Source of the DNA: an uncultured Elusimicrobia bacterium | Lineage (GTDB): Bacteria; Elusimicrobiota; Elusimicrobia; FEN-1173 | DNA length: 64,000 nt | Assembly: GCA_964484135.1 (NCBI GenBank) | Contig: CAZAEL010000003.1 | Span: 4,306-68,305, forward strand | Reading direction: 5' to 3' | Shown here: positions 1 to 64,000 of the stretch, one piece after another | Layout of the letters: every line of letters starts with the position of its first letter | Position numbering within the stretch: position 1 is the stretch's first letter | Translations under genes and position numbers: made by a program | Notes under the pieces: generated by a model | The model's database searches: none | The model's input: only the letters and a program-made list of their open reading frames with translations | What the model was told of the DNA's origin: nothing

Positions 1-2
1 AC

Positions 3-3000
3 GTGTTCGTGCCCATCCTGGCGGAGCTTGACCGGCGGGACGACATCCCTCCCCTCATCAAGGCCCTGGCCATCGAACGATTGCAAATGATGGCCAACGA
101 CGGAGGCTCCGTGGTGGCCGCCACGCTTGACAAAGCCAGCGGGACCTTCGTCCCCAAGCCCTTGGTGCCCAACCTGATCTACCGGGACGGCCGATGGGTG
201 CCTTTGAAGGACATCGCGGGCGACAGGGCCAATCGGGCCAGGGTCTGGGACGTCAGCGTGCAGCAGTATCTCCTCCAGCTTTTCCGCGAAAAACGGTTTG
301 CCGAGCACCTCGGGGTCACCGACGACAATCGCGCCGAGTTCGAGGCGTTCGTCCTGAGCCTGCATCTCTCCCCGGACGATATCGACGACATGATGTCCAT
401 GGACCCCCTGAAGTTCCAAACGGTGCGCCATTCCATGTCCTGGGCCCTGGAACGGATGCTGAAGAACGCCCCCGCCGGCCCCTTCGCGGACAAATTCAAC
501 GCCATTTTCCAGCAGAGAGCCTCCACCCTCATGAAGTTGAACCGCGTCTTCGAAGGGGAAAACCGCGCCATCATCGATGAGCTTGTCGAAGAGGTTTACG
601 ACCACGAGCAGGCGCCGCCGTCCCTGGAGATGTCCGCGGAGGAGCGCCGCAAAGACGTGGTGTTCACCGCGGAACAGGAAATCATGGCCGCCCTCATGCT
701 CCTTCACTACAAGGAAAGCGCGGGCGTGTTCGGTTCCGTCTCCGGCGACGAGATGGACAAAAAGAAGCACATCCGTCAGATCGCGCCCCTGGCGGAATTG
801 ATTTTGAAGCGGGTTTTCTGGACCAACGTCAGCAACGGCATTGACAAGGCTTTCGTGGACTTGAAAAAAGAAGGGCGCTTCAATTATCAGGACGATCAGG
901 GGCCGGTGGCCCATGCCGTAAGGGCCGGGCCCGGATACTTCAACTTGGTTCTCGCCAGCGCCTCCAAGCCCAATTTCGTGGAAGGCATGCTGCAGTCCTT
1001 CGTGACCTTCCGGAACACCGTGGTGATCATGGGCGACAGCATCACGGACCAGGGCAAGTTCCCGGCCGTGTTCTCCGCCCCGCTCCCTTCCGGCATGACG
1101 GCCAAACAGAGAAGGGCCCTCCAAAACATCGAAAGAAAGAAAATCAAGCTTTCCGAAAAAGACGGCGTCCTGACCTTTGAATTCGAAGGGCACATGACGG
1201 CCCAGACCTATGAGCGCCTGAAGAGGTTCTCCGTCGGCGGCCCCGACGTCCAGAGCCGATGGCTTGCCGCGCTGGAGAAAATGTACGGCGCCTCCCGGGC
1301 CATGTACCAGGAGCGGATCGTGCTGCGGGTCCTCCTGGGCGGATTGATCGAGATGAACACCCTGGAGCGGGCCAAGCGCATGGCCGAGGGGCTCCTCCGC
1401 ACCATTTACTACAACGCCCGACTCAACATCATGCGGAACGGGTTCGAGGGTTTGCGCTGGGGCCCCACCGCGTTCTACCCCATCATGCGGTCGATCATCG
1501 ACGTGTCGAAGGGGCGGTACGCCTTCCGTTGGGAGGGGGATTGGGAGCAAAACCGCGACCGGTATGCCCGCCGCATGATCACGTGGCTGAACCAGCACAA
1601 GACGGAAGGCTTCCTCTTCGTGCGCCCGCGGAAACTGAAAAAAGTGGACGACCCCTGGAGGAACGAAAAGAGCCGGGCCGCAAGGCTGGCCGAGGCCCTT
1701 CGTTCCGTCCTCCGCGGAGACGCGGCTTCCGCCGCGGAATTCGAAAAGGGAGGATACGGAAAAAAAGGCTACGGCGTGAAGGCCGGGAGCGCGGTGGACG
1801 GTTCTTTCGCCCTGGAGGGGGAGGAGGGGTATTTCACCGAGCGGGGCCGGGAGGTCTTCCTGAAGACGGTGGAAAGCATGCGGGCCTTTTTCCAGAGGAG
1901 GGAACAGCGCCTCGGCAAACCGATCAAGCTGGTCATCAAACCGGGCATCGGCGGTCAGCACACCCCCTTCCAGGGCATTGCGGGCGCCTTTGAGGTGATA
2001 GATCCGGCCACGGGCAAGGTGGTGGGGGAGTACGAGCTCGGCAAAGACTACGGCCGGTCCCTGGCGGAGTTGTTGAAACGGCACGGCGCCGATTGGGACC
2101 AGGTGGCGGTCATCCCCAGTTCCAAGTCCGGTTCCACGGACGAAACCATGCTGATCTTCGAAGACGTCCTTTACGCTTTGCTGTTGAACGTGGCGGAATC
2201 CCGACAGGCGGGGACGGGGAAGGCTTTCGCCGATCTGGTTTTCGACGTTTTGAACGAGGTGAATTTCAGGGACGGACAGGAACGGTCCGGCAAGGACCTC
2301 TTCAAGGTGGACAGGGAACGCTTCGGCACGGACAGCCTGTTGGAGTTGATTCAGCAGCGGGCCCGGGAAAAGGGTCTCGGCCTGGAGGCGTCCCAGGTCA
2401 AGGACGTCCTCGGCACGGTCCTGGGCAACATGTTCTTTGAGACCACGGACCGTCCGTCGGAAAGCCGGCTTTCCGCTTTCGTGCGCAACTCGGGGCTGGA
2501 CAAGGCCCTGGGGGAGGACGCGCCGGGGTTCGGCGCCATGTTCGACAACGTGGGCGGACGCTGGACCGCGGACCTGCACATGATGACGTTCCTGGCGCGG
2601 CAGGGCACGCCGGAACAGGCGGAGGCTTATTGGGCCGCGCGGGAACGGGGGATGCGCCGGGTCCGCGAGGGGACCCATTTGGGCAACCGGCTGGGAGACA
2701 TGGTTTTGGATCAGGGCGTCACCGATATCGCCCTGGTGGTGCCGGACGAGCTTTTCTGGTTCGGCAAGTCCATCGAGCAGAATTTCAATGAAAGCGTCTG
2801 GCAGAACGGTTTCGCCAACCTGGTGGCCATCAAAGCCTCCCAATGGGAGGCCCAGAAGGACAATTACGCCCACCGTCCCGGGCATCTGGTCATTAACCTC
2901 TCGGACGAGGACATGGACGGTTCCGTCCGGTCCGTGGAGGTGGCGGCGCCCAAGATCAAGGAAGGGGCCGACGTCGAGGAGGTCCTGCTGGGTTTCGCGG

Positions 3001-6000
3001 AGTTGACCACCACTTTCTATGGCATGACCAATACCGTGGGGAACCGGCTCTTGGTTCGGGCGCTGGACGCGGCCCGGCGCATCGCGGCCCAGGGCGATTA
3101 CGCGGCGGTGGCGGCCCTGGTCGCGGTGGAGGGGGCCAAACCCGAGGAGATTCAGAGGACGGAGGCCGACCTCCGGCGGAGATATCCCGCGCCGGCGGCC
3201 CTGGCCGAGGCGTTTTCCGTCGATGTCCTCGATCTCAACGACCTGGACCACCCGGCCACGCGGATTGTGCAGAAGAACCTGTTCCTGCGCCAACCCTACG
3301 TGGAGCTGGGCAAGGGCCTTCTGGAGGAAACGCTCAAGACGGCGCAGAAGGAGAAAACCCTGGAGGCGGATTTGTCGCGGATTCAATCCCAGGCTTCGGA
3401 AGGCCGGGGAGAGACCAACGTCCCGGGCCTGCGGATGCCCGCCGACGGTGTCAGGGACATGAAGGTCCTGGCGGACCTGATCCGCCAGGCCGCGGACCAC
3501 GCCCGGGAGACGGGCCGCAAGTTCGTGCCCTTCATCTATCTGGAGGGGGAAAAGTTCCAGGAACTCAGGGATGCCTTGACCCGGATGGGGTACGAATGGG
3601 TCCTGCAGGGGACCGGGGACCAGCACATCAGTTATCAGCAGGTCCTGGCCCAGCCACAGAAGTACCTGCCTTTCATCATTTCCATGGTGCCGCCCGCGGA
3701 CGTGACCCCGGGCCGGCCGGCCATCGGTTTCGCCAAAGGATACCTCCACAACGTCAGCCCCCATGTGGTGCGGGACTTTTTCGCCCATGCTTCTTACCGG
3801 GCCCTCACGGAACTCAGGGCCGCGCAGGGGGGGCGGGGCGTTTTCCTGCGTTTGTCCGACACGCCGGAGAACGTGCAAATGATAAAGGACGCGGCCAAAG
3901 AGGCTTCGCCCGCGCCTTTGGCCGGCGCCTGGCACGCGGGCGAGGTGGCGGAGCTCTTGGCGCGGGAAGTGCTGCCCAGGGCCGGCCGCGCCACGCTGGC
4001 CCTGACCACCCTGGGCCTGTCGGAAATCCTCGCGCTGCTCCGGGACGTGGAACGGGGCGTGAGCGGGGCCGAGGACCGTTTGCTGGGCGAGATTCAAAAA
4101 CTGCCCGAGAACGTCCAGTTCCTGCTCCTGCACAACGTGGCCCTGGCCCACACCGTCAAATTGAGCGGCGCTTCCGAACAGGGTTTGCGGGACAAAATTT
4201 CGGAGGTGGCCGGCAGGATGGGCGCCACGGTCGGCTCCGTCCAGAGGGAGGGAGACGCCCTCCTGGTGACGCTCGATCGCGATGGGCGGGCCGCGTCCGT
4301 CCGGATTTCCCTTTCGGACGTGCCTTCCTTCTTCGAACGCACGGACTTGCACGCTTTGGGCACCATCCGCGGCCCCACGGATCAGGACCCGTCTTACTAT
4401 GGAATGACCCTCCAAGCGGCCCTGTTCGACCGCCGCCTCAATTCCGCCGATGATTTCTCCAATCTCGAAGACGTCCTTGAACATGAATTCCGCGAAATTT
4501 TCATCTGGACTCAAGATCCCAACATGGGGCCGGAGCAGGCCCATCAAGCCGCTATGTCCGAGCAAGACGCGGGGGCGCCGGCCCGGATCGAGGCGGCCTT
4601 GGACGAACTGGTCGAGAGGCAGGGTCAGGCCCCGGGGTGGGTCCATCTCCAGGGATTCGTAAACAGGGAGCTGTGGGGCCGGTTCTTCCAGAACCTTCGG
4701 TCCCTGCCATACAACATCCGGGTCTATGTCCTTTTCAACGTGGCCCGCGGGAACCGGCTCTTTTTCCGGGCCAACGACCGGCGGATCTTGGCGGACGCCT
4801 TCCGGCAGATCGGAGTGCAAGCGAAGGAGATGCGGGGCACCGGTCGGGAAGCCATCTATCGGGTCAATCTGGAGGGGCGGGAGGCGGTGGTTCGAGTGTC
4901 CCAAACAAACGTGCTGCCTTTCCTGCGGGGCCCCACCACCCTGGCGGTCACCAGCGGGCCCGGCGGCGACGCCTATCAGATCGTCTTGAGCCGGGCGCTT
5001 TTTGACAGCGGCGACCGGCAAGCGGTGGCCGATCTGTTGCGTTTCCAAATGGCCAAGATCATCGCTCATCGGGGCGGCCAGGCCCCGGATGCGGGTTTCT
5101 CGTCCGCTTTGGGGCAGGTGGGCCATCGGCCCGTTGAGAGAGCTGTGGAATCGCAGCAACGGCACGCGGCGAGTCCCCGGGTTCCGGGCCTTTTGGAAGC
5201 CGTCAGCGGGAACGCGGAGGCGCGGGAACGGCTGATCGAGGCGGCCCAGCCCGCCATGGATTACCTCTCTCAAGGGGACCTTTTCCCCGGCCAGACGGGG
5301 ACCGATGTGGGCGCCTTTGTGGTCATGGGCAACCCGGACCTGGAAGCTCTGGTCCTTTTTGCCCAGGATTGGGTCCGTGGGGATCAGAAACCGCCCATCG
5401 TGCTGGTGGGCGGCCGCGGACGGGGGACGCCGGTCCTGGCGAAGAAGGCCCTCCTGCGGTACGGCGGACGGCTCTCTGCTCGGGAGCGCGCGGTTCTGTC
5501 GAACACGGATGCGACGGAGACCGAGATCATGCGGATCGTCTTTGAAAAAGAAGGGGTGCCCGCCGGTTCCCTCCATCCGGAGGCCGTGCCGTCAGGCAAC
5601 ACCCGAACCAACCTGCAGAACGCCCGGAGCGTCCTGGAGAGCCTGGGGATTCCGTCGAGCGTGAACGTGGCGCTGGTGACCTCTCCGCGCCTGTTGCGCC
5701 GGGCCCAGGCCACGGCCCGCACAGAGTGGAAAGAAAATGGGTGGAACGCGCTTCGGTTCCGATCCTACCACCCGGATTTGACCCAACTTTCTGACGCCGA
5801 GCTGGTGGAGATGCTGAGCTATGTGGTGGGGGTCCCCGCTTCCGTCTTGCAGAGGTTCCCCGGCGCAGACCTCAACACGGGCAATGAGTTCCGGGGAATC
5901 GCGGACATGGAAGGAAGGAAGGACAGGCCGTTAAGAAAAGACGAGGCCGCTCTTTTGAATCAAACCTTGGACGCTTTTGAGCAGTTCCTCCGGGATCTTC

Positions 6001-7178
6001 CCGTGGCCGCGGATTCCGACAGGCGGACCCTGGCCCTGGCCGATGCGCCTTCCGAGGGGGTGGCGGAGTTGGTCGCGCCGGTGCGGAGGATGTTGCGGCG
6101 CCTGGATCTGCCGCGGGACGTCTCCTCCGCCCTGACCGATGAGGACATGGACCGGCTTCTGCGGGAACTGCGGCTGTGGTCCCTCTTCTTCGGCCCGGAG
6201 CAGGCGGCCTTGACGGAGCCCTCCGTGATGCAAGAGCAGTTGTTGCGCGGCCTGCCCTATGCGGCGGACGCGGAACTGCCGGTGATCGCGGACCGCCTGG
6301 CGGCCCTGAACCTGTCGGGTCGTACGGATGAATTGGGCCGCATGGAGAAATTCGCCGAAGCCGTGGAAAAGGACGAGAAGGTCCTGGAGGCCTTCGCGCC
6401 TTTTCTGGTCAAGGCCCTCCTGGAGGAGGGGCGGCGACAGGGACAGTTGGGCGGATCTCTTGAGACAAGCCAAAGGACCCATTTCCAGCCTTTGGCCGAG
6501 ACCCTTTTGGCCCTGGGCGCCCGGGCGGGCTTGAGGGCGGACGAAGGTTACGAAAATTTCGTCGAATGGCTCAGGGCCGTTTATGTGGACGGTTTCAAGC
6601 AAGGACAGGAACGGTTGGCCCTTTTGACACAGGACGTGGTGGGCAAAGGCAAGCCCGCCACCACCGCCGATCCCGCCCGGATGAACGTGAGCGTTTTCCA
6701 CGTGACGGGGGTGGATTCGGCGGCGGAGATCGACCATCTGGCCGATATCTACGCCCAAAAGTTCGAGAACGCGGACCGACAGCAGCTGGACAAGTTCGGC
6801 GCCGTGATCTTCGCCCACCCCGGCGTGGATGCGGAAAAGCTCAAGGGGCGGTTCCTGCAGAAGCTCCGGGACAAGGGCCTTGATCTGGGGGTGGTCGGAA
6901 AAAACACCGTGGTGCTTCCGGCCGTGGGCAGCCTGGTGGGAGAACGGATCGACATGGACCGCATGTTCCAGGCCATCCAGGAGAGCTTCAAGGCCCAGAA
7001 CGCCACCGTGGGCCAGATGCAGATCTTCAGCGCCCAGCCCACCCTTTTCATCGAATCCTGGCGCCAGGACATCGCCTGGGTGCTTTACCAGGTCCTGCCG
7101 GACGGCAAGCTCCTGCAGGCTTCCCGCAGCGTGGAGGAGAGCCTCAGGGCCATCCTCTACATCCAGCAACAGGCCTAA
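3..7178 (+). CDS. Giant multidomain protein (5'-truncated, >2391 aa) with a PGI-like double-SIS domain and a YdcF/DUF218-like domain; function unknown
   Basis: Uninterrupted 7.2 kb frame, so not a GC artefact. PGI-like motifs appear at nt ~1900-2700: VIKPGIGGQ (PGI: IGIGGS), VIPSSKSGSTDETM (PGI: SKTFTTQETM), DNVGGRWTADLHMMTF (PGI: GGRYSLWSAIG). YdcF/DUF218-like motifs appear at nt ~5395-5720: IVLVGGRGRG, SGNTRTNLQNA, VALVTSPRLLRRA. The remaining ~1700 aa have no recognisable family. Confidence 0.6.
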   Translation: MFVPILAELDRRDDIPPLIKALAIERLQMMANDGGSVVAATLDKASGTFVPKPLVPNLIYRDGRWVPLKDIAGDRANRARVWDVSVQQYLLQLFREKRFAEHLGVTDDNRAEFEAFVLSLHLSPDDIDDMMSMDPLKFQTVRHSMSWALERMLKNAPAGPFADKFNAIFQQRASTLMKLNRVFEGENRAIIDELVEEVYDHEQAPPSLEMSAEERRKDVVFTAEQEIMAALMLLHYKESAGVFGSVSGDEMDKKKHIRQIAPLAELILKRVFWTNVSNGIDKAFVDLKKEGRFNYQDDQGPVAHAVRAGPGYFNLVLASASKPNFVEGMLQSFVTFRNTVVIMGDSITDQGKFPAVFSAPLPSGMTAKQRRALQNIERKKIKLSEKDGVLTFEFEGHMTAQTYERLKRFSVGGPDVQSRWLAALEKMYGASRAMYQERIVLRVLLGGLIEMNTLERAKRMAEGLLRTIYYNARLNIMRNGFEGLRWGPTAFYPIMRSIIDVSKGRYAFRWEGDWEQNRDRYARRMITWLNQHKTEGFLFVRPRKLKKVDDPWRNEKSRAARLAEALRSVLRGDAASAAEFEKGGYGKKGYGVKAGSAVDGSFALEGEEGYFTERGREVFLKTVESMRAFFQRREQRLGKPIKLVIKPGIGGQHTPFQGIAGAFEVIDPATGKVVGEYELGKDYGRSLAELLKRHGADWDQVAVIPSSKSGSTDETMLIFEDVLYALLLNVAESRQAGTGKAFADLVFDVLNEVNFRDGQERSGKDLFKVDRERFGTDSLLELIQQRAREKGLGLEASQVKDVLGTVLGNMFFETTDRPSESRLSAFVRNSGLDKALGEDAPGFGAMFDNVGGRWTADLHMMTFLARQGTPEQAEAYWAARERGMRRVREGTHLGNRLGDMVLDQGVTDIALVVPDELFWFGKSIEQNFNESVWQNGFANLVAIKASQWEAQKDNYAHRPGHLVINLSDEDMDGSVRSVEVAAPKIKEGADVEEVLLGFAELTTTFYGMTNTVGNRLLVRALDAARRIAAQGDYAAVAALVAVEGAKPEEIQRTEADLRRRYPAPAALAEAFSVDVLDLNDLDHPATRIVQKNLFLRQPYVELGKGLLEETLKTAQKEKTLEADLSRIQSQASEGRGETNVPGLRMPADGVRDMKVLADLIRQAADHARETGRKFVPFIYLEGEKFQELRDALTRMGYEWVLQGTGDQHISYQQVLAQPQKYLPFIISMVPPADVTPGRPAIGFAKGYLHNVSPHVVRDFFAHASYRALTELRAAQGGRGVFLRLSDTPENVQMIKDAAKEASPAPLAGAWHAGEVAELLAREVLPRAGRATLALTTLGLSEILALLRDVERGVSGAEDRLLGEIQKLPENVQFLLLHNVALAHTVKLSGASEQGLRDKISEVAGRMGATVGSVQREGDALLVTLDRDGRAASVRISLSDVPSFFERTDLHALGTIRGPTDQDPSYYGMTLQAALFDRRLNSADDFSNLEDVLEHEFREIFIWTQDPNMGPEQAHQAAMSEQDAGAPARIEAALDELVERQGQAPGWVHLQGFVNRELWGRFFQNLRSLPYNIRVYVLFNVARGNRLFFRANDRRILADAFRQIGVQAKEMRGTGREAIYRVNLEGREAVVRVSQTNVLPFLRGPTTLAVTSGPGGDAYQIVLSRALFDSGDRQAVADLLRFQMAKIIAHRGGQAPDAGFSSALGQVGHRPVERAVESQQRHAASPRVPGLLEAVSGNAEARERLIEAAQPAMDYLSQGDLFPGQTGTDVGAFVVMGNPDLEALVLFAQDWVRGDQKPPIVLVGGRGRGTPVLAKKALLRYGGRLSARERAVLSNTDATETEIMRIVFEKEGVPAGSLHPEAVPSGNTRTNLQNARSVLESLGIPSSVNVALVTSPRLLRRAQATARTEWKENGWNALRFRSYHPDLTQLSDAELVEMLSYVVGVPASVLQRFPGADLNTGNEFRGIADMEGRKDRPLRKDEAALLNQTLDAFEQFLRDLPVAADSDRRTLALADAPSEGVAELVAPVRRMLRRLDLPRDVSSALTDEDMDRLLRELRLWSLFFGPEQAALTEPSVMQEQLLRGLPYAADAELPVIADRLAALNLSGRTDELGRMEKFAEAVEKDEKVLEAFAPFLVKALLEEGRRQGQLGGSLETSQRTHFQPLAETLLALGARAGLRADEGYENFVEWLRAVYVDGFKQGQERLALLTQDVVGKGKPATTADPARMNVSVFHVTGVDSAAEIDHLADIYAQKFENADRQQLDKFGAVIFAHPGVDAEKLKGRFLQKLRDKGLDLGVVGKNTVVLPAVGSLVGERIDMDRMFQAIQESFKAQNATVGQMQIFSAQPTLFIESWRQDIAWVLYQVLPDGKLLQASRSVEESLRAILYIQQQA

Positions 7179-7254
7179 TCCAACAGACATTTCAGGTCTT
7201 TTTTCAACGGGCTCGGGGCTTCCCGCCGGGGAGGGGACTTTTTGTCCGGCCGGT

Positions 7255-7283
7255 TTGACAAGCCATCCCCGTTAAAATACAAT
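7255..7283 (+). promoter_or_regulatory. Near-consensus sigma70 promoter upstream of icd: TTGACA-N17-TACAAT
   Basis: TTGACA at 7255-7260, a 17-nt spacer, then TACAAT at 7278-7283. A GGGAGAAGGA Shine-Dalgarno sits before the ATG at 7336. The AT-rich island stands out in a GC-rich genome. Confidence 0.5.
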
Positions 7284-7335
7284 CGAAAAAATCAATCTTT
7301 TCATCTATACTTCAAGGGAGAAGGAAACAACCCGA

Positions 7336-8414
<1,079 letters not shown>

Positions 8415-8418
<4 letters not shown>

Positions 8419-8915
8419 CGAAAACCCGGGAACAGGCGCCGGCCCCCGAGGGCGCGGCGTCCTTGAACGAGGAGATCACCTGCGTCATCGTCAAACCGGA
8501 CGGCGTGGGCAAGCGGGTGGTGGGGAAGATCATCGACCGGTTTGAGAGCGAGGGGTTCCAGCTCCTGGCCATGAAAACGGTGCGTCCCACGCCCGCCTTG
8601 ATGGAGGAGTTCTACGCGGAGCACAAGGGCAAGCCCTTTTTCCCGCCGTTCCTGCGTTTCGTGACCTCCGGTCCCTTGGTGGTCACGGCCTGGCGCGGGG
8701 CCGGCGCGGTGGCCCGCGTGCGGCAGATCATCGGCGCCACCAACTCCCCGGAGGCCGCCCCCGGGACCCTGCGCAGGACCTGGGGCACGGACAACCGCCG
8801 CAACCTGGTGCACGCCTCGGATTCCTCCAAGAGCGCGGCGCGGGAGGTGGCTTTCTTTTTCTCGCCGGAGGACGCGGCCCCCTACGACGGGGACGCCTGG
8901 CAGAAAGCGGGGTAA
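8415..8915 (+). CDS. ndk: Nucleoside diphosphate kinase
   Basis: [12 protein letters not shown]-like N-terminus ([21 protein letters not shown]), NLVHASDS active-site His region. Its ATGA start overlaps the icd stop. Confidence 0.85.
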
Positions 8916-8921
8916 GAGCGG

Positions 8922-9350
8922 ATGGCGGGCGGCAGTTCGGACAAACGCATCGTCCTGATCGCGGACGACGAGCCCGATTCCCTGGAGATGCTGAAGATCC
9001 TGGTGGAGCGTCACGGCCACGAGGTGGTGACCGCGGCCAACGGCCGGGAGGCCATCGACCGGGTGGTGGACCTGCAGCCGGACCTGGTGCTCCTGGACGT
9101 CATGATGCCCGGGGTGGACGGCGCCACGGTCTGCCAGCACATCAAGAGCAACGACATGCTCAAGCGGATCAAGGTGATCCTGTACACCGCCAAAGAGAAG
9201 GTGCAGGGGCGGGAGGCCGCCAAGAAAGCCGGGGCCGACGCCTTCCTGGCCAAACCCTTTGAGCCGGAGGAGCTCTGGGAGGTCATGACCCGCCTTCTGG
9301 CCCAACAGGACAAAGAGAGCCCCAAGCTCGTCAAAAAGCTGGGGTTGTAG
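8922..9350 (+). CDS. Stand-alone response regulator receiver (CheY-like) protein
   Basis: RIVLIADDEPDSLEML ... LVLLDVMMPGVDG ... KPFEPEEL REC-domain pattern. No output domain. Confidence 0.8.
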   Translation: MAGGSSDKRIVLIADDEPDSLEMLKILVERHGHEVVTAANGREAIDRVVDLQPDLVLLDVMMPGVDGATVCQHIKSNDMLKRIKVILYTAKEKVQGREAAKKAGADAFLAKPFEPEELWEVMTRLLAQQDKESPKLVKKLGL

Positions 9351-9391
9351 AAACCGTCGGACGGGATTGACCGGACCAAACCAAGGCCCCC

Positions 9392-9439
9392 GTTCCGGCG
9401 CCGCGACACCCCCTCCGGGGAGCGTTGGCGCGCCGGAAC
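9392..9439 (+). repeat. Perfect 10-bp inverted repeat (GTTCCGGCGC ... GCGCCGGAAC) enclosing an inner CCCC/GGGG hairpin; structured element after the receiver gene
   Basis: Arms at 9392-9401 and 9430-9439 are exact reverse complements. No U-run follows, so a canonical intrinsic terminator is unlikely. Confidence 0.4.
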
Positions 9440-9501
9440 AAGGGCGGGCGGCCTAAAACTTCCGAACACGAAAAAATGATTCTTGAGGCCACCCATTTCC
9501 C

Positions 9502-10782
9502 ATGAATCACCAAAGTAAAGCGGTTGAGCTGAACCTCTGGGTCATGCCCAACGCCGGATTCGGAACCCGTCGCATATTGGAGGGCCTCCTGCGGCGGTTC
9601 CATCAGGCCAACCCCCGCATCCGGGTCCGCACCTGGACCTTCCCCTTTTCCATCGTTTGGGACCGCCTCATGACCGGTCTGAAGCGTCCCCATTGGCCCA
9701 TTTACCCGGACGTGCTCCAGATCGGCAGCACCTGGACCTGCACCCTGGCGTTTTTGGGGGGTCTCAGGGAGCTCACCCCCCGGTTGGATGAGCTGGACCG
9801 GGACAACTTCATCCCCACGGTCCTGGAATCCTGCTATCTGCCCCACACCCGCCGGCTCTTCGCGGTCCCCTGGTTCATGGACCTGCGTCTCCTCTATTAC
9901 CGCCGCGACATCCTGAAGTCCTTGGGGATCAAGCCGGGGGACCTGGACACCTGGGAGTCCTTTCGCCGCGTCTGCCATCGGATCACCCGGGCCCGGGGGC
10001 GGCACCGGAACCTCTATACCCTGGCCATGTCCGGGCAAAAGGGGGAGGTTTTGATCCATGACCTGGCGCCCTGGATCTGGGGGGGCGGGGGGGAGTTCTT
10101 CACCGCGGACGACCGCCACACGGCTTTTGACCGGCCGGAAGCCATGGAGGGGCTGAAGTTTTTTTTCTCCCTCATGGTGGACGGCTGCATCCCGCTCCTG
10201 GGGCGGGACCGGTTCGCTTCCGGAAACTTTTTCAGCGGGCATTCGGTCCTGCAGTTTTCAGGCACATGGCCCCTCAACAGCTATTTCCGGCCCGGACACA
10301 AGCTTTACCGGCCCGAGGTGGCGGGCAATTTCGGCACGGCGCCCTTTCCCCTGGGGCCGGCGGGCCGTTTCACCTTCCTGGGCGGAAGCCACCTGGCCAT
10401 CTCCGCCATGACGCGGTACCCCGACGAAAGCTGGGCCCTCCTGCGTTTTTTGAGTTCGCCCCAGGCCCAGTTGGAGCACGCCAAGGCCATCGGCATGCTC
10501 CCCTGCCGCCAGTCGGAGCTGCCGGGCCTGTTCTCCGGCCGGAAGGAGTCGGGCCTGTTCGCCGGGCACGAGGAGGCCGGGCGGGTCTTCCTGGAATCCC
10601 TGACCTACGCCCGCCTCCTGCCCCAGGTGCCCACCCTGGGGACCCTGGAGCGCATGTTCGTCCGCTGCACCTCGGACATCGTCAAGATGATCGTGAAGAA
10701 GGAGTACACCGTCCAGAAGCTGCAGGAATGCGTGCGCGAGTCGGCCCAGGAAAGCAATTACATCCTGTCCCTCTATGGCTAG
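9502..10782 (+). CDS. Periplasmic-binding-protein-like (solute-binding protein family 1, MalE/sugar-SBP-like) protein lacking a signal peptide
   Basis: LWVMPN ... VPWFMDLRLLYYRRDIL ... SBP_bac_1-like pattern. The N-terminus MNHQSKAVELNLW is not hydrophobic. An in-frame TGA 18 nt upstream of the ATG prevents N-terminal extension. Confidence 0.6.
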   Translation: MNHQSKAVELNLWVMPNAGFGTRRILEGLLRRFHQANPRIRVRTWTFPFSIVWDRLMTGLKRPHWPIYPDVLQIGSTWTCTLAFLGGLRELTPRLDELDRDNFIPTVLESCYLPHTRRLFAVPWFMDLRLLYYRRDILKSLGIKPGDLDTWESFRRVCHRITRARGRHRNLYTLAMSGQKGEVLIHDLAPWIWGGGGEFFTADDRHTAFDRPEAMEGLKFFFSLMVDGCIPLLGRDRFASGNFFSGHSVLQFSGTWPLNSYFRPGHKLYRPEVAGNFGTAPFPLGPAGRFTFLGGSHLAISAMTRYPDESWALLRFLSSPQAQLEHAKAIGMLPCRQSELPGLFSGRKESGLFAGHEEAGRVFLESLTYARLLPQVPTLGTLERMFVRCTSDIVKMIVKKEYTVQKLQECVRESAQESNYILSLYG

Positions 10783-12322
10783 CGCCTTCCCGGGAAAAAT
10801 GCGGCCCGCGTCCCTGGGCCTGGAAGACAGCGACCTGGGCGTGCTGCGCATCCGCCAGTGGCGGGAGGTGGTGGCGGAATTGCACGGCGTGGTGGAGAAG
10901 GCGTTTCATCTCATCCACCGGGCCGTCGGTTTCGACATGGGGGCCTTTTTCCTCCTGGACCCGGACGCCCAGGTGTTCCGGGCCATCAAGGTCATGAGCC
11001 AGGGGGAGCTCCTGGACGGCGAGGAAGAGATGCCCCTGCCGCCCCATTCCCCCCTGCGGCGGCTCCTGGAGGGGCGCAAGGATTTCCTCGTGTTTGGGCC
11101 GCCCGAGAACGCGGTTTTCATCCCTCTGATCGCCTTCGCCAAGGTGCTGGGCGTCCTGCGCCTGGACCGCTGGCGGCAGCGGCGTTCTTTCACCTCCCGG
11201 GAAAAGGACTTTCTGCGGCAGGTGGCCCGGTCCCTGGGGTTGGCCGTCTGGCGCATCCATTTGATGGTTCAGGAGCGGGCCTGGGACAACCAGCTGCGCA
11301 CCTTCAACGAGGTCAGCATGCTCATCCACCAGTCCCTGCGCCTCAAAAAGCTGCTGGAGGACGTGGCCAAGCGGATCGTGAAGAACCTGGGGTTCGACCG
11401 GGTGAAGGTCTATCTGGTGGACCCCAAAAAGAAGACCCTGCGGGGGGAACTGGGGTACACCATCTTCGAGGGGGCCATGGACATCTCGGAGGAGATCCAC
11501 CCCATCCGGCCCGGGGTCAACCCCCTGGTGGACGCGCTCCTGGGGGACGGCCGCCCCTCGGGGGGGGAGGTGTACCGGGAAACCATCCGGTACATCCCGC
11601 TGCGCGCCCGCACCGACGTGACCGGCATCCTGATGGTGGACAACGTGCTCAGCCAGCAGGAAATCTCGGAGGACGAGATCCGGATCCTGGAGATCCTGGC
11701 CGGCCAGCTGGGTCTGGCCATCAAGAACGCGGAGCTGTATGAGGGCGTGGAGGAGCTGTCCATCACGGACGAACTCACCCGGCTCTACCTGCCCCGGCAC
11801 TTCCGGGAGCGGCTGGAGCAGGAATGCCAGCGCGCGGCCCGGGCCAACGGCCGCTTCGCCCTCTGCATGCTGGACGTGGACCTTTTCAAAAGGATCAACG
11901 ACACCTACGGGCACCCCGTCGGGGACCGCGTCCTGCAGGGGCTGGCCCGCCAGCTCCGCGCCGTGTCCCGCAAGATCGACGTGCTCTGCCGCTACGGCGG
12001 GGACGAGTTCATGATCCTGCTCCCGGACACCAGCGCGGAACAGGCCCTGCAGTTCGCCGAGCGCCTCCGGGAATCCATCGAGCGCCTGCCCTTCCCCCTG
12101 CCGCACGAGCAGGCCCTGCACGTGAGCGTGAGCGTGGGCGTGGCCGTGTACCCCGAAAACGGCGCCCTGGCCGAGGACCTGATCCGGACGGCGGACGCGG
12201 CGCTCCTCTGGGGCAAGAGCCGGGGGCGCAACGCGGTCCATCTCTATTCCCCGGAGGCGGAGCGGGCCCGCCTTCCCCGCCCGGCGGCCGACGTCCCGGA
12301 GACCGGCCCACAAAAATCTTGA
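10775..12322 (+). CDS. GAF-domain-containing diguanylate cyclase (GGDEF)
   Basis: N-terminal GAF-like regions. C-terminal GGDEF domain with an intact RYGGDEF motif and upstream RxxD-type context. ATG 10775 overlaps the SBP-like stop (ATGGCTAG). Confidence 0.85.
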   Translation: MASAFPGKMRPASLGLEDSDLGVLRIRQWREVVAELHGVVEKAFHLIHRAVGFDMGAFFLLDPDAQVFRAIKVMSQGELLDGEEEMPLPPHSPLRRLLEGRKDFLVFGPPENAVFIPLIAFAKVLGVLRLDRWRQRRSFTSREKDFLRQVARSLGLAVWRIHLMVQERAWDNQLRTFNEVSMLIHQSLRLKKLLEDVAKRIVKNLGFDRVKVYLVDPKKKTLRGELGYTIFEGAMDISEEIHPIRPGVNPLVDALLGDGRPSGGEVYRETIRYIPLRARTDVTGILMVDNVLSQQEISEDEIRILEILAGQLGLAIKNAELYEGVEELSITDELTRLYLPRHFRERLEQECQRAARANGRFALCMLDVDLFKRINDTYGHPVGDRVLQGLARQLRAVSRKIDVLCRYGGDEFMILLPDTSAEQALQFAERLRESIERLPFPLPHEQALHVSVSVGVAVYPENGALAEDLIRTADAALLWGKSRGRNAVHLYSPEAERARLPRPAADVPETGPQKS

Positions 12323-12346
12323 CAGGCGTCCTTTTTTTGGTATAAT
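12319..12346 (+). promoter_or_regulatory. Consensus sigma70 promoter for rho: TTGACA-N16-TATAAT
   Basis: TTGACA at 12319-12324 and TATAAT at 12341-12346, both exact hexamers. It is followed by a ~175-nt leader before the rho ATG. Confidence 0.55.
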
Positions 12347-12523
12347 AAACCCCGAAGCACCCGCCTTCACCCGTCAGAATCTCTGATCGCCGAGCGGAAT
12401 TTCCAAAAAGTTTTTTGAAACCCGGTCACATTTTTCAAACCCGCGGCATTTTCGCGTTTTTGAGATTTTTCAACTCCCTGGCAGCTTAAAATCCCAAAAC
12501 ACCATCCTCCGGAGGTTTCCCAG
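12347..12523 (+). promoter_or_regulatory. rho 5' leader: C-rich/G-poor stretch followed by four reiterated TTTTT(G/C)A motifs; candidate Rho-dependent autoregulatory attenuator
   Basis: AACCCCGAAGCACCCGCCTTCACCCGTCAGAATCTCTGATCGCC has C>>G (rut-like). TTTTTGAAAC, TTTTTCAAAC, TTTTTGAGAT and TTTTTCAAC are reiterated. GGAGG Shine-Dalgarno before ATG 12524. Confidence 0.4.
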
Positions 12524-13831
12524 ATGGAGCCACAGCAGACAGCCACCCCCACAGCCCCTCAGCGCCAGCTGAACGCGGCCACGCTCAGCAAAGCCACCAT
12601 GGCCGAGCTCATCAAGGTGTCCGAGGAATTGAAAGCCGGTCCCGTCTCCGGCCTGCGCAAGCAGGAGCTCATCGCCAAGATCCTGGAGGCCCAGGCCCGC
12701 AACTCCGGCGTCATCACGGACCAGGGGGTTCTGGAGGTGCTGCAGGACGGCTTCGGGTTCCTCCGCAGCCCGGACTACAACTATCTGCCGGGGCCGGACG
12801 ACATCTACATCTCCCCTTCCCAGATCAAGAAGTTCAGCCTGCGCAAGGGGGACACGGTGTCGGGCCAGGTGCGCCCGCCCAAGGACCAGGAGCGTTTCTT
12901 CGCCCTCCTGCAGGTGCACGCCATCAACGGGGTCAGCGTGGAGAACATCCAGAACCGCCCCCTGTTCGACAACCTGACGCCGCTGTACCCGCAAAAGCGG
13001 ATCGTGCTGGAGACCAAGAAGGACGAGATCAACACCCGCGTCCTGGACCTGGTGGCGCCCATCGGCAAGGGCCAGCGCGGCCTGATCGTGGCCGCGCCCC
13101 GTACGGGCAAGACCATTTTTCTCCAGAAGATCGCCAACGCCATCACCACCAACCACCCCGAGGTTTACCTCATCGTCCTGCTCATCGACGAACGCCCCGA
13201 AGAGGTCACGGACATGCAGCGGAGCGTCAAGGGCGAGGTCATCTCCTCCACCTTCGACGAGCCCGCGGACCGGCACGTGCAGGTGGCCGAGATGGTGATC
13301 GAGAAGGCCAAGCGCCAGGTGGAGCACGGCACGGACGTGGTGATCCTGCTGGACTCCATCACCCGCCTGGCCCGCGCGTACAACACCGTCACCCCGTCCT
13401 CGGGACGGGTGCTCTCCGGCGGTCTGGATTCCAACGCGCTCCAGCGGCCCAAGCGGTTCTTCGGCGCGGCCCGGAACATCGAGGAGGGGGGGAGCCTCAC
13501 CATCATCGCCACCGCCCTGGTCGAAACCGGCAGCCGCATGGACGACGTCATCTTCGAGGAGTTCAAGGGCACGGGCAACAGCGAGGTGTACCTGGACCGG
13601 AAACTGGCCGACCGCCGCATCTTCCCCGCCATCGACATCACCCGGTCCGGCACCCGCAAGGAGGAGCTCCTGCTCTCCGCGGACGAGTTGAACAAGGCCT
13701 GGATCCTGCGCAAGGTCCTGGCGCCCCTCTCGCCCACGGACGCCATGGAACTTCTCATCGAGAAGCTTTCCGCCACCAAATCCAACAAGGACTTCCTCAA
13801 GTCCATGGAGCTTTCCAGCATGGAGAAGTGA
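12524..13831 (+). CDS. rho: Transcription termination factor Rho
   Basis: N-terminal RNA-binding region, Walker [16 protein letters not shown], and the full Rho ATPase core ([13 protein letters not shown] ... [15 protein letters not shown]). Confidence 0.95.
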
Positions 13832-13898
13832 CCGGCCGCCCCGCGGCTGGGCGCTTCTGAGCGGCGTTGGCCGCTGAAGGGTCTTCCGCCCTCCTTTC

Positions 13899-13933
13899 CG
13901 GCGCCTTTTCCAGGCGCCTCCCCGATGTTTTTT
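13899..13933 (+). terminator. Putative intrinsic terminator downstream of rho
   Basis: CCGGCGCC-TTTTCCA-GGCGCC hairpin at 13899-13918, followed 9 nt later by TTTTTT at 13928-13933. Confidence 0.4.
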
Positions 13934-14132
13934 GGTCCTCGGATACGGACGGGTCGTCCGCCGTTCGCGGCGCCCCTGCGGGTCCGGGGCTCGGGCCGAC
14001 CCTCGCCCGGGCTTGCGACAAACCTGGGCGCATTCGCGCCCGTCGCATACGGCTGCCGCTGGCGGCCGCGACCCGATTCGCCGCGACCGCGCCCTCTGGA
14101 AAAACCCGGTTTTCCGACGTAAACTTAAAAAG

Positions 14133-15077
14133 ATGAAGAGATCCCATCATCCCATCGACGCCCTGCTCCTGGGGGTGCTTCTGGCCGTGCTGGGGGTCGT
14201 CCTGTTCCCGGGCGGGAAGGCCTCTTTCGCCCTCCAGGCCGCCCAGCCCTTTCCCAACCCCTACCTGGCGACCGCGCAGGCCGGCCCCCTGGAGCCTTCC
14301 CCGGAGGTGTACCAGCGCCTGGGGAGGATGGGCCGGATCGTGGTGGGCCAGTACGTGACCCGGCCCGGCGACACCCTGGCCTCCGTGGCCAAGACCTTCG
14401 GGACCACGCCCACCTCCCTGCGGAGCACCAACCGCCTTGAGTCCCCGGCCCTGACGCCGGGCAAGACCCTGCTGGTCCATCCCGGCGAAGGGATGATCCA
14501 CCAGGTGCAGGAGGTCAAGGGGGCGGCCGAGGACCTGTCGCGCATCGCGGAGCGGTACAACCAGGCCCCGGAGCGCATCGCCCGCGCCAACCGTCTGCCC
14601 GGCGTGGCGCTCCTCTCCTCCCGGTGGCTTCAGGCCGGCGACCTGCTTTTCATCCCCCGGGCGCGGCTGCGGTTTTCCGAGTATGACTTCCCCGTCTCCT
14701 GGGTCCGCGGCAAGCGGTTCATTTCCTCGGGCTTCGGCGTGCGCCGCCACCCCATCTACCGCCACAGGAGCTTCCACAAGGGGTGGGACATGCCCCGGCC
14801 CTACGGATTCCCCGTGAAAGCGTCCCGGGACGGCCGGGTCGTCTTCGCCGGCTGGCGCACGGGGTACGGCCGCCTCGTCATCCTGAAGCATTCGGGCGGC
14901 GTCCGGACCTGGTACGGCCATTTGTCCAAGGTGACGGTCACGCCGGGGCAGACGGTCAAGAAGGGGCAGGTGGTGGGGAAGGTGGGCAGCACGGGCATCG
15001 CCACCGGCCCCCACCTGCACTTCGAGGTGCGGGACAGGTACGGAAACTCTTTAAATCCGAAGAAATTTTTGTTTTAA
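14133..15077 (+). CDS. M23 family metallopeptidase with LysM domain(s) (murein endopeptidase-like)
   Basis: N-terminal TM/signal segment HPIDALLLGVLLAVLGVVLF. LysM-like GQYVTRPGDTLASVAKTF. M23 motifs HKGWDM ... HLHFEV. Confidence 0.85.
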   Translation: MKRSHHPIDALLLGVLLAVLGVVLFPGGKASFALQAAQPFPNPYLATAQAGPLEPSPEVYQRLGRMGRIVVGQYVTRPGDTLASVAKTFGTTPTSLRSTNRLESPALTPGKTLLVHPGEGMIHQVQEVKGAAEDLSRIAERYNQAPERIARANRLPGVALLSSRWLQAGDLLFIPRARLRFSEYDFPVSWVRGKRFISSGFGVRRHPIYRHRSFHKGWDMPRPYGFPVKASRDGRVVFAGWRTGYGRLVILKHSGGVRTWYGHLSKVTVTPGQTVKKGQVVGKVGSTGIATGPHLHFEVRDRYGNSLNPKKFLF

Positions 15078-15110
15078 TATAGGTTCCGCCAGCCAGTCGT
15101 GAACGAACGG

Positions 15111-15144
15111 CCAAAGCCCTTGCGGGGGGTTTGGTTTTTTTATT
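15111..15144 (+). terminator. Putative intrinsic terminator after the M23 peptidase gene
   Basis: CCAAAGCCC-TTGC-GGGGGGTTTGG imperfect stem followed by TTTTTTTATTT. Confidence 0.4.
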
Positions 15145-15181
15145 TGGCCGGCGCAAAGGTTCCCAAGGAAAGGACGTTATC

Positions 15182-15556
15182 ATGAAAGAAGGCATTCATC
15201 CCCGTTACGCGGAGGCGGTCGTGGAGTGCGCCTGCGGCAACCGCTTCGTCACGCGTTCCACGCTCCCCAAGATCCGTCTGGAGATCTGCTCCAACTGCCA
15301 TCCCTTTTACACGGGCAAGCAGAAATTGATGGACACGGCCGGCCGCGTCGAGCGGTTCGAGAAGCGCTTCGCCAAGACGGGCGGAAAGACCGTGGTGCGC
15401 AAGCCCACCGCCACCAAGGCCGCCCCCAAGGTCTCCAAGTCCACCAAGAAAGTCCTCCGGAACACGCCGCGGGCCATGCCCCCGGCCGACAAGCGGGGTT
15501 CGGCCGAAAAACGGCCGGCCAAGCCCGCCGCCAAACCGGCCACGCCCGCGCGTTAG
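15182..15556 (+). CDS. rpmE: 50S ribosomal protein L31 (Zn-ribbon type) with ~55-aa Lys/Ala/Pro-rich C-terminal extension
   Basis: MKEGIHPRY ... CACGNRF ... [12 protein letters not shown] ... [10 protein letters not shown] core, then a tail [26 protein letters not shown]...[12 protein letters not shown]. Confidence 0.85.
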
Positions 15557-15571
15557 GGGTTTTTCTCGATG

Positions 15572-15613
15572 GATCGCGTCTCCGCCCGGAAGGGGGAGGC
15601 GCGATCTTTTTTT
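15572..15613 (+). terminator. Intrinsic terminator after rpmE
   Basis: 12-bp stem GATCGCGTCTCC / GGAGGCGCGATC (one G-U) with a GC loop, followed by TTTTTTT at 15607-15613. Confidence 0.7.
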
Positions 15614-15636
15614 GCCCCGTCCCCGGACGGTTTTAG

Positions 15637-16728
15637 GTGACCCCCATGGACCCGCGCTACGCCCAGGTGGAAGAGGAATACCATGCGCTGCAGAAGCGCC
15701 TGGCCGATCCCGCTTTGTCCCACGGGTCCGAGGCGTACCAGCGGGCGGCCCGCGAATTCAAGCGGCTGGAGCCCATCGTCCAAAAGATTGAAACCCGCCG
15801 CCGGCTGGCCGACGAACTCAAAAACCTTCAATCCTTGAAAGAGAGCCCGGAACGGGAGATGCGCGAGCTGGCCCTGTCCGAGGGAGAGGCCCTCCTGGCG
15901 CGCCTGGCCGAAACGGACCGGGAGCTGGACGAGGCGCTCACCCCCCGGGACCCGGAGGACGGCCGGGACGTGATCATGGAGATCCGCGCCGGCACGGGCG
16001 GGGACGAGGCCGCCCTCTTCGCCGGGGACCTGTTCCGCATGTACGGCCGGTACGCCGCGGAGAAGGGCTTCGCGGTGGAGCTCTATTCCAGCCACCCCAC
16101 GGGCCGGGGGGGATTCAAGGAAGTGGTTTTCGGCGTGAAGGGGCAGGACGTGTTCCGCCACTTCAAGTTCGAGCGGGGGGTGCACCGGGTGCAGAGGATC
16201 CCCGTGACCGAGGCCTCGGGCCGCATCCATACGTCCACCGCCACGGTGGCGGTGCTGCCGGAGATGGACGAGGTGGAGGTGGAGATCAACCCCGCGGACC
16301 TGCGCATCGACACCTACCGCGCCAGCGGCGCCGGGGGCCAGCACGTCAATCGGACGGACTCGGCCGTGCGCATCACCCACCTGCCCACGGGCGTGGTGGT
16401 GGCCTGCCAGGACGAGCGGAGCCAGATCAAGAACCGGGCCAAGGCCATGAGCCTGCTGCGGGCCAGGCTCTACCAGCAACGGTTGGAGCAGGCGGCCACG
16501 GAGCGGCGGGACCTGCGGCGTTCCCAGGTGGGCACGGGCGAGCGCAGTGAAAAGATCCGCACGTACAATTTTCCCCAGGACAGGATCACGGACCACCGCA
16601 TCAACCAGAATTTCCACAGCCTGCCGGCCGTCATGGAAGGCCAGATGGACGCCATCGTGAAGGCCTGTTGGGCGTGGGAGCGGGACCAGAAGGCCGCGGA
16701 AAGCGGCAAGGCGGGGGTTCCCCGATGA
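15637..16728 (+). CDS. prfA: Peptide chain release factor 1
   Basis: PVT tripeptide (QRIPVTE) and GGQHVNRTDSAVRITHLPTG motif. Same rpmE...prfA-prmC neighbourhood as seen in Bacillus. Confidence 0.95.
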   Translation: MTPMDPRYAQVEEEYHALQKRLADPALSHGSEAYQRAAREFKRLEPIVQKIETRRRLADELKNLQSLKESPEREMRELALSEGEALLARLAETDRELDEALTPRDPEDGRDVIMEIRAGTGGDEAALFAGDLFRMYGRYAAEKGFAVELYSSHPTGRGGFKEVVFGVKGQDVFRHFKFERGVHRVQRIPVTEASGRIHTSTATVAVLPEMDEVEVEINPADLRIDTYRASGAGGQHVNRTDSAVRITHLPTGVVVACQDERSQIKNRAKAMSLLRARLYQQRLEQAATERRDLRRSQVGTGERSEKIRTYNFPQDRITDHRINQNFHSLPAVMEGQMDAIVKACWAWERDQKAAESGKAGVPR

Positions 16729-17624
16729 GCGGTCGGCCGACCCTTTCCGCCGAGCAACGAAGCCTGGAAGAGGTCTTGCGGCAGGTCGTCCTGCGGCTTC
16801 GGGAGGCCCGCATCCCCAACGCCGAGGGCGAGGCGAGGGAGCTTTTGGCCGCGGCCCTGGGGTGCGCGCCCTTGTCTTTGTTTCTGAAGGGCCGGGAGCC
16901 TCTGCCGGAAACGGCGACGGAAAGAGTCGGGGCGTTGTTGGAAGAACGCCTGAGGCGGCGGCCCCTGGCCTACGTTCTGGGAGAGTGGAGTTTCCTGGAT
17001 TTGCGTTTGCGCGTGACCGAGGACGTCCTGATCCCCAGGCCGGAGACGGAAGAGCTCCTGGAATGGGCCGCCCAAACGCTGGCGCGGGAGTCCTCCGCGG
17101 GGCGGTCTTTGGGGCTGGCGGACGTGGGCACGGGCGCGGGGGGGCTGGCCCTGGCCCTGGCCCGGCGCTTTCCGGAGGCCTTGTTGTGGGCCACGGATGT
17201 TTCGACCAAGGCCCTGGCCGTGGCCCGGGAAAACGCGGCGCGGCACGGTTTGTCCGGACGGGTGCGATTTCTGGAAGGCGACCTGTTGTCCCCGCTCCTG
17301 TCGCGGGGGCAGGCTTTCCTGGACGGCGTCCTGGCCAACCTGCCGTACGTGGCGTCCGACGACATGCCCCGGCTTGAGCCGGAGGTGCTCTGGGAGCCGC
17401 GGCTGGCCCTGGACGGCGGCGCCGGCGGTCTGGAGATCGTTCGGAGGTTCCTGCCCCAGGCCCTGCGGGCCCTGCGGCCCGGCGGGACGGTTTTCCTGGA
17501 GGCGGGGTTGGGGCAGGCGTCGGTTCTGGCCCGGGACATGGCCGGCGCGGGGTTTCAGGACGTGAGGACGGAGAAAGACATGAACGGCATCCTTCGCTTT
17601 TTGCAGGGGACGAAACCGCGATGA
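16725..17624 (+). CDS. prmC: Release factor glutamine N5-methyltransferase PrmC (HemK)
   Basis: DVGTGAGGLALALA SAM motif and NLPY (NPPY variant). ATGA overlap with the prfA stop. Confidence 0.85.
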   Translation: MSGRPTLSAEQRSLEEVLRQVVLRLREARIPNAEGEARELLAAALGCAPLSLFLKGREPLPETATERVGALLEERLRRRPLAYVLGEWSFLDLRLRVTEDVLIPRPETEELLEWAAQTLARESSAGRSLGLADVGTGAGGLALALARRFPEALLWATDVSTKALAVARENAARHGLSGRVRFLEGDLLSPLLSRGQAFLDGVLANLPYVASDDMPRLEPEVLWEPRLALDGGAGGLEIVRRFLPQALRALRPGGTVFLEAGLGQASVLARDMAGAGFQDVRTEKDMNGILRFLQGTKPR

Positions 17625-18883
17625 TCCGCCTCGACTCCTTTTTGATCCGGGGGGGCTATAAGCTCAAAGGCGCGGTGCGCGTTTCGGGCTCCAAGAACGC
17701 CGCCCTGCCCTGCCTCTTCGCCACGCTCCTGACGGACGAGGAGTGCCTCATCGAGAACGTGCCGGACCTGCAGGACATCCGCACCGCGGTGTCGCTCCTG
17801 GAACAACTGGGCAAGCGCGTGGTGCGGTCCCCGTCCCGCGTGCGGGTCCTGCCCCGCCGGAAGCTGACGCACCTGGCCTCCTACGACCTGGTGCGGCGCA
17901 TGCGCGCCAGCGTGGTGGTCATGGGGCCGCTCCTGGCCCGTCTGGGCCGGGCCCGGGTGTCCCTGCCGGGCGGCTGTTCCATCGGCGCCCGCCCGGTCAA
18001 CTATCACATCCAGGCCCTGGAGCGGCTGGGCGCCTCCCTCCGCGTGGAGGAAGGCTACGTCACGGCCAGCGCGCCGCGCCTGCGCGGGGCCGCCATCCGC
18101 CTGCCCTTCCCCAGCGTGGGCGCCACCGAGAACGTGATGATGGCCGCGGTCCTGTCTCCGGGCCGCACCGTCATCCGCAACGCGGCCCGGGAGCCGGAGA
18201 TCCAAGATTTGGCCGCCTGCCTCCGGTCCATGGGGGCCCGCGTCCGCGGGGAGGGGACCTCCGTCATCCGCATCGAGGGCGTTCCCCGGCTGCACGGGGC
18301 CCGGCACCGGGTCATCCCGGACCGCATCGAGGCCGGCACCTTTTTGGTGGCCGCGGCCATGACCAAGGGGCGGGTGCGCCTCCGGGACGCGGCCCCGGAA
18401 CACCTGACCAGCGTGCTGCAGGCCTTGAAGCGCGCGGGCCTCGGAATTCGGGTGCGGGGCGCGGAGATCGAGGCCGCCTGGACCCGGCCCCTGCGGCCCC
18501 TGTCCGTCCGGACCCGGGTGTACCCCGGTTTTCCCACGGACATGCAGGCCCAGTGGATGGCGCTCATGTGCCTGGCCAAGGGACGCAGCCGCATCACCGA
18601 ATCCATTTTCGAGAACCGTTTCCTGCACGCCCAGGAGCTGACGCGCATGGGCGCGCGCATCGAGATCCGGGGAAACACCGCCCTCATCGAAGGGGGGAAC
18701 CGGCTGTCCGGCTGTCCGCTCATGGTGTCGGATCTGCGGGCCGGCGCGGCCCTGGTTCTGGCCGGGCTGGCGGCCCAGGGCCGGACCACCGTTTTGAGGG
18801 TGTACCACCTGGACCGGGGCTATGAACGCATGGAGCGGAAGCTCCGGGCCCTGGGCGCGCGGATCCGGCGCGTACCCCGGTAG
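17621..18883 (+). CDS. murA: UDP-N-acetylglucosamine 1-carboxyvinyltransferase
   Basis: MIRLDSFLIRGGYKLKGAVRVSGSKNAALP N-terminus with full EPT-fold repeats. ATGA overlap with prmC. Confidence 0.9.
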   Translation: MIRLDSFLIRGGYKLKGAVRVSGSKNAALPCLFATLLTDEECLIENVPDLQDIRTAVSLLEQLGKRVVRSPSRVRVLPRRKLTHLASYDLVRRMRASVVVMGPLLARLGRARVSLPGGCSIGARPVNYHIQALERLGASLRVEEGYVTASAPRLRGAAIRLPFPSVGATENVMMAAVLSPGRTVIRNAAREPEIQDLAACLRSMGARVRGEGTSVIRIEGVPRLHGARHRVIPDRIEAGTFLVAAAMTKGRVRLRDAAPEHLTSVLQALKRAGLGIRVRGAEIEAAWTRPLRPLSVRTRVYPGFPTDMQAQWMALMCLAKGRSRITESIFENRFLHAQELTRMGARIEIRGNTALIEGGNRLSGCPLMVSDLRAGAALVLAGLAAQGRTTVLRVYHLDRGYERMERKLRALGARIRRVPR

Positions 18884-18906
18884 AATTGATATAATTTGGG
18901 GCCAAT

Positions 18907-20076
18907 TTGCGAGACAAAGTCGAAAAAATTCTGGATCAGGTAAAGAGGGGCGGAGACCGGGCCCTGTCCGCGCTTTTGCGGCGGTTCGACGGGGTTTCCC
19001 TGCCGCCCCGGCGGTTCCGCGTGCCCCTGGACCGCGCCCGGCGGGCCCTCCGGGACCTGCCCGCGGACCGGCGCCGGGCCCTGTCCGAGGCGGCCGCCCG
19101 CATCCGGCGGTTCCATGAGGCGGAACGCCGGCGTTTGCCCCTGTCCTGGAAGGAAACCGCCGGCGGCCTCACCGTGGGGCAGCGCTGGACCCCGGTGGAC
19201 TCGGCCGGCGTGTACGTGCCGGGCGGACGGTTCGCGTACCCCTCCACGGTCTTGATGACCGCGATCCCGGCCAAGGCGGCGGGCGTGAGGCGGGTGGTGA
19301 TGACCACCCCGCCCCGGCACCTCACGCAGGAGGTCCTGGCCGCGGCGGCCCTGGCCGGCGTGGACGAGATTTTCCAGCTGGGCGGGGCCGCCGGCGTGGC
19401 GGCCCTGGCCTTCGGCACCCGCACGGTGCGGCCCGTGGACCTGATCGCTGGGCCGGGCGGCGCCTGGGTCACGGAGGCCAAGCGTCAGGCCTTCGGTTAC
19501 GTGGGCATCGACGCCCTGGCCGGGCCCAGCGAGATCGTGCTCCTGGCGGACGCCTCCGCGCCCGCGGCCTGGGCCGCGGCCGACATGATGGCCCAGGCGG
19601 AGCACGACCCCCTGGCCCGGGCCACCCTGATTTCGCCGGACGCCCGCGTTTTGGCCAAGGTCAGGAAGGCGGTCCAGGCCCGGTTCCGCGGCCAGTGCCG
19701 GTTCCTCAAGGCGCGGAGCTGGAAGGAAGCCGTGAAAAAAGCCGATGAACTGGCGCCGGAACACCTGTCCCTGATGGTCAGGCGGCCGGAAAGCCTTTTG
19801 CCCGGCATCCGGCACGCGGGCGCGATTTTCCTGGGCCCCTCGTCGCCCGTGGCCGCGGGGGACTATTGGGCCGGGCCGTCCCACGTCCTGCCCACGGGCC
19901 GGGCCGCCCGGTTTTCCTCCGGGCTTTCGGTCCTGACGTTTTTGAAACGTTCCAGCCTCATCCGGCTGTCCCCGGCGCTGTTGCGCCGCAAGGCCGGGGC
20001 CGTGGCCCGTCTGGCCCGGCTGGAGGGGCTGGAACAACACGCCGCCTCCGTTGAGGCGCGCCTGAACGCCAGATAA
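18907..20076 (+). CDS. hisD: Histidinol dehydrogenase (apparent TTG start)
   Basis: HisD family body (YVPGGRFAYPSTVLMTAIPAKAAGV ... AQAEHDPLA). Codon 18907-18909 is TTG. A TATAAT box lies at 18890-18895. Confidence 0.85.
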   Translation: MRDKVEKILDQVKRGGDRALSALLRRFDGVSLPPRRFRVPLDRARRALRDLPADRRRALSEAAARIRRFHEAERRRLPLSWKETAGGLTVGQRWTPVDSAGVYVPGGRFAYPSTVLMTAIPAKAAGVRRVVMTTPPRHLTQEVLAAAALAGVDEIFQLGGAAGVAALAFGTRTVRPVDLIAGPGGAWVTEAKRQAFGYVGIDALAGPSEIVLLADASAPAAWAAADMMAQAEHDPLARATLISPDARVLAKVRKAVQARFRGQCRFLKARSWKEAVKKADELAPEHLSLMVRRPESLLPGIRHAGAIFLGPSSPVAAGDYWAGPSHVLPTGRAARFSSGLSVLTFLKRSSLIRLSPALLRRKAGAVARLARLEGLEQHAASVEARLNAR

Positions 20077-20086
20077 GGAGTCTCCC

Positions 20087-20728
20087 ATGCCCGCACGGAA
20101 CCGCTCCGCCTCCCGCGCACGCGAAACCACGGAAACCTCCGTCCGGATGGAGCTGGACCTGGACGGCCGGGGCCGGTACGGGGTGAAGACCACCTTGCCG
20201 TTCCTGGACCACATGCTGGAGCTTTTCGCCAAGCACGGCAACTTCGACCTGGCGGTGAAGGCCAAGGGCGACACGCACATCGACGACCACCACCTGGTGG
20301 AGGACATCGGCATCGTGCTGGGGGAGGTCCTGGCCGAGGCCCTGGGCGACAAGCGGGGCGTGGTCCGGTACGGCCAGGCCCTGCGGCCGGAACGGGACAG
20401 GCCGCCCCGGCAGGGCCGCGCGCTGACGCCCATGGACGAGACCCTTTCCTACGTGGCGCTGGACCTGTCGGGCCGCCCCTATTTCGACTTCAAGGTGCGG
20501 TTCCGGCCCCAGAGCAAGGCGCCCTTTTCCTTCGAGCTGCTGGAGGATTTTTTCCAGGCCGTGGCCTTCAGCGCCAAGATGAACCTGCACATGAAGCTTT
20601 TGCAGGGCCGCAACAACCACCACATCGCGGAGTCCCTGTTCAAGGGGTTCGGCCGGGCCCTGGCCCAGGCCGTGGCCCTGGACCCGCGCCGCGCCGCCGC
20701 GGTCCCTTCCACCAAAGGACGCCTGTGA
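20087..20728 (+). CDS. hisB: Imidazoleglycerol-phosphate dehydratase
   Basis: RETTETSVRMELDLDGRG ... LPFLDHML ... IGPD motifs. AAGGAG Shine-Dalgarno. Confidence 0.9.
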   Translation: MPARNRSASRARETTETSVRMELDLDGRGRYGVKTTLPFLDHMLELFAKHGNFDLAVKAKGDTHIDDHHLVEDIGIVLGEVLAEALGDKRGVVRYGQALRPERDRPPRQGRALTPMDETLSYVALDLSGRPYFDFKVRFRPQSKAPFSFELLEDFFQAVAFSAKMNLHMKLLQGRNNHHIAESLFKGFGRALAQAVALDPRRAAAVPSTKGRL

Positions 20729-20729
20729 C

Positions 20730-21374
20730 GTGAGCCGGCGGGCTCCGGCCCCGCGCCGCCGTGTCGGCGTGGTGGACTACGGCATGGGGAACCTGCGCTC
20801 CGTGGCCAAATCCCTGGAGGCGGTGGGGGCGCGGGTCGCCGTGTCCGATGATCGCCGCGTCCTGGAGCGGTGCGACCTGCTGGTCCTGCCGGGGCAGGGA
20901 AAGTTCGACACGGCCATGTCCGTGCTGCGGTCCCGGGGTCTGGTGGATTTCGTGAAGTCCTGGGTCCGCGAGGGCCGGCCCTATCTGGGGATCTGCCTGG
21001 GACTGCAGCTCCTGTTCGAGGGCAGCGAGGAGTCGCCCGGCCGGAAAGGGTTGTGCCTTTTCCCGGGCCGGGTCCGGCGGTTTCGGCCCTCCTCTTCCCG
21101 ACTGAAGGTCCCGCACATGGGGTGGAACCGGGCGGTCCCGGTCGGCGGCGCGAGCCGGCTTTTGTCCGCCCCGGACCATTTTTATTTCGTCCATTCCTAT
21201 TTCGTGGATCCGGAAGAAAAGTCCGCGGTCTGGCTGGAGACCGATTACGGCCGGCGTTTTTGTTCCGCCGTGGCCCGGGGCGGCCTGGTGGCCACCCAGT
21301 TCCACCCGGAAAAAAGCGGCGGGAGCGGGCTCCGCCTCCTGAAGAACGTGCTGGCCGGGACGGGACCGTGCTGA
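20730..21374 (+). CDS. hisH: Imidazole glycerol phosphate synthase glutamine amidotransferase subunit (GTG start; exact start uncertain)
   Basis: VGVVDYGMGNLRS, GICLGLQLL and HSYF motifs. Confidence 0.85.
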   Translation: MSRRAPAPRRRVGVVDYGMGNLRSVAKSLEAVGARVAVSDDRRVLERCDLLVLPGQGKFDTAMSVLRSRGLVDFVKSWVREGRPYLGICLGLQLLFEGSEESPGRKGLCLFPGRVRRFRPSSSRLKVPHMGWNRAVPVGGASRLLSAPDHFYFVHSYFVDPEEKSAVWLETDYGRRFCSAVARGGLVATQFHPEKSGGSGLRLLKNVLAGTGPC

Positions 21375-22087
21375 TCATCCCCGCGGTGGACATCCGGGGG
21401 GGGCGGTGCGTGCGCCTGGTCCACGGGGACCCGGCCAATGAGACCGTGTACTCCGAGGACCCGGCGGAGGAGGCCAAGGCCTGGGCGGCCCAGGGCGCCA
21501 AGCGCGTCCACGTGGTGGACCTGGACGCGGCCATGGGCAAGGGCTCCAACCTGGATTTGATCCTCCGCATCCGGCGCGCCGTGTCCTGCGAGGTGCAGGT
21601 GGGCGGCGGGGTGCGGGGCCCGGAGGTCCTGGACCGCCTCCTGACGGGCGGGGTGGACCGGGTGGTCCTGGGCACGGCGATCTTCAAGGACCCGGACTGG
21701 ACGCGGGCGGCGCTCAAGAAATACCCCGGCCGCCTCATGGCCGGCCTGGACGCGCGCGAGGGAGAGGTCCGGGTGGAGGGCTGGCGGGAAGGCAGCGGCC
21801 GTCCCGTGGCCGAGGCCGTCCGGCACGTCGCGGCCCTGGGGTTCGAAGAGGTGATTTTCACGGACATCGGACGGGACGGCGCCCTCCAAGGCGTCAACGT
21901 GGAGGCGACCCGGGCCGCGCTGGCCGCGGCGCGGGTGGGCGTTTACGCCTCCGGCGGCGTGACCTCGGCGGCGGACATCCGCGCCCTCAAGGCCCTGGAA
22001 CCCCTGGGGCTCAGGGGCTGCGTGGTGGGCAAGGCGCTGTACGACGGGCGGCTGTCCTTCGCCGAGGCCCTGGCCGCGGCGCGCTGA
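21368..22087 (+). CDS. hisA: 1-(5-phosphoribosyl)-5-[(5-phosphoribosylamino)methylideneamino]imidazole-4-carboxamide isomerase (GTG start)
   Basis: [20 protein letters not shown] ... [11 protein letters not shown] ... SGGVTS pattern. Overlaps the hisH stop. Confidence 0.8.
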
Positions 22088-22845
22088 TGCTGACCCGACG
22101 CATCATCCCCTGCCTGGACGTGGACGCCGGGCGCGTGGTCAAGGGCACCCGGTTCCTGAACCTGCGGGACGCGGGCGACCCGGTGGAGGTGGCCAAGCGG
22201 TACGACCGGGAAGGCGCGGACGAGCTGGTGTTCCTGGACATCACGGCCTCGGCCCAGAAGCGGCCCATCCTCCTGGACGTGGTGCGCCGCACCGCGGAGC
22301 GGGTCTTCATCCCTTTGACCGTGGGCGGCGGCGTGCGGACCGTGGAAGACGTCCGCACCCTGCTCAACGCCGGCGCGGACAAGGTGTCCATGAACACCGC
22401 CGCGGTGGAAGACCCGGGCCTGATCCGGCGCGCGGCCGCGCATTTCGGGGCCCAGTGCATCGTGGTGGCGATCGACGCCAAGCGGCGGGGGCGCGGGGGC
22501 TGGGAGGTGTACACCCACGGCGGGCGCACGCCCACGGGTTTGGACGCGGTCCAATGGGCGCGCCGGGCCGCGCGTTTGGGCGCGGGAGAAATCCTTTTGA
22601 CCAGCATGGATTGCGACGGCACCAAGGCGGGGTACGACGAGGCCCTGCTCCGGGCCGTGTGCCGGGCCGTGTCCGTGCCCGTGATCGCCTCCGGCGGGGC
22701 CGGGGCCATGGCCCATTTCGACCGCGCCTTCCGGGCCGGGGCGGACGCGGCCCTGGCCGCCTCGCTGTTCCATTTCCGCGAATTGTCCATTAAGGGTTTG
22801 AAGAAGTACTTATCCGGACGAAAGGTGGCCATGAGAACCGTATGA
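22087..22845 (+). CDS. hisF: Imidazole glycerol phosphate synthase cyclase subunit
   Basis: [19 protein letters not shown] ... [11 protein letters not shown] ... TVGGGVR pattern. TGATG overlap with hisA. Confidence 0.95.
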
Positions 22846-23240
22846 GCGCGTATCCGTGGGTTGATTCCGTGAAGTTCGATGACAAGGGGCTTGTCCCGGC
22901 GGTGGTGCAGGACGCGGACGACGGCGTCCTGCTGATGGTGGCGTACATGAACCGGGAGGCTTTGCTGGAAACTCTGAAGACCGGGCGCGGCGTTTTTTTC
23001 AGCCGGTCCCGCAACAAGCTGTGGCGGAAGGGCGAGGAGTCCGGCAACGTTCAGCAGGTGAAGTCCGTGGCGCTGGACTGCGACAAGGACTGCGTCCTCC
23101 TCCGCGTCAAACAGGTGGGGGGCGCGGCCTGCCACACGGGGCGGCGGTCCTGTTTTTTCCACCACGTGGAGGCCGATGGCGGCCTGGCCGTGCGGGGGGA
23201 ACAGCTCTTCGATCCGGACAAGGTGTATAAAAAGGGCTGA
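22842..23240 (+). CDS. hisI: Phosphoribosyl-AMP cyclohydrolase
   Basis: [25 protein letters not shown] ... [10 protein letters not shown] motifs. No fused HisE domain. Confidence 0.9.
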
Positions 23241-23263
23241 AGGGCGGGACCGCGCGCCTTGCC

Positions 23264-23766
23264 ATGCGCCGCTGGCTCTTTCTTTTGACGTTGGGCGCCC
23301 TGGGCGCCTGGCTGCTTCGGACGTTCTTTTTTGAAGGCATCGTGATCGTCACCGGTTCCATGGAGCCGACCCTGCCGGTGGGGCGCCACGCCTTCGTGAA
23401 CAAATGGGCGTACCGTTTCCGGCCTCCGGAACGGGGCGACATCGTGGTCTTTCCGTCGCCCGTGGGGGACAAGGAGATGGTCAAGCGGGTGATCGCGGTG
23501 GCGGGAGACGAGGTGGCCCTGCGGGACAAAAAGGTCATCCTGAACGGCCGTCCCCTGGAGGAGCCTTACGTGCAGTACACCCGTCCCGGCGAAATCCTCA
23601 AGGGGGACAACCTGGAGCCGACGCGGGTCCCGCGGGACCATGTGTTCCTTTTGGGGGACAACCGGGACCAGTCCGGCGACAGCCGGGACTGGGTGAGGCC
23701 CGACACCGGGGAACACGTCTATTTTGTTCATGTGAGCCGACTGAAAGGGAAGTTGATGGGAGCGAA

Positions 23767-23770
<4 letters not shown>
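23264..23770 (+). CDS. lepB: Signal peptidase I
   Basis: TM segment, [16 protein letters not shown] and [12 protein letters not shown] boxes. Confidence 0.9.
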
Positions 23771-25250
<1,480 letters not shown>

Positions 25251-25254
<4 letters not shown>

Positions 25255-25826
25255 TCCTCGTCATCGACAACTACGATTCCTTCACCTACAACCTGGTCCA
25301 GTACCTGGGCGAGCTGAAGCGGAGGGTACGCGTGGCGCGGAACGACGAAATCTCCCTGGCGGACATCCGCGCCCTCGGGCCCAGCCACATCCTCGTGTCG
25401 CCGGGGCCCTGCACCCCCAAGGAAGCGGGGATCTCGGTGCCGGTGTTCCGGGAATTCGCGGGCCGCGTCCCGATCCTGGGCGTCTGCCTGGGACACCAGT
25501 CCCTCGGTTACGCCTTCGGCGGCAAGGTCGTCCGGGCCAGGCGCCTCATGCACGGCAAGACCTCCCGCATCCGGCACGACCGCAAGGGCGTTTTTCTGGG
25601 TCTGCCCAACCCCTTCACGGCCACGCGGTACCATTCCCTGGTGGTGGAGCGGAAGAGCCTGCCCCGGGAGCTGGAGGTCACGGCGACCGCGGAGGACGGG
25701 GAGATCATGGGCTTGCGCCACCGGCGGCTGCCCTGCGTGGAGGGGGTCCAGTTCCACCCCGAGTCCATTTTGACGGAACACGGCCGGGACCTGCTGCGGA
25801 ATTTTCTCCGGGCCAAGATCGGGTAG
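25251..25826 (+). CDS. trpG: Anthranilate synthase component II (glutamine amidotransferase)
   Basis: [26 protein letters not shown] and FHPES motifs. ATGA overlap with trpE. Confidence 0.9.
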
Positions 25827-25839
25827 GGAGGGCGTCGGG

Positions 25840-26868
25840 ATGATCCAGGGGGCCATCGCCAAGCTGGCGGAAAGAAAGAACCTGACGGCGGAGGAAGCGC
25901 GGGAGGTGACGGGGGAAATCCTGGGCGGGCGGGCCACGCCCTCCCAGATCGCGGGTTTCCTGGTGGCGTTGCGCATGAAGGGCGAGACCGTGGAGGAAAT
26001 CGCGGGCTGCGCCCAGGCCATGCGGGACGCGGCCGCCCGCATCACGCTCGACGCGCCGGTGGTGGTGGACACCTGCGGCACCGGCGGCGACAAGAAGGGC
26101 AGCTTCAACATTTCCACGGCGGCCGCCTTCGTGGCGGCCGGCGCCGGCTTCACGGTGGCCAAGCACGGGAACCGTTCCGTCTCCTCGCAGTGCGGCAGCG
26201 CGGACGTCCTGGAGGTCCTGGGCGTCAAGGTGGACCCGCCGACCGCGGTGGTGGAGCGGTGCCTGAAGGAGATCGGCATCGCCTTCCTTTTCGCGCCCGC
26301 TTTCCATCCGGCCATGCGCCACGCCATGCCCACGCGGCGGGAGCTGGGCCTGCGGACGGTGTTCAACATCCTGGGGCCCCTCTGCAACCCGGCCGGGGCC
26401 AACGCCCAGGTGATCGGGGTTTATTCCGCCGCCCTGCTGGAGACCGTGGCCCGGGTGCTGTCGCGACTGGGCGCCGCGCAGGCCATGGTGGTGCACAGCC
26501 GGGGGCACGACGAGGTCACGCTGTACGGCCCCACCTCGGTGGTCGAGATCGTTGACGGAAAGCTGAGGAAGCGGACACTCTCCCCCAAGGACTTCGGCTT
26601 CAAGAAGCAGAAGGGCGACGTGTTGCGCGGGGGGACCCGGGAAGAAAACGCCAAGGTGATCCAGCGCGTCCTGGGCGGAGAGAAGGGCCATGCGCGGGAC
26701 GTGGTGGTGGCGACCGCGGCCCTGGCCATCCTGGTGGCCTCGCGCGCCGGCGGGCGCGGCGCCAAAAATCTCAAGGAGGCCCGCGCGGCCGCGGAACGGT
26801 CCATTGATTCGGGGGCCGCCTTGGAGAAGTTGCAAAAGCTGGCGGCTTTGAGTCATCAACAGCCGTGA
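25840..26868 (+). CDS. trpD: Anthranilate phosphoribosyltransferase
   Basis: VDTCGTGGDKKGSFNISTAAAFVAAGAG ... KHGNRSVSS motifs. Confidence 0.9.
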   Translation: MIQGAIAKLAERKNLTAEEAREVTGEILGGRATPSQIAGFLVALRMKGETVEEIAGCAQAMRDAAARITLDAPVVVDTCGTGGDKKGSFNISTAAAFVAAGAGFTVAKHGNRSVSSQCGSADVLEVLGVKVDPPTAVVERCLKEIGIAFLFAPAFHPAMRHAMPTRRELGLRTVFNILGPLCNPAGANAQVIGVYSAALLETVARVLSRLGAAQAMVVHSRGHDEVTLYGPTSVVEIVDGKLRKRTLSPKDFGFKKQKGDVLRGGTREENAKVIQRVLGGEKGHARDVVVATAALAILVASRAGGRGAKNLKEARAAAERSIDSGAALEKLQKLAALSHQQP

Positions 26869-26878
26869 CAAGGCGTTG

Positions 26879-26963
26879 CGTGTCACGTGAAACGTGCCCA
26901 AAAAGGGCACGGATCGGCATGAATTTGTATTTCACGGATCACGTCACACGTGACACGGTTTTT
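26879..26963 (+). repeat. Structured trpD-trpC intergenic element: perfect 11-bp inverted repeat CGTGTCACGTG ... CACGTGACACG flanking an inner GTGCCC-AAAAA-GGGCAC hairpin, followed by TTTTT
   Basis: Arms at 26879-26889 and 26947-26957. Inner hairpin at 26894-26910. U-run at 26959-26963, immediately before the trpC ATG at 26972. Each arm contains the self-palindrome TCACGTGA. Confidence 0.5.
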
Positions 26964-26971
26964 AGAAAACG

Positions 26972-27760
26972 ATGAAAGCCGGCCTGGCCCGCATCGTCCA
27001 GCGCAAGCAGATGGACCTCTTGCGCCTGAAGGTCAAGTGCCCTTTGTCTCGGCTGGAAGCCCGGATCCGGCGCGTCCCTCCGGCCCGGCCCTTTCTGAAA
27101 GCCATCGCGGACGGGGGGGCCGTGGCCTTGATCGCGGAGCTGAAGAGGTTCAGCCCCTCGGCGGGGCGCCTGCGCGCGCCCTACGACGTGCCCTTGGGCG
27201 CCAGGGCCTACGCCCGCGGGGGGGCCCGGGCCCTGTCCGTCCTGACGGAGCGGCATTTCTTCGGGGGCCGGCTCGAGCACATCGCCCTGGCCAAAAGGGC
27301 CGTGACCCTGCCGGTGTTGCGCAAGGATTTCCTTTTCGACCCGTACCAGGTGTACGAGTCCCGCGCCGCGGGCGCGGACGCCGTGCTTTTGATCGCGGCC
27401 CTGCTGAGGCCGTGGGAGCTGAAAAGCCTGGCCGGGTTGGCGCTGTCCTTGGGCATGACGCCCCTGGTGGAGGTCCATGACCCGTCTGAGCTGGGGCCGG
27501 CCCTGGACAGCGGCGCGCCGGCCATCGGCGTCAACAGCCGGAATTTGAGCGACCTGTCCATGGACCCCGCGGCTTTCCGAAAGATCGTCCCGAAAATCCC
27601 CCGGGACCGGGCGGTGGTGGCGGAGAGCGGCATCAAAGGCCCGGATGAGATCCGGGTTTTGAAAAAACTGGGGGTCAACGCGGTCCTGGTGGGGGAGTCC
27701 CTGCTCCGCCAAAAGGACCTGGAAGCCGCGGCCCGGCAACTGGCCGAAGCGGGAGGTTGA
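26972..27760 (+). CDS. trpC: Indole-3-glycerol phosphate synthase
   Basis: IAELKRFSPSAG ... LRKDFLFDPYQVYESRAAGADAVLLI ... GVNSRNL motifs. Confidence 0.9.
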   Translation: MKAGLARIVQRKQMDLLRLKVKCPLSRLEARIRRVPPARPFLKAIADGGAVALIAELKRFSPSAGRLRAPYDVPLGARAYARGGARALSVLTERHFFGGRLEHIALAKRAVTLPVLRKDFLFDPYQVYESRAAGADAVLLIAALLRPWELKSLAGLALSLGMTPLVEVHDPSELGPALDSGAPAIGVNSRNLSDLSMDPAAFRKIVPKIPRDRAVVAESGIKGPDEIRVLKKLGVNAVLVGESLLRQKDLEAAARQLAEAGG

Positions 27761-27762
27761 GC

Positions 27763-28398
27763 ATGGCGGTCAAAGTCAAAATCTGCGGCGTCACCAACGA
27801 GGAGGACGCCACCTGGGCGGTCAACCTGGGGGCGCATTTCATCGGGCTGAATTTCCATTCCGGGAGCCCGCGCAAGGTCTCGCCGGAGCTGGCGGCCCGC
27901 ATCGCGAAAAAGGTGCCCTCCTTCGTGCCCTGCGTGGGCGTGTTCGTGGAGCAGGGCGTGGACGAGATCGTGAAGATCGCGCAGAAGACGGGGCTCATGG
28001 GCGTCCAGCTCCACGGGGACCAGACCCCGGAGGATTGCCGCGTCCTCTCCGAGAGGCTGGAGACCTTCATCATCAAGGCCTTCCGCGTGGCGCAGGAGAG
28101 CGACCTGGAGGCCCTGGCGCCCTACCAGTACGTCTGCAAATATTTCTTGCTCGACGCCCGCGTGGAGGGCGAGACGGGCGGCACGGGGCAGACCTTTCCC
28201 TGGGAGCTGGCCCAGCGGGCCGGGGCCTTCAAGGTGCCCCTCTTCGTGGCCGGCGGCCTGACGCCGGAGAACGTGCGCGAAGCCGTGAAACAGACCCAGC
28301 CCTTCGCCGTGGACGTGGCCTCGGGCGTGGAAAAGTCGCCCAAACGCAAGGACTACGACAAACTCAAGGCTTTCATCGAACAGGCCCAGCGGGGATAA
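27763..28398 (+). CDS. trpF: Phosphoribosylanthranilate isomerase
   Basis: VKICGVTNEEDA ... HFIGLNFHSGSPRKV ... GVQLHGDQ motifs. ATG 27763 is 6 nt after a GGAGG Shine-Dalgarno. The ORF track starts 6 nt earlier at TTG 27757. Confidence 0.85.
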   Translation: MAVKVKICGVTNEEDATWAVNLGAHFIGLNFHSGSPRKVSPELAARIAKKVPSFVPCVGVFVEQGVDEIVKIAQKTGLMGVQLHGDQTPEDCRVLSERLETFIIKAFRVAQESDLEALAPYQYVCKYFLLDARVEGETGGTGQTFPWELAQRAGAFKVPLFVAGGLTPENVREAVKQTQPFAVDVASGVEKSPKRKDYDKLKAFIEQAQRG

Positions 28399-28420
28399 AA
28401 AGGCGCAAAAAGTGAGAGGT

Positions 28421-28498
28421 GGGAAGTGAGAAGTCAAAAGATCGGGAAGAGAAAAGAGCTCGGGAGAATGGTTTTTCACTTCTCACTTGTCACTTCCC
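28421..28498 (+). repeat. Imperfect long inverted repeat in the trpF-trpB intergenic region: a purine-rich arm (GGGAAGTGAGAAGTCAAAAG...) and a pyrimidine-rich complementary arm (...CACTTCTCACTTGTCACTTCCC)
   Basis: Terminal 9-bp GGGAAGTGA/TCACTTCCC and internal GAAGT/ACTTC pairings. An A/G-rich loop GAAGAGAAAAGAGCTCGGGAGAA. Lies 12 nt upstream of the trpB ATG. Confidence 0.4.
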
Positions 28499-28510
28499 AG
28501 GCCGTTGGTT

Positions 28511-29698
28511 ATGCTGCCTGACCGTCGCGGTTACTTCGGCCCGTACGGCGGACGCTTCGTCCCGGAAACCCTGGTGGCGCCCCTGGAGGAGCTGGAAGCC
28601 TCCTTCCGGCGGGCCCGGGCCGACGCGTCCTTCCGGCGGGAGCTCGGGGACCTGCTCCGCCGGTTCGCGGGACGGCCCACGCCGCTCCTCTTCGCCCGGA
28701 ACCTGACGGCCCGCCTGAAGGGGCCGCGCGTCTATTTGAAGCGCGAAGACCTTTGCCACACCGGCGCCCACAAGATCAACAACACCCTGGGCCAATGCCT
28801 CCTGGCCAAGCGCCTGGGCAAGGGACGCGTCATCGCGGAGACCGGCGCGGGGCAACACGGCGTGGCCACGGCCACGGCCTGCGCGCTCCTGGGTCTGCGA
28901 TGCGAGGTGTACATGGGCGCGGAGGACATGGAGCGCCAGGCCCTGAACGTGTTCCGCATGCGCAGCATGGGCGCGCGCGTCCTGGCCGTGAACACCGGCT
29001 CCCGCACGCTCAAGGACGCCATCAACGAGGCCATGCGGGACTGGGTGACCAACGTGCGCAGCACGTTTTACTGCCTGGGCTCCGTGGTGGGGCCCCATCC
29101 GTACCCCTGGATGGTGCGGGAGTTCCAGAGCGTGATCGGGCGGGAGGTGGCGCGGCAGATCAGGGATTTCCAGCGCCGCGACCCGGACGCCCTGGTGGCC
29201 TGCGTGGGCGGGGGCTCCAACGCCATCGGGTTGTTCGCGCCCTTCTACGCCCGTAAATCGGTCAAAATGTACGGCGTGGAGGCGGGCGGCCGGGGCCTGG
29301 GCACGGGGAAACACGCCGCCACCCTGTGCGCGGGTTCTCCGGGCATTCTGCACGGCGCGTACACCTACGTGATGCAGGACCGGCACGGCCAGGTGTTGCC
29401 GACCCATTCGGTGTCCGCGGGGCTGGATTATCCGGCCGTGGGGCCGGAGCACGCTTTTTACAAGGATTCGGGCCGGGCCGCTTACGTCTCGGCCACGGAC
29501 CGGGAAGCCCTGGAAGGTTTTAAACTGTTGAACGCCACGGAGGGCCTCTCCGCCGCCTTGGAGTCGGCCCATGCCGTGGGTTTTTTGCCGAAACTGGCCC
29601 GTCGGATGTCCCGGTCCCAAAGCGTGGTGGTGTGCCTGTCCGGACGCGGAGACAAGGACATGGGGCAATTGCAGGAGCTTCTGGGGGCCGGCCGATGA
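28511..29698 (+). CDS. trpB: Tryptophan synthase beta chain
   Basis: [21 protein letters not shown] ... HTGAHKINN ... GGGSNAIG motifs. Confidence 0.95.
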
Positions 29699-30474
29699 AC
29701 CGGCTGGTCCGGCGGTTTCAGGAACTCCGGCGGGAGGGACGCAAGGCGTTCATCGCCTATTTGACGGCCGGGTACCCTTCTTTGGAGAAGACGCTCCTTT
29801 GCGCCCGGGAACTGGAACGGGCCGGCGCGGACGCGCTGGAGCTGGGCGTGCCCTTTTCCGACCCGGTGGCGGACGGGCCCACCATCCAGTTCTCCTCCCA
29901 AAAGGCGCTGGAAAAAGGAGCCACGTTGGAGAAAATCCTGCGCCTGGTGGAACGGCTCCGCCGGACCAGCCGGATGCCCGTGGTGCTCATGAGCTATTTG
30001 AATCCCATCCACCGCCGGGGGTACCGAACCTTCGCCCGGGACGCCCGCAGGGCGGGGGTGGACGGCCTCATCGTGCCGGACCTGATCCCGGAGGAGGCCG
30101 GCGCCTTGCGGCGGGCGCTGGAGGCCGAGGGGTTGGCGCTGATTTTCCTGGCCGCCCCCACGACGCCGCCGCGCCGGCGCCGGATGATCGCCGGGCGCAC
30201 CCGGGGGTTCTTGTACGCGGTGTCCTTGACGGGCGTGACCGGGGCGCGCCGGGCCATGCCGCAAGACACCGTCCGTTTTTTGAGGGAGTTGCGGAACGTT
30301 TCCAAGTCGCCGGTGGCCGTGGGGTTCGGCATTTCCCGGCCCGAGCAGGCCCGGCGGTTCGGGGCCCTGGCCGACGGGGTCATCGTGGGGTCGGCTTTCA
30401 TCGAAAAGCTGCGGCGGGGGCGGTCTTTGACGCCTCTGGCCCGTTCCCTGCGACGGGCTCTCGACGCCGTTTGA
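29695..30474 (+). CDS. trpA: Tryptophan synthase alpha chain
   Basis: [13 protein letters not shown] ... [18 protein letters not shown] ... VGFGIS motifs. ATGA overlap with trpB. Confidence 0.9.
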
Positions 30475-30512
30475 TTTTTTCAGTTTGACATTTCTGGGGG
30501 GAGGAAACAGTC

Positions 30513-31361
30513 ATGCCTGTTGACCAATCGGGACAGAAAAAGCGGGTGCCGGAAGGCCTTTGGACCAAATGCCCCAAATGCGAGCAGATCATCTACAACA
30601 AGGAGCTGGAGGCCAAGCAGAAGGTCTGCCCCAAATGCGGCCACGCCCTGCGCATGAGCGCCCGCGAGCGGGTGGCCCTGCTCCTGGAAAAAGGGTCCTT
30701 CAAGGAAATCGCCAAGGACCTTTCGCCCAAGGACCCCTTGGGCTTCTCGGACACCCAGCCGTACAAGGAACGCCTGAAGGAAAACCAGAAAAAGACCGGG
30801 GCGAAAGAAGCGGCCGTCGCGGGAGAGGGCCTGCTGGGGCCCGTCCGCGTGGCTTTCGTGGCCCTGGACTTCGACTTCATGGGCGGCAGCATGGGCAGCG
30901 TGGTGGGGGAAAAGGTCACCCTGGGCATCGAGCACGCGCTGGCCAATGAACTGCCCCTCCTGATCGTGTCCTCCTCCGGCGGCGCCCGCATGCAGGAGGG
31001 CATCCTGTCCCTGCTGCAGATGGCCAAGACCAGCGCGGCCCTGGCCCGTCTGCGGAAGGCGCGGCTGCCGTTCATTTCGCTCCTGTCCGATCCCACCACG
31101 GGCGGGGTGACCGCCTCCTTCGCCATGCTGGGGGACGTGATCGTGGCGGAGCCCAAGGCCCTGGTGGCCTTCGCCGGGCCGCGGGTCATCGAGCAGACCA
31201 TACGCCAGACCCTGCCGCAGGGGTTCCAGCAGGCCGAGTTCCTCTTGAAGCACGGCATGGTGGACATGGTGGTGGACCGGGCCCAGGTGAAGCAGACGCT
31301 CGTCAAGCTCTTCGGCTTTTTCCTCAAGGCGCGGGAAAAGCGCAAGGTTGCGCAAGGCTAA
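30513..31361 (+). CDS. accD: Acetyl-CoA carboxylase carboxyltransferase beta subunit
   Basis: N-terminal Zn ribbon CPKCEQIIY ... CPKCGH, then FDFMGGSMGSVVGEK ... SSGGARMQEG. Confidence 0.9.
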   Translation: MPVDQSGQKKRVPEGLWTKCPKCEQIIYNKELEAKQKVCPKCGHALRMSARERVALLLEKGSFKEIAKDLSPKDPLGFSDTQPYKERLKENQKKTGAKEAAVAGEGLLGPVRVAFVALDFDFMGGSMGSVVGEKVTLGIEHALANELPLLIVSSSGGARMQEGILSLLQMAKTSAALARLRKARLPFISLLSDPTTGGVTASFAMLGDVIVAEPKALVAFAGPRVIEQTIRQTLPQGFQQAEFLLKHGMVDMVVDRAQVKQTLVKLFGFFLKAREKRKVAQG

Positions 31362-32640
31362 GTCTTCTCCGCCCGGCATCCGTCTGGGGCTGGACCGGGT
31401 GCGCCGGGCCCTGGAGCTTTTGGGCCACCCGGAGGACGATTTCGCCGCGGTCCTGGTGGCCGGCACCAACGGCAAGGGGTCCGTGTCGGCCATGACCGAG
31501 TCCGTCCTCCACTGCGCGGGGTACCGCACGGGGCTGTTCACCTCTCCCCACCTGGTGGATGTGCGCGAGCGGGTGCGGGTGGACGGCCGGGAGATTTCCG
31601 CTCCGGACTGGGCCCGCCTGCTGCGGCGGGTCCGCGGCGCGGCGCGGCGCGGCCGGGTCGGTTTGACGGAGTTTGAAACCGAGGCCTTGGTGGCCTTCCT
31701 CCATTTCCGGGAAAAGAAAGTGGAAATCGCGGTGGTGGAGGTGGGTCTGGGCGGGCGGCTGGACGCCACCAACGCCCTGCCGGCGCCGGAGGCCACGGCC
31801 ATCACCTCCATCGGCCACGACCACCTGGAATGGCTGGGTCCGACGCTGAAGGACGTTTTCCGCGAGAAGGCGGCGATCTCGCGGCCGGGGATCCCCTGCT
31901 TTCAGTCCCTGTCGGGGGCGCTTCGCGGGATGGGCCGCCGTTTCTGCCGGGAGCGCTTGGTCCCCGGCCGCTGGCTGCCGGAACATGCGGCGCCTTCTTT
32001 CCGTCGCAGGGATTGGAAGCGCTTGCGGCAGGTTTTCGACGTGCGGTTGCCGGGGGCGACGTACCGGGGGTTGGAAATTCCTCTTTTGGGTCCCCACCAG
32101 CTGAACAACGCGGCCCTGGCCGTGGGCCTGTGCGACGCGCTTCGGCGACGGGGTTGGCGGTTGTCCGAAACGCACGTCCGGCGGGGGTTGGCGTCGGTCC
32201 GGTGGCCGGGCCGGTTCCAGGTGGTGAAAGGGCGGGGCCCCCTGTTGATCCTGGACGGCGCCCATAACCCGGAAGGTGTGGAATCCCTGGTGGAGTCGTA
32301 CCGATCCTCTCCCTGGGGGGACCGCACCGCCACCCTGATCTTCGGCTGTTTGCGGGACAAGGACGCGCGGGGGATGATCCGGCGGCTCCGCCCCTGGGTC
32401 CATCGCGTCCTGGCGGTGCCGCTTCCGTCGCCCCGCGGCCGGAGCGTTGAGGAGCTTTGTTCGCTTTGGCGGACCGGAACGCCGGTCCGGCCCTGCGGGA
32501 GTTTTGCCGAGGCCTGGAAGGAGGCCCGGAAGGAGCCGGGGGGGCCCGTGCTCGCGGTGGGATCCCTTTATTTGGTGGGGGAAGCGCTCAGGGCCCTTCG
32601 TTGTCCGGTTTTCAGCGAAAGACATCCCGGGAGAGAGTGA
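31348..32640 (+). CDS. folC: Bifunctional folylpolyglutamate synthase / dihydrofolate synthase (start uncertain, TTG in ORF track)
   Basis: VLVAGTNGKGSV P-loop and Mur-ligase core. Conserved accD-folC synteny. Confidence 0.8.
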   Translation: MRKAKSSPPGIRLGLDRVRRALELLGHPEDDFAAVLVAGTNGKGSVSAMTESVLHCAGYRTGLFTSPHLVDVRERVRVDGREISAPDWARLLRRVRGAARRGRVGLTEFETEALVAFLHFREKKVEIAVVEVGLGGRLDATNALPAPEATAITSIGHDHLEWLGPTLKDVFREKAAISRPGIPCFQSLSGALRGMGRRFCRERLVPGRWLPEHAAPSFRRRDWKRLRQVFDVRLPGATYRGLEIPLLGPHQLNNAALAVGLCDALRRRGWRLSETHVRRGLASVRWPGRFQVVKGRGPLLILDGAHNPEGVESLVESYRSSPWGDRTATLIFGCLRDKDARGMIRRLRPWVHRVLAVPLPSPRGRSVEELCSLWRTGTPVRPCGSFAEAWKEARKEPGGPVLAVGSLYLVGEALRALRCPVFSERHPGRE

Positions 32641-32647
32641 GGTCCTC

Positions 32648-33556
32648 ATGAAACGCGGTTTGCGGCTGGGCATTGATCTGGGGGGGACGCAGGTGAAGCT
32701 GGCCCTGGTGGATGGGGGCGGACGGGTGGTCTCCCTGAAGAAGGTGGATACCCCGCCGGTGCCGCGGGCCATGGTGTCGGCCATCAAGAAAACGTTGGCG
32801 CCCTGGTTCGATCGTTCCTTGCTGGGCACGGGCGTGGGCGTGGCCGGGGACGTGGATTCGCACAGGGGCGTGGTCCGCATTTCTCCGAACCTGGGATGGA
32901 AGAACGTTCCGCTCAAGAAAATGTTTTCGGAAGCCGGGCTGCCGCGCCCCTTGTACGTGGAGAACGACGCCACGGCCGCGGCCTGGGGGGCCTACCACGT
33001 GGAGCTCAAGCGCCGGTCCCGCAACCTGATCGTCCTGACCCTGGGGACGGGCGTGGGCGGCGGTTTGGTCCTGGAGGACCGCCTTTATCGCGGGGCATCG
33101 GGTTCCGCCGGGGAACTGGGCCACATGGTCATAGACCCGAAGGGACCGGCCTGTCCCTGCGGCACCCGGGGGTGCCTGGAAAGTTTCGTGGGGGGCGTCC
33201 AGCTGGTGCGGTACGCGCGGCGGTCTTTCCGCCGGGAGGGCAAGCCCGTGCCCGCGGAGCTGACCCCCCACGTCCTGTACCGGGCCGCGCGCCGGGGGGA
33301 GAAAGCGGCCAAACGCGTGTGGGAACGGGTGGGGCGGGCGCTGGGGACCGGCCTGTCCAACCTGATCAACATCCTGAACCCGGACACGGTCCTGCTCTGC
33401 GGCGGGGTGGCCGGCGCGGCCCCGCTTTTCCTGCCCCATGCCCGGGCGGAGATGGAACGCAGCGGTTTCGCGGCGGCCCGCCGGGCCGTGCGCCTTCGCG
33501 TCTCCACCCAAAACCAGCATCTGGGCGTGGTGGGCGCCGCCCTGTTGGTCCCCTGA
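32648..33556 (+). CDS. glk: ROK family glucokinase
   Basis: LGIDLGGTQVKLALVD, GTGVGGGLV and Zn motif CPCGTRGCLE. Confidence 0.8.
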   Translation: MKRGLRLGIDLGGTQVKLALVDGGGRVVSLKKVDTPPVPRAMVSAIKKTLAPWFDRSLLGTGVGVAGDVDSHRGVVRISPNLGWKNVPLKKMFSEAGLPRPLYVENDATAAAWGAYHVELKRRSRNLIVLTLGTGVGGGLVLEDRLYRGASGSAGELGHMVIDPKGPACPCGTRGCLESFVGGVQLVRYARRSFRREGKPVPAELTPHVLYRAARRGEKAAKRVWERVGRALGTGLSNLINILNPDTVLLCGGVAGAAPLFLPHARAEMERSGFAAARRAVRLRVSTQNQHLGVVGAALLVP

Positions 33557-33600
33557 GACACATCCCGGTTCCGCGGCCGTCCCGCCCCTTTCCGGGGCTT

Positions 33601-35676
33601 TTGTGGCTGTTGTCCGGGGCGGCGGCGTTCTTGCTGTCCTCCGTCCCTCTTTCCGCGGAAGAAAGCGCCGTCCGCCTCAGCAGCGGAACCCTCACCTGCG
33701 ACTACCTTGAGTTTCGTTCCACGTCCAACGTGATCCTGGCGCGGGAGGACGTGGTCCTCGTGTCCAGCGGCACGCGCCTGCGGGCGGACGAGATGACCGT
33801 TTTCCTGGACAGCCACACCGCTTTCGCGGTCGGGCGCGTCAACCTGCAGGAGGGGGAAAGGCTGCTCCTGTCGGAAAGCGCGGAATACGACTGGGAACGG
33901 TCCACCGGCGTCGTCCAGCGGGGATATTTGGAGGAGCCGCCGTGGCGTTTGTGGGGACGGGAGATGCGGCGCGACGGGCCCGACCGGTTCCGCATGGAGC
34001 GCGTGGCCGTGACCAACTGCGACCTGGACCCGCCCCATTACCATTTCCGGGGAAGCCGCGGGCGGTACGTGCCCAAGAAGCGGGCCACGGTCTTCAGCGG
34101 CGCCCTGGCGCTGGAGGACACGCCCGCGTTCTACCTCCCTTTCTGGACGCGCTCCCTCAGGCCGCGGCGCTGGTCCCTGCGGATCGATCCGGGCCGGGAC
34201 AACCGCAACGGATACTTCGCCAAATCGGTCTTCGGATATCCGCTCACGGAAAACACGTACGGCCGGCTCTATTGGGACCATTTCGAGAAGACGGGCAACG
34301 GCTGGGGGGCGGAGTACAACTATTTCCGCCCGGACATCAAGGGATCGTTATACGGGTACCGCATCAAGGACCGCAAGTCACAAACCGAACGCTGGAACGC
34401 GCGTTTGGGCCATTGGCAGCAGCTCCGCCCCCGCTGGTCTTTGCACGCCAACGCCGTGTTCCAGAGCGACTCGGATTTCAACAACCGGTATTTCCGCAGC
34501 GACTATGAGCGCGTCCGCCGCACCGCCGCCTCCGACGCCGGGCTTACTTATCAGAGCGGGTATTACGGCGGCAGCCTCTCCGTCCAGGAGGACCAGGTTT
34601 TCGATCCGGCCAAGAACCGTTTTGTCCGGCAGAAGACCGTGCTGCCCAGGCTGAACCTCCAGTCCTCGCCGCTGCAGTTGGGCAAGTCGGGGATCTACAC
34701 GACTCTGGGCGGAAGCTTCCGGAACGAGTACGCCCGCCCGCCGGACCCCATTCTCCCGGACAAGGACATGTTCCGGCAGTTCGGGAACGCCTCCTGGTCC
34801 CTGTCGCGGCAGACGCGGGTGACCCGCAAGATCACCTTCACGCCGTCCGTCGGAGCGTCGGCGGATTGGCAGTCCTGGCAGGACGCGGGCGCCGGCGTCG
34901 ACCGCCGCGACCTGTACCAGGGCCGCGCCTTCACCGGGGCCAACCTGCGCCAGCGCGTGACCCGGCGGCTGGACTACGACCTGACCCACACGTACCGCGT
35001 CCGCATGGCGCCCAACCGTCTGAGGAGGGACCACGCCGGCGCCCCGGACCGGGGGATCGAGGCGAACAGCCTGGGGCTTTTCCTTTCCTATCGGCGGGGC
35101 GGCCTCCTGTGGGTCCGCGCCAATTCGGGGTACGACCTGCGCACCGTGGACGGCCGGCCCATCCGCAGCGTGCGCGAGAAAATCACCCCGCCGATGGCGG
35201 AGGTGAGCCTGACGCCGGCCCGCCGGCTCTCCTTCTTCTACCGGCAGAGCCAGCTCCTCTTCCCGGCGCGGCGTCCCGAGACCAGCCAGTTTTCCATGAC
35301 CATGGGCAGACGGGACAGGACCCACTTCCTCTCCGGCTGGAGCTACAACGTGGGCACGCCCCACCAGCTCCAGGTGCGGCACGGGGCCTCCTTTTTCCTC
35401 ACGCGCGGCTGGTGGCTGGACGGCGGCGTCCAGTACAACGCCAAGGGGCCCCGGCGGACGCGCTACGATTCGGTCCAGATCATCGAAAAATACCTCATCC
35501 TCAAGCGGAGCCTCCACTGCTGGCAGGTGCGCGTGGAGACGCGGGAGCGCCTGGACACCAAGGAGATCTTTTTCCGGGTGGACCTGAAGACCGATCTGGA
35601 GGTCCGCCGGGCCCTGGCCGCGGAGGACGAGGAGCAGTTCTATCCCGCGCGCGAGCGGGAGAGCGTCATCCCTTGA
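33601..35676 (+). CDS. lptD: LPS-assembly protein LptD-like outer membrane protein (start codon uncertain; TTG 33601 or 33610 before a signal peptide LWLLSGAAAFLLSSVPLSA)
   Basis: OstA-like N-terminal domain (LTCDYLEF ... NVILAREDVVLVSSGTRLRADEMTVF ... VGRVNLQEGERLL) followed by ~500 aa with beta-barrel character. Confidence 0.6.
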   Translation: MWLLSGAAAFLLSSVPLSAEESAVRLSSGTLTCDYLEFRSTSNVILAREDVVLVSSGTRLRADEMTVFLDSHTAFAVGRVNLQEGERLLLSESAEYDWERSTGVVQRGYLEEPPWRLWGREMRRDGPDRFRMERVAVTNCDLDPPHYHFRGSRGRYVPKKRATVFSGALALEDTPAFYLPFWTRSLRPRRWSLRIDPGRDNRNGYFAKSVFGYPLTENTYGRLYWDHFEKTGNGWGAEYNYFRPDIKGSLYGYRIKDRKSQTERWNARLGHWQQLRPRWSLHANAVFQSDSDFNNRYFRSDYERVRRTAASDAGLTYQSGYYGGSLSVQEDQVFDPAKNRFVRQKTVLPRLNLQSSPLQLGKSGIYTTLGGSFRNEYARPPDPILPDKDMFRQFGNASWSLSRQTRVTRKITFTPSVGASADWQSWQDAGAGVDRRDLYQGRAFTGANLRQRVTRRLDYDLTHTYRVRMAPNRLRRDHAGAPDRGIEANSLGLFLSYRRGGLLWVRANSGYDLRTVDGRPIRSVREKITPPMAEVSLTPARRLSFFYRQSQLLFPARRPETSQFSMTMGRRDRTHFLSGWSYNVGTPHQLQVRHGASFFLTRGWWLDGGVQYNAKGPRRTRYDSVQIIEKYLILKRSLHCWQVRVETRERLDTKEIFFRVDLKTDLEVRRALAAEDEEQFYPARERESVIP

Positions 35677-35678
35677 CC

Positions 35679-35706
35679 GCGCCTCCCTTGCCCGGAGGCT
35701 CTTTTT
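35679..35706 (+). terminator. Intrinsic terminator after lptD
   Basis: GCCTCC-CTTGCCC-GGAGGC hairpin followed by TCTTTTTG. Confidence 0.55.
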
Positions 35707-35786
35707 GAACTATGATGTGGCGTCATTTTTCGTCGGTGCGGGATCACGGTCGAACGCCGCGCCATAGAAGAGAAAGGAAATAAAAG

Positions 35787-36719
35787 ATGAGACATTGGCT
35801 TGTGACCGGCGGCGCCGGTTTCATCGGGTCCCACGTGTCCGCGCGGCTGCGGGAACGGGGGGAATTCGTCACGGTCCTGGACAACCTGGAGACCGGCACG
35901 CGGGACAACCTGCGCTTCGCCCGTCCGAACCGCTTCGTGCGCGGCGACATCCGGAACCCCGCCGCGGTGCGGCGCGCCCTCTCCGGCGTCAGCGTCGTGG
36001 CGCACCAGGCCGCGCTCCGGTCCGTGCCCCGGTCCCTGGACGACCCCCTGTCCTCCAACGACGTGAACGTGCGGGGCACCCTCACCCTTCTTCTGGAGTC
36101 CAGCCGCGCCCGCGTCAAGCGGTTCGTGTCCGCCTCCTCCTCCTCCGTGTACGGCAACGGCCGGGTCTTCCCCCAGAAGGAGACCCTGCCGGTGGCGCCC
36201 ATTTCGCCCTACGCCGTGACCAAGGCCGCGGGGGAGGAATACTGCCGCATGTTCTGGCGCACCTACGGTCTGGAGACGGTGTCCTTGAGATACTTCAACG
36301 TGTTCGGGCCCCGCCAGGACCCCAAGTCCAAATACGCGGCCGTGATCCCCAAGTTCATCCTGGCGGCGCTCAGGGACGAACCCCTCGAAATCCACGGCGA
36401 CGGCAAGCAGTCGCGGGACTTCACGTACGTGGACAACGTCGTCCGGGCCAATTTCCTGGCGGGCACGCGGCCCCTGAAGGAGCCCAAGGCCTACAACGTG
36501 GCCGTGGCCGAGAGCCATTCCCTGCTGGACATCGTGGCCGTGATCGAGGATGTCCTGGGGAAGAAGGTCAAGAAGCGGTTCACGCCGCCCCGACGGGGCG
36601 ACGTGCGCAGGACCTTCGCCAGCATCGCCTCCATCCGCCGGGACCTGGGATACAGGCCGGCCTGGAGTTTCGACGCCGGCCTGCGGGAAACCATCGCCTA
36701 TTTCCGGTCCCGCGCATGA
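35787..36719 (+). CDS. NAD-dependent epimerase/dehydratase (WbpP/TviC-like UDP-sugar 4-epimerase family)
   Basis: [13 protein letters not shown] ... SSSSVYG ... YAVTKAAGE (YxxxK) extended-SDR pattern. Confidence 0.8.
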   Translation: MRHWLVTGGAGFIGSHVSARLRERGEFVTVLDNLETGTRDNLRFARPNRFVRGDIRNPAAVRRALSGVSVVAHQAALRSVPRSLDDPLSSNDVNVRGTLTLLLESSRARVKRFVSASSSSVYGNGRVFPQKETLPVAPISPYAVTKAAGEEYCRMFWRTYGLETVSLRYFNVFGPRQDPKSKYAAVIPKFILAALRDEPLEIHGDGKQSRDFTYVDNVVRANFLAGTRPLKEPKAYNVAVAESHSLLDIVAVIEDVLGKKVKKRFTPPRRGDVRRTFASIASIRRDLGYRPAWSFDAGLRETIAYFRSRA

Positions 36720-37744
36720 GGATCCTGGTCACCGGCGGCGCCGGTTTCATCGGGTCCCATTTCGTCAAGCATTGGCTGGGCAAACACCGCGAGGGGGCCG
36801 TCGTCAACCTGGACAAGCTGACCTACGCCGGCAACCTGGAGAATTTGAGAGAGGTCATGGGGTCGCCCCGGCACCGTTTCATCCGCGGCGACATCCGGAA
36901 CGCGGCCATGCTGAAGAAGGCCCTGCGCGGCGTGGACGGCGTGGTCCATCTGGCGGCCGAGACGCACGTGGACCGCTCCATCCTGGACGCCGGCGCCTTC
37001 ATCCAGACCAACGTCCAAGGCACGTACAACCTGGTGAACGCGGCCCGCGAGGCGGGGATCCGGCGGTTCTTGCACGTGTCCACGGACGAGGTGTACGGCT
37101 CCGTCCCGCGGGGAAAGACCGACGAAGACCACCCCTTGAATCCTTCCAGTCCTTACGCCGCCTCCAAGGCGGCTTCGGACCACATGGCCCTGTCCCAGTT
37201 CTGGACCCACGGGTATCCCGTCATGGTCACCCGCTGCACCAACAATTACGGTCCCTATCAATACCCGGAAAAGTTCCTCCCGCTTTTCATCACCAACGCC
37301 CTGGAGGACCGCCCCCTGCCCCTGTACGGCCGGGGCCTGAACGTGCGGAACTGGGTTCACGTGCTGGACCATTGCGAGGCCCTGGACTTGGTTCTGCGGA
37401 AAGGGCGCGGCGGGGAAATCTACAACGTGGCGGCGGAGGAGGAGCGGCGGAACATCGACGTGGCCCGGGACATCCTGCGGGCCCTGGGCAAGCCCCTTTC
37501 CCTCATCCGGTTCGTCAAGGACAGGCCCGGCCATGACTTGCGGTACGCCCCGGACCCCGGAAAAATCCGGCGGGCCCTGGGCTGGCGGGCGCGCCGCTCC
37601 TTCCGGGAGGGGCTGCGGGAAACCATTGACTGGTACCGCCGAAACGAGAAATGGTGGCGGGCGTTGAAGGCGGACAGGGAGCGTTACAAAAAATATTACG
37701 CCCGCCAATACGCGGTGCGGCTGGGAAAGGGCGTGGAGAAATGA
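36716..37744 (+). CDS. rfbB: dTDP-glucose 4,6-dehydratase
   Basis: [13 protein letters not shown] ... HLAAETHVDRS ... STDEVYG ... YAASKAASD. ATGA overlap with the upstream gene. Confidence 0.8.
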   Translation: MRILVTGGAGFIGSHFVKHWLGKHREGAVVNLDKLTYAGNLENLREVMGSPRHRFIRGDIRNAAMLKKALRGVDGVVHLAAETHVDRSILDAGAFIQTNVQGTYNLVNAAREAGIRRFLHVSTDEVYGSVPRGKTDEDHPLNPSSPYAASKAASDHMALSQFWTHGYPVMVTRCTNNYGPYQYPEKFLPLFITNALEDRPLPLYGRGLNVRNWVHVLDHCEALDLVLRKGRGGEIYNVAAEEERRNIDVARDILRALGKPLSLIRFVKDRPGHDLRYAPDPGKIRRALGWRARRSFREGLRETIDWYRRNEKWWRALKADRERYKKYYARQYAVRLGKGVEK

Positions 37745-39057
37745 AAAAGCACGTGGCCGTCATCGGCACGGGGTACGTGGGCCTGGTGACGGGCGTCTGC
37801 CTGGCGGAGCTGGGCCATTCGGTGGTCTGCGTGGACAAGGACCGGGCCAAGGTCCGGGTCCTGCGGCAAGGGGGCGTCCCCATTTACGAGCCGGGGCTGG
37901 GGGCGCTTTTGAAGCGGAACCGCAAGGCGGGCCGGATTTCCTTCACGGATCAGATCCGGGAGGGGCTGAAACGGGCCGAGATCGTTTTCATCGCGGTCAA
38001 CACCCCGCCCCTGCCCAACGGGGAGGCGGACCTGTCCTTCGTGGAGGCGGTGGCCCGCGAAGTGTCCCGGAACCTGCGGCGGTACACCGTGGTGGTGGAG
38101 AAGTCCACGGTGCCCGTGGAGACCGGGGAGAAGATCCGGCAGACCATGCGGCTCTACGGGGCGGGACGGGGGGAATTCGACGTGGCCTCCAACCCCGAAT
38201 TCCTGCGCGAAGGCACCGCGGTCCAGGATTTCCTCAAGCCGGACCGCATCGTCATCGGCGTGGAGTCGAAGAGGGCCGAGACCCTCCTGCGGGAGCTTTA
38301 CGCCCCGCTCAAGGCGCCGCTCCTCGTCACGGACATCAAGAGCGCGGAGCTCATCAAGCACTCCTGCAACTCCTTTTTGGCCCTCAAAATCTCCTTCATC
38401 AACGCCGTGGCCAACATCTGCGAGCGGGTGGGCGCGGACGTGACCAAGGTGGCCGAGGGCATGGGCCACGACGTGCGCATCGGCCGGGACTTCCTCAAGG
38501 CCGGGGTGGGTTTCGGCGGGTCCTGCTTCCCCAAGGACCTGAACGCCTTCGTCAAGATGGCGGAACGGGCGGGATACAATTTCGAGCTCCTCAAGGCCGT
38601 GCAAAAGATCAACGGTCAGCAGCGCCTGTGGGTCCTGGACCGCCTCAAAAAGGCGTTGTGGACCCTGCGCGGCAAGACCGTCGGCGTCTGGGGGCTGGCC
38701 TTCAAGCCCGACACGGACGACCTGCGGAACGCCCCCGCCCTGGACATCATCCAGCGGCTTCAGGAGGAAGGCTGCCGCGTCCGGGCCTACGACCCCGTGG
38801 CCATGCCCAAGGCCCGTCCCCTCCTCAAGAAGGTCGTTTTCTGCAGGGACCCCTACGAGGCGGCCCGCGGCGCGGACGCCGTGGTCCTGGTGACGGATTG
38901 GAAGGAATTCAAGGCTTTGGACCTCCGGCGGGTGCGGTCCCTGGTGCGGACCCCGGTGCTGCTGGACGGCCGCAACCTGTACGACCCCGGCGCGGCGGTC
39001 CACTGGGGATTCGATTACCACAGCGTGGGACGTCCGACCCCCTCCGTCCCCGCCTAA
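37741..39057 (+). CDS. ugd: UDP-glucose 6-dehydrogenase
   Basis: VAVIGTGYVGLV ... catalytic GFGGSCFPKD ... UDPG_MGDP_dh C-terminus. ATGA overlap. Confidence 0.9.
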   Translation: MKKHVAVIGTGYVGLVTGVCLAELGHSVVCVDKDRAKVRVLRQGGVPIYEPGLGALLKRNRKAGRISFTDQIREGLKRAEIVFIAVNTPPLPNGEADLSFVEAVAREVSRNLRRYTVVVEKSTVPVETGEKIRQTMRLYGAGRGEFDVASNPEFLREGTAVQDFLKPDRIVIGVESKRAETLLRELYAPLKAPLLVTDIKSAELIKHSCNSFLALKISFINAVANICERVGADVTKVAEGMGHDVRIGRDFLKAGVGFGGSCFPKDLNAFVKMAERAGYNFELLKAVQKINGQQRLWVLDRLKKALWTLRGKTVGVWGLAFKPDTDDLRNAPALDIIQRLQEEGCRVRAYDPVAMPKARPLLKKVVFCRDPYEAARGADAVVLVTDWKEFKALDLRRVRSLVRTPVLLDGRNLYDPGAAVHWGFDYHSVGRPTPSVPA

Positions 39058-39108
39058 GACCCCTCCGTCCCTCCGCCCCGGCCCCTGTCCGGGACGCGGG
39101 CCCCTCCC

Positions 39109-40407
39109 ATGAACGACACCCCCCTGCTTTCCTTCGTTGACCGGCTCTACGTCCGGCTGACCGGGGAGCCCTCCTCGGAACGGGTCCGCGCCTTCGTTTC
39201 CCATCTGGGGTGGGTGTCCCTGGGTTTCGCCGTGGCCAAGGCCCTGACCGTGGCGGTCAACGTGCTGGCGGGCCGCTGGCTGGGACCGGCGGAGTACGGC
39301 CGGTACAACCTGGCCCTGTCCGTGGGGGCCTTCTCCTCGCCGCTCATGTTCGGGGGCCTGTACCTCTCCGTGGTCCGCGCTGCGTCCCCCGCCGCTCCGC
39401 GGGACAGGGGCCGGTTTTACGGGACCACCCTCACCCTGGCCGCCGGCATGGGCCTCCTCTGGGGCGCGGCGTTTTGGGCGCTCCGGGGCCCTTTGGGCCG
39501 GTGGCTGGGGACGCCGCCTTTCCTGTACGGAGAAGGGATCGCGTACGGGGCCGCGTACGGGATCTTCCTCCTGATGACCTCTTTCTTGCAGGCGGAGTCC
39601 GATTTTCGTCTGCGGGCTTTCTCCGAGATGGTCTTCGCCGCCGTGTTTCTGGCGGCGTTCCTGGCGTGGGGCCGGCTGGACGAAACCCATGTGTCCGCGG
39701 TGGGGGCGCTCATCGCGGGGTACGCGGCCGGGGGCCTTTATCTTCTGACGCGGGAAGGCAGGCTTTTCCGCTTCGGTTTTTCGCGGGACGCCGCCGCGGC
39801 CCTGATCTCCTACGGCGCGTGGGCCATGGTTTCCGCGCTCTGCCAGTCGTTCCAGATGTTCTTCCTGCGTTTCGTGGTGAACCGGCACCTTTCCGCGGCG
39901 GACGTGGGGCTGTTGAGCGCGTACACCCTGTCCTCTCTGTTCCTGGGGTTTTACCTGGCCTGGATCTTCACCCTCGTCCTGTTCCCGGCCGCCGCCGCCC
40001 ATCCGGACCGGGCCGCGTTGTGGCGAAAAATGCAAAAAGGCGGGGTGAGGCTGGCCCTGCCCCTGGCGGTTTTCTTCGGGCTGTCCCAGGCCGGGGCCCT
40101 GTGGGTTTTGGGCGACGATTACCTTTTCCGGTGGGACTTGCTGGCCCCCCTGTCCCTGACGGCGGTGGCGGCGGTGGGGCAGTCGGTCCTGAGCGGGTTG
40201 GCGGCGTCGGAGGGCGCAAGGGGGTTGCGGTGGACGGTGGGCGTGAACGCGGCCACGGCCCTGCTCACGGTCCTGATGGGGCTTTTCCTGATCCCGCGGT
40301 GGGGGTTGCGGGGGGCGGTGGCGACTTACCTGATCACGTACGCGGCGGGGCTTCTGCTTTTGATCCCCGCCCGAAAAATTTTGGAGCGCGCCCGCCCGGC
40401 CTTTTAG
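39109..40407 (+). CDS. Polysaccharide biosynthesis protein / Wzx-like flippase (MOP superfamily, multi-TM)
   Basis: 432 aa, ~12 predicted hydrophobic segments, located in a glycan locus. Confidence 0.6.
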   Translation: MNDTPLLSFVDRLYVRLTGEPSSERVRAFVSHLGWVSLGFAVAKALTVAVNVLAGRWLGPAEYGRYNLALSVGAFSSPLMFGGLYLSVVRAASPAAPRDRGRFYGTTLTLAAGMGLLWGAAFWALRGPLGRWLGTPPFLYGEGIAYGAAYGIFLLMTSFLQAESDFRLRAFSEMVFAAVFLAAFLAWGRLDETHVSAVGALIAGYAAGGLYLLTREGRLFRFGFSRDAAAALISYGAWAMVSALCQSFQMFFLRFVVNRHLSAADVGLLSAYTLSSLFLGFYLAWIFTLVLFPAAAAHPDRAALWRKMQKGGVRLALPLAVFFGLSQAGALWVLGDDYLFRWDLLAPLSLTAVAAVGQSVLSGLAASEGARGLRWTVGVNAATALLTVLMGLFLIPRWGLRGAVATYLITYAAGLLLLIPARKILERARPAF

Positions 40408-42197
40408 GCCTTTTTGATCACCAGGCGGTTGCCCAGGACCAGGGCGTCCATGCCGCTTTTCGCGAAGGTGTTGAAGGCGTTTTCCGGCGTGGCGACGATG
40501 GGCTCTCCCTTGAGGTTGAAGGAGGTGTTTAAGAGCACGGGCACGCCGGAAGCTTGGCCGAACGTTTCGATGAGCCGGTGATAGCGGGGGTTCGTCTCCT
40601 TAAACACCGTCTGGAGGCGGCCCGTGCCGTCCACGTGGGTGACCGCCGGGATTTTGTCCCGCATCGCCGGTTTCACGGGCGACACCATGAGCATGAAGCG
40701 GGGGGGATGGCGGCGCGCCGGGTCCGGCATGTCGAAATAATCCGCGGCCCGCTCCGCCAAGACGGACGGGGCGAAGGGGCGGAACGGCTCGCGGAACTTG
40801 ATCTTGACGTTCACGACGTCCTTCATGTCCGCCCGCCGGGGGTCCGCCAGGATGGACCGGTTGCCCAGGGCCCGGGGGCCCCATTCGAAAGCGCCCTGGT
40901 GCCATCCCACCACTTTCCCCGCCGTCAGCAGGTCCACCGCGCGGTCCAGCAGCCTGTCCTCTCCGTCGAAGGCTTCATGGGGGATGCCTTCTTTCCGCAG
41001 GAAGGCGTCCGCTTCTCCGTCGCCGTAGTCCTCTCCCCAATAGGCGTGGTCCATGACGAACCGCCGGGGCCGGCCCAGGGCCGCGTGGTAAACGTACAAC
41101 GCCGCGCCCAGGGCGCCGCCGGAGTCCCCGGCCGCGGGCTGGATGTAGATGTCCTCGAAGGGCGTCTCCTTCAACAGCCGGTAATTGGCCACGGAGTTGA
41201 GCGCCACCCCGCCCGCCAGGCAGAGCTTCTTGAGCCCCGTGCGTCGGTGCAGGTGGCGGGCCATGCGGATCACCACGTCCTCCGTCACCTTTTGGATGCT
41301 GGCGGCCACGTCCGCGTAATACTGGTTGCGTTCCCGCTCCTCCCGGGTGGAGGGGATCGGGTCGTCGTACAGGCTGGTTTGGGCGGTCACGAAGCGGGCC
41401 CGGGGCGAACGGGGTTCCCCGAAAAGGTCCATGAATTTCCGGCGGAAGGTTTTCTCCCGGTGGTAGTAGAAACTGAAGTAGGACATGTCCAGGTCGAAGC
41501 TGCCGTCCTCGTACAATTTCAACAGCTTGAGGACCTTGTCTTCGTATTTGGGGGAACCGTAGGGCGCCATGCCCATGACCTTGTATTCCCCTTCGTTGAC
41601 CTCAAAACCGAGAAACGCGGTGAAGGCCGAATAGAGCAGGCCCAGGGAATGGGGGAAACGCAGTTCCGCGAAAAGGTCGATGCGGTTCTCGCCTTTCCCG
41701 TCCCATTGGGCCGTGCCCCGGCCCAGGGTGGCGGTGCTCCATTCGCCCACCCCGTCCACCGTCATGACGGCGGCTTCCTCAAAAGGGGAAGAGTACAGGG
41801 CGCTGGCCGCGTGGGACAGGTGGTGCTCCATGAAGAGGATTTTTTCGGCCGGGACCCCCAGTTGTTCCTGGATGAGGTTTTTGACCCACAGCTTGTCGCC
41901 CAGCCAGGCGATCATGGAGTCGCGGAACACGGCGCCGGATCGGGGATATCCCGCCAGGACGCTCATGAGCAGCCGCTCGAATTTCCGGAAAGGTTTTTCA
42001 TAGAACACGACGTGATCCAGGTCGCCGGCGGCGATCCCGCCTTTTTTCAGGCAAAATCGGATGGCGTTGAGGGGGAAGTCATGGTCGTGCTTCTTGCGGC
42101 TGAACCGTTCCTCCTCCGCGGCGGCGACCAGGAGGCCGTCTTTGAGCAGGGCGGCGGCCGCGTCGTGGTAGAAACAGCTGAGGCCGAGGATATTCAT
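40404..42197 (-). CDS. Carbamoyltransferase (NodU/CmcH family)
   Basis: MNILGLSCFYHDAAAALLKDG N-terminus (Kae1/HypF-like carbamoyltransferase fold) and conserved C-terminal domain. Start set at the internal ATG 42197 rather than ORF-track 42344. Its 3' end converges on the flippase gene with a 4-bp overlap. Confidence 0.85.
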   Translation of the reverse strand: MNILGLSCFYHDAAAALLKDGLLVAAAEEERFSRKKHDHDFPLNAIRFCLKKGGIAAGDLDHVVFYEKPFRKFERLLMSVLAGYPRSGAVFRDSMIAWLGDKLWVKNLIQEQLGVPAEKILFMEHHLSHAASALYSSPFEEAAVMTVDGVGEWSTATLGRGTAQWDGKGENRIDLFAELRFPHSLGLLYSAFTAFLGFEVNEGEYKVMGMAPYGSPKYEDKVLKLLKLYEDGSFDLDMSYFSFYYHREKTFRRKFMDLFGEPRSPRARFVTAQTSLYDDPIPSTREERERNQYYADVAASIQKVTEDVVIRMARHLHRRTGLKKLCLAGGVALNSVANYRLLKETPFEDIYIQPAAGDSGGALGAALYVYHAALGRPRRFVMDHAYWGEDYGDGEADAFLRKEGIPHEAFDGEDRLLDRAVDLLTAGKVVGWHQGAFEWGPRALGNRSILADPRRADMKDVVNVKIKFREPFRPFAPSVLAERAADYFDMPDPARRHPPRFMLMVSPVKPAMRDKIPAVTHVDGTGRLQTVFKETNPRYHRLIETFGQASGVPVLLNTSFNLKGEPIVATPENAFNTFAKSGMDALVLGNRLVIKKA

Positions 42198-42201
42198 GGG
42201 T

Positions 42202-42438
42202 TCAGGACTGTTTCTTGAGGTCTTCGAGGGATCGGTCCCGTGTTTCCCGGGGGACCCAGCCGGAGGCCCTGTCCCGGGTCTTGAGGCGCAGGGGATCCAT
42301 GAACACCTTGACCAGGAGGCCGAAAGGGAGGAGGAGGGTGTCATAGAGCAGGATCAAAACCAGGCGGGTCTGGAAAACCCCGATGGCGTGGGCGATCTTT
42401 TTCCAGCCGGCCCAGAGGCGTTTGAGAGAGTCGGCCAT
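42202..42438 (-). CDS. Small predicted membrane protein (78 aa) translationally coupled between the SDR and carbamoyltransferase genes; possibly SxtJ/DUF5989-like
   Basis: [46 protein letters not shown]... Its ATG overlaps the SDR stop (ATGA). The upstream part of the 352-aa ORF-track frame is an Arg/Gly/Pro-rich alternate frame of the SDR gene. Confidence 0.5.
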   Translation of the reverse strand: MADSLKRLWAGWKKIAHAIGVFQTRLVLILLYDTLLLPFGLLVKVFMDPLRLKTRDRASGWVPRETRDRSLEDLKKQS

Positions 42439-43226
42439 CAAAGGCCCCGGGTGGCCCCGCCGTCCACCACCAGCGTGGCGCCGGTGATGTAGGAGGCCCG
42501 TTCCGAGCACAGGAAGACCACGGCGTCCGCGAACTCCTCCGGGCGGCCCGCGCGGCCCAAGGGGATGCCGGCCGTCAGGGATTCCAGGGCTTGTTCCCGG
42601 GTCCGTCCGGTTTTCCGGGCGCCGGCTTCGAGGAGCGAGGCCAGGCGGTCCGTGAGGAAGCTGCCCGGGGCCGCGTTGTTCACGAGGATGCCGTCCTTGG
42701 CCGTTTCCTCGGCCAGGGACTTGGCCATGGCCGTGACCCCGGAACGAAGGGCGTTGCTCAGCACCATGTGGACGGCGGGTTGTCTGACCGTGACGCTGGT
42801 CAGGTTGACGATCCGTCCCCAGCGGTTTTTCTTCATGGCGGGAAGGGCGGCGCGGATGAGCCTGACCGCGCTCATGAGGGTCAAGTCCACGGCGGCGCGC
42901 CATTGGTCCTCCGTGATTTCCCGAAAGGCGCCGGGAGGCGGACCGCCCGCGTTGGTCACCAGGATGTCCAGCCGCCCGAAGCGCGCCACGGTTTTTTCGA
43001 CCAAAAGACCGGCCGTGTCCGGCAGGGACAGGTCCCCGGCCAGGGGAAGAATTTCGGCCTTCGTCTCGGCCTCTATTTGCCGGGCCGTTTGTCGGAGCGC
43101 CGCGCCGTCGCGGCCGTTGACGGCCACCGCAGCGCCTTCCCGCGCCAGGGCCGTTGCCACGGCCCGGCCCAGCCCCTTTGAACCGGCCGCCACCAGCGCG
43201 ACCCTGCCTTTCAGTCCCAGGTCCAT
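42438..43226 (-). CDS. SDR family oxidoreductase
   Basis: [18 protein letters not shown] ... NAG ... catalytic YxxxK region. Classical SDR. Confidence 0.85.
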
Positions 43227-43279
43227 TTTTTCTGGCCCCTCCCGAACCTATTAGATACAATTTGAAACGTCTTTATTCA

Positions 43280-44539
43280 ATGAGAGAGATGACCGCCCAA
43301 GACAATCTTCGCCGACATCTGGCGCTCTTCCGGAGGGCTTCCCTGGGCCTGACGGCCCTCTGCCTCCCCTTGTCCATCGCGGCCGCCAACATCGCCTGCG
43401 GCCTGGCTTTGCTGGCGCTCATGGCGGAGACGGCCGTCCCCGCGTGCCGCCGCCCCTATCGTCGGACCGGGCTGGAACTTCCCTGGCTGGGCCTGATGGC
43501 GGCGTCCGCGGCCGGCGTCCTCTTTTCCGCGGATCCCGGCCACGCCCTCAAAAAATCGGGCGATGAAATCCTGATCCTTTTTTTTCTGGCCGCGTCCCAG
43601 GGCCAGGACGAAGAAGACGCCAAGCGGAACATGGACCTGTTTTTGATGTCCTCCGCGGCCGCGGCGTTGTGGAGCCTCTTCCAGGCGTCCCTGGGCATCC
43701 TGCGGGGGCCGGACGGCGCCCTGGACCATGTGCCCGGGTGGGCCCATTCTCTGCCCGCCGTCGTGTTGAGGGAGCTGGCCACGCCCGCGGGCCGGGGCCT
43801 GGGCTTCTACAGCCATCCGCTGACGTTCGCCGGCGTCATGACCCTGGGGTTCTTTTTGGCGCTGGGGCGATGGGCGGAAGGGCGGCCTCCCCGTTCCGGG
43901 CTCGCGTGGGCGGCGGCCGGCGTTCTGTGGCTCGGCCTCATGGCCAGCGGGGGGCGGACCGCATTGGCCGCGTCCGCCGCGTTCGGCGTCGGGTATCTTT
44001 TTTGGAAACGGTCCCGATGGGCCTGGGCCGCTCTGGCGGTCTTTCTGGCGGCCGCAGGGCTCTGGATGTCTTCTCCGGCGAAGCGGGAACGGATGTCCCT
44101 GTCCCATCCGTCCGCCCAGTTGCGCCTGGGGCTGTGGCGCGCCTCCTGGGCGGAATTCAAAAAGGACCCTTTGACCGGCCGGGGGCCGGGCCAATTCCAC
44201 GTGTCCACCAAGGAACTGTCCGGGGAGGTGGACTATCCCGAGATGGTCTGGTCCGAGTCCCACAACATCGCGCTTCAGGCGCTGGTGGAAAAGGGGCTGC
44301 TGGGCTTTGCGGCGCTGTCATGGTTTATGGTCGCCCTGGGCCGGATATTCGTCCGCGGTGCTTCTCAAGACGGGCGGGGAGGGCTTTTTTGGGGGTTCCT
44401 CGCGCTCCTGACAACAGGCGCCACGGAGTCCTGGACCCAGGATTCGGAAGTGATCATGGCGTTGTATTTTCTGGCGGGCACGGTTTCCGCGGGTTTACAC
44501 AAAAATCCCCGGTTTTTGCAACGGGAACAATCGGGTTAA
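43280..44539 (+). CDS. O-antigen ligase / O-antigen polymerase family membrane protein (Wzy_C-like)
   Basis: 419 aa polytopic protein with a periplasmic-loop region containing SESHNIALQALVEKGLLG, similar to the O-antigen ligase domain. Confidence 0.55.
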   Translation: MREMTAQDNLRRHLALFRRASLGLTALCLPLSIAAANIACGLALLALMAETAVPACRRPYRRTGLELPWLGLMAASAAGVLFSADPGHALKKSGDEILILFFLAASQGQDEEDAKRNMDLFLMSSAAAALWSLFQASLGILRGPDGALDHVPGWAHSLPAVVLRELATPAGRGLGFYSHPLTFAGVMTLGFFLALGRWAEGRPPRSGLAWAAAGVLWLGLMASGGRTALAASAAFGVGYLFWKRSRWAWAALAVFLAAAGLWMSSPAKRERMSLSHPSAQLRLGLWRASWAEFKKDPLTGRGPGQFHVSTKELSGEVDYPEMVWSESHNIALQALVEKGLLGFAALSWFMVALGRIFVRGASQDGRGGLFWGFLALLTTGATESWTQDSEVIMALYFLAGTVSAGLHKNPRFLQREQSG

Positions 44540-44554
44540 ATCAATCGAAATTCA

Positions 44555-44583
44555 TTGACAGGATGCGGTGAATATGGTGTAAT
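44555..44583 (+). promoter_or_regulatory. sigma70-like promoter TTGACA-N17-TGTAAT upstream of the regulator gene
   Basis: TTGACA at 44555-44560 and TGTAAT at 44578-44583. Confidence 0.45.
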
Positions 44584-44589
44584 GATCTT

Positions 44590-44616
44590 GCCCATCCGAA
44601 CAATGGGCTTTTTTTG
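44590..44616 (+). terminator. Hairpin plus U-run located between the promoter and the regulator start codon (terminator of the upstream ligase-like gene and/or leader attenuator)
   Basis: GCCCAT-CCGAACA-ATGGGC followed by TTTTTTTGTTTCTTTTT. Confidence 0.5.
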
Positions 44617-44644
44617 TTTCTTTTTCGTTCAAACATTGAACAAA

Positions 44645-47042
<2,398 letters not shown>

Positions 47043-47113
47043 CGCCCGACGCCGCTGTCTTGCCGGAGGCCCCCGCGGCCCCGCCGTCGTCCGTCGGCCC
47101 GGTGGATCCCGTC

Positions 47114-47935
47114 ATGGTGTTCGACCATGTCGGGCAGATTTTTTGCAGCAAGTTCGATTTCCGGCGGAAGTACGCCATCCGATACATGTTCTATTGGGAG
47201 AGGAAGCGCAAGCGGCCCCTCAGGCCCGGCGAGTTCTACGCCGTCGACGACGTTTCGTTCGCCGTCAACCGCGGCGACGTCTTTTGGGTCGTGGGTACGC
47301 CGGGCTCCGGGAAGACGTCCCTCGCCAAGCTGATGATCGGGTCCCTGTGCCCGGACGTCGGGCGCGTCCGGAGCCGGGGCGTCGTGCGCCTCGTCAGTTC
47401 CAAGTTCCGCTGGAACGGCATGATGACCGTCCGCGAAAACCTTGAGTTCCTCGGCATGCTCCATGGCCTGCCGAAGGCGAGGTTGCGGGGTTTCGCCGAC
47501 GAGATCCTGGCATTCTGCGGGGCGGCGGATCAGGCGGACATCACGGCGGGGAACTTCACGAAGAAGGCGTTCGATAACATGACGCTCGCCGCCTTCCTCT
47601 TCGCGCCGGCGGATATCTATATCTTCGACTCGAAGGTCACGTTGGGCGACGGCGAAATGGGAAAAAAGTTCGCGGATTGGGCGCGCCTGCATCTGGCGGG
47701 GAAGACCCTCATCGTCATCACCACCGGCACGCGCTTTCCGCTGGAGTTCGCCCCCAACCGTGGTCTCCTCCTCCATGAGGGAAAGGCCGAATGGCAGGGG
47801 CCGGCGTCCGGCCTGGTGCCGGCGTACCGGGCCCTCGAAGCCCGCCTTGCCGCCGAGAAGGCCAAGGAGGTCGAGCGGCCGACCGGCCTGGAAGACGAGG
47901 ACGATCTCGAAGAGGAGGAGCTACGCGCCATATGA
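47114..47935 (+). CDS. Wzt/KpsT-like ABC ATPase with intact Walker A but degenerate signature, Walker-B glutamate and H-loop (an upstream GTG at ~47038 is an alternative start)
   Basis: Walker A VVGTPGSGKTS is intact. The LSGGQ position reads NFTKKAFDN. Walker B reads IYIFDS (E to S). The H-loop reads ITT. The overall alignment pattern matches KpsT. Confidence 0.6.
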   Translation: MVFDHVGQIFCSKFDFRRKYAIRYMFYWERKRKRPLRPGEFYAVDDVSFAVNRGDVFWVVGTPGSGKTSLAKLMIGSLCPDVGRVRSRGVVRLVSSKFRWNGMMTVRENLEFLGMLHGLPKARLRGFADEILAFCGAADQADITAGNFTKKAFDNMTLAAFLFAPADIYIFDSKVTLGDGEMGKKFADWARLHLAGKTLIVITTGTRFPLEFAPNRGLLLHEGKAEWQGPASGLVPAYRALEARLAAEKAKEVERPTGLEDEDDLEEEELRAI

Positions 47936-49056
47936 TCCGCCGGCTGTTCTCCGCTTTCGATCGCGCTTCGCCGCCAGGGCCGGCCGCTCCGCCGCCCGCC
48001 GGAGGGAAGAAGGCGAACCGGAAACAGGAATTCTACGACGAAATGCGCGCTCTCGCCGCGGGGCGGGAGCCCTTGGTGTTTGGTCCCTTCTTCACGGAAA
48101 TCGGTTTTGAGACGCTCTATTGGATTCCGTTCCTGAATTGGTTCAGGCGGGAATTCGGGATCCCCGCCGGACGTATCACGGTCATATCGCGCGGCGGGAC
48201 GCGCTCTTGGTACCGCCATATCACGGACCGCTATGTCGACCTTTTCGACCTTTATTCCCTCGATGAGTTCAAGGCCAAGAACGAGGCGCGGATCGAGGAG
48301 AACCGGAAGAACAACCTGCAGAACCCGGTGAAACACCGGGTGGCGGCGGAGCTCGACCGCGAAATCGTGGCCGAGGCCTGCCGGAAACAGGGGATTTCCG
48401 GACACAAGCTCCTGCATCCGTCCCTCATGTTCCGTTACATAGACATCCTTCGGGGGGCGGCCGACCTGAAGCTGACGCGGTTCGAGCATTTCCAGCCGGA
48501 CCTCGCGCATGGGGCGCTGAAGGACCTGCCGGGGGAATACATCGCGGTGAAATTCTGGTTCGGCGGCCAGTTCAGGGAAACCGACGTCAACAAGCGCTTC
48601 GCCCAGGACGTGATCACGGCCGCGGCGCGCGTTGCGGACGTGGTGCTCCTCAACACCGGGCTCGAGGTGGAGAGGACGGATGGATTCGACCGCTGGTTCA
48701 ACGAATTGACGTCCTGCGGGGCGCGGGTCCACTGCCTGCGCGGACGGGTGGGGCTGCGGGACAATTTGGACGTCCAGACGGCCGTCATCGCCAAGTCGCG
48801 CCTTTTCCTCGGGACCTACGGCGGATTCGCGTACATCGCGCCGTTCGTCGGCGTTCCGGCCATGACGTTTTATTCCGACGAGGGGGGGTACGTGTACGAC
48901 CACCTGGAAATGCTGAACCGCGCGCTCAGGAACCTGCGCGTCTCCTCGGGGCGCCGCGCGGACTTCACGCCCCTGGACGTCGCCTCTTTCACCGCGGGCC
49001 CCGGGGTGCTGTTCGGTCTTGAATCGGCCGGCCTCCCTTCCGCGGCCGTCCGATGA
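47932..49056 (+). CDS. Uncharacterised protein, paralog A (possible KpsS/KpsC-like Capsule_synth family)
   Basis: 374 aa. Shares [24 protein letters not shown] ... SWYRH.T ... [10 protein letters not shown] ... [35 protein letters not shown] with the next gene. ATGA coupling with the ATPase gene. Confidence 0.45.
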   Translation: MIRRLFSAFDRASPPGPAAPPPAGGKKANRKQEFYDEMRALAAGREPLVFGPFFTEIGFETLYWIPFLNWFRREFGIPAGRITVISRGGTRSWYRHITDRYVDLFDLYSLDEFKAKNEARIEENRKNNLQNPVKHRVAAELDREIVAEACRKQGISGHKLLHPSLMFRYIDILRGAADLKLTRFEHFQPDLAHGALKDLPGEYIAVKFWFGGQFRETDVNKRFAQDVITAAARVADVVLLNTGLEVERTDGFDRWFNELTSCGARVHCLRGRVGLRDNLDVQTAVIAKSRLFLGTYGGFAYIAPFVGVPAMTFYSDEGGYVYDHLEMLNRALRNLRVSSGRRADFTPLDVASFTAGPGVLFGLESAGLPSAAVR

Positions 49057-50165
49057 TGCGCGGGGAAAAGTGGGGGCTGGGCGCCCTGCGGGACCGGCTC
49101 CGAGGCCTGTTGCGTCCCGGCCCTCGGGCCGGGCGCACGTACCGCCAGCTGAAGGATATCGCGGCGGGCGATCGGCCGATCCTCTGCGGACCCTTTTTCA
49201 CCGAGATCGGTTTCGAGGTACTCTATTGGATCCCGTTCGTCAACTGGTTCAGGCAAGAGTTCGGGATCGCCCCTGGGCGGCTTGTCGTCGTTTCCCGCGG
49301 CGGGGCCCAGTCCTGGTACCGCCACGTCACCGCGGACTATGAAGATGTGTTCGATTATTTTACACTGGACGAATTCAAGCGGCGGAACGAGGAGCGCATC
49401 GCGGAAAATAAGCGCAACGGACAGGGCAACGCGCCCAAGCACCTGACCGTTTCGTTTTTGGATCGGGAAATCATCAAAAAGGTGGTCCGAAAACGGGGTT
49501 TTTCCGACTTCAATCTGTTGCATCCGTCTCACATGTTCCGATTCATGGGCGCGATGCGGAACTCGCCCGACATGGAGTTCACCCGATACGAGCTCTTCCG
49601 CGCGGATGAGCGGACGCCCTTGCCGGAAGGACTGCCGGACGACTACGTCGCCGTGAAGTTTTGGTTCGGCGGACAGTTCCCGGACACGGAAACGAACCGG
49701 CGCTTCATCCGGAACCTGGTGAACGCTTTGGCGCGCTCCGGGCCGGTGGTCCTGCTCAATTCCGGCCTTGGGGTGGAGCGGACCCCGGCGTTCGACGCTT
49801 GGTTCGACGGGCAGGAGTTCGACGGGGGGAATGTCCATGGCCTCCGGGGCCGGGTGCCGTTGCGCCAGAACCTGGACGTGCAGACGGCGGTGATCCGCCG
49901 ATCCAGGCTCTTCGTGGGGACTTACGGGGGCTTCGCTTATGCGGCCCCATTCGCCGGCGTCCCGGCCGTCACGTTCTACTCCAACGAGGGGGGGTTCGTG
50001 TACGAACACTTGGACATGCTCCAGCGGGCGCTGCGTCGGCTCCGGCTGGAGACGGGCCGACCAGCGGACTTCGCGCCCTGGGACGTCCGGTTGTTCAGCC
50101 ATTGCGCCGGACGGGTGTTCGACGCCGATTTTTTGAGAGACAGTCCTGTGGTGGGGAGGATTTGA
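49053..50165 (+). CDS. Uncharacterised protein, paralog B (tandem duplicate of the previous gene)
   Basis: 370 aa, co-linear with and ~45-50% identical by eye to paralog A. ATGA coupling. Confidence 0.45.
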
Positions 50166-50167
50166 GA

Positions 50168-51193
50168 ATGGGATCGATGGGTTCGGAAGGACGGGGAAAG
50201 GCCGGGCCCCGAAAGGCCCTGGTCACGGGCGGGGCGGGTTTCATCGGCAGCCACCTTGTGGAACGGCTTCTTGCCGATGGACATGACGTGGCCGTGCTCG
50301 ACAATTTGTCCACGGGCCGCCTGGAGAACCTCAAGCACCTGAAGAGCGAGCGGCTCGTCGTGCATCACGCGGACGTCGCGGAGCCGGACAAGATCCGGCC
50401 GCATTTCGCGGGCGTCGAGTGGGTGTTCCATCTGGCCGCGCTTGCGGACATCGTCCCATCCATCCAGCAGCCGCTCAACTATCACCGTTCCAACGTGGAC
50501 GGCACCGTCAACGTGCTGGAGGCGGCGCGGGCGGCCGGCGTCAAACGGTTTCTCTATGCGGCCTCGTCCTCCTGCTATGGCCTCCCGGACGCCTTCCCGA
50601 CGCCGGAGACGGCGGCCATCCGGCCCATGTACCCCTACGCGCTCACCAAGTGGCTGGGCGAACAATACGTCATGCACTGGGCGCAGGTGTACAAGATGCC
50701 GTGCGTGTCGCTGAGGCTTTTCAACGTGTACGGGCCGCGCTCGCGCACTTCCGGCACCTACGGAGCGGTGTTCGGCGTGTTCCTGGCCCAGAAGCTGGCC
50801 GGGAAACCGTTTACCGTGGTCGGCGACGGAAAGCAGACCCGCGATTTTACGTTCGTGAGCGACGTGGCCGACGCCTTCATCGCTGCGGCCGCTTCCGATG
50901 TGTCCGGGGAGATGTTCAACGTGGGGTCCGGCAACACCTACAGCGTGAACCGGCTGGTGGAACTGCTGGGCGGGACGGTGACGTACATCCCGAAGCGTCC
51001 GGGCGAGCCGGACTGCACCTTCGCGGACACGCGCAAGATCGCGTCTCGGTTGGGCTGGAAGCCGCGCGTGACTTTCGAACAAGGCGTCCAGGCCATGCTG
51101 GACAACATCGACTACTGGCGGAGCGCTCCTGTATGGGACAGCGCTTCCATCGCTGTCGCCACGAAGGAATGGTTTGAGTATCTCGGACGCTGA
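50168..51193 (+). CDS. NAD-dependent epimerase/dehydratase (UDP-glucuronate decarboxylase/UXS-like)
   Basis: [19 protein letters not shown] ... [13 protein letters not shown] ... extended SDR. Confidence 0.75.
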
Positions 51194-51212
51194 TCCGATA
51201 CGGGGAGCTTTT

Positions 51213-52763
51213 ATGACGACCGGGACCAACGGCAGGAACAAGACGCATGGCAAGATCGTGGAGCTGGAGGCGCTCGCCGGCATCCTGGACGGCCTCCGCG
51301 CGAAGGAGAAGCGCATCGTGCACTGCCACGGCGTGTTCGATCTCCTCCACGTGGGACACATCCGACATTTTCAGGAGGCCAAGGGGCTCGGCGACGTCCT
51401 CGTCGTCACCCTGACGCAGGACCAATACGTCAACAAGGGTCCGCACCGGCCGGCTTTCAAGCAGGACCTCCGGGCCGAGGTCATCGCCGCTCTTGACTGC
51501 GTGGATTATGTCGCCATCAATCGATGGCCCCAGGCCGCCGAAACCATAAAGCTCCTCCGGCCGCACGTCTACGCCAAGGGGCCCGATTACAAGGATGCCG
51601 CCAAGGACGTGACGGGCGGCATCACCCAGGAGGAGGACGCGGTTCGGTCCGTGGGCGGGAAGATCGTTTTCACCGAGGACATCACCTTCAGCGCCTCCAA
51701 TCTGCTGAACAAGTTCTTCCCGGCTTTCCCCAAGGAAGTCACGGATTACATCGACCACTTCAAAACCCGCTACCCGACGGACAGGGTGCTGGACTATCTC
51801 GAGAAGGCGCGGCCACTCAAGGTGCTCGTCATCGGAGAAACCATCATCGACGAGTATCAATTTTGTACCGCCATCGGAAAGTCCTCCAAGGAGCCCATTA
51901 TCGCCCTTCGGCACAATGCCACGGAACGGTTCGCCGGCGGCGTTCTGGCGGTCGGCAACCACATCGCGAACTTCTGCGAAGAGGTGGGGCTGGTTTCTTA
52001 CTTGGGCAAGGACAGCCCGCACGAACGGTTCGTCCGCGGCAGTTTGAACGAAAAGATCGTGTCCCACTTTCTTTATAAACAGGACTGCCCGACCATCCTG
52101 AAACGGCGCTTCATCGAAAGTTATTTTTTCAGCAAACTCCTCGAAGTGTACGAGATGAACGACCGGGAGTTGAACGAGAAGGAGAACGCCGAGTTCTGCG
52201 CCGTGCTCGACCGGGAGGTGCCGAAATACGACGTCGTGATCGTCTTTGACTTCGGACACGGTATGATGAGCCGGAAGGCCATCGACATCATTTGCCAGAA
52301 GGCGGCCTTCCTGGCCGTCAACGTGCAGTCCAATGCCGGAAACACCGGCTACCAGACGGTGCTCAAGTACCCGCGCGCGGATTACGTATGCATGGCGGAA
52401 AACGAGGTCCGCATGGACCTGCGCGACCGCTACAGCGAGCTCCGGGACGTCACCCGGGGGCTTTATGACAAGTTGGATTGTCAAAAAGTGGTGGTGACCC
52501 GCGGTAAAAACGGATGCCTCTGCTACAGCGCAGAAGAGGGGTTCATCCAGGTGCCGGCCCTGGCGGGGCAAGTGGTGGACCGCATGGGCACGGGGGACGC
52601 TTTTCTCTCCCTGACCGCCCTCTGCGTCAAACAAAAGGCCCCGCTGGAGGTCGTCGGTTTCATCGGAAACGCGGTGGGCGCTCAGGCGGTGGCCACCGTG
52701 GGGCACCGCCGGTTCATTGAAAAGGCTCCCCTGCTCAAGCACATCCAAACCCTGATGAAATGA
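51213..52763 (+). CDS. Bifunctional sugar-phosphate nucleotidyltransferase (N-terminal, RfaE-domain-II/cytidylyltransferase-like) and PfkB-type sugar kinase (C-terminal): HldE-like with inverted domain order
   Basis: N-terminal CHGVFDLLHVGHIRHFQEAKGLGDVLVVTLTQD (HxGH nucleotidyltransferase). C-terminal PfkB pattern with VVDRMGTGDAFLS. GGGAG Shine-Dalgarno 7 nt before ATG 51213. Confidence 0.65.
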   Translation: MTTGTNGRNKTHGKIVELEALAGILDGLRAKEKRIVHCHGVFDLLHVGHIRHFQEAKGLGDVLVVTLTQDQYVNKGPHRPAFKQDLRAEVIAALDCVDYVAINRWPQAAETIKLLRPHVYAKGPDYKDAAKDVTGGITQEEDAVRSVGGKIVFTEDITFSASNLLNKFFPAFPKEVTDYIDHFKTRYPTDRVLDYLEKARPLKVLVIGETIIDEYQFCTAIGKSSKEPIIALRHNATERFAGGVLAVGNHIANFCEEVGLVSYLGKDSPHERFVRGSLNEKIVSHFLYKQDCPTILKRRFIESYFFSKLLEVYEMNDRELNEKENAEFCAVLDREVPKYDVVIVFDFGHGMMSRKAIDIICQKAAFLAVNVQSNAGNTGYQTVLKYPRADYVCMAENEVRMDLRDRYSELRDVTRGLYDKLDCQKVVVTRGKNGCLCYSAEEGFIQVPALAGQVVDRMGTGDAFLSLTALCVKQKAPLEVVGFIGNAVGAQAVATVGHRRFIEKAPLLKHIQTLMK

Positions 52764-52782
52764 GGACGATGGAGACCCTTCC

Positions 52783-53388
52783 ATGCTGAAAGACACAGTT
52801 TCGAAGCTCGGCGCAACGGCTTATCTTCAGGACCTCACGCGGATTCTGCTCGGTACGTCGGTCACGGACGCCCGCGGCGCGGAACTTCTCCTGGACGCCG
52901 CCATCGACCGCGCCAGCGACCTGGTGTGGTCCCGCCGAACCGGTTCTGCCAAGGTGATGTTGGTGGGAAACGGCGGCAGCGCCGCCATCGTGAGCCACGC
53001 CCAAAACGACCTCTGTAAGATGATCGGCGCCCGGGCCATGGTGTTCCATGAGACCTCCTACCTCACGGCCCTGGCCAACGACGACGGTTATGAGACCGCT
53101 TTCGAAACGAATGTCCGCCTTTGGGCGGCCCGAGGAGACATGCTGGTGGCCGTAAGCAGTTCGGGGCGGTCGGAGAACATCCTTCGGGCCGTCCGCGCGG
53201 CGCGCGACGCTGGCTGCGAGGTGGCGACTTTTTCCGGGTTCAAACCCGACAACCCGCTTCGCGGCATGGGGGACCTCAATTTTTACGTCAAATCCGGCGA
53301 ATATGGTTTCGTCGAGGTCTCGCACATGGCGTTGCTCCACCTGCTGACGGACCTGACCGCGCGACGTCTTAAGAAGGGAGATCGCTGA
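52783..53388 (+). CDS. gmhA: Phosphoheptose (sedoheptulose-7-phosphate) isomerase
   Basis: SIS domain: VMLVGNGGSAAIVSHAQNDL ... LVAVSSSGRSENIL. Confidence 0.85.
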   Translation: MLKDTVSKLGATAYLQDLTRILLGTSVTDARGAELLLDAAIDRASDLVWSRRTGSAKVMLVGNGGSAAIVSHAQNDLCKMIGARAMVFHETSYLTALANDDGYETAFETNVRLWAARGDMLVAVSSSGRSENILRAVRAARDAGCEVATFSGFKPDNPLRGMGDLNFYVKSGEYGFVEVSHMALLHLLTDLTARRLKKGDR

Positions 53389-54392
53389 TGCCTGCCAATC
53401 GTTTCAAGGAGGTCCTGGTCACCGGAGGGGCCGGCTACGTCGGTGCCATCTTGGTGCCGAAGCTGTTGAAGAAAGGGTATCGCGTCCGGGTACTCGACCT
53501 GTATATGTACGGGGACAACGTCCTTGACGCGGTCAAGGACCATGTGGGCCTGCGGCAGATCAAAGGCGACATGCGGGACGTGAGGCTCCTCAAGGACGCG
53601 ATCCTCGGTTGCGATGCCGTCATACATCTGGCCTGTATCTCCAATGATCCCAGTTTCGAGCTCAACCCGGAACTGGGCAAGTCCATCAACTACGATGCCT
53701 TCCTGCCCTTGGTCCGGCACTCCAAGGAGTTCGGCGTGAAACGGTTCGTCTATGCCTCCTCTTCAAGCGTCTACGGGGTGAAAGAGGAGGACAACGTCAC
53801 CGAGGATCTCCCTCTGGAGCCACTCACGGACTACTCCAAATATAAGGCCATGTGTGAAGAGATTCTGCAAAAGGAGCGCGCGCCGGGTTTCGTCGCGCTG
53901 ACTCTTCGCCCGGCCACGGTCTGTGGCTACTCGCCGCGCCTCCGTCTGGACCTCTCCGTCAACATCCTCACCAACCACGCGGTGAACAACAGGAAGATTC
54001 GCGTGTTCGGCGGCGCGCAGCAGCGCCCCAATATCCACATCGACGACGTCTCGGACCTCTACGTGCAATCGCTCGAGTGGCCGGACGAAAAGATCGATGG
54101 CCAAGTGTTCAACGCCGGATACGAGAATCAATCCCTGAACGACCTGGCCGCGACCGTGAAGAAGGTCGTGGGAGAGGACGTGGCCATCGTCACCGAGCCC
54201 ACCAACGACAATCGTTCCTACCGTATTTCTTCGGAGCGGATCAAGAAGGCGTTGGGCTTCGTGCCGCGCCATACCATCGAGGACGCCGTGGTCGACCTGG
54301 TGAAAGCCTTTCGTGAAGGGAAGATTCCCAACGCCATGACGGACGACCGTTATTACAACATCAAAACCATGCAGCGCCTGAAGCTCAAATAG
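53388..54392 (+). CDS. NAD-dependent epimerase/dehydratase (extended SDR; specificity unknown)
   Basis: VLVTGGAGYVGAILV ... YSKYKAMCE (YxxxK). ATG overlaps the gmhA stop. Confidence 0.75.
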   Translation: MPANRFKEVLVTGGAGYVGAILVPKLLKKGYRVRVLDLYMYGDNVLDAVKDHVGLRQIKGDMRDVRLLKDAILGCDAVIHLACISNDPSFELNPELGKSINYDAFLPLVRHSKEFGVKRFVYASSSSVYGVKEEDNVTEDLPLEPLTDYSKYKAMCEEILQKERAPGFVALTLRPATVCGYSPRLRLDLSVNILTNHAVNNRKIRVFGGAQQRPNIHIDDVSDLYVQSLEWPDEKIDGQVFNAGYENQSLNDLAATVKKVVGEDVAIVTEPTNDNRSYRISSERIKKALGFVPRHTIEDAVVDLVKAFREGKIPNAMTDDRYYNIKTMQRLKLK

Positions 54393-54394
54393 GC

Positions 54395-55369
54395 ATGGGC
54401 CGCCTGGACCCTCAAACGGGCCTCGCTCTCTATGAACGGATGCTCCGCATCCGGCTCGTGGAGGAGCGTATCGTCGAGTTGTATCCCGAGCAACAGATGC
54501 GCTGCCCCGTGCACCTTTGTATCGGACAGGAGGCCGTGTCGGCGGGCGTTTGCGCCCGGCTCCGCAACACGGATCGGGTCTACAGCACCCACCGTTCCCA
54601 CGGGCATTACGTGGGCAAGGGGGGCGATCTGAAGGCGATGTTGGCGGAAATCTACGGCAAAGCGACGGGCTGTTGCCGGGGGAAAGGCGGTTCCATGCAC
54701 CTCTTGGATCTGTCCGTGGGATACATGGGTTCGGCGCCCATCGTCGGCGCCACCATCCCCGTGGCGGTGGGCTCCGCTTTGGCCTCACGGACCAGCCGGA
54801 CGGACGAGGTGACGGTGACGTTTTTCGGAGAAGGCGCGACCGAGGAGGGCGTGTTCCACGAGGCCGTCAATTTCGCTGTACTGAAGAAACTCCCCGTGGT
54901 CTTCGTCTGCGAGAACAACCTCTATTCGGTCTACTCGCCCATGTCCGTGCGCCAGCCTGAGGGACGCGAAGTCTACGCCCTGGCGGCGGGGCACGGCTTG
55001 CCGAGCTTCAAGGCGGACGGGAACGACGTCGCGGAAGTCTATCGCTTGGCGGGGGAAGCCGTTGAGCGCGCGCGGACAGGGAAAGGCCCCTCGTTTCTTG
55101 AGTTCTCCACCTACCGCTGGCGGGAGCATTGCGGACCCAATTTCGACAATGACATCGGCTACCGCACGGAAGCCGAATACCGGGCCTGGCGGAAGCTTTG
55201 CCCGCTTGAGCGCGCCGAACGGGAATTGAGAGGGGCGGGCACCCTCGACGAACGCCGTCGCGCTGCCCTGGAATCGTCCATCCGGGCCGAGATAGACGAA
55301 GCCGTCCGTTTCGCCAAGGAGAGCCCTTTCCCTCCGGCGGAACAGATGGAGGAGCATGTCTATGCCTGA
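54395..55369 (+). CDS. Thiamine-diphosphate-dependent dehydrogenase E1 component, alpha subunit
   Basis: Pyruvate/acetoin dehydrogenase E1-alpha pattern: HLCIGQEAVSAG ... GKGGSMHL ... TPP-binding FFGEGATEEGVFHEAVNFA ... CENNLYS. Confidence 0.8.
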   Translation: MGRLDPQTGLALYERMLRIRLVEERIVELYPEQQMRCPVHLCIGQEAVSAGVCARLRNTDRVYSTHRSHGHYVGKGGDLKAMLAEIYGKATGCCRGKGGSMHLLDLSVGYMGSAPIVGATIPVAVGSALASRTSRTDEVTVTFFGEGATEEGVFHEAVNFAVLKKLPVVFVCENNLYSVYSPMSVRQPEGREVYALAAGHGLPSFKADGNDVAEVYRLAGEAVERARTGKGPSFLEFSTYRWREHCGPNFDNDIGYRTEAEYRAWRKLCPLERAERELRGAGTLDERRRAALESSIRAEIDEAVRFAKESPFPPAEQMEEHVYA

Positions 55370-56435
55370 ACATCCCGCGGCCCGCGAAATCCGTTTCTCC
55401 CAGGCCCTGAACGAGGCCGTGGACCAATGCATGTCCCGCGACCCGCGGGTCGTGTTGATGGGGCTCGGCGTGCCGGACCCGAAAGGGATCTTCGGCAGCA
55501 CGAGCGGCCTCCAGAAGAAACACGGACCGAATCGGGTGATGGACATGCCCTGTTCGGAGAACGGGATGACGGGGGTATGCGTGGGGGCGGCCGTCTCGGG
55601 CCTGCGTCCGGTGCTGACGCACCAGCGCATCGATTTCGCCCTTCTCTCCATGGACCAGATCGTGAACCAGGCCGCCAAGTGGCACTACATGTTCGGAGGG
55701 AAAATGAAGGTGCCCCTGGTCATCCGCATGATCATCGGCCGCGGCTGGGGCCAGGGGCCTCAGCATTCCCAGAGCCTGCAGGCCTGGTTCGCCCACGTCC
55801 CGGGATTGAAGGTCGTGATGCCAGCCACGCCCTATGACGCCAAGGGGTTGCTTGTGTCCGCCATTGAGGACGACAACCCCGTGGTGTTCCTTGAGCATCG
55901 CTGGCTTTACAACATCAAAGGGCCCGTGCCGGAAGAGGTCTACCGCGTTCCCCTCGGGAAGGCCCGCCTGGCGAGGGAGGGGGCCAACGTGACCATCGTG
56001 GCCACGTCTTACATGACTTTGGAGGCGTTGAGGGCCGCCGATGAGTTGAAAAAAACGGGCATCAGCGCCGAAGTCGTCGACGTCCGCACGCTGCGGCCCC
56101 TGGACTCGAAGACGATCCTTGACTCGGTGCGCAAAACCGGCCGCCTTGTGGTGGCGGACACGGGATGGAAAGCGGTGGGGTTCGCGGCGGAGGTGGTGGC
56201 CCAGGCGTCGGAGCAGGCCCTGGGTGATCTGAAGGCGCCGCCCGTGCGCATCACGCTCCCCGACTGCCCCGCCCCGACCAGCCCGGCGCTGGCGGACGGG
56301 TACTATCCGCGCGCGGTGCACATCGCCGCGGCCGTGCGGAAGATGCTGAAGCAGGACGTCGGTGAACTGCTGGACAGTCACCCCGCCGGCCAGCCACTGG
56401 ACGTGCCCGACATGAGTTTCACCGGGCCTTTTTAA
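55356..56435 (+). CDS. Thiamine-diphosphate-dependent dehydrogenase E1 component, beta subunit (transketolase-like)
   Basis: Pyrimidine-binding and C-terminal transketolase domains (ENGMTGVCVGAAVSGLRPV ... VFLEHRWLY). Overlaps the alpha gene. Confidence 0.8.
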   Translation: MSMPEHPAAREIRFSQALNEAVDQCMSRDPRVVLMGLGVPDPKGIFGSTSGLQKKHGPNRVMDMPCSENGMTGVCVGAAVSGLRPVLTHQRIDFALLSMDQIVNQAAKWHYMFGGKMKVPLVIRMIIGRGWGQGPQHSQSLQAWFAHVPGLKVVMPATPYDAKGLLVSAIEDDNPVVFLEHRWLYNIKGPVPEEVYRVPLGKARLAREGANVTIVATSYMTLEALRAADELKKTGISAEVVDVRTLRPLDSKTILDSVRKTGRLVVADTGWKAVGFAAEVVAQASEQALGDLKAPPVRITLPDCPAPTSPALADGYYPRAVHIAAAVRKMLKQDVGELLDSHPAGQPLDVPDMSFTGPF

Positions 56436-56448
56436 TTAAGGAGAAAAC

Positions 56449-57450
56449 ATGAACACGCGCGTCGCGGTCATCGGGAGCAATTCATTCTCGGGAAGCGATT
56501 TCGTCGACCTCCTCCTGGAAGAGGGGCATTACGAGGTCGTCGGCATCAGTCGTTCCCCGGAGAAGAGCGAGGTCTTCCTGCCGTACAAGCGGCATATGAA
56601 CGGAGCCGGAAGCCGATTCCGGTTCCATCAACTGGACCTCAACCACGAGATTCCGAAGATGCTGCAGGTTCTTGAGGACTTCAGGCCCGAGGCCATCGTC
56701 AACTTCGCCGCCCAGAGCGAGGTGGCGCCGAGCTGGGAGAACCCGGACCATTGGTTCCTCACCAACGCGGTGGCTCTCACGCGGCTGGTGAACGGCTTGA
56801 AGGACAAGAAATGGCTGAAGAGATACGTCCACATCTCTTCGCCGGAGGTATACGGCACCTGCGAGGGCTTCATCACCGAGTCCGCTCCGGTCAACCCCAG
56901 CACGCCCTACGCCGCCTCCAAGGCCGCGGGCGACCTATCGCTCTTCACCTACCACAAGAACTTCGCCTTCCCCATCGTCACGATCCGCGCCACGAACGTC
57001 TACGGGGCCTACCAGCAGCTCTTCAAGATTATCCCGCGCTCCGTCATCAACCTGAAGTTGGGTAAGACCATCCAGCTCCATGGGGGCGGCGTGGCGGTGA
57101 AGTCCTACATCCACATCCGCGACGTCTCTCGCGGTGAGCTGGCCGCGATGGAGAAGGGGCGGCCGGGCGAGATCTACCACCTCTCGCCCGACCGCGGCTA
57201 CGCCGTAAAGGAGGTGGTGGAGACCATCTGCCGGCGGATGGGCAAGGATTTCGCGAAATGCACCGAGGCCGTGGCCGAGCGCCTGGGACAGGACAAGGCC
57301 TACACCATCGATTCCTCCAAGGCCCGGAAGGAATTCGGCTGGAAGCCGGCCGTGTCGCTCGACGAAGGCATCGGGCAGGTCATCTCCTGGGTGGACCGCT
57401 ACTGGGACCAGATTCAGAGACAGCCCCTCAATTACGCGCATAAGCCATGA
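56449..57450 (+). CDS. NAD(P)-dependent epimerase/dehydratase-family protein (candidate NDP-sugar ketoreductase/epimerase)
   Basis: VAVIGSNSFSGSDFV ... YAASKAAGD (YxxxK). Confidence 0.7.
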   Translation: MNTRVAVIGSNSFSGSDFVDLLLEEGHYEVVGISRSPEKSEVFLPYKRHMNGAGSRFRFHQLDLNHEIPKMLQVLEDFRPEAIVNFAAQSEVAPSWENPDHWFLTNAVALTRLVNGLKDKKWLKRYVHISSPEVYGTCEGFITESAPVNPSTPYAASKAAGDLSLFTYHKNFAFPIVTIRATNVYGAYQQLFKIIPRSVINLKLGKTIQLHGGGVAVKSYIHIRDVSRGELAAMEKGRPGEIYHLSPDRGYAVKEVVETICRRMGKDFAKCTEAVAERLGQDKAYTIDSSKARKEFGWKPAVSLDEGIGQVISWVDRYWDQIQRQPLNYAHKP

Positions 57451-58691
57451 AGACCTTTTCGAAATCCAGAAGGAAATCTCGAGCGCCCATCGCGCGGAAG
57501 GCCGAAAGCCACATCCGCCGGCGTAAGACGGCATGTTCGGCCTGCGGGGAGGAGAGATTGGTCAGGTTGCTTGATCTGCCCAATCTGCCGCTCACCGGGA
57601 TTTACCTCAAAGAGAAGGTCCGCGGACGGTTCGAGCCGTCGGACCAGGGGTTGTCCCTCTGCCGCGTCTGCGGTCACGCCCAGCTGTTGAACGTCCTTGA
57701 CCCGAACTACGTTTATGACGACACCTACACGCACCGCAGCTCCCAGAGTCCCATCGCGACGGGCGGGAACGACTTCTTCCACGTTTTCATCGCCAAATTG
57801 AGCGGGGGGCGGAAATTTCGCCGCATCGTGGACGTGGGTTGCAACGACATGGTGCTGCTCCGCAAGCTTCAGCCCATGGGGGAACGGCTTCTGGGCGTGG
57901 ACCCCATCTGGCGGGGCAACGAGCCGCCCGATGAGGGAAACATCCGCGTGCTGGGTAAGTTCATCGAGGAGGTGGATTTGGCCAAAGAGCTGGGCGGCCG
58001 GCCGGATTTGGTCGTTTCCACGCACACCTTCGAGCACATTGACGAGCCCAAGGTTGAAATCAAGCGGCTATTGGACGCCGCGGATCCAGACGCACTTTTC
58101 GTGGTGGAAGTCCCGAGTTTCGACACGCTTTTGGAGCTTTCGCGTTTCGATCAGGTGTTTCATCAGCACATCCAGTATTTCAGCCTGGCTTCCTTTTCGC
58201 GGATGGTTCGTGACCTCGGTTGCCGGGTGACGGCGCACGCATTCAATTACTATTATTGGGGTGGCACGATGTTGGTGGCGTTCCGTCGCGCCAGAGGCGG
58301 TTCGGGAGAAGACGGCTTTCAGATGCCGACCGAAGAGGCCGCCTCCGGGAGTTTTTCCCGTTTCAAAGCGCAGCTGACATCCACGATGAAGACCGTTGAA
58401 TCCCTGCGCGGTACGGCGATACATGGTTTTGGCGCGGCCCAGATGCTGCCGACGCTCGCTTACCACATGGGGACGGACCTTTCGTTTTTGGATTCCATTC
58501 TGGACGACGATCCTCGCAGGGACGGGTTGGTGTACCCCGATTTGGCCCCCCGAATTGAACGGCCGGGAGAGGATTTTACGCTCGAAGGTAAAAATGTGTT
58601 GTTGACGGCCCTCGACAGCGCGCGGCCCATCCTGCGCCGGCTCATCGCGTTGAGGCCCAAACGGTTGCTTTTGCCGCTCAGCCTGCTCTGA
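57447..58691 (+). CDS. NDP-sugar C-methyltransferase (TylCIII/EryBIII-like; N-terminal Zn-finger, class I SAM MTase core, C-terminal C-MT domain)
   Basis: CSACGEERL ... CRVCGHAQL Zn-binding pairs. VDVGCNDMVLL SAM motif. EHIDEP. C-terminal domain typical of sugar C3/C5 methyltransferases. ATGA coupling. Confidence 0.7.
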   Translation: MKTFSKSRRKSRAPIARKAESHIRRRKTACSACGEERLVRLLDLPNLPLTGIYLKEKVRGRFEPSDQGLSLCRVCGHAQLLNVLDPNYVYDDTYTHRSSQSPIATGGNDFFHVFIAKLSGGRKFRRIVDVGCNDMVLLRKLQPMGERLLGVDPIWRGNEPPDEGNIRVLGKFIEEVDLAKELGGRPDLVVSTHTFEHIDEPKVEIKRLLDAADPDALFVVEVPSFDTLLELSRFDQVFHQHIQYFSLASFSRMVRDLGCRVTAHAFNYYYWGGTMLVAFRRARGGSGEDGFQMPTEEAASGSFSRFKAQLTSTMKTVESLRGTAIHGFGAAQMLPTLAYHMGTDLSFLDSILDDDPRRDGLVYPDLAPRIERPGEDFTLEGKNVLLTALDSARPILRRLIALRPKRLLLPLSLL

Positions 58692-58701
58692 CCAAAAAGC
58701 C

Positions 58702-59622
58702 ATGAAAAACTCGTCTTCGTCCAATCGGAAATTGCGGGTCGCCATCATCGGGAGCGGGAACATCGGCGCCGACCTCTTGGTGAAGGTGTCTCGTTCCCCG
58801 GTTCTGGAGTGCTCGTTGTTCATTGGGCGGAGCCTGGAATCCAAGGGCATGCAGGTGGCCCGCGGTCTTGGCGTGCCGGTTTCTGACCGGAGTATCGACG
58901 CGATTTCGGACGATCCTGACCGCTGTGAGCTGGTATTCGACGCAACGTCCGCAAAGGACCACATGCGCCATTCCAAAATCCTGGCGGATCTGGGCAAGAT
59001 GGTGGTGGATATGACGCCGTCCCGCGTGGGCCGCATGGTCGTCCCCGCGGTCGATGGAGACAAGGCGGCCGATTTTCAGAACGTGAATATGGTGAGCTGT
59101 GGGGGTCAAGCTTCAATCCCGTTGGCCTACGCGCTGGCGCAGGCGCACGATCGCGTGGATTATATCGAGGTCGTTTCCAGCATCGCTTCCAAAAGCGCGG
59201 GGCCGGCGACGCGGATCAACCTTGATGAGTATATTGAGACCACCGAGGCCGCGATACAGAGTTATTCCAAGTGCCGGAAGGCCAAGACGATTCTCATCCT
59301 GAACCCCGCCGAACCCTGCATCGATATGCAGACGACGGTCTCTGCGGTGGTCGAACAGCCGAACCTGGAGAAGCTCGAAGGGGTGCTTCGGGGCGTGCTT
59401 GAAAATGTCACCTCTTATGTACCTGGATACGAACTGGTCGTCAGGCCGGTATTCCAGAGCGGCCGTATCTTCATGATGGCGCGCGTCCGCGGCCGGGGAG
59501 ACTATCTGCCGCGTTACGCAGGCAACCTGGACATCATCAACTGCGCCGCCATCGCCACCGCGGAGCGGTACGCGCGCAAGGTCCTTGCCAAAGAGCCGTT
59601 TAGAGAGGAGACCAAGATATGA
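58702..59622 (+). CDS. Acetaldehyde dehydrogenase (acetylating), DmpF/MhpF/BphJ family
   Basis: KLRVAIIGSGNIGADLLVKVSRS ... NMVSCGGQASIP. Hallmark N-terminus and catalytic Cys region. Confidence 0.85.
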   Translation: MKNSSSSNRKLRVAIIGSGNIGADLLVKVSRSPVLECSLFIGRSLESKGMQVARGLGVPVSDRSIDAISDDPDRCELVFDATSAKDHMRHSKILADLGKMVVDMTPSRVGRMVVPAVDGDKAADFQNVNMVSCGGQASIPLAYALAQAHDRVDYIEVVSSIASKSAGPATRINLDEYIETTEAAIQSYSKCRKAKTILILNPAEPCIDMQTTVSAVVEQPNLEKLEGVLRGVLENVTSYVPGYELVVRPVFQSGRIFMMARVRGRGDYLPRYAGNLDIINCAAIATAERYARKVLAKEPFREETKI

Positions 59623-60644
59623 AACGGAAGATCCTCATCAGCGATCCGACTCTGCGGGACGGCAACCATGCGGTACAGCACCAGTTGAACGCCGAGCAGG
59701 TCGCGGCCTATTGTGAGGCCGCGGACGCGGCCGGGGTCCCCATTGTGGAGGTGGGACACGGCAACGGCATCGGGGCTTCTTCCCTCCAGGTGGGGGAGAG
59801 TCTTCTCGGCGATGCCGAGATGCTGTCCGTGGCGCGCAAGCACCTGAAACGATCCAAATTGGGCATCCACTGCATGCCGAGCTTTGCCACCATCAACAAG
59901 GACCTGCAGCCGGCCATCGATTTGGGCGTGGATGTCATTCGTATCGGCGCGCATTGCACGGAAGCGGACACCACCCAACGGCAGATCGGTTACGCGCGTT
60001 CCAAAGGGAAAGAGGTGTTCGGCGCCCTCATGATGATCCATATGGCGACCAAGGAGCAGCTGGCCGAAGAATGCCGTAAAATGGAATCTTACGGCGCCCA
60101 GGCCGTCATCTTGTTGGATTCCGTCGGCGGCTATCTGCCGGACGACGTGCGGGAACTGGTTTCCTATGTGGTCTCAAAAGTCAACATTCCTATCGGGTTC
60201 CATGCCCACAACAACCTGGGGATGGCCATTGCCAATCCCGTCGCAGCGGTCGAAGCGGGGGCCTCCATTGCGGATGGGACCGCCCGGGGCTTCGGGGCCG
60301 GGGCGGGCAACACCCAACTCGAGGTGCTGGTGGCCGTGCTTCACAAGCTCGGTTATGAAACGGGCATCGATCTATACAAAATGCTTGACGCTTCGGACTT
60401 GGCGGCGAAAGAACTGATGAAGGTCGTGCCTTCGATCAGGCCCTCCAGCATCGTGAGCGGACTGTCGGGTGTATTCTCCGGTTTCGCCAAGCATGTGGAG
60501 CGGGTGGCGACGCAATACGGCGTGGATCCCCGGGACGTATTTTTTGAACTCGGAAAGCGAAAAGTGGTCGCAGGACAAGAGGATTGCATCATCGAAGTGG
60601 CCATGGACTTGGTCAAAAAAAAGGAGGCCGCCGCGGCGCGTTGA
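59619..60644 (+). CDS. 4-hydroxy-2-oxovalerate aldolase (DmpG/MhpE/BphI family)
   Basis: ISDPTLRDGNHAVQH ... HAHNNLGMAIAN ... DRE-TIM aldolase with C-terminal communication domain. ATGA coupling with the dehydrogenase gene. Confidence 0.85.
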   Translation: MKRKILISDPTLRDGNHAVQHQLNAEQVAAYCEAADAAGVPIVEVGHGNGIGASSLQVGESLLGDAEMLSVARKHLKRSKLGIHCMPSFATINKDLQPAIDLGVDVIRIGAHCTEADTTQRQIGYARSKGKEVFGALMMIHMATKEQLAEECRKMESYGAQAVILLDSVGGYLPDDVRELVSYVVSKVNIPIGFHAHNNLGMAIANPVAAVEAGASIADGTARGFGAGAGNTQLEVLVAVLHKLGYETGIDLYKMLDASDLAAKELMKVVPSIRPSSIVSGLSGVFSGFAKHVERVATQYGVDPRDVFFELGKRKVVAGQEDCIIEVAMDLVKKKEAAAAR

Positions 60645-60646
60645 CC

Positions 60647-61468
60647 ATGTTGAAAACCAATTTTCTCAAACAGAAGCTCGCGTCCCAGCGTTTCGTCCTG
60701 GGGACTTGGTGCAACCTGCCTTCATCCTTCGTGGCCGATGTTATTGCGTCTTCAGGGCTGGATTTCCTCGTGATTGACCGGGAACACGGCGCGGTGGGCC
60801 ACGGTACGGCCGCGGCCATGGCAATGGCTTGCGAATCGAACGGCGTTTCGCCCGTGCTTCGCGTTCCGGGGATCGAGGAGGCCGAGATATTGAAAGCGCT
60901 GGATATCGGCATACACGCCCTCCAGGTGCCGAACGTTTCAGGGACGGCGGATGTGGAGCGTATCGTTTCCTTCGCCAAATATCCTCCGCTTGGTCGCCGC
61001 GGCTTTTCACCATTCACTCGGGCCGGAGCCTATTCGCACCTCAACGCCCCGCGCCTTTTCCGTGAAGCAAACGCCAACGTGCTCCTTGTGGTGCACGTGG
61101 AAGGCCCGGAAGCCGTGGAGGCCTCCGGGCGTATCGCCGAGATGGACGCCATAGACGTTGTGTTTGTCGGCCTATACGATCTGTCCAAGGCCGTGGGCAT
61201 GGCGGGTGAGGTGAATCATCCCAAGGTATGGGGCCAGTTGGAAACCGTGGTCAAGCGGATCGGAGGGGCCGGCAAGGCCGTCGGCACCATCGCCACCGAC
61301 GTCGAGCAGGTCCGGCGCTATGTGGATATGGGCGTTCGTTATATCACGTACTCGGTGGATTGTGAAGTGTTGGGACGGGGCTATCGTGATGCCGTCGGGG
61401 CATTGGCCGACATTCGAAAAAAGAATACATCGCTCAAAACCACCGTAAAGGAGAGACAGAGAGCATGA
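60647..61468 (+). CDS. HpcH/HpaI family 2-keto-3-deoxy-acid aldolase
   Basis: LGTWCNLPSSFVADVIASSGLDFLVIDREHG ... VPNVSGTADVERIV ... KYPPLGRRG. Start at ATG 60647 rather than ORF-track 60584. Confidence 0.75.
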   Translation: MLKTNFLKQKLASQRFVLGTWCNLPSSFVADVIASSGLDFLVIDREHGAVGHGTAAAMAMACESNGVSPVLRVPGIEEAEILKALDIGIHALQVPNVSGTADVERIVSFAKYPPLGRRGFSPFTRAGAYSHLNAPRLFREANANVLLVVHVEGPEAVEASGRIAEMDAIDVVFVGLYDLSKAVGMAGEVNHPKVWGQLETVVKRIGGAGKAVGTIATDVEQVRRYVDMGVRYITYSVDCEVLGRGYRDAVGALADIRKKNTSLKTTVKERQRA

Positions 61469-62259
61469 ATCTAAACCTGACGGGCAAAAAGGCGCTGGTT
61501 ACGGGGGGCGCTTCCGGCATCGGACGCGCGATCGTACGCGAGCTTGCGAAGGAAGGCGTGAAGGTGGCTTTTACCTCCCGCAACGAGGAACGTTCGCGTG
61601 AAACGATGGAAATGATCGGCGGCACGAAAGCCGGCCACCTCTTCGTCAAAAGCGCCATCGCGGAAGAGGGGGAGCCTCGCCGCGTGGCGGAAACGGTCTG
61701 GAAAGGCTTGGGAGAACTGGACATCGTGGTCAACAACGTCGGCGATACGCTCAACATCGTCGACCCGCTCTGCCCGCTTTCAGACTGGAAGCGGCTTTAC
61801 CGCTTGAACCTGGAGGTCCACGTTGAGGTCAACAATCTTTTCATACCGCACATGAAGGAGCAGAAGTGGGGGCGCATCGTGAACATTACGGCCGGGGCGG
61901 CTTTCGAAAACAGCGGCCCCGTGCCCTATTGCACCATGAAGGCGGCGTACACGGCGTACACGCGCAGCATGGCGCGGGTATTGGCTCCGGAGGGGATCGT
62001 GATGTCGGCCGTCTTGCCGGGCGTTGTGCTGACGGAGGAGGGGCACTGGCAGAGGGTCCTGAAGGAACGTCCGGAACACGCCGAGAAATACCTCGCGGAG
62101 CGCACCAGCCTGAAACGGTTCGGCCGTACGGACGAAATTAGTCCCATGGTGGCGCTCCTTTGTTCGGATTTGGCGAGTTTTTGCGTCGGCTCCATCGTGC
62201 CGGTGGAAGGCGGACAGGCGCGCCATTTCTTTGCCGGCAACCAATATTCCATCATCTAG
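61465..62259 (+). CDS. SDR family oxidoreductase
   Basis: [17 protein letters not shown] ... NNVG ... classical SDR. ATGA coupling. Confidence 0.8.
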   Translation: MNLNLTGKKALVTGGASGIGRAIVRELAKEGVKVAFTSRNEERSRETMEMIGGTKAGHLFVKSAIAEEGEPRRVAETVWKGLGELDIVVNNVGDTLNIVDPLCPLSDWKRLYRLNLEVHVEVNNLFIPHMKEQKWGRIVNITAGAAFENSGPVPYCTMKAAYTAYTRSMARVLAPEGIVMSAVLPGVVLTEEGHWQRVLKERPEHAEKYLAERTSLKRFGRTDEISPMVALLCSDLASFCVGSIVPVEGGQARHFFAGNQYSII

Positions 62260-62277
62260 CCGAGGGGCCGGACAAGC

Positions 62278-64000
62278 GTGAAATTGACCGATTACGTCGT
62301 CAAGCTCCTGAAGGACAACGGCGTTAACCATGTGTTCGGATTAACGGGCGGAGCGGCCGTGCACCTGTTCGACTCGGCGGATCGGCTGTCGGGCATGACG
62401 CCGGTCTTCAACCACCATGAACAGGCCGGGGCCATGGCCGCGGAAGCCTACGCCAAAGTCCGAAACGGTCTGGGCGCGTGTTTCGTCACAACGGGCCCGG
62501 GGGTGACGAACGCCCTTACCGGGCTCTGCATCGCCTGGCAGGATTCCGTGCCCTGCGTGTTTATCTCCGGACAGACGCGCGTTGAACACACCTCACGCGG
62601 AAAGCCCGTACGACAGGTCGGGACCCAGCACCTGGAAGTCGTGCCCATCGTGCAGAGCATGACCAAATACGCGGTCATGGTGCCTGACGCCGGCAGTATC
62701 CGCTATCACTTGGAAAAGGCGGTTCACCTGGCGCGCACGGGCCGCCCGGGGCCGGTCTGGATCGACCTCCCCTTGAACCTGCAGTGGGCGAACGTCGAGC
62801 CGGACGCTTTGCGAAGATTTGATCCCGCTGAACTCCCTCCTGCACCCGAAGACCCGACCCTTGGACAAAAAGTTGAGCAATGTCTTGCCCTCTTAAACGT
62901 GGCCAAGAGACCGCTGGTTCTTGTAGGTTACGGCGTTCGTTTGGCTCATGCGGAAGCCGAATTCCTTCAATTCCTGGACGCCTATCAGGTCCCCTTCCTC
63001 ACGACGTGGGGCGCGGCGGACCTGTGTGATACAGACGATCCACTCTATGTGGGACGTCCCGGCATCGCCGGCCAGCGAGGCGCCAACCTCGCCATCCAGA
63101 ACTGCGACCTGCTGATCGCCATTGGGTCTCATCTCAGCATTCCGATCACGGGGACGCTCTTTCAGGCGTTTGCCCGGGAGGCGAAGCGGGTGGTCGTGAA
63201 CATCGATCAGCAGCAGCTCGATTTCGAGACGGTGCGCGTGGATTTGCCGATCCGTTGCGATGCCGGGAGGTTCTTGGTCGAGATGGTTAAGCGCGCGCCG
63301 TCCCGTCATTCCCAGGATATTCCTACCTGGCGCGGCAAATGCCAGCGTTACGCGGGGTATAACCAAGTTCCCGCCGACTGGTACTCCCAGAAAGTTTCTG
63401 TCAACCAGTACGTTTTCGTAGACGAGCTCTCCAAATCCCTTGAGACGGATGACGTCGTGGTCGTAGACGGCGGGGGGACAAACGTGTACATCTCGTTCCA
63501 AGCGCTGCGTTTGAAAAAAGGCCAACGTGTCATCATGCCCACCGCGACCGCTCCCATGGGATCGGGTCTGCCCGAAGCCATCGGCGCTTGCTTCGCAAAG
63601 GGCGGCGGGCGGACAATCTGTCTCTGCGGGGACGGGAGCTTCCAGCTCAACGTGCAGGAGCTTCAGACGGTCTTCCACCACAAACTACCGATTAAGCTGT
63701 TCATTTTCAACAACGATGGTTACGTGTCCATCCGCGGGACCCAAGCCGAATTTTTGGAAGGGAACTTCGCGGGTTCGACGGCCAAGGGCGGCATGAGCCT
63801 TCCAGATGTGTGCGCCGTGGCGGCGGCATATAAGTTGCCCACCTATCGTATCGAACGTCATGATCAGATAGGAGAAACGCTGAAAACGATCCTCAAGTCC
63901 TCCGGGCCGGCGGTCTGCGAGGTGATGATATCGCCGGATCAGAAGGTGGTGCCGACCCAGGGTTTCTATCGTTTGCCGGACGGCACGTTCCGCCCTCGAC
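62278..64000 (+). CDS. ThDP-dependent acetolactate-synthase-like enzyme (YerE-like candidate), GTG start, 3'-truncated at the window end
   Basis: Hand-translated, because the ORF track omits it (no stop in window). VKLTDYVVKLLKDNGVNHVFGLTGGAAVHLFD ... HEQAGAMAAEAYAKV ... TTGPGVTNAL ... TPP motif GDGSFQLNVQEL ... FNNDGY. Confidence 0.75.
   Translation, partial: MKLTDYVVKLLKDNGVNHVFGLTGGAAVHLFDSADRLSGMTPVFNHHEQAGAMAAEAYAKVRNGLGACFVTTGPGVTNALTGLCIAWQDSVPCVFISGQTRVEHTSRGKPVRQVGTQHLEVVPIVQSMTKYAVMVPDAGSIRYHLEKAVHLARTGRPGPVWIDLPLNLQWANVEPDALRRFDPAELPPAPEDPTLGQKVEQCLALLNVAKRPLVLVGYGVRLAHAEAEFLQFLDAYQVPFLTTWGAADLCDTDDPLYVGRPGIAGQRGANLAIQNCDLLIAIGSHLSIPITGTLFQAFAREAKRVVVNIDQQQLDFETVRVDLPIRCDAGRFLVEMVKRAPSRHSQDIPTWRGKCQRYAGYNQVPADWYSQKVSVNQYVFVDELSKSLETDDVVVVDGGGTNVYISFQALRLKKGQRVIMPTATAPMGSGLPEAIGACFAKGGGRTICLCGDGSFQLNVQELQTVFHHKLPIKLFIFNNDGYVSIRGTQAEFLEGNFAGSTAKGGMSLPDVCAVAAAYKLPTYRIERHDQIGETLKTILKSSGPAVCEVMISPDQKVVPTQGFYRLPDGTFRPR

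Follow-up and report, generated by a model that had tools for sequence, protein, structure and literature searches.

The window analysed here, a 64,000-nucleotide stretch of DNA from an uncultured Elusimicrobia bacterium, opens within a giant gene. The product of this gene is probably a mosaic multi-enzyme megaprotein of the Omnitrophota-giant kind that faces the cytoplasm, with its final 2,391 residues encoded in the visible part; it includes a probably active phosphoglucose isomerase (PGI) cassette. What is new here is a divergent PGI family. The chain would consist of independently shuffled cassettes in the order HAD-like sugar phosphatase, divergent PGI of ~750 aa, domain X, a second domain X, YdcF-like DUF218 domain and C-terminal domain (Table 1). 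The PGI cassette would most likely interconvert glucose-6-phosphate (G6P) and fructose-6-phosphate (F6P) by the canonical Lys/Arg/Glu/His/Lys chemistry, and its position beside other sugar-phosphate enzymes may allow intermediates to be passed on locally or the enzymes to be made in fixed stoichiometry. The initial annotation, which described a giant protein with a PGI-like double-SIS domain and a DUF218-like domain embedded in otherwise unrecognisable sequence, is partly supported by the present analysis.

Table 1. Features of the giant gene and its downstream flank (nucleotide positions in the window; aa numbering of the visible protein).
Feature	Position (nt)	Strand	Basis or remark
Giant gene, 3' part	3..7178	+	2,391 sense codons and stop; open at 5' edge of window
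Cof-type HAD-phosphatase-like module (putative), C-terminal part	3..1052	+	Homology to P0001/P0002
Conserved extension, ~200 aa	1053..1652	+	After the HAD-like module in window protein, P0001 and P0002
Divergent PGI-like cassette, ~750 aa (aa 555-1305)	1665..3917	+	Homologs, fold, profile, residues
Candidate catalytic equivalents K708; R853; Q926/E930	2124; 2559; 2778/2790	+	Motif equation
Candidate catalytic equivalents Q1097/K1104; H1208	3291/3312; 3624	+	Motif equation
Domain X copy 1 (aa 1306-1530), alpha/beta	3918..4592	+	Internal repeat, E 1e-7
Domain X copy 2 (aa 1536-1730)	4608..5192	+	More degenerate; HE..E motif lost
DUF218/YdcF-like domain	5295..5777	+	Pfam core aa 1815-1908 = nt 5445-5726
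C-terminal domain (aa 2025-2391)	6075..7175	+	Common to Elusimicrobiota P0164 up to the stop codon
Terminator-like hairpin with T-run	7219-7243	+	Transcription-unit end; pattern match only
Near-consensus sigma-70 promoter for leuB	7255-7283	+	Pattern match only

The stop-free frame of 7.2 kb is a real gene, as had been claimed at the outset. By base composition ~68 stops would be expected across it (P ~1e-30). The statement that such a frame cannot be a GC artefact nevertheless goes too far if it is based on length: read antisense in codon register, a run of 1,863 codons is equally free of stops, since TTA, CTA and TCA occur only twice in the gene, so that the length of the open frame alone is no proof. 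The plus frame is identified as the gene by its GC content at the three codon positions (0.66/0.42/0.82), by protein homology in four separate regions and by the independent Logan assembly of run SRR8109491, which is 100% identical to window positions 4406-9430 and thereby covers the 3' part of the gene. GC3 ranges from 0.75 to 0.87 in every 150-codon block, uniformly in one frame and without a frame switch, in a source genome of 61-65% GC. It is hardly credible that ordinary genes, for a phosphatase, a PGI-like protein, a DUF218 protein and others, were merged here by assembly or frameshift errors of a MAG. The contig is metagenome-assembled and codon bias alone gives long stop-free frames, as the 1,863 antisense codons illustrate, but the uniform GC3, the identical Logan sequence from the DUF218 domain to the C-terminus, module borders that run on without stops or gaps, the occurrence of the cassette in ORFs of 1,600 to >7,300 aa in dozens of unrelated MAGs and the independent X-enzyme-X-C-terminal layout of the protein P0164 all argue against such a merger.

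The gene extends upstream of the window, as annotated initially, since the homology to the proteins P0001 and P0002 begins at aa 1, mid-way through a conserved module. The total is above 2,391 aa, and in analogy to these two proteins another 2,600-3,000 aa possibly precede the visible part. The neighbours of the giant gene are the housekeeping genes leuB, ndk, rho, prfA, murA, hisD and trpE. In keeping with an Elusimicrobiota origin, the Rho protein falls into one cluster, at >=90% identity, with that of an Elusimicrobiota MAG, and P0164 likewise comes from this phylum. Readings of the locus as phage, mobile element or defence system were dropped in view of these neighbours; no PADLOC defence matches were obtained and no tRNAs were found within the window.

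The N-terminal module of the visible chain appears to be Cof-type HAD-like. Members of this superfamily are recognised by motif I, DxDx(T/V), motif II, (S/T), motif III, K/R, and motif IV, (G/S)(D/S)xxx(D/E), with a C2B cap in the Cof type. The region is 31-35% identical to P0001 and P0002 and combines a large cap with a motif III lysine, K322 (nt 966), and a motif IV of the sequence GDSITD, containing D345 and D349 (nt 1035-1049); K322 and GDSITD are invariant. Motifs I and II are visible only in P0001 and P0002, where 'VDKDAT' and 'ILTG(A/S)' were read by eye just upstream of the aligned region, because the N-terminus of the window gene lies upstream. In the PDB the module's profile matches only YbiV (1rlm) and SupH (2hf2), both of them sugar phosphatases, at sub-significant E-values of 0.8-0.9; together with the eye-read motifs these matches suggest the Cof-type assignment. 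The module has its motif III Lys and its motif IV GDSxxD in register with E. coli YbiV/SupH; it differs from them in that its cap comprises several hundred residues, that it has no HAD match in Pfam and that its PDB match alone is not significant. A search of the genome contigs with the module gave no match, and a metagenome search returned only the locus of P0002. The extension that follows has no family match and is conserved in all three proteins, with invariant residues that include L441-G446 and R518-R520.

All motifs quoted in the initial annotation occur where it had placed them, and its identification of a PGI-like domain holds at the level of the fold; the domain is, however, three times as large as the span of nt ~1900-2700 then given, and VIKPGIGGQ, SKSGSTDETM and GGRWTADL, which were taken to mark both SIS halves, all lie within the first (small) SIS domain. 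The AF2 model of the cassette (pLDDT 89.6, pTM 0.90) contains two SIS-type α/β domains arranged in PGI fashion. The top 50 matches of a Foldseek search of the PDB, with probability 1.00 and E-values down to 1.5e-7, are without exception glucose-6-phosphate isomerases; the alignments cover 450-660 columns at ~13% identity and have TM-scores of only 0.3-0.55. Among the five top PDB matches of the cassette family profile three are PGIs, aligned in register at GIGG and SK..T.ET, and the family HMM aligns with E. coli PGI in the same order at GIGG/SK..T.ET, VGGR and VELGK. A distant relative, P0099, exceeds the Pfam PGI cutoff with 24 bits versus 22, and another, P0095, reaches 16.6 bits against the same cutoff. 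Direct HMM and sequence searches are not significant: at a threshold as lax as E<=10, neither PF00342 of Pfam nor NCBIfam gave a PGI match, be it with the whole protein or with the excised segment, a phmmer search of PDB sequences with the PGI-like segment gave no PGI match, and hhalign of the cassette family against the single E. coli PGI aligned the GIGG region only. Of the two domains first recognised, the DUF218 domain passes Pfam, whereas the PGI-like part is invisible to sequence searches of Pfam, NCBIfam and PDB and is supported as PGI-like by fold, profile and the transitive homology through P0099.

In PGI of rabbit numbering the reference residues are S209/K210/T211/T214, R272, Q353/E357, H388 and Q511/K518. 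The candidate equivalents in the cassette reside in the motifs SSKSGSTDET (K708), GGRW (R853), EQNFNES (Q926/E930), QPYVELGK (Q1097/K1104) and QGTGDQH (H1208). None of these residues varies in a set of 13 sequences with only 38-61% identity to the window copy; to the extent that the motifs can be equated, the catalytic residues of PGI would be conserved. For most of these motifs the alignment with E. coli PGI is in register; EQNFNES was equated with QQxxMES by eye, which no alignment confirms, and the equivalence of H1208 rests on a local alignment with p~0.01. The order of the motifs in the cassette is Glu (930), Lys (1104), His (1208) and differs from the canonical order Glu, His, Lys. The β-loop(His)-α-β unit, which in canonical PGI follows ~30 residues after the Glu, would accordingly be placed after the Lys motif in the C-terminal subdomain, and a displaced catalytic-His loop is possibly a new feature of the divergent PGI family. 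Canonical PGI is a dimer whose subunits donate the catalytic-His loop across their interface. A more far-reaching reading, which we regard as doubtful, is that the cassette represents an unrecognised self-contained form of PGI, in which the classical dimer would no longer be needed because the His loop has moved into the C-terminal subdomain of the same chain; such a dimer-independent enzyme would be portable into megaproteins and could account for the PGI that is 'missing' from many genomes of Omnitrophota and Elusimicrobiota with a seemingly incomplete glycolysis. A PGI with a relocated catalytic-His unit would, if true, be a clear example from nature of a re-wired active site, which the small stand-alone members of the family make easy to test.

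The cassette is no isolated case; the search for homologs revealed a large, conserved and unannotated family. An exhaustive search with the excised segment found this family, of which a word-indexed search with the complete protein of 2,391 aa had picked up nothing. The cassette is present in ~100 cluster representatives and in ~60 species genomes, mostly Omnitrophota and Elusimicrobiota, and the 100 representative homologs are 40-63% identical to the cassette, an identity that is retained between proteins otherwise sharing nothing. The cassette occurs alone in 'hypothetical proteins' of ~700 aa, such as P0108 with 739 aa, fused to phosphoglucomutase (PGM), transaldolase or 6PGL/6PGD, and inside giants, the largest of which have at least 7,944 aa. 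A stand-alone cassette gene is present in only ~14 of 54 species loci, most loci having the cassette in ORFs of 1,600 to >7,300 aa, and in several giants PGM is its immediate neighbour. These fusions and the adjacent PGM suggest G6P/F6P as substrate of the cassette.

The SIS/PGI superfamily also holds other phosphosugar isomerases and binding domains, and the cassette could in principle have kept the PGI fold for another job, either as a different sugar-phosphate isomerase or as a non-catalytic sugar-phosphate sensor that regulates neighbouring modules. Its identity of ~13% to real PGIs, the failure of the Pfam PGI model, a size ~200 aa above that of any PGI and the non-canonical position of the His loop would fit such a role, which we nevertheless judge unlikely: no other SIS proteins but only true PGIs are among the top 50 structural matches, the PGI-specific motifs (the QQ..ES-like EQNFNES, VELGK and GxxxQH) are invariant, and all fusion partners of the cassette work one step from G6P/F6P. 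Furthermore, of 176 complete Omnitrophota genomes only 67 yielded a canonical PGI, although lower glycolysis is universal in them (10.64898/2026.06.07.730766), and this leaves a gap which the cassette family could fill. A probably active PGI remains the preferred reading of the cassette. The family is present in at least 60 species-level genomes in which it is labelled 'hypothetical protein', having been missed by Pfam and NCBIfam, and its recognition as PGI-like would alter how metabolism is reconstructed for Omnitrophota and Elusimicrobiota, whose upper glycolysis is often scored incomplete. Its occurrence at differing positions in otherwise unrelated megaproteins is concrete evidence for the shuffling of working enzyme modules.

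The cassette is followed by the two copies of domain X, the first of which carries the motifs 'SLSDVPSF...DLHALGTIRGPT' and 'LEHEFREI...PEQAHQ'. The duplication was found by targeted pairwise comparison and had been missed by self-BLAST of the whole protein. In P0164 two X copies flank a cytidylate-kinase domain, and the C-terminal domain of P0164 is 34% identical to that of the window protein from end to end (E 3e-45), both proteins finishing with '...QA' before the stop. The ~1,700 aa that had been called unrecognisable contain the putative Cof-type HAD-like module, the duplicated X and the C-terminal domain, which are common to other giants. In the fold search with the AF2 model of domain X (pLDDT 75.5) a Pol-beta-type nucleotidyltransferase topped the list, but only with E~0.05 and a probability <=0.33, and it was not adopted. 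Domain X is located at enzyme boundaries in two proteins and possesses a conserved HE..E...H-containing motif, and it might mark or make cuts, as might an upstream protease, if the chain were a polyprotein precursor that serves as translation vehicle and is cut into separate enzymes. C39/S8 peptidase domains were proposed for autocatalytic cleavage of Omnitrophota giants (10.1101/2023.11.21.568195), and the cassette is also a free protein of ~700 aa in other genomes. Processing of this kind is nonetheless improbable here, as Pfam and NCBIfam searches gave no peptidase family match anywhere in the 2,391 aa, the fold search with domain X gave no significant match and none to a protease, and X copy 2 is devoid of the HE..E. 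For the mosaic megaprotein, the recurrence of domain X and of the common C-terminal domain in the lineage offers handles on the assembly, anchoring and cleavage of giants.

For the DUF218 family we know of no chemistry. The DUF218 domain was confirmed by the match to PF02698, which covers profile positions 14-103 of 133 and scores 33-34 bits (cutoff 27.6). Its YdcF-like character is seen in a pairwise alignment of 169 aa with E. coli YdcF, at 24% identity and E 0.001; the segment has no PDB sequence match. It shares with YdcF the motifs GG(I/R)G, sTN..NAR and (D/S)P....RR and the absence of a membrane anchor, but unlike YdcF it forms part of a giant chain. E. coli YdcF is described as a cytoplasmic DUF218 protein that binds S-adenosylmethionine, as cited from Chao et al. 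(2008) in PMC12176290. SanA function requires the Thr-His-Glu triad T125, H149 and E182 (PMC12176290). By motif alignment the equivalent of H149 is Leu1897 in the window protein and Met in YdcF; MAFFT placed SanA poorly against the DUF218 domain (13% identity), which makes the counterparts of Thr and Glu uncertain.

Regarding the location of the protein, no TM-grade segment and no adhesin, dockerin, lectin or repeat domains were found in the visible 2,391 aa, and sugar-phosphate substrates are intracellular metabolites. Since the multi-enzyme class of giants has in addition been read as membrane-anchored with cytoplasmic domains (10.64898/2026.06.07.730766), it is highly unlikely that the protein is an Archaeovorin-like surface or predation giant, exported or membrane-anchored, whose enzyme domains process prey sugars outside the cell. 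Such a giant would agree with the signal/anchor-like hydrophobic segments at the N-termini of P0001 and P0002 and with the glycolytic domains of Archaeovorins, which are predicted to be extracellular, although an overlooked TM segment may mislead in that case (10.1101/2023.11.21.568195). The enzyme modules of the mosaic megaprotein would rather face the cytoplasm.

The initial annotation knew of no described family with this architecture, which is out of date. Glucose-phosphate isomerase and PGM/PMM domains were reported inside Omnitrophota giant proteins, and Elusimicrobiota also have giant genes (West-Roberts et al., 2023, 10.1101/2023.11.21.568195). Recently, the 'multi-enzyme metabolic cluster' was defined as a class of giant proteins in a catalogue of proteins of >=10,000 aa, 94% of which are TM-only or SP+TM (2026 preprint, 10.64898/2026.06.07.730766), and multi-enzyme giants carry HAD, methyltransferase, PGM and PGI domains (10.64898/2026.06.07.730766; 10.1101/2023.11.21.568195). 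The giant-gene class is therefore not new, as PGI/PGM-bearing giants were already reported in the preprints of 2023 and 2026, and at this level the window adds an example, not a discovery. Like the Omnitrophota multi-enzyme giants, the window gene is a very long single ORF tiled by different enzyme domains without a dominant repeat; the 2,391 aa of its single frame hold five or more different modules, and the catalogue uses >=10,000 aa. Omnitrophota/PVC-associated giants are mostly sequence singletons with shuffled modules, which equally applies to the window giant. In contrast to the Omnitrophota giants, its combination of HAD-like module, divergent PGI, X, X, DUF218 and C-terminal domain was present in no other protein found by the searches, its visible part is free of TM, repeat or adhesin content and it is encoded in an Elusimicrobiota genome.

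Known PGI fusions are, to our knowledge, two-enzyme proteins of <1,000 aa with a canonical PGI. Similar to transaldolase-PGI, the cassette is joined to adjacent sugar-phosphate enzymes in its transaldolase, PGM and 6PGL/6PGD fusions; different from it, the window cassette belongs to a protein of >2,391 aa that is made up of five or more modules. In contrast to canonical PGI (400-560 aa), the cassette has ~750 aa with several helical insertions, shows ~13% identity and is negative for PF00342 and NCBIfam. In common with canonical PGI (PF00342; E. coli Pgi, rabbit/human GPI, Bacillus PGI) it has the two-domain SIS-type fold, the in-register motifs GIGG, SK..T.ET (phosphate), GGR (ring-opening/Arg) and VELGK (Lys), a putative counterpart of ..ES (Glu) and, judged from its fusions, a similar metabolic neighbourhood.

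The giant gene comprises 2,391 sense codons without a stop at window 3..7178 (+), with the stop codon at 7176-7178 and an open 5' edge. Base composition predicts about 68 stops, giving a P of about 1e-30 for a stop-free frame. The initial annotation held that such a frame cannot be a GC artefact; the frame is real, but the argument from length is weaker than was assumed, as 1,863 antisense codons aligned to those of the gene (window 1-5591, minus strand) are also stop-free because TTA, CTA and TCA are together used only twice in the 2,391 sense codons. This antisense frame, a shadow ORF, shows that in this genome the length of an ORF is not by itself a reliable guide. The plus-strand frame is regarded as a gene because GC by codon position is 0.66/0.42/0.82, four separate regions show protein homology and window 4406-9430 is 100% identical to the Logan assembly of run SRR8109491. 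GC3 stays at 0.75-0.87 across all 150-codon blocks, with no frame switch that would mark merged genes, and an assembly artefact is hardly credible. As the window opens in the middle of an aligned HAD-like module, the gene must extend upstream, as had been anticipated. At its 3' end the hairpin and the promoter listed in the table precede leuB, so that the giant gene ends its own transcription unit. The nearby genes have housekeeping functions (leuB, ndk, response regulator, GGDEF protein, rho, prfA, murA, hisD, trpE), and the Rho protein clusters with Rho from an Elusimicrobiota MAG at ≥90% identity.

Features of the giant gene and natural fusions of the PGI-like cassette (PGI, phosphoglucose isomerase)
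Feature	Window position (nt)	Strand	Extent	Remark
PGI-like cassette	1665-3917	+	aa 555-1305	
Terminator-like hairpin with T-run	7219-7243	+		Pattern match
Near-consensus sigma-70 promoter, TTGACA-17-TACAAT	7255-7283			Pattern match, 11/12 matches; upstream of leuB (7336)
Fusion: phosphoglucomutase (PGM), then cassette			~1,300 aa	Several examples
Fusion: cassette, then transaldolase				
Fusion: 6PGD/6-phosphogluconolactonase, then cassette				

The cassette was initially described as a PGI-like double-SIS domain at nt ~1900-2700. Its true span is larger, and all three motifs quoted at that time lie within the first SIS domain. Searches of Pfam and NCBIfam gave no PGI match even at E ≤ 10, also with the excised segment, and phmmer with the cassette found no PGI among PDB sequences; under the refuting condition set in the initial annotation this would speak against the domain call, but it is offset by fold and family evidence. 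When aa 591-1300 were searched exhaustively with HMMER, 100 cluster representatives emerged, of which 70 had E-values under 1e-30; the homologs are 40-63% identical and mostly reside in proteins of 2,000-7,944 aa. The AlphaFold model of aa 555-1305 is confident (pLDDT 89.6, pTM 0.90), and each of its 50 best-matching PDB structures is a glucose-6-phosphate isomerase, with a probability of 1.00 and E-values as low as 1.5e-7 (450-660 aligned columns, ~13% identity). The top PDB matches of the cassette-family profile are also PGIs, with GIGG and SK..T.ET in register but at E = 0.06-1.2; a 41-sequence cassette HMM aligned to E. coli PGI shows the same order at GIGG/SK..T.ET, VGGR and VELGK, and P0099, a distant cassette relative, exceeds the Pfam PGI cutoff. 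Based on the structure matches, these registers and P0099, the predicted PGI fold is considered sound.

The cassette motifs were compared with the canonical PGI active-site residues. K708 in SSKSGSTDET, R853 in VGGRW, Q1097/K1104 in QPYVELGK and H1208 in QGTGDQHISYQQ are taken to be candidate equivalents, as presumably are Q926/E930 in EQNFNES, which were matched by eye with no confirming alignment. All seven residues are invariant among sequences 38-61% identical to the window copy in an alignment of 13 diverse family members. The position of the His-loop motif is unusual: in canonical PGI it lies ~30 residues after the catalytic Glu, whereas in the cassette it follows the Lys motif. In weak phmmer matches involving dozens of members, residues 365-415 of the E. 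coli enzyme fall on the C-terminal subdomain of the cassette (shuffle test of the His-subdomain match, p~0.01), which is suggestive of a displacement of the His loop to this subdomain. That the PGI fold serves a different or regulatory function is considered improbable.

Among the species-representative genomes scanned, ~60 carry the cassette; most are of Candidatus Omnitrophota and Elusimicrobiota, one of them an Endomicrobium, and MAGs of Goldiibacteriota, Sumerlaeota and the "PVC group" gave single matches. The cassette forms a family whose members stand alone, are fused or lie within giants. About 14 of 54 loci carry a stand-alone gene of 677-800 aa, labelled "hypothetical protein" and without Pfam match; at most others it is part of an ORF whose length ranges from 1,600 to >7,300 aa, with the 10 kb flanks examined capping the largest values. 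None of these loci shares a further region with the window protein. As the cassette is the sole region common to the compared megaproteins, strong purifying selection seems to act on the cassette itself. Its fusion partners PGM, transaldolase and 6PGD/6-phosphogluconolactonase are each one step from G6P/F6P, and PGM directly adjoins the cassette within several giants; these natural fusions and this adjacency point to G6P/F6P as substrate. In an Elusimicrobia MAG (CAZDML010000020.1, locus L034, 2983-9028) PGM is followed by two tandem cassette copies on the same strand. The reading we favor, with somewhat better than even confidence, is that the frame would encode at least the last 2,391 residues of a mosaic multi-enzyme megaprotein, in which the cassette probably acts on G6P/F6P and the modules would stay joined for co-localization or fixed stoichiometry of sugar-phosphate steps.

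The remainder of the protein, initially called unrecognizable, turned out to contain several modules shared with other proteins. Residues 1-550 are 31-35% identical to residues ~3051-3565 of the giant protein P0001 (3,672 aa) and ~2644-3193 of P0002 (3,739 aa), in which DxDxT and ILTG(S/A) motifs lie just upstream of the aligned region, while the window protein has the invariant K322 and GDSITD. In the PDB, a three-sequence profile matched only YbiV and SupH, two Cof-type sugar phosphatases (E 0.8-0.9), in register over K322 and GDSITD; with moderate confidence, this segment may belong to a Cof-type HAD-like module whose cap would be very large and of which it would form the C-terminal part. 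P0001 and P0002, both lacking the cassette, have signal/anchor-like hydrophobic N-terminal segments and a weak GHMP-kinase-like motif (aa ~1544-1591 and ~1190-1230), P0001 additionally a SAM-methyltransferase domain (aa 745-881). Located 3' of the P0002 gene (Ga0315338_1000003, 13616-19387) is an unusual trio of a Ski2-like DEAD/DSHCT helicase, a DUF6178 protein and a bacterial eRF1-like baeRF family-10 protein.

Residues 1306-1530 and 1536-1730 are two copies of an uncharacterized connector, domain X (pairwise E 1e-7), for which a moderately good model (pLDDT 75.5) found no significant structural match. The sole database relative of aa 1306-2391 is P0164 from an Elusimicrobiota MAG, with the order amylase C-domain, X, cytidylate kinase, X and C-terminal domain. 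The last 380 residues of P0164 match aa 2025-2391 at 34% identity (E 3e-45), the alignment running as far as the stop. The annotation of P0164, a fragment of a multi-enzyme protein, as "(d)CMP kinase" rests on one small domain; ~90 very hydrophobic residues (aa ~150-240), resembling two or three transmembrane helices, split its first X copy after the AGAWHVGD with which that copy begins. The DUF218-like domain proposed earlier was confirmed at aa 1815-1908, where PF02698 scores 33-34 bits and so exceeds its cutoff of 27.6. It is much nearer to YdcF, a cytoplasmic paralog with 24% identity over 169 aa (pairwise E 0.001), than to SanA, in which His149 is functionally essential (PMC12176290); this position, equated by motif, is Leu in the giant and Met in YdcF. 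The 2,391-aa fragment contains no transmembrane-grade hydrophobic stretch and no defense-system match, and an exported predation-type giant is very unlikely. West-Roberts et al. (2023) reported very large genes also in Elusimicrobiota and suggested proteolytic processing of giant proteins (10.1101/2023.11.21.568195); a cleaved polyprotein is a rather unlikely reading here, and no peptidase domain was found in the fragment.

Elsewhere, window 51174-62259 (+) holds a tight operon for nucleotide-sugar modification, encoding an HldE-like PfkB kinase and cytidylyltransferase, two 4,6-dehydratase/epimerases, TPP-dependent E1 alpha and beta, a C-methyltransferase with zinc-binding domain, a DmpF/DmpG-like aldehyde dehydrogenase/aldolase pair and an SDR; its product may be a branched or C-methylated sugar. 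Its GC is 0.59-0.63, compared to 0.67-0.72 at 16-34 kb. A search of Pfam at E ≤ 1e-5 found nothing for a 926 aa ORF with a coding-like GC pattern (32896-35676, +).

The initial view that no family with this architecture had been described did not hold. Giant ORFs are common in Omnitrophota (PMC10066038), and domains homologous to triosephosphate isomerase, glucose-phosphate isomerase, FBPase, PGM/PMM and aldolase were reported inside giant proteins in 2023 (10.1101/2023.11.21.568195). A preprint of 2026 described a class of giants named "multi-enzyme metabolic cluster", most of them sequence singletons, in which HAD, methyltransferase and PGM/PMM domains abound; lower glycolysis is universal among 176 complete Omnitrophota genomes, yet canonical PGI was detected in only 67 of them (10.64898/2026.06.07.730766). 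The architecture class is thus already known, and unique module combinations are usual in it, the window protein being a further member. Neither Pfam nor NCBIfam captures the PGI-like family of ~700-750 aa, sources naming its members say "hypothetical protein", and a limited keyword search found no paper recognizing it as distinct. The reading of the cassette, while not categorically new, can be tested and helps both annotation and the understanding of giant-protein assembly. From known PGI the family differs by its apparently displaced His loop.

Follow-up and report, generated by a model that had tools for sequence, protein, structure and literature searches.

Duplicated GT-B-fold proteins of an unannotated family, coupled to a Wzm-like protein and a degenerate Wzt-like domain in an Elusimicrobia glycan locus

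The window analysed here is a stretch of 64,000 nucleotides (64 kb) from an uncultured Elusimicrobia bacterium, in which a glycan cluster extends from 35.8 to 62.3 kb (a 26-kb locus; Table 1). Within it lie two adjacent genes, here called A and B, both on the + strand, whose coordinates and lengths had been given correctly in an earlier note made from the DNA letters, and whose boundaries are the same in independent gene calls on an identical public contig (L001). Overlaps of 4 nt link gmd, wzm, wzt, A and B into one chain: GTGA at 46203 (gmd/wzm) and 47039 (wzm/wzt), and ATGA, verified as the earlier note had read it, at 47932 (wzt/A) and 49053 (A/B). A promoter and terminator scan of 43-62.9 kb gave nothing above shuffled expectation.

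Table 1. Features of the glycan cluster around A and B (positions in the 64-kb window).
Feature	Position	Strand	Description
Wzx-like flippase (Polysacc_synt_3)	39109..40407	+	Pfam; 7 hydrophobic segments
Wzy_C / O-antigen-ligase-type membrane protein	43154..44539	+	Pfam Wzy_C E 1.5e-17
gmd, GDP-mannose 4,6-dehydratase	45223..46206	+	first gene of the overlap-coupled chain; TIGR01472, GDP_Man_Dehyd
Wzm-like polytopic membrane protein, putative divergent ABC-2 type	46203..47042	+	279 aa; ~6 hydrophobic segments
Wzt-like nucleotide-binding domain, degenerate catalytic motifs	47039..47935	+	298 aa; Pfam ABC_tran only 38 bits
Paralogue A	47932..49056	+	374 aa; predicted GT-B fold; unannotated family
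Paralogue B	49053..50165	+	370 aa; predicted GT-B fold; unannotated family
SDR-type NDP-sugar epimerase/dehydratase	50168..51193	+	341 aa; 2 nt after B; Pfam Epimerase, GDP_Man_Dehyd
HldE-like bifunctional protein	51213..52763	+	nucleotidyltransferase domain, then PfkB kinase; Pfam CTP_transf_like + PfkB
GmhA-like SIS-domain sugar-phosphate isomerase	52783..53388	+	Pfam SIS_2
Sugar-nucleotide tailoring: SDR, TPP-dependent E1 alpha + beta, SDR, C-methyltransferase	53388..58691	+	Pfam

The product of gmd exceeds the cut-off of its NCBIfam model (TIGR01472, 458.9 bits against 415) and matches Pfam GDP_Man_Dehyd at E 3.6e-138. The SDR protein that follows B matches the NCBIfam GalE, LegB and heptose_epim models, all below their cut-offs. 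Matches below cut-off were also obtained for the HldE-like protein (HldE PRK11316, E 7.7e-45; rfaE_dom_I; rfaE_dom_II) and for the GmhA-like protein (phosphoheptose isomerase models, 65-72 bits), and these scores do not establish a heptose pathway. Neither GmhB nor an initiating phosphoglycosyltransferase was found in the 64-kb window, whose Wzx-like flippase is a possible alternative export route. Between 35.8 and 62.3 kb there is no Pfam-recognisable glycosyltransferase, which leaves A and B as the only candidates with a glycosyltransferase fold.

That A and B are duplicates of each other, as the earlier note had proposed, is borne out by BLASTP (191/337 identities, 57%, E 1e-133), far above chance, and every one of the shared blocks it had pointed out ([40 protein letters not shown] and [35 protein letters not shown]) is present in the alignment of the two proteins. 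In a related genome (L007), the orthologue of A is 77% identical to A and that of B 65-68% identical to B, while cross-comparisons give 56-60%; the higher identities between orthologues indicate an old duplication of which both copies were kept. A and B are more alike in the C-terminal (donor) half than in the N-terminal (acceptor) half. No transmembrane segment was found in A, the N-termini of both proteins are basic, and we propose that both are soluble or peripheral.

The earlier note had been unable to place the pair in a characterised family, and database profiles agree: neither protein has a Pfam (E<=0.01) or NCBIfam (E<=0.1) match, no Pfam family is common to 49 members of the A/B family even at E<=10, and a profile of the family run against all PDB chains returned a single noise match at E<=10. 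Its suggestion of a GT-B-like fold is supported by structure prediction. The AF2 models of A (pLDDT 87.8, pTM 0.87) and B (pLDDT 89.2, pTM 0.88) have an order of secondary structure that fits two Rossmann-like beta/alpha/beta domains, and Foldseek against the PDB gave 53 matches for A and 61 for B at E<=1e-3, those listed all being GT-B enzymes or epimerases, themselves GT-B proteins. The best 50 matches of both models are mostly GT9 heptosyltransferases, UDP-GlcNAc 2-epimerases and GT1 enzymes. For A, the top three are WaaF (1PSW, E 2.1e-6) and WaaC (6DFE/2H1H, E 1.1e-5), and for B the best TM-score belongs to the GT9 enzyme 3TOV (0.44-0.46). GT9 provides the best TM-scores for both models, although these are modest (0.40-0.47) and the E-values reach only 1e-5 to 1e-6. 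Strict conservation across phyla is seen at about 20 positions, which cluster in the loops that form the active sites of GT-B enzymes. The family would probably define a new CAZy family.

This family is large, with 1,722 representative clusters at 50% identity, mostly from Acidobacteriota and also from Elusimicrobiota, Verrucomicrobia, Nitrospinota and Planctomycetota. All named proteins among the 410 homologues found for B are called "hypothetical", and B has no match in 72,556 plasmids (tblastn). Glycan loci usually carry two to six copies; at least two are present in 54 of 77 genome loci, and tandem copies in 42. Fusion partners of family domains are GT2, a BFO_1060-like GT region, a sulfotransferase and a second family copy, and family members also occur with no ABC gene nearby. 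Of the 77 loci, 32 from several phyla have an rfaE_dom_II-like nucleotidyltransferase no more than 1.5 kb downstream. In other phyla, most loci have no GmhA or kinase genes near the family. The window has no homologue of a partner protein of about 316 aa that is conserved in other phyla. In seven Vicinamibacterales genomes a Wzt-like domain and a family domain share one ORF; these fused family domains have diverged further, being 27-33% identical to A and B, and retain the family's invariant residues. An HMM of the degenerate Wzt domain had no match among the best 381 family proteins. Together with the coupling seen here, the fusions support the fallback position of the earlier note, that of a new exporter-associated family. 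In the literature searched, no description was found of the family, of the fusion of Wzt to a glycosyltransferase-like domain or of the degenerate Wzt domain.

The earlier note had also presented the two genes upstream of A as an ABC-2 polysaccharide exporter. The coupling of this pair to A and B holds, but the gene called wzt does not encode a canonical ABC ATPase, its catalytic motifs having been lost. When aligned to TarH (6JBH) and TagH, the Wzt-like domain keeps Walker A (GTPGSGKTS), the A-loop Tyr and the D-loop, and nothing else of the motif set: the Q-loop Gln is replaced by Met (NGMMTV), the signature SSGM by TKKA (FTKKAF), the Walker B DE by DS with loss of the catalytic Glu (IYIFDS), and the H-loop His by Thr (ITTG). 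Its C-terminal tail is acidic (net charge -7 over the last 30 aa), and the protein contains no carbohydrate-binding domain. Its best PDB sequence matches include CFTR NBD1. The Wzm-like protein has a weak NCBIfam KpsM match (E 5e-4), has no match to Pfam ABC2_membrane (PF01061), and is 32-37% identical to the wzm products that adjoin the Wzt-family fusions of Vicinamibacterales, where the domain fused to the family domain is of the same degenerate type. A metagenome scan was queried with the two closest degenerate Wzt sequences, the nine-domain alignment being too divergent for this use, and gave six loci, in none of which a family gene is present; L089, the one match that covers Wzt over its full length, has canonical motifs.

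On balance, A and B are likely to be the two serial chain-building glycosyltransferases of the locus, working with the Wzm-like protein and a docking Wzt-like protein. Each would extend a lipid-linked glycan by a sugar on the cytoplasmic side of the membrane, using nucleotide-sugar donors made by the flanking genes, that is, gmd upstream and the SDR, HldE-like and GmhA-like genes downstream. The donor would most likely be a heptose-type or 6-deoxy sugar; the position of gmd directly upstream points equally to a GDP-6-deoxyhexose. The likely catalytic base would be E55, which is acidic, invariant and located in the loop that follows the first beta-strand, and the donor would be held by the C-terminal T-x-G-G...P helix-loop, as in GT9 enzymes. 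Both proteins would work in physical contact with the products of the two genes directly before A, the Wzm-like membrane protein and the Wzt-like domain; since the latter has lost its motifs for ATP hydrolysis, docking of the enzymes at the membrane is a more likely role for it than powering export. Several observations run against this model: the family has no significant sequence link to any characterised glycosyltransferase family, and UDP-GlcNAc 2-epimerases, which are not transferases, score about equally by Foldseek E-value. The HldE-like and GmhA-like matches below cut-off, the gmd gene directly upstream, the scarcity of GmhA and kinase genes near the family in other phyla and the absence of an initiating phosphoglycosyltransferase among the genes found in the window count against it as well.

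Several other functions can be weighed against the serial glycosyltransferase model. One is that these enzymes are GT-B-like but non-Leloir transferases, for example TagF-like, which use a CDP- or ADP-activated donor to attach a phospho-alcohol or phospho-sugar to the glycan. Such a role would suit the invariant His, Lys and Arg residues of the family and the PF01467-type nucleotidyltransferase (a superfamily that includes TagD) found directly downstream in many loci, often fused to a methyltransferase, and fusions of glycosyltransferase and TagF-like domains are described for capsule polymerases (PMC5974469). The neighbouring nucleotidyltransferase is, however, far closer to rfaE_dom_II (77 bits) than to TagD (30 bits), PF04464 was found in none of the 49 family members scanned, and neither TagF nor TarL is among the best 50 Foldseek matches of either model, so we regard this function as doubtful. 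It is also rather improbable that A, B and the fused domains are mainly non-catalytic adaptors which tether or regulate the Wzm/Wzt-like module, perhaps by binding a lipid-linked glycan or a nucleotide. Fusion of the family to a catalytically degenerate Wzt-like domain speaks for an adaptor, as do the acidic Wzt tail and the basic N-termini of A and B; yet the fused copies retain the strictly conserved residues of the active-site loops, the family occurs with no ABC gene nearby and fused to other enzymes, and the locus would have no recognisable glycosyltransferase if A and B were taken away.

The structural neighbours raise a further reading, that A and B act on the nucleotide sugars of the locus as NDP-sugar 2-epimerase-like enzymes. 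A UDP-GlcNAc 2-epimerase gives the top Foldseek E-value for B (6.4e-6), and such epimerases are frequent in the match lists of both models, but their TM-scores (0.24-0.34) fall below those of GT9, PF02350 matches none of the 49 family members, and the number of copies per locus and the fusions to GT2 and ABC domains fit assembly modules better; this function seems very improbable. The earlier note had itself raised a loose likeness to KpsS/KpsC, in which case A and B would be Kps-type beta-Kdo transferases whose poly-Kdo lipid linker would serve a capsule that leaves the cell through a KpsMT-like transporter. The GT-B-like fold, the adjoining ABC-2-like pair with its weakly KpsM-like membrane subunit, the two related modules that echo the dual-module KpsC, and the NeuB and CMP-sugar synthetase genes beside some distant family members would all accord with this. 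Against it, none of the 49 family members scanned has a PF05159 (Capsule_synth) match even at E<=10, a search of the PDB with the family profile recovered neither KpsC nor WbbB at the same threshold, and KpsC, KpsS and WbbB are missing from the best 50 Foldseek matches of either model. Nor does the 64-kb window hold genes for Kdo supply of the KdsA, KdsB/KpsU or KpsF type: DAHP_synth_1 and CTP_transf_3 have no Pfam match across it, and its only SIS protein is of the GmhA type. The beta-Kdo reading is largely refuted already, and the chance that it is correct is minimal. GT137, the Klebsiella O4 terminator, was also considered from its description, which gives it a coiled coil and a topology other than canonical GT-B (PMC11231755).

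A broader and more tentative reading, which we consider unlikely as it stands, is that three parts make up one conserved machine that derives from an ABC exporter and no longer hydrolyses ATP: the Wzm-like protein, a catalytically dead Wzt-like domain and the GT9-like GT-B enzyme. Such a machine might act as a scaffold in the membrane, offering the lipid-linked acceptor to the transferases, or it might pass the product on without ATP turnover; if real, it would represent a hitherto undescribed way of assembling polysaccharides. The pairing and fusion with Wzt-like domains raise the question of whether parts of ABC exporters are reused as non-hydrolysing assembly scaffolds or, if not, how such a transporter is energised. 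In Acidobacteriota, one of the major soil phyla, the family is the dominant module with a glycosyltransferase fold at many glycan loci. Its assignment would fill glycosyltransferase steps that are missing from the annotation of many environmental polysaccharide pathways.

Among known systems, the closest solved structures to A and B are GT9 enzymes (WaaC 2GT1/2H1H/6DFE, WaaF 1PSW, Veillonella 3TOV, TibC 4RAP/4RB4). Their likeness extends to the HldE-type nucleotidyltransferase genes that lie near the family and to a C-terminal strand-loop-helix block that aligns with the donor region of WaaC (D261-S-G...H266), this match not being significant; both hhalign and tblastn placed the block on the donor loop and helix (residues 235-280), neither significantly. 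In a search for a sequence link to GT9, hhalign gave a probability of just 9.5% (E 0.0034) over 48 columns that cover the donor loop only, with a shallow GT9 profile of 16 sequences (Neff 2.5) built from 3TOV, WaaF, PF01075 homologues and WaaC, the last of these checked against 2GT1. PF01075 (Glyco_transf_9) matches 0 of 49 family members at E<=10, and identity in the structural alignments is 10-15%. The motifs of the family, GPxxxExGFE..YWxP and SRGG..WY, differ from the G-D-x5-P of GT9, the resemblance of G53-x-E55...P61 to G12-D13...P19 of WaaC being at the level of pattern only; in WaaC, D13 is the catalytic Asp after beta-1 and K192 the phosphate-binding Lys. GT9 enzymes act on the LPS core, whereas the A/B family is multi-copy and here sits in an operon of the O-antigen/ABC type.

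Like A and B, KpsC and KpsS (PF05159; GT107; PMC10148158) have a GT-B-related fold, are partnered by an ABC-2-like exporter and comprise two modules, but sequence, profiles and the top-ranked structural matches show no similarity between the two pairs, and the window holds no Kdo pathway genes. Heterodimeric ABC exporters with degenerate sites, such as CFTR NBD1, TM287/288 and ABCB11, resemble the Wzt-like domain in having lost the Walker B catalytic Glu while retaining Walker A, but they keep one fully canonical site (PMC7544095). In the single Wzt-like protein, the Q-loop Gln, the catalytic Glu, the H-loop His and the protein's own signature motif are all missing, and the established ABC mechanism suggests that both composite sites would then be non-canonical, whether or not the partner is normal.

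ABC-transporter-dependent O-antigens, such as those made by Klebsiella WbbB and the O4/O7 enzymes, are assembled by several glycosyltransferase modules per pathway, separate or fused, some from families without prior annotation (PMC11231755). The A/B family is equally modular, although no coiled-coil ruler or terminator domain is seen in A or B, and its fusion partner can be the ABC nucleotide-binding domain itself, an arrangement not found in the literature searched. A further parallel is the common polysaccharide antigen cluster of Pseudomonas aeruginosa (rmd-gmd-wbpW-wzm-wzt-wbpX-wbpY-wbpZ), whose enzymes build a 6-deoxy-sugar polymer on a lipid carrier (PMC3560663). There, WbpX, WbpY and WbpZ are rhamnosyltransferases of a recognised kind and Wzt is a working transporter subunit by complementation (PMC3560663), whereas the A/B family is unannotated and the Wzt-like domain lacks the catalytic motifs; what the two clusters have in common is their order, with gmd followed by wzm-wzt and then by consecutive glycosyltransferase genes, putative ones in the case of A and B.

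Genes A and B, taken from the list of open reading frames and their translations, are 57% identical over 337 residues by BLASTP (E 1e-133). The earlier note had called them duplicates of 374 and 370 aa, coupled by ATGA into the wzm-wzt operon, and this holds: its coordinates are right, every shared block it quoted is seen in the BLASTP alignment, and ATGA was read at 47932 and 49053. With two more overlaps in the window sequence, both GTGA (46203 and 47039), a run of five genes, gmd-wzm-wzt-A-B, is linked throughout by 4-nt overlaps. An identical public contig (L001) has independent gene calls, and there too the genes begin and end at the same points, with wzm of 279 aa, wzt of 298 aa, A of 374 aa and B of 370 aa ahead of a 341-aa SDR. 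A related contig (L007) carries the same operon with two copies: one is orthologous to A (77% identity) and the other to B (65-68%), against 56-60% when the pairs are crossed. The duplication is thus older than the divergence of these organisms, each of which has retained both copies. Two independent public sequencing runs, SRR25316602 and SRR8109491, yielded the contigs L001 and L002 with proteins identical to A and/or B; this organism, or one very close to it, has therefore turned up more than once in sampling. Judged by best hits, the window would come from Elusimicrobiota, since MAGs of that phylum are the nearest named relatives of its TrpB (75-84% identity).

Neither A nor B matched Pfam or NCBIfam. 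The profile of a 49-member alignment of their family matched no PDB sequence, and its members share no Pfam family at a cut-off as loose as E<=10, at which none of the 49 matched Capsule_synth, Glyco_transf_9, Glyphos_transf or Epimerase_2. AlphaFold2 models of A (pLDDT 87.8, pTM 0.87) and B (pLDDT 89.2, pTM 0.88) both show two Rossmann-like halves, and all matches listed by Foldseek against the PDB (top 50 considered) are GT-B proteins. For A, the top three are WaaF (2.1e-6) and WaaC (1.1e-5 and 2.0e-5); for B, the best E-values belong to UDP-GlcNAc 2-epimerases (6.4e-6), followed by 3TOV of GT9, TibC, GT1 enzymes, WaaF and WaaC. By TM-score, the closest solved fold among the listed matches is in both cases that of GT9, the ADP-heptose heptosyltransferases, at modest values (A, 0.40-0.47; B, 0.41-0.46). 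A GT9 profile was assembled from WaaC (checked to be identical to 2GT1), 3TOV, a WaaF fragment and PF01075-annotated homologues; against it, hhalign gave the family a probability of 9.5% over 48 columns, which pair an N-L-x-V-Q-T...G-T-Y-G-G-F...P...G-V-P block with the WaaC donor loop and helix (residues 235-280). This short match recurs with WaaC alone and by tblastn. On the Foldseek and hhalign results, the family resembles GT9 in its fold and a single motif. By sequence it does not classify as GT9, none of the 49 members having matched Glyco_transf_9, and the low-probability hhalign match decides little either way.

The earlier note had tentatively read A and B as a Kps-like pair (KpsC/KpsS, beta-Kdo transferases) with a GT-B-like C-terminal block, or else as a new exporter-associated family. 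Both models and their matches bear out the GT-B fold. Every Kps feature tested came out against that reading: the Pfam search for Capsule_synth returned nothing from the 49 members, and KpsC, KpsS and WbbB are absent from the top 50 Foldseek matches of either model. TagF is likewise missing from both lists. Among GT-B glycan-assembly enzymes, A and B most likely stand as a new variant at the family level. The exporter-associated alternative is upheld by coupling to a Wzt-like domain in the window and by fusion to such a domain in seven Vicinamibacterales genomes (L010, at 711-2600; L016, L017, L038, L043, L079 and L081), where both domains share one uninterrupted ORF. The fused family domains align with A and B with E-values between 1e-33 and 1e-46 and keep G46, P47, E55, W59, P61, S81, R82, G83, W88, Y89, K129, H157, P158, T290, G292 and P299, with H319 in most; the fused Wzt-like domains keep Walker A and lack the signature, catalytic Glu and H-loop His. 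As "Rosetta-stone" evidence, the fusions suggest that Wzt and the family protein interact. In the window Wzt, the last 30 aa form an acidic tail (net charge -7), and A and B have basic N-termini (+5 and +6); one may speculate from these sequences that A and B dock on Wzt through charged tails.

The window Wzt itself scores only 38 bits against Pfam ABC_tran; among PDB chains it matches TarH and TagH best. In the printed alignments it keeps Walker A (GTPGSGKTS; TarH GVNGSGKST), the D-loop (TLGD; SVGD) and the A-loop Tyr, whereas four features intact in TarH are lost: the Q-loop Gln (NGMMTV; NNQLTG), the signature (FTKKA; YSSGM), the Walker B catalytic Glu (YIFDS; LVIDE) and the H-loop His (ITTG; ISHS). 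Its orthologue on L007 (8072-8893, 82% identical) has the same substitutions. On the established ABC mechanism, a normal partner would not suffice to make either composite ATP site canonical, since Wzt lacks its own Walker B and H-loop residues as well as its own signature. An unfused ABC protein beside a Pfam-positive ABC2_membrane gene (L005/L006) has canonical motifs (FSSGM, LLADE, VSHD). The window yielded no further ABC ATPase; it does encode a Wzx-like flippase. No description of conserved coupling or fusion of a GT-B family with a degenerate ABC domain was found in the literature searched.

Features of the window, with the genes of the glycan locus (about 35.8 to 62.3 kb) in their order
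Feature	Position	Strand	Remark
ORF running past the window start	3-7178	+	at least 2,391 aa; sole Pfam match DUF218 (residues 1815-1908)
Housekeeping genes: leuB-like, rho, prfA, aroA, his and trp genes, accD, folC	first 32 kb
ORF at locus edge	32896-35676	+	926 aa; no Pfam match
ORF at locus edge	36550-37533	+	328 aa; no Pfam or NCBIfam match
SDR epimerases, UDP-glucose/GDP-mannose dehydrogenase-family protein
Wzx-like flippase	39109-40407
Carbamoyltransferase, NodU/CmcH-type	40404-42344	-
Wzy_C protein (ligase/polymerase-type)	43154-44539
HTH regulator
gmd			above TIGR01472 cut-off
wzm	46203-47042
wzt	47039-47935		298 aa
A	47932-49056	+	374 aa
B	49053-50165	+	370 aa
SDR
HldE-like kinase/nucleotidyltransferase	51213-52763
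GmhA-like isomerase
Further SDRs, TPP-dependent E1 alpha and beta, C-methyltransferase (NDP-hexose type), DmpF/DmpG-like acetaldehyde dehydrogenase and aldolase, HpcH/HpaI aldolase	54395-62259		unusual sugar-tailoring set

Pfam scans recognised no glycosyltransferase in the glycan locus, which leaves A and B as its sole GT-fold candidates. The Wzx-like flippase and Wzy_C protein share the cluster with the Wzm/Wzt-like pair, and export may take two routes or a hybrid one. The tailoring set suggests a branched-chain or higher-carbon sugar. The HldE-like protein has its two domains in the opposite order to E. coli HldE, nucleotidyltransferase first and PfkB kinase second, and all its NCBIfam HldE and rfaE scores are under cut-offs. 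Carbamoyltransferases of the window's type also occur next to family genes in distant genomes (L005, L026, L058, L083 and L007), hinting at O-carbamoylated glycans. The 926-aa ORF shares DNA with a ROK-family gene read in a different frame, and part of it may not be genuine.

A HMMER profile scan of 1.84 billion representative proteins placed 1,722 clusters in the family at E<=1e-3, of which 940 also pass E<=1e-30; members are called "hypothetical protein" wherever sources name them. Species-representative genomes yielded 351 relatives. Of the best 80, all at most 43% identical to B, nearly every one belongs to Vicinamibacterales/Acidobacteriota; the few others are spread over Nitrospinota, Planctomycetota, Verrucomicrobia and Auribacter. 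Among 77 distinct loci, dominated by Vicinamibacterales and so not independent, 54 have at least two family copies (in tandem at 42), 40 a GT2 gene directly 5' and often fused, 32 a PF01467-type nucleotidyltransferase within 1.5 kb downstream, and 21 a visible wzm or wzt. Fusions join the family to GT2 (P0106, P0124 and L010:8804-11038), to a sulfotransferase (P0131) and to a second family copy (P0121); in an 850-920-aa class, the N-terminal half is weakly like GT4 and BFO_1060-type glycosyltransferases. The neighbouring nucleotidyltransferase scores 77 bits against rfaE_dom_II and 30 against TagD. In phyla other than Elusimicrobiota, a SAM methyltransferase is usually fused to it and a conserved unannotated protein of ~316 aa comes next, a cassette seen behind family genes at L086:10001-13178, L087:10001-14322, L088:10001-13072, L004:10001-13323 and L010:8804-13121. 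The ~316-aa protein (35-79% identity between loci) has no Pfam or NCBIfam match and no counterpart in the window.

It is fairly probable that A and B are glycosyltransferases working with the Wzm/Wzt-like module. The two would represent a GT9-like GT-B family, new relative to Pfam and NCBIfam, and would act serially on a lipid-linked glycan at the inner membrane face, where the module may keep them close by. Their N-terminal halves are 54% identical (21 paralogue-specific positions) and their C-terminal halves 65% (13 positions), a sequence pattern that weakly fits similar donors and different acceptors. That at least one of the two uses a heptose-type donor is put forward tentatively, at somewhat less than even chances; this is favoured by the GT9 likeness, by the genes for HldE-like and GmhA-like proteins and by the tie to rfaE-II-like nucleotidyltransferases across phyla. 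A GDP-6-deoxy sugar donor is favoured by the bona fide gmd heading the operon and by the Pseudomonas CPA operon, which parallels the gmd-wzm-wzt-A-B arrangement (PMC3560663). Multi-copy, modular and fusion-prone behaviour in glycan loci is that of glycan-assembly transferase modules in ABC-transporter-dependent systems, which the family resembles in all three respects (PMC11231755).

Follow-up and report, generated by a model that had tools for sequence, protein, structure and literature searches.

Positions 54395–64000 of the window (the whole stretch of 64,000 nucleotides that was analysed, from an uncultured Elusimicrobiota bacterium) are the distal half of a co-directional, tightly packed block of 14 genes, which extends from approximately 50.2 kb to beyond 64 kb and sits in a surface-glycan locus of the ABC-transporter (Wzm/Wzt) type (Table 1). 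All nine enzyme genes that the initial annotation had named as a coupled run were recovered by a Pfam profile search on the plus strand, with unchanged coordinates. Neighboring genes overlap by 4–8 nt or are separated by at most 18 nt, and ATGA overlaps occur at the epi333/CMT, DmpF/DmpG, and HpcH/SDR junctions. The gmd, hldE-like, gmhA-like, and epimerase genes reported upstream are also present, and each family assignment made by eye was upheld (a YerE-like ThDP enzyme, a methyltransferase of the mycarose 3-C-methyltransferase, TcaB9, and KijD1 type, an intact DmpF/DmpG pair, and an HpcH protein with its catalytic residues). An open reading frame at 50419–51177 is a wrong-frame shadow of the SDR epimerase gene epi332. 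The window stops inside the last ThDP gene, and genes further downstream are known from relatives only.

Table 1. Features of the glycan locus, with positions in the window.
Feature	Position	Strand	Match or evidence
gmd, GDP-mannose 4,6-dehydratase	45223..46206	+	Pfam GDP_Man_Dehyd, E=4e-138
Wzm-like ABC-2 permease	46290..47042 (approximate)	+	tblastn with L086 Wzm: 23% identity, 185 aa, E=5e-11; hydrophobic frame
Wzt-like ABC ATPase	47090..47935 (start approximate)	+	Pfam ABC_tran; Walker A motif GTPGSGKT
u421 and u370, paralogous pair, 55% identical	47932..50165	+	
epi332, extended-SDR epimerase/reductase	50198..51193	+	Pfam Epimerase, E=8e-63
HldE-like bifunctional nucleotidyltransferase-kinase	51213..52763	+	Pfam CTP_transf_like (52-151) and PfkB (216-514)
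GmhA-like SIS-domain sugar-phosphate isomerase	52783..53388	+	Pfam SIS_2
epi334, extended-SDR epimerase/reductase (GalE/HldD-like)	53388..54392	+	Pfam Epimerase, E=1e-39
ThDP-dependent E1 alpha (PDH/acetoin-DH type)	54395..55369	+	Pfam E1_dh, E=7e-70
E1 beta	55362..56435	+	Pfam Transket_pyr and Transketolase_C
epi333, candidate RmlB-like NDP-sugar 4,6-dehydratase	56449..57450	+	Pfam extended SDR, GDP_Man_Dehyd/Epimerase
CMT, SAM-dependent NDP-sugar C-methyltransferase (TylC3/TcaB9/KijD1 family)	57447..58691	+	Pfam Methyltransf_13 Zn domain and Methyltransf_23
DmpF, acylating acetaldehyde dehydrogenase (DmpF/BphJ/ErwJ-like)	58702..59622	+	Pfam AcetDehyd-dimer, E=1e-46
DmpG, class II pyruvate aldolase (DmpG/BphI/ErwI-like)	59619..60644	+	Pfam HMGL-like and DmpG_comm
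HpcH/HpaI-family class II pyruvate aldolase	60647..61468 (true start ATG 60647)	+	Pfam HpcH_HpaI
Classical SDR ketoreductase	61465..62259	+	Pfam adh_short, E=8e-40
YerE-like ThDP carboligase (ALS fold)	62278..64000 (runs past window end)	+	Pfam TPP_enzyme_N/M/C

Upstream of the block, the locus has genes for UDP-Glc dehydrogenase, a Wzx-like protein, a carbamoyltransferase, and Wzy_C in addition to gmd, Wzm, and Wzt. The gmd gene belongs to the context, and its product might alternatively supply a 4-keto acceptor; genes for the CDP-3,6-dideoxyhexose acceptor that is usual elsewhere are absent here. The Wzt-like ATPase shares 53 per cent identity with an ABC protein encoded ahead of the cassette in L001, a metagenome contig with 86 per cent DmpG identity. 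The paralogs u421 and u370 had no match in a Pfam search and no counterparts among 166 related loci. Their low-confidence AF2 model (pLDDT 60) gave weak GT-B matches (the top one to the GT9 structure 3tov, TM 0.35), suggesting that they are possibly GT-B glycosyltransferases.

The block joins two cassettes. The first is uncharacterised but widespread, and comprises genes for GmhA-like, reversed HldE-like, and RmlB-like dehydratase proteins, E1 alpha/beta, methyltransferases, and a NUDIX hydrolase. It opens with epi332, which is 81 per cent identical to L001 positions 617–1615. The HldE-like protein differs from HldE in its domain order (here nucleotidyltransferase, then kinase); it scores 153 bits against an NCBIfam HldE cut-off of 521, has HxGH and DxxGxGD motifs, and resembles heptose-7-P kinase 4e84 in its kinase domain and 5x9q and 3glv in its nucleotidyltransferase domain. 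The GmhA-like protein reaches 72 bits against a phosphoheptose isomerase cut-off of 276, yet its top PDB matches are all GmhA, with His/Asp/Glu/His at metal and catalytic positions; catalytic residues are intact in the nucleotidyltransferase, the kinase, and this SIS protein. Epi334 scores 120 bits with the NCBIfam model for GalE and 78 bits with that for heptose 6-epimerase, in each case below the cut-off. For epi333, the nine top PDB matches are dTDP-glucose 4,6-dehydratases (best 6bi4, 164 bits), with the Glu kept in an SSPEVYG motif, a YAASK motif present, and an NCBIfam score of 205 bits, where the cut-off is 365. Because all three of these proteins (GmhA-like, HldE-like, and RmlB-like) fall well short of the equivalog cut-offs, and no GmhB-type phosphatase was recognised, a heptose scaffold for the product sugar is no more than a best guess.

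E1 alpha carries a GEG...ENN ThDP motif and has human PDH E1 alpha as its closest PDB relative (188 bits), and E1 beta passes the NCBIfam PDH E1 beta subfamily cut-off (339 versus 321 bits). The pair accompanies sugar-nucleotide genes: E1 beta homologs of approximately 70 per cent identity occur in many metagenome glycan loci, and the annotated examples of E1 alpha/beta loci have no E2/E3 partner genes. Among 36 metagenome loci that carry E1 alpha/beta and span 9 kb or more, a nucleotidyltransferase-kinase is found in 30, each type of methyltransferase in 25, epi334 in 24, and the SIS and RmlB-like genes in 17 each. In actinomycete antibiotics, E1 alpha/beta ‘alpha-KADH2’ enzymes attach C2 branches to keto sugars (PMC12247030, PMC4425429). 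The closest solved relative of the pair is an ordinary PDH E1; by analogy of role with AviB1/B2, Pau11/12, and KbDH, which act on antibiotic sugars, it may attach a C2 branch.

The second cassette is a DmpF/DmpG/HpcH/SDR/YerE-like donor cassette with an added gene of the 3-C-methyltransferase family, whose product has mycarose 3-C-methyltransferase (4rv9, E=3e-29), TcaB9, and KijD1 as its best PDB matches. The close relative L167 has neither this methyltransferase nor HpcH, and both are therefore accessory. DmpF has its catalytic residues intact, including Cys133 within VSCGGQ. DmpG matches 4jn6 and 1nvm (approximately 255 bits) and keeps R13/D14/H17/H195/H197. HpcH scores 162 bits against an NCBIfam HpaI cut-off of 369, matches 7v8t and 2v5j, and conserves the catalytic His, Arg, Glu, and Asp in alignment. 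The SDR, a candidate branch-ketone reductase, is co-conserved at 62–81 per cent identity in L001, L005, L014, L038, and L057. The YerE-like enzyme has a canonical GDG motif, is closest among solved structures to JanthE (8rph, 414 bits, versus 270 bits for the acetolactate synthase [ALS] 5ahk), and groups in its own clade with those from L001, L005, L014, L030, L038, and L057.

We surveyed DmpG homologs in genome loci no shorter than 9 kb, counting neighbors within 10 kb and splitting the set at 48 per cent DmpG identity. At or above the split, a YerE-like gene lies nearby in 42 of 50 loci and HpcH in 14, whereas below it (Bacillales and other Bacillota) neither occurs in any of 20. The window DmpG has His84, Met86, and Phe286 where catabolic BphI has Leu87, Leu89, and Tyr290. 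All 50 aldolases with a YerE-like neighbor lack the Leu/Tyr pair, and all 22 with the pair lack such a neighbor. Judged from sequence, the glycan-linked DmpG clade bears a non-catabolic active-site signature (His/Phe for Leu87/Tyr290), which is a new observation. The signature resembles that of the engineered BphI L87N/Y290F, which is 4R-specific (PMC3962088), and ErwE uses the 4R acid (PMC9306805); the 4-hydroxy-2-oxopentanoate made by the window DmpG is probably the 4R enantiomer.

Taken with the observed gene content, catalytic residues, synteny, and co-occurrence, the stretch is most likely a gene set for an unusual cell-surface sugar with several extra carbon branches. We consider it roughly 80 per cent probable that this is one fused locus of two horizontally mobile cassettes, producing a single nucleotide-activated deoxy sugar with several carbon branches. 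In the scheme that follows, all substrates and the sequence of the steps are our inference. The GmhA-like isomerase and the reversed HldE-like enzyme would convert a ketose phosphate, most likely sedoheptulose-7-P, to an NDP-heptose-like sugar, from which the RmlB-like enzyme would form the 4-keto-6-deoxy derivative. The E2-less E1 alpha/beta would extend a sugar carbonyl by a pyruvate-derived C2 (acetyl) unit, and the TylC3/TcaB9-type enzyme would C-methylate next to the keto group. The logic of the second cassette is established for homologs and would by analogy hold here: DmpF would reduce acetyl-CoA to acetaldehyde, the DmpG-like aldolase would join acetaldehyde and pyruvate to give 4-hydroxy-2-oxopentanoate, and HpcH could supply a second or longer hydroxy-keto acid. 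The YerE-like enzyme would then decarboxylate the keto acid and transfer the hydroxyacyl anion to a keto carbon of the NDP-sugar, after which the SDR may reduce the new branch ketone. Downstream genes, as seen in relatives, would add two SAM methyltransferases (likely for sugar O-methylation), a NUDIX hydrolase, and GT2 and YfhO-type transferases. One point against a one-sugar scheme is that the two ThDP carboligases require an acceptor carbonyl each, and C4 is the only one obviously generated.

A tentative alternative is that the cassettes are merely adjacent and make two sugars of one glycan, E1 alpha/beta yielding a C2-branched heptose-like sugar and DmpFG/HpcH/YerE-like enzymes decorating another 4-keto sugar, for example GDP-4-keto-6-deoxymannose from gmd, 4 kb upstream of the block. 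Cassettes do occur singly (E1 alpha/beta without DmpFG or YerE in L086; DmpFG/YerE-like without E1 in L082, L083, and L168), and a gmd homolog of at least 45 per cent identity is present in 6 of the 50 DmpG loci. However, the fused arrangement recurs in L030 (a MAG), L057 (Desulfobaccales), and the metagenome contigs L001, L090, and L167, and L001, L030, L057, and L167 carry it without RfbF, DdhC, or a gmd gene (at most 26 per cent identity or undetected). The separate clade of fused-locus YerE-like enzymes also suggests adaptation to the first-cassette sugar. Iterative chain building, with E1 alpha/beta on the donor side converting 4-hydroxy-2-oxopentanoate by decarboxylation into 3-hydroxybutanal, HpcH building a C7 dihydroxy-keto acid from this aldehyde and another pyruvate, and the YerE-like enzyme grafting a caryophyllose-type C6 branch, is unlikely. 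Two aldolases and two ThDP enzymes do share one operon, HpcH recurs in DmpFG/YerE-like loci as counted above, and the long donor of caryophyllose is a product of HpcH-family aldolases (PMC9306805). Yet E1 alpha/beta tracks nucleotidyltransferase-kinase and SDR genes and co-occurs with DmpFG in one and with HpcH in none of its 36 loci; only one of the 14 HpcH and DmpFG loci has it (L057), and L167 combines it with DmpFG and a YerE-like gene while lacking HpcH.

It is very improbable that the unit which the TagD-like nucleotidyltransferase and PfkB kinase activate is instead an acyclic one, a polyol or keto-acid derivative made by the ThDP and aldolase enzymes, and that it serves as a CDP-alditol-type donor in building a phosphodiester-linked, teichoic-acid-like decoration. 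The nucleotidyltransferase domain does also resemble glycerol-3-P and ethanolamine-P cytidylyltransferases, the sub-threshold heptose-pathway assignments and missing GmhB fit, and NUDIX is conserved in the cassette. Against this, best matches of the kinase, nucleotidyltransferase, and SIS proteins are consistently heptose-pathway enzymes, the RmlB-like dehydratase and sugar 3-C-methyltransferase require a pyranosyl NDP-sugar, and no TagF-like transferase was seen. Least credible, and already largely refuted, is a degradative or central-metabolic unit of dmpFG, hpcH, and the ALS-like gene (4-hydroxy-2-oxovalerate cleavage, acetolactate synthesis) placed beside glycan genes by chance. DmpFG usually serves meta-cleavage pathways, and database names (‘4-hydroxy-2-oxovalerate aldolase’) and NCBIfam acetolactate synthase family matches point that way. 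However, the scores lie far below every ALS cut-off, an ALS small subunit is absent, the genes are translationally coupled to sugar genes, and meta-cleavage genes, such as those for a hydratase or a dioxygenase, were found neither in the window nor in any syntenic locus. Promoter-like and terminator-like motifs between 44.4 and 64 kb are no commoner than in shuffled sequence, and therefore give no sign of a separate dmpFG transcription unit. In L001, the operon runs on not into aromatic-degradation genes but into two methyltransferases, NUDIX, GT2, and a YfhO-type GT-C; this continuation and the distinct DmpG signature beside YerE-like genes support the earlier proposal of biosynthesis, not catabolism.

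The preferred reading, a single multiply branched sugar, has published precedent. In the scheme of Steitz et al. (2022), the hydroxy-keto acid formed by a DmpG/BphI-like or HpcH-like aldolase is grafted by a YerE-like ThDP enzyme onto a 4-keto NDP-sugar, in erwiniose and caryophyllose (PMC9306805). The initial annotation's candidate pathway for an undescribed branched or higher-carbon sugar is thus supported as branched-sugar synthesis but is not a new pathway type; what is new is the combination of two cassettes, not yet reported, of chemistry first described in 2022, together with the lack of the usual acceptor genes. Erwiniose involves ErwI/ErwJ (BphI/BphJ-like), ErwE (YerE-like), which refuses pyruvate and takes 4-hydroxy-2-oxopentanoate, and ErwF; caryophyllose involves the HpcH-family MMAR_2331 together with MMAR_2332 (PMC9306805). 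In the window, DmpF/DmpG with the YerE-like enzyme resemble the erwiniose scheme, and HpcH with the same enzyme resembles the caryophyllose scheme.

From 50.2 kb to the end of the window, the plus strand carries an unbroken run of genes with Pfam matches, in which neighboring genes either overlap by 4–8 nt or are separated by gaps of at most 18 nt. The gene list of the initial annotation is therefore correct. Promoter- and terminator-like motifs were as numerous in shuffled sequence as in the real one, making that scan uninformative. The HldE-like NTase-kinase is a two-domain protein whose Pfam domains lie in reverse order. An ORF at 50419-51177 (u252, 252 aa) was rejected as a separate gene, being a wrong-frame shadow of the SDR epimerase gene that opens the run; as this case illustrates, mechanical ORF lists from a GC-rich genome need to be checked by third-codon-position G+C or by homology.

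Genes of the run with their Pfam-based assignments
Feature	Position (nt)	Strand	Basis
SDR epimerase (epi332)	about 50198-51193	+	Pfam
CTP_transf_like + PfkB (HldE-like NTase-kinase)	51213-52763	+	Pfam
SIS	52783-53388	+	Pfam
Epimerase (epi334)	53388-54392	+	Pfam
E1_dh (E1 alpha)	54395-55369	+	Pfam
Transket_pyr/Transketolase_C (E1 beta)	55362-56435	+	Pfam
GDP_Man_Dehyd/Epimerase (epi333, RmlB-like)	56449-57450	+	Pfam
Methyltransf_13 + Methyltransf_23 (C-methyltransferase, CMT)	57447-58691	+	Pfam
AcetDehyd-dimer (DmpF)	58702-59622	+	Pfam
HMGL-like + DmpG_comm (DmpG)	59619-60644	+	Pfam
HpcH_HpaI (HpcH)	60647-61468	+	Pfam
adh_short (classical SDR)	61465-62259	+	Pfam
TPP_enzyme_N/M/C (YerE-like ThDP enzyme)	62278 to beyond 64000	+	Pfam

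Upstream of the run lie genes for a UDP-glucose dehydrogenase, a Wzx-like protein, a carbamoyltransferase, an SDR, a Wzy_C protein, an HTH regulator and gmd, the last followed by a Wzm-like permease and a Wzt-like ATPase. The carbamoyltransferase is of the NodU/CmcH type (40404-42344, minus strand) and suggests an O-carbamoylated sugar. Between the Wzt-like gene and the sugar cassette are two tandem paralogs (47932-49056 and 49053-50165; 374 and 370 aa, 55 per cent identical) with no Pfam match and no homolog among 166 related loci. A structure predicted for the second from a two-sequence alignment (pLDDT of 60) resembles GT-B proteins at a TM score of approximately 0.35, and the top match of this low-confidence model is a GT9 heptosyltransferase-family structure, which is suggestive but not conclusive of a GT-B-like fold. 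Housekeeping genes (rho, prfA, murA, hisD, hisB and trpE) are found farther upstream, and the encoded Rho is 86–90 per cent identical to Rho of Elusimicrobiota MAGs. At the left edge, a single ORF of approximately 2,390 codons (3-7178) runs past the window and has third-position G+C typical for coding sequence. G+C content is 0.65–0.72 at 16–44 kb and 0.59–0.63 at 44–64 kb, a drop of about 6–8 points over the glycan cassette that fits an acquired island. The cassette enzymes are 60–73 per cent identical to proteins of unrelated phyla (Cyanobacteria, Bacteroidota, Omnitrophota and archaea), which, together with the drop in G+C, suggests that the cassettes have spread horizontally.

The last gene of the run encodes a ThDP enzyme that had been assigned to the YerE type, and this assignment holds. 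Among solved structures it is closest to the YerE-like carboligase JanthE of Janthinobacterium (PDB 8rph; 414 bits, ~37 per cent identity), the best acetolactate synthase scores 270 bits, and all scores against NCBIfam acetolactate synthase models are far under the cut-off. In a neighbor-joining tree, YerE-like enzymes from loci in which E1 and DmpFG genes are fused into one cassette form their own clade, apart from an E1-associated clade and from DmpFG-only clades, with JanthE falling in one of the latter. Members of the JanthE clade adjoin DmpFG without HpcH, and JanthE has CDG in its ThDP motif, where the canonical GDG is found in the window enzyme. JanthE itself accepts 4-hydroxy-2-oxovalerate and ketone acceptors, and its physiological substrate was reported as unknown (PMC12188165). 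ThDP enzymes 70–71 per cent identical to JanthE are encoded directly beside DmpF/DmpG-type genes in three of the related loci retrieved by our scans (L019, L021 and L025) and share its unusual CDG motif; because of this adjacency, the natural donor of JanthE is probably 4-hydroxy-2-oxopentanoate. In a glycan locus of Anaeromyxobacter paludicola (L082), two different YerE/ALS-like ThDP genes (4670-6424 and 12097-13884) flank DmpFG, an arrangement that may reflect two branching events in that locus as well.

Aldolase-fed branching of this kind has precedents. In Pectobacterium atrosepticum, BphI-like ErwI and BphJ-like ErwJ adjoin YerE-like ErwE and the reductase ErwF; ErwE refuses pyruvate and ligates (4R)-4-hydroxy-2-oxopentanoate to a keto-sugar analog, which explains how erwiniose comes by its C4 branch (Steitz et al. 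2022, PMC9306805). In Mycobacterium marinum, caryophyllose requires the HpcH/citrate-lyase-family aldolase MMAR_2331 and the ThDP enzyme MMAR_2332 (PMC9306805). The initial annotation proposed a candidate pathway for an undescribed branched or higher-carbon sugar. Its branched-sugar enzyme logic stands, but given the erwiniose and caryophyllose schemes that logic is of an established kind (PMC9306805).

The DmpG-like and HpcH-like aldolase genes lie directly upstream of the ThDP gene, and their catalytic residues are conserved: DmpG retains R17, D18, H21, H200 and H202 (DmpG positions) for catalysis and metal binding, and HpcH its catalytic His, Arg, Glu and Asp. DmpF keeps its Cys nucleophile. 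DmpFG enzymes are otherwise familiar from catabolism, and the window pair shares with catabolic DmpFG/BphIJ the fold, the residues for catalysis and metal binding, the nucleophilic Cys and the communication domain through which aldehyde is channeled. At the positions of BphI Leu87, Leu89 and Tyr290, however, window DmpG has His84, Met86 and Phe286. Among 83 DmpG homologs surveyed for this signature, all 22 aldolases that carry the Leu/Tyr pair are without a YerE-like neighbor; all 50 with such a neighbor lack the pair, and 34 of these 50 have His/Phe. (One homolog record, P0051, has an additional NeuB [PF03102] domain match, which suggests that in another organism the aldolase is fused to, or lies next to, nonulosonic-acid synthesis.) Gene context agrees. 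With each species represented by a single genome, a scan yielded 80 DmpG-like loci, in which window proteins were compared by tblastn and loci of at least 9 kb were counted. Where DmpG was at least 48 per cent identical to that of the window, a YerE-like gene lay within 10 kb in 42 of 50 loci and HpcH was present in 14; below 48 per cent (Bacillales and other Bacillota), neither was present in any of 20 loci. No hydratase or dioxygenase gene neighbors DmpFG among the window genes scanned or in L001, a related locus. Window DmpG and its surroundings have neither the Leu87/Tyr290 pair nor the meta-cleavage neighbors of catabolic systems. We therefore reject the catabolic reading on gene context and active-site signature, in agreement with the initial annotation. 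BphI is strictly 4S, its Y290F variant loses stereocontrol and L87N/Y290F is 4R-specific (PMC3962088); by analogy with these substitutions, the natural polar-residue/Phe pair of window DmpG leads us to expect that its product is 4R or relaxed, in keeping with the 4R preference of ErwE. Relative to catabolic DmpFG/BphIJ, the window enzymes thus stand in a biosynthetic context, with aldol synthesis as the predicted direction and opposite or relaxed stereochemistry at C4.

The E1 alpha and E1 beta proteins have full-length Pfam domains and the GEG..ENN ThDP motif, with human PDH E1 alpha as the closest solved structure to the former. SDR sugar enzymes are encoded beside them in the window, as they are in the annotated relatives L001, L086 and L167, and no E2 or E3 gene is among the annotated neighbors. 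Separate E1 genes, the ThDP motif and no adjacent E2/E3 are the features of the alpha-KADH2 type (AviB1/B2, Pau11/12 and KbDH), stand-alone pairs described from actinomycete antibiotic clusters that provide a second known route by which keto sugars gain a C2 branch (PMC4425429; PMC12247030). A role of E1 alpha/beta on the donor side, serving DmpFG/HpcH, was considered but given less weight, since the two are hardly ever found together: among 36 loci of at least 9 kb (metagenome scan and tblastn), E1 alpha/beta is accompanied by DmpFG in one. Its usual partners there are the reversed NTase-kinase (30/36), each of two types of small SAM methyltransferases (25/36), epi334 (24/36), the SIS isomerase and the RmlB-like SDR (17/36 each), Zn-ADH (12/36) and other YerE-like ThDP enzymes (6/36). 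A ketoreductase accompanying the E1 pair, Zn-ADH or the window SDR, fits acetoin-type ligation followed by reduction.

This E1 cassette recurs at ~60–70 per cent protein identity across hundreds of metagenome contigs, and the literature searched contained no described product for it. E1 beta homologs of ~70 per cent identity are plentiful both in metagenomes and in MAGs labeled Omnitrophota, Planctomycetes, Syntrophomonadaceae and Marsarchaeota. A NUDIX gene is often present in annotated relatives, and Wzm/Wzt sometimes. A clear example is L086, with Wzm, Wzt, NTase-kinase, epimerase, E1 alpha, E1 beta, a B12-radical-SAM enzyme and PhyH, together with RmlB-like, radical-SAM, RmlD-like, methyltransferase, ADH and NUDIX genes. 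The combination of E1 alpha/beta with reversed NTase-kinase, SDR, methyltransferase and NUDIX is common in metagenomes (L086 10001-11056 and flanks; L087-L166), and its accessories vary, including B12-radical-SAM, PhyH dioxygenase, radical-SAM, Zn-ADH and other YerE-like enzymes.

The front end of the cassette is heptose-like. Among solved structures the SIS protein matches only GmhA, save for two DiaA entries, and its metal site is largely conserved. The kinase domain of the NTase-kinase is closest to the heptose-7-phosphate kinase HldA, and its NTase domain matches cytidylyltransferase-like and LPS-core proteins. The nine best solved-structure matches of epi333 are dTDP-glucose 4,6-dehydratases, whose dehydratase Glu it retains. 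All three proteins score well under the NCBIfam equivalog cut-offs (SIS against GmhA, 72 bits with a cut-off of 276; NTase-kinase against HldE, 153 bits with a cut-off of 521), so that equivalog-level GmhA and HldE of the ADP-heptose pathway are lacking, and no HAD-type domain of a GmhB-type phosphatase was found among the genes scanned at 37.6–64 kb, although its gene could lie elsewhere. In tblastn searches, RfbF and DdhC queries from L082 and the Planktothrix locus L083 had no match in the 64-kb window; DdhC was absent from every fused-type locus, and RfbF gave there a single weak match, in L014. The RfbF/RfbG/DdhC/DdhD set that makes a CDP-4-keto-3,6-dideoxyglucose acceptor is thus missing, and the classical erwiniose-type layout (RfbF, CDP-sugar 4,6-dehydratase and DdhC-type dehydrase) is found in Anaeromyxobacter L082, Planktothrix L083 and an Omnitrophica locus (L168). 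Since RfbF and DdhC are absent from the window and the front-end genes are heptose-like, the acceptor is predicted not to be the CDP-dideoxyhexose of erwiniose and yersiniose; most simply, we infer an NDP-6-deoxy-4-keto-heptose-like sugar. The best window match to ErwF (tblastn) is epi332, which at 28 per cent identity is not a close ortholog, and the co-conserved classical SDR could be the branch ketoreductase. The methyltransferase had been annotated as a TylCIII-type C-methyltransferase with a Zn finger, and the evidence bears this out: it matches Methyltransf_13 (E=1e-7) and Methyltransf_23, a CxxC...CxxC pattern is visible, and the N-terminal four-Cys Zn domain and class I SAM domain of TylC3/TcaB9 are both present. 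Its best PDB matches are 4rv9, TcaB9 and KijD1, with the alignment spanning residues 25-373 of 414; Methyltransf_14, the C-terminal domain specific to this family, was not reported by hmmscan.

The E1 cassette, DmpFG and a YerE-like gene recur together in five loci (L001, L030, L057 of Desulfobaccales, L090 and L167). In L001, DmpG is 86 per cent identical and gene order is the same as in the window. Genes past the window end were inferred from L001 and L167; in L001, the ThDP C-terminus is followed by a methyltransferase, a weak-GT2 558-aa protein, a second methyltransferase, NUDIX, GT2, two small membrane proteins and YfhO. The fused cassette of L167 lacks both CMT and HpcH, and these two are therefore accessory decorations. 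It has both SDR and Zn-ADH, which fits two branch ketones, each to be reduced.

In the mechanism that we propose, a ketose phosphate would be converted to an NDP-heptose-like sugar, turned into its 4-keto form by the 4,6-dehydratase, C-methylated next to the keto group and extended by E1 alpha/beta with a C2 unit from pyruvate. In parallel, acetyl-CoA would yield acetaldehyde and then (4R)-4-hydroxy-2-oxopentanoate, with HpcH possibly supplying a second or longer keto acid. Decarboxylative addition by the YerE-like enzyme would follow, the SDR would reduce the branch ketone, and O-methylation and transfer would be likely last steps. A bolder reading, to which we give roughly one chance in four, is that one and the same NDP-heptose-derived sugar receives a C2 unit from E1 alpha/beta and then an aldolase-built hydroxyacyl unit from the YerE-like enzyme, possibly on the ketone made first, as well as SAM-dependent C-methylation. 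The product would be a monosaccharide skeleton of 14 to 16 carbons with two or three branches, for which no counterpart is known, and the E1 cassette would then constitute a large, unrecognised branched-heptose pathway family in uncultured bacteria and archaea.

Aldolase-fed YerE-like branching, C2 branching by E1 alpha/beta and TylC3-type C-methylation are each already known. The literature searched did not describe the stacking of three C–C-forming systems within one glycan operon, a heptose-like instead of a CDP-dideoxyhexose front end, the broad environmental spread of the E1 cassette or the Leu87/Tyr290-negative signature of biosynthetic DmpG-type aldolases, and on E1 alpha/beta with a heptose glycan pathway, or on follow-ups to acyl-branched sugars, it contained nothing past two Freiburg papers. 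Yersiniose, erwiniose and caryophyllose exemplify the branched higher sugars, which are rare and of immunological importance. Chemical detection of such sugars is difficult, and gene-based prediction is therefore the main route to their discovery. The two-residue signature separates biosynthetic from catabolic DmpG enzymes and predicts C4 stereochemistry. The locus carries the 2022 aldolase and YerE-like scheme into a new phylum, Elusimicrobiota, where it may be coupled to a heptose-like scaffold other than a CDP-hexose, and it indicates that the scheme can be stacked with E1 alpha/beta branching, formerly tied to actinomycete antibiotics. Recurring in hundreds of contigs without a described product, the E1 cassette is a tractable target for new sugars and for new carboligases for biocatalysis.

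Of the known systems, that of erwiniose shares with the window a BphI/DmpG-like aldolase, a BphJ/DmpF-like acylating dehydrogenase, a YerE-like carboligase and a ketoreductase in a surface-polysaccharide locus, and the predicted donor 4-hydroxy-2-oxopentanoate. The window differs in its acceptor genes, in having a classical SDR rather than an ErwF-type extended SDR, in the separate clade of its ThDP enzyme, and in the additional E1 alpha/beta, CMT and HpcH. The caryophyllose system likewise combines an HpcH/citrate-lyase-family aldolase with a YerE-like enzyme for a long hydroxylated branch, but HpcH coexists with DmpFG in the window, whose host is an elusimicrobiote with Wzm/Wzt glycan export, whereas caryophyllose belongs to a mycobacterial lipooligosaccharide. 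AviB1/AviB2, Pau11/Pau12 and KbDH-alpha/beta are, like the window pair, PDH-like E1 proteins without E2/E3 encoded beside NDP-sugar dehydratase and reductase genes. They act on 2,6-dideoxy or pentose sugars in antibiotic clusters, whereas the window pair is part of a widespread cassette for glycans whose front end is GmhA/HldE-like.
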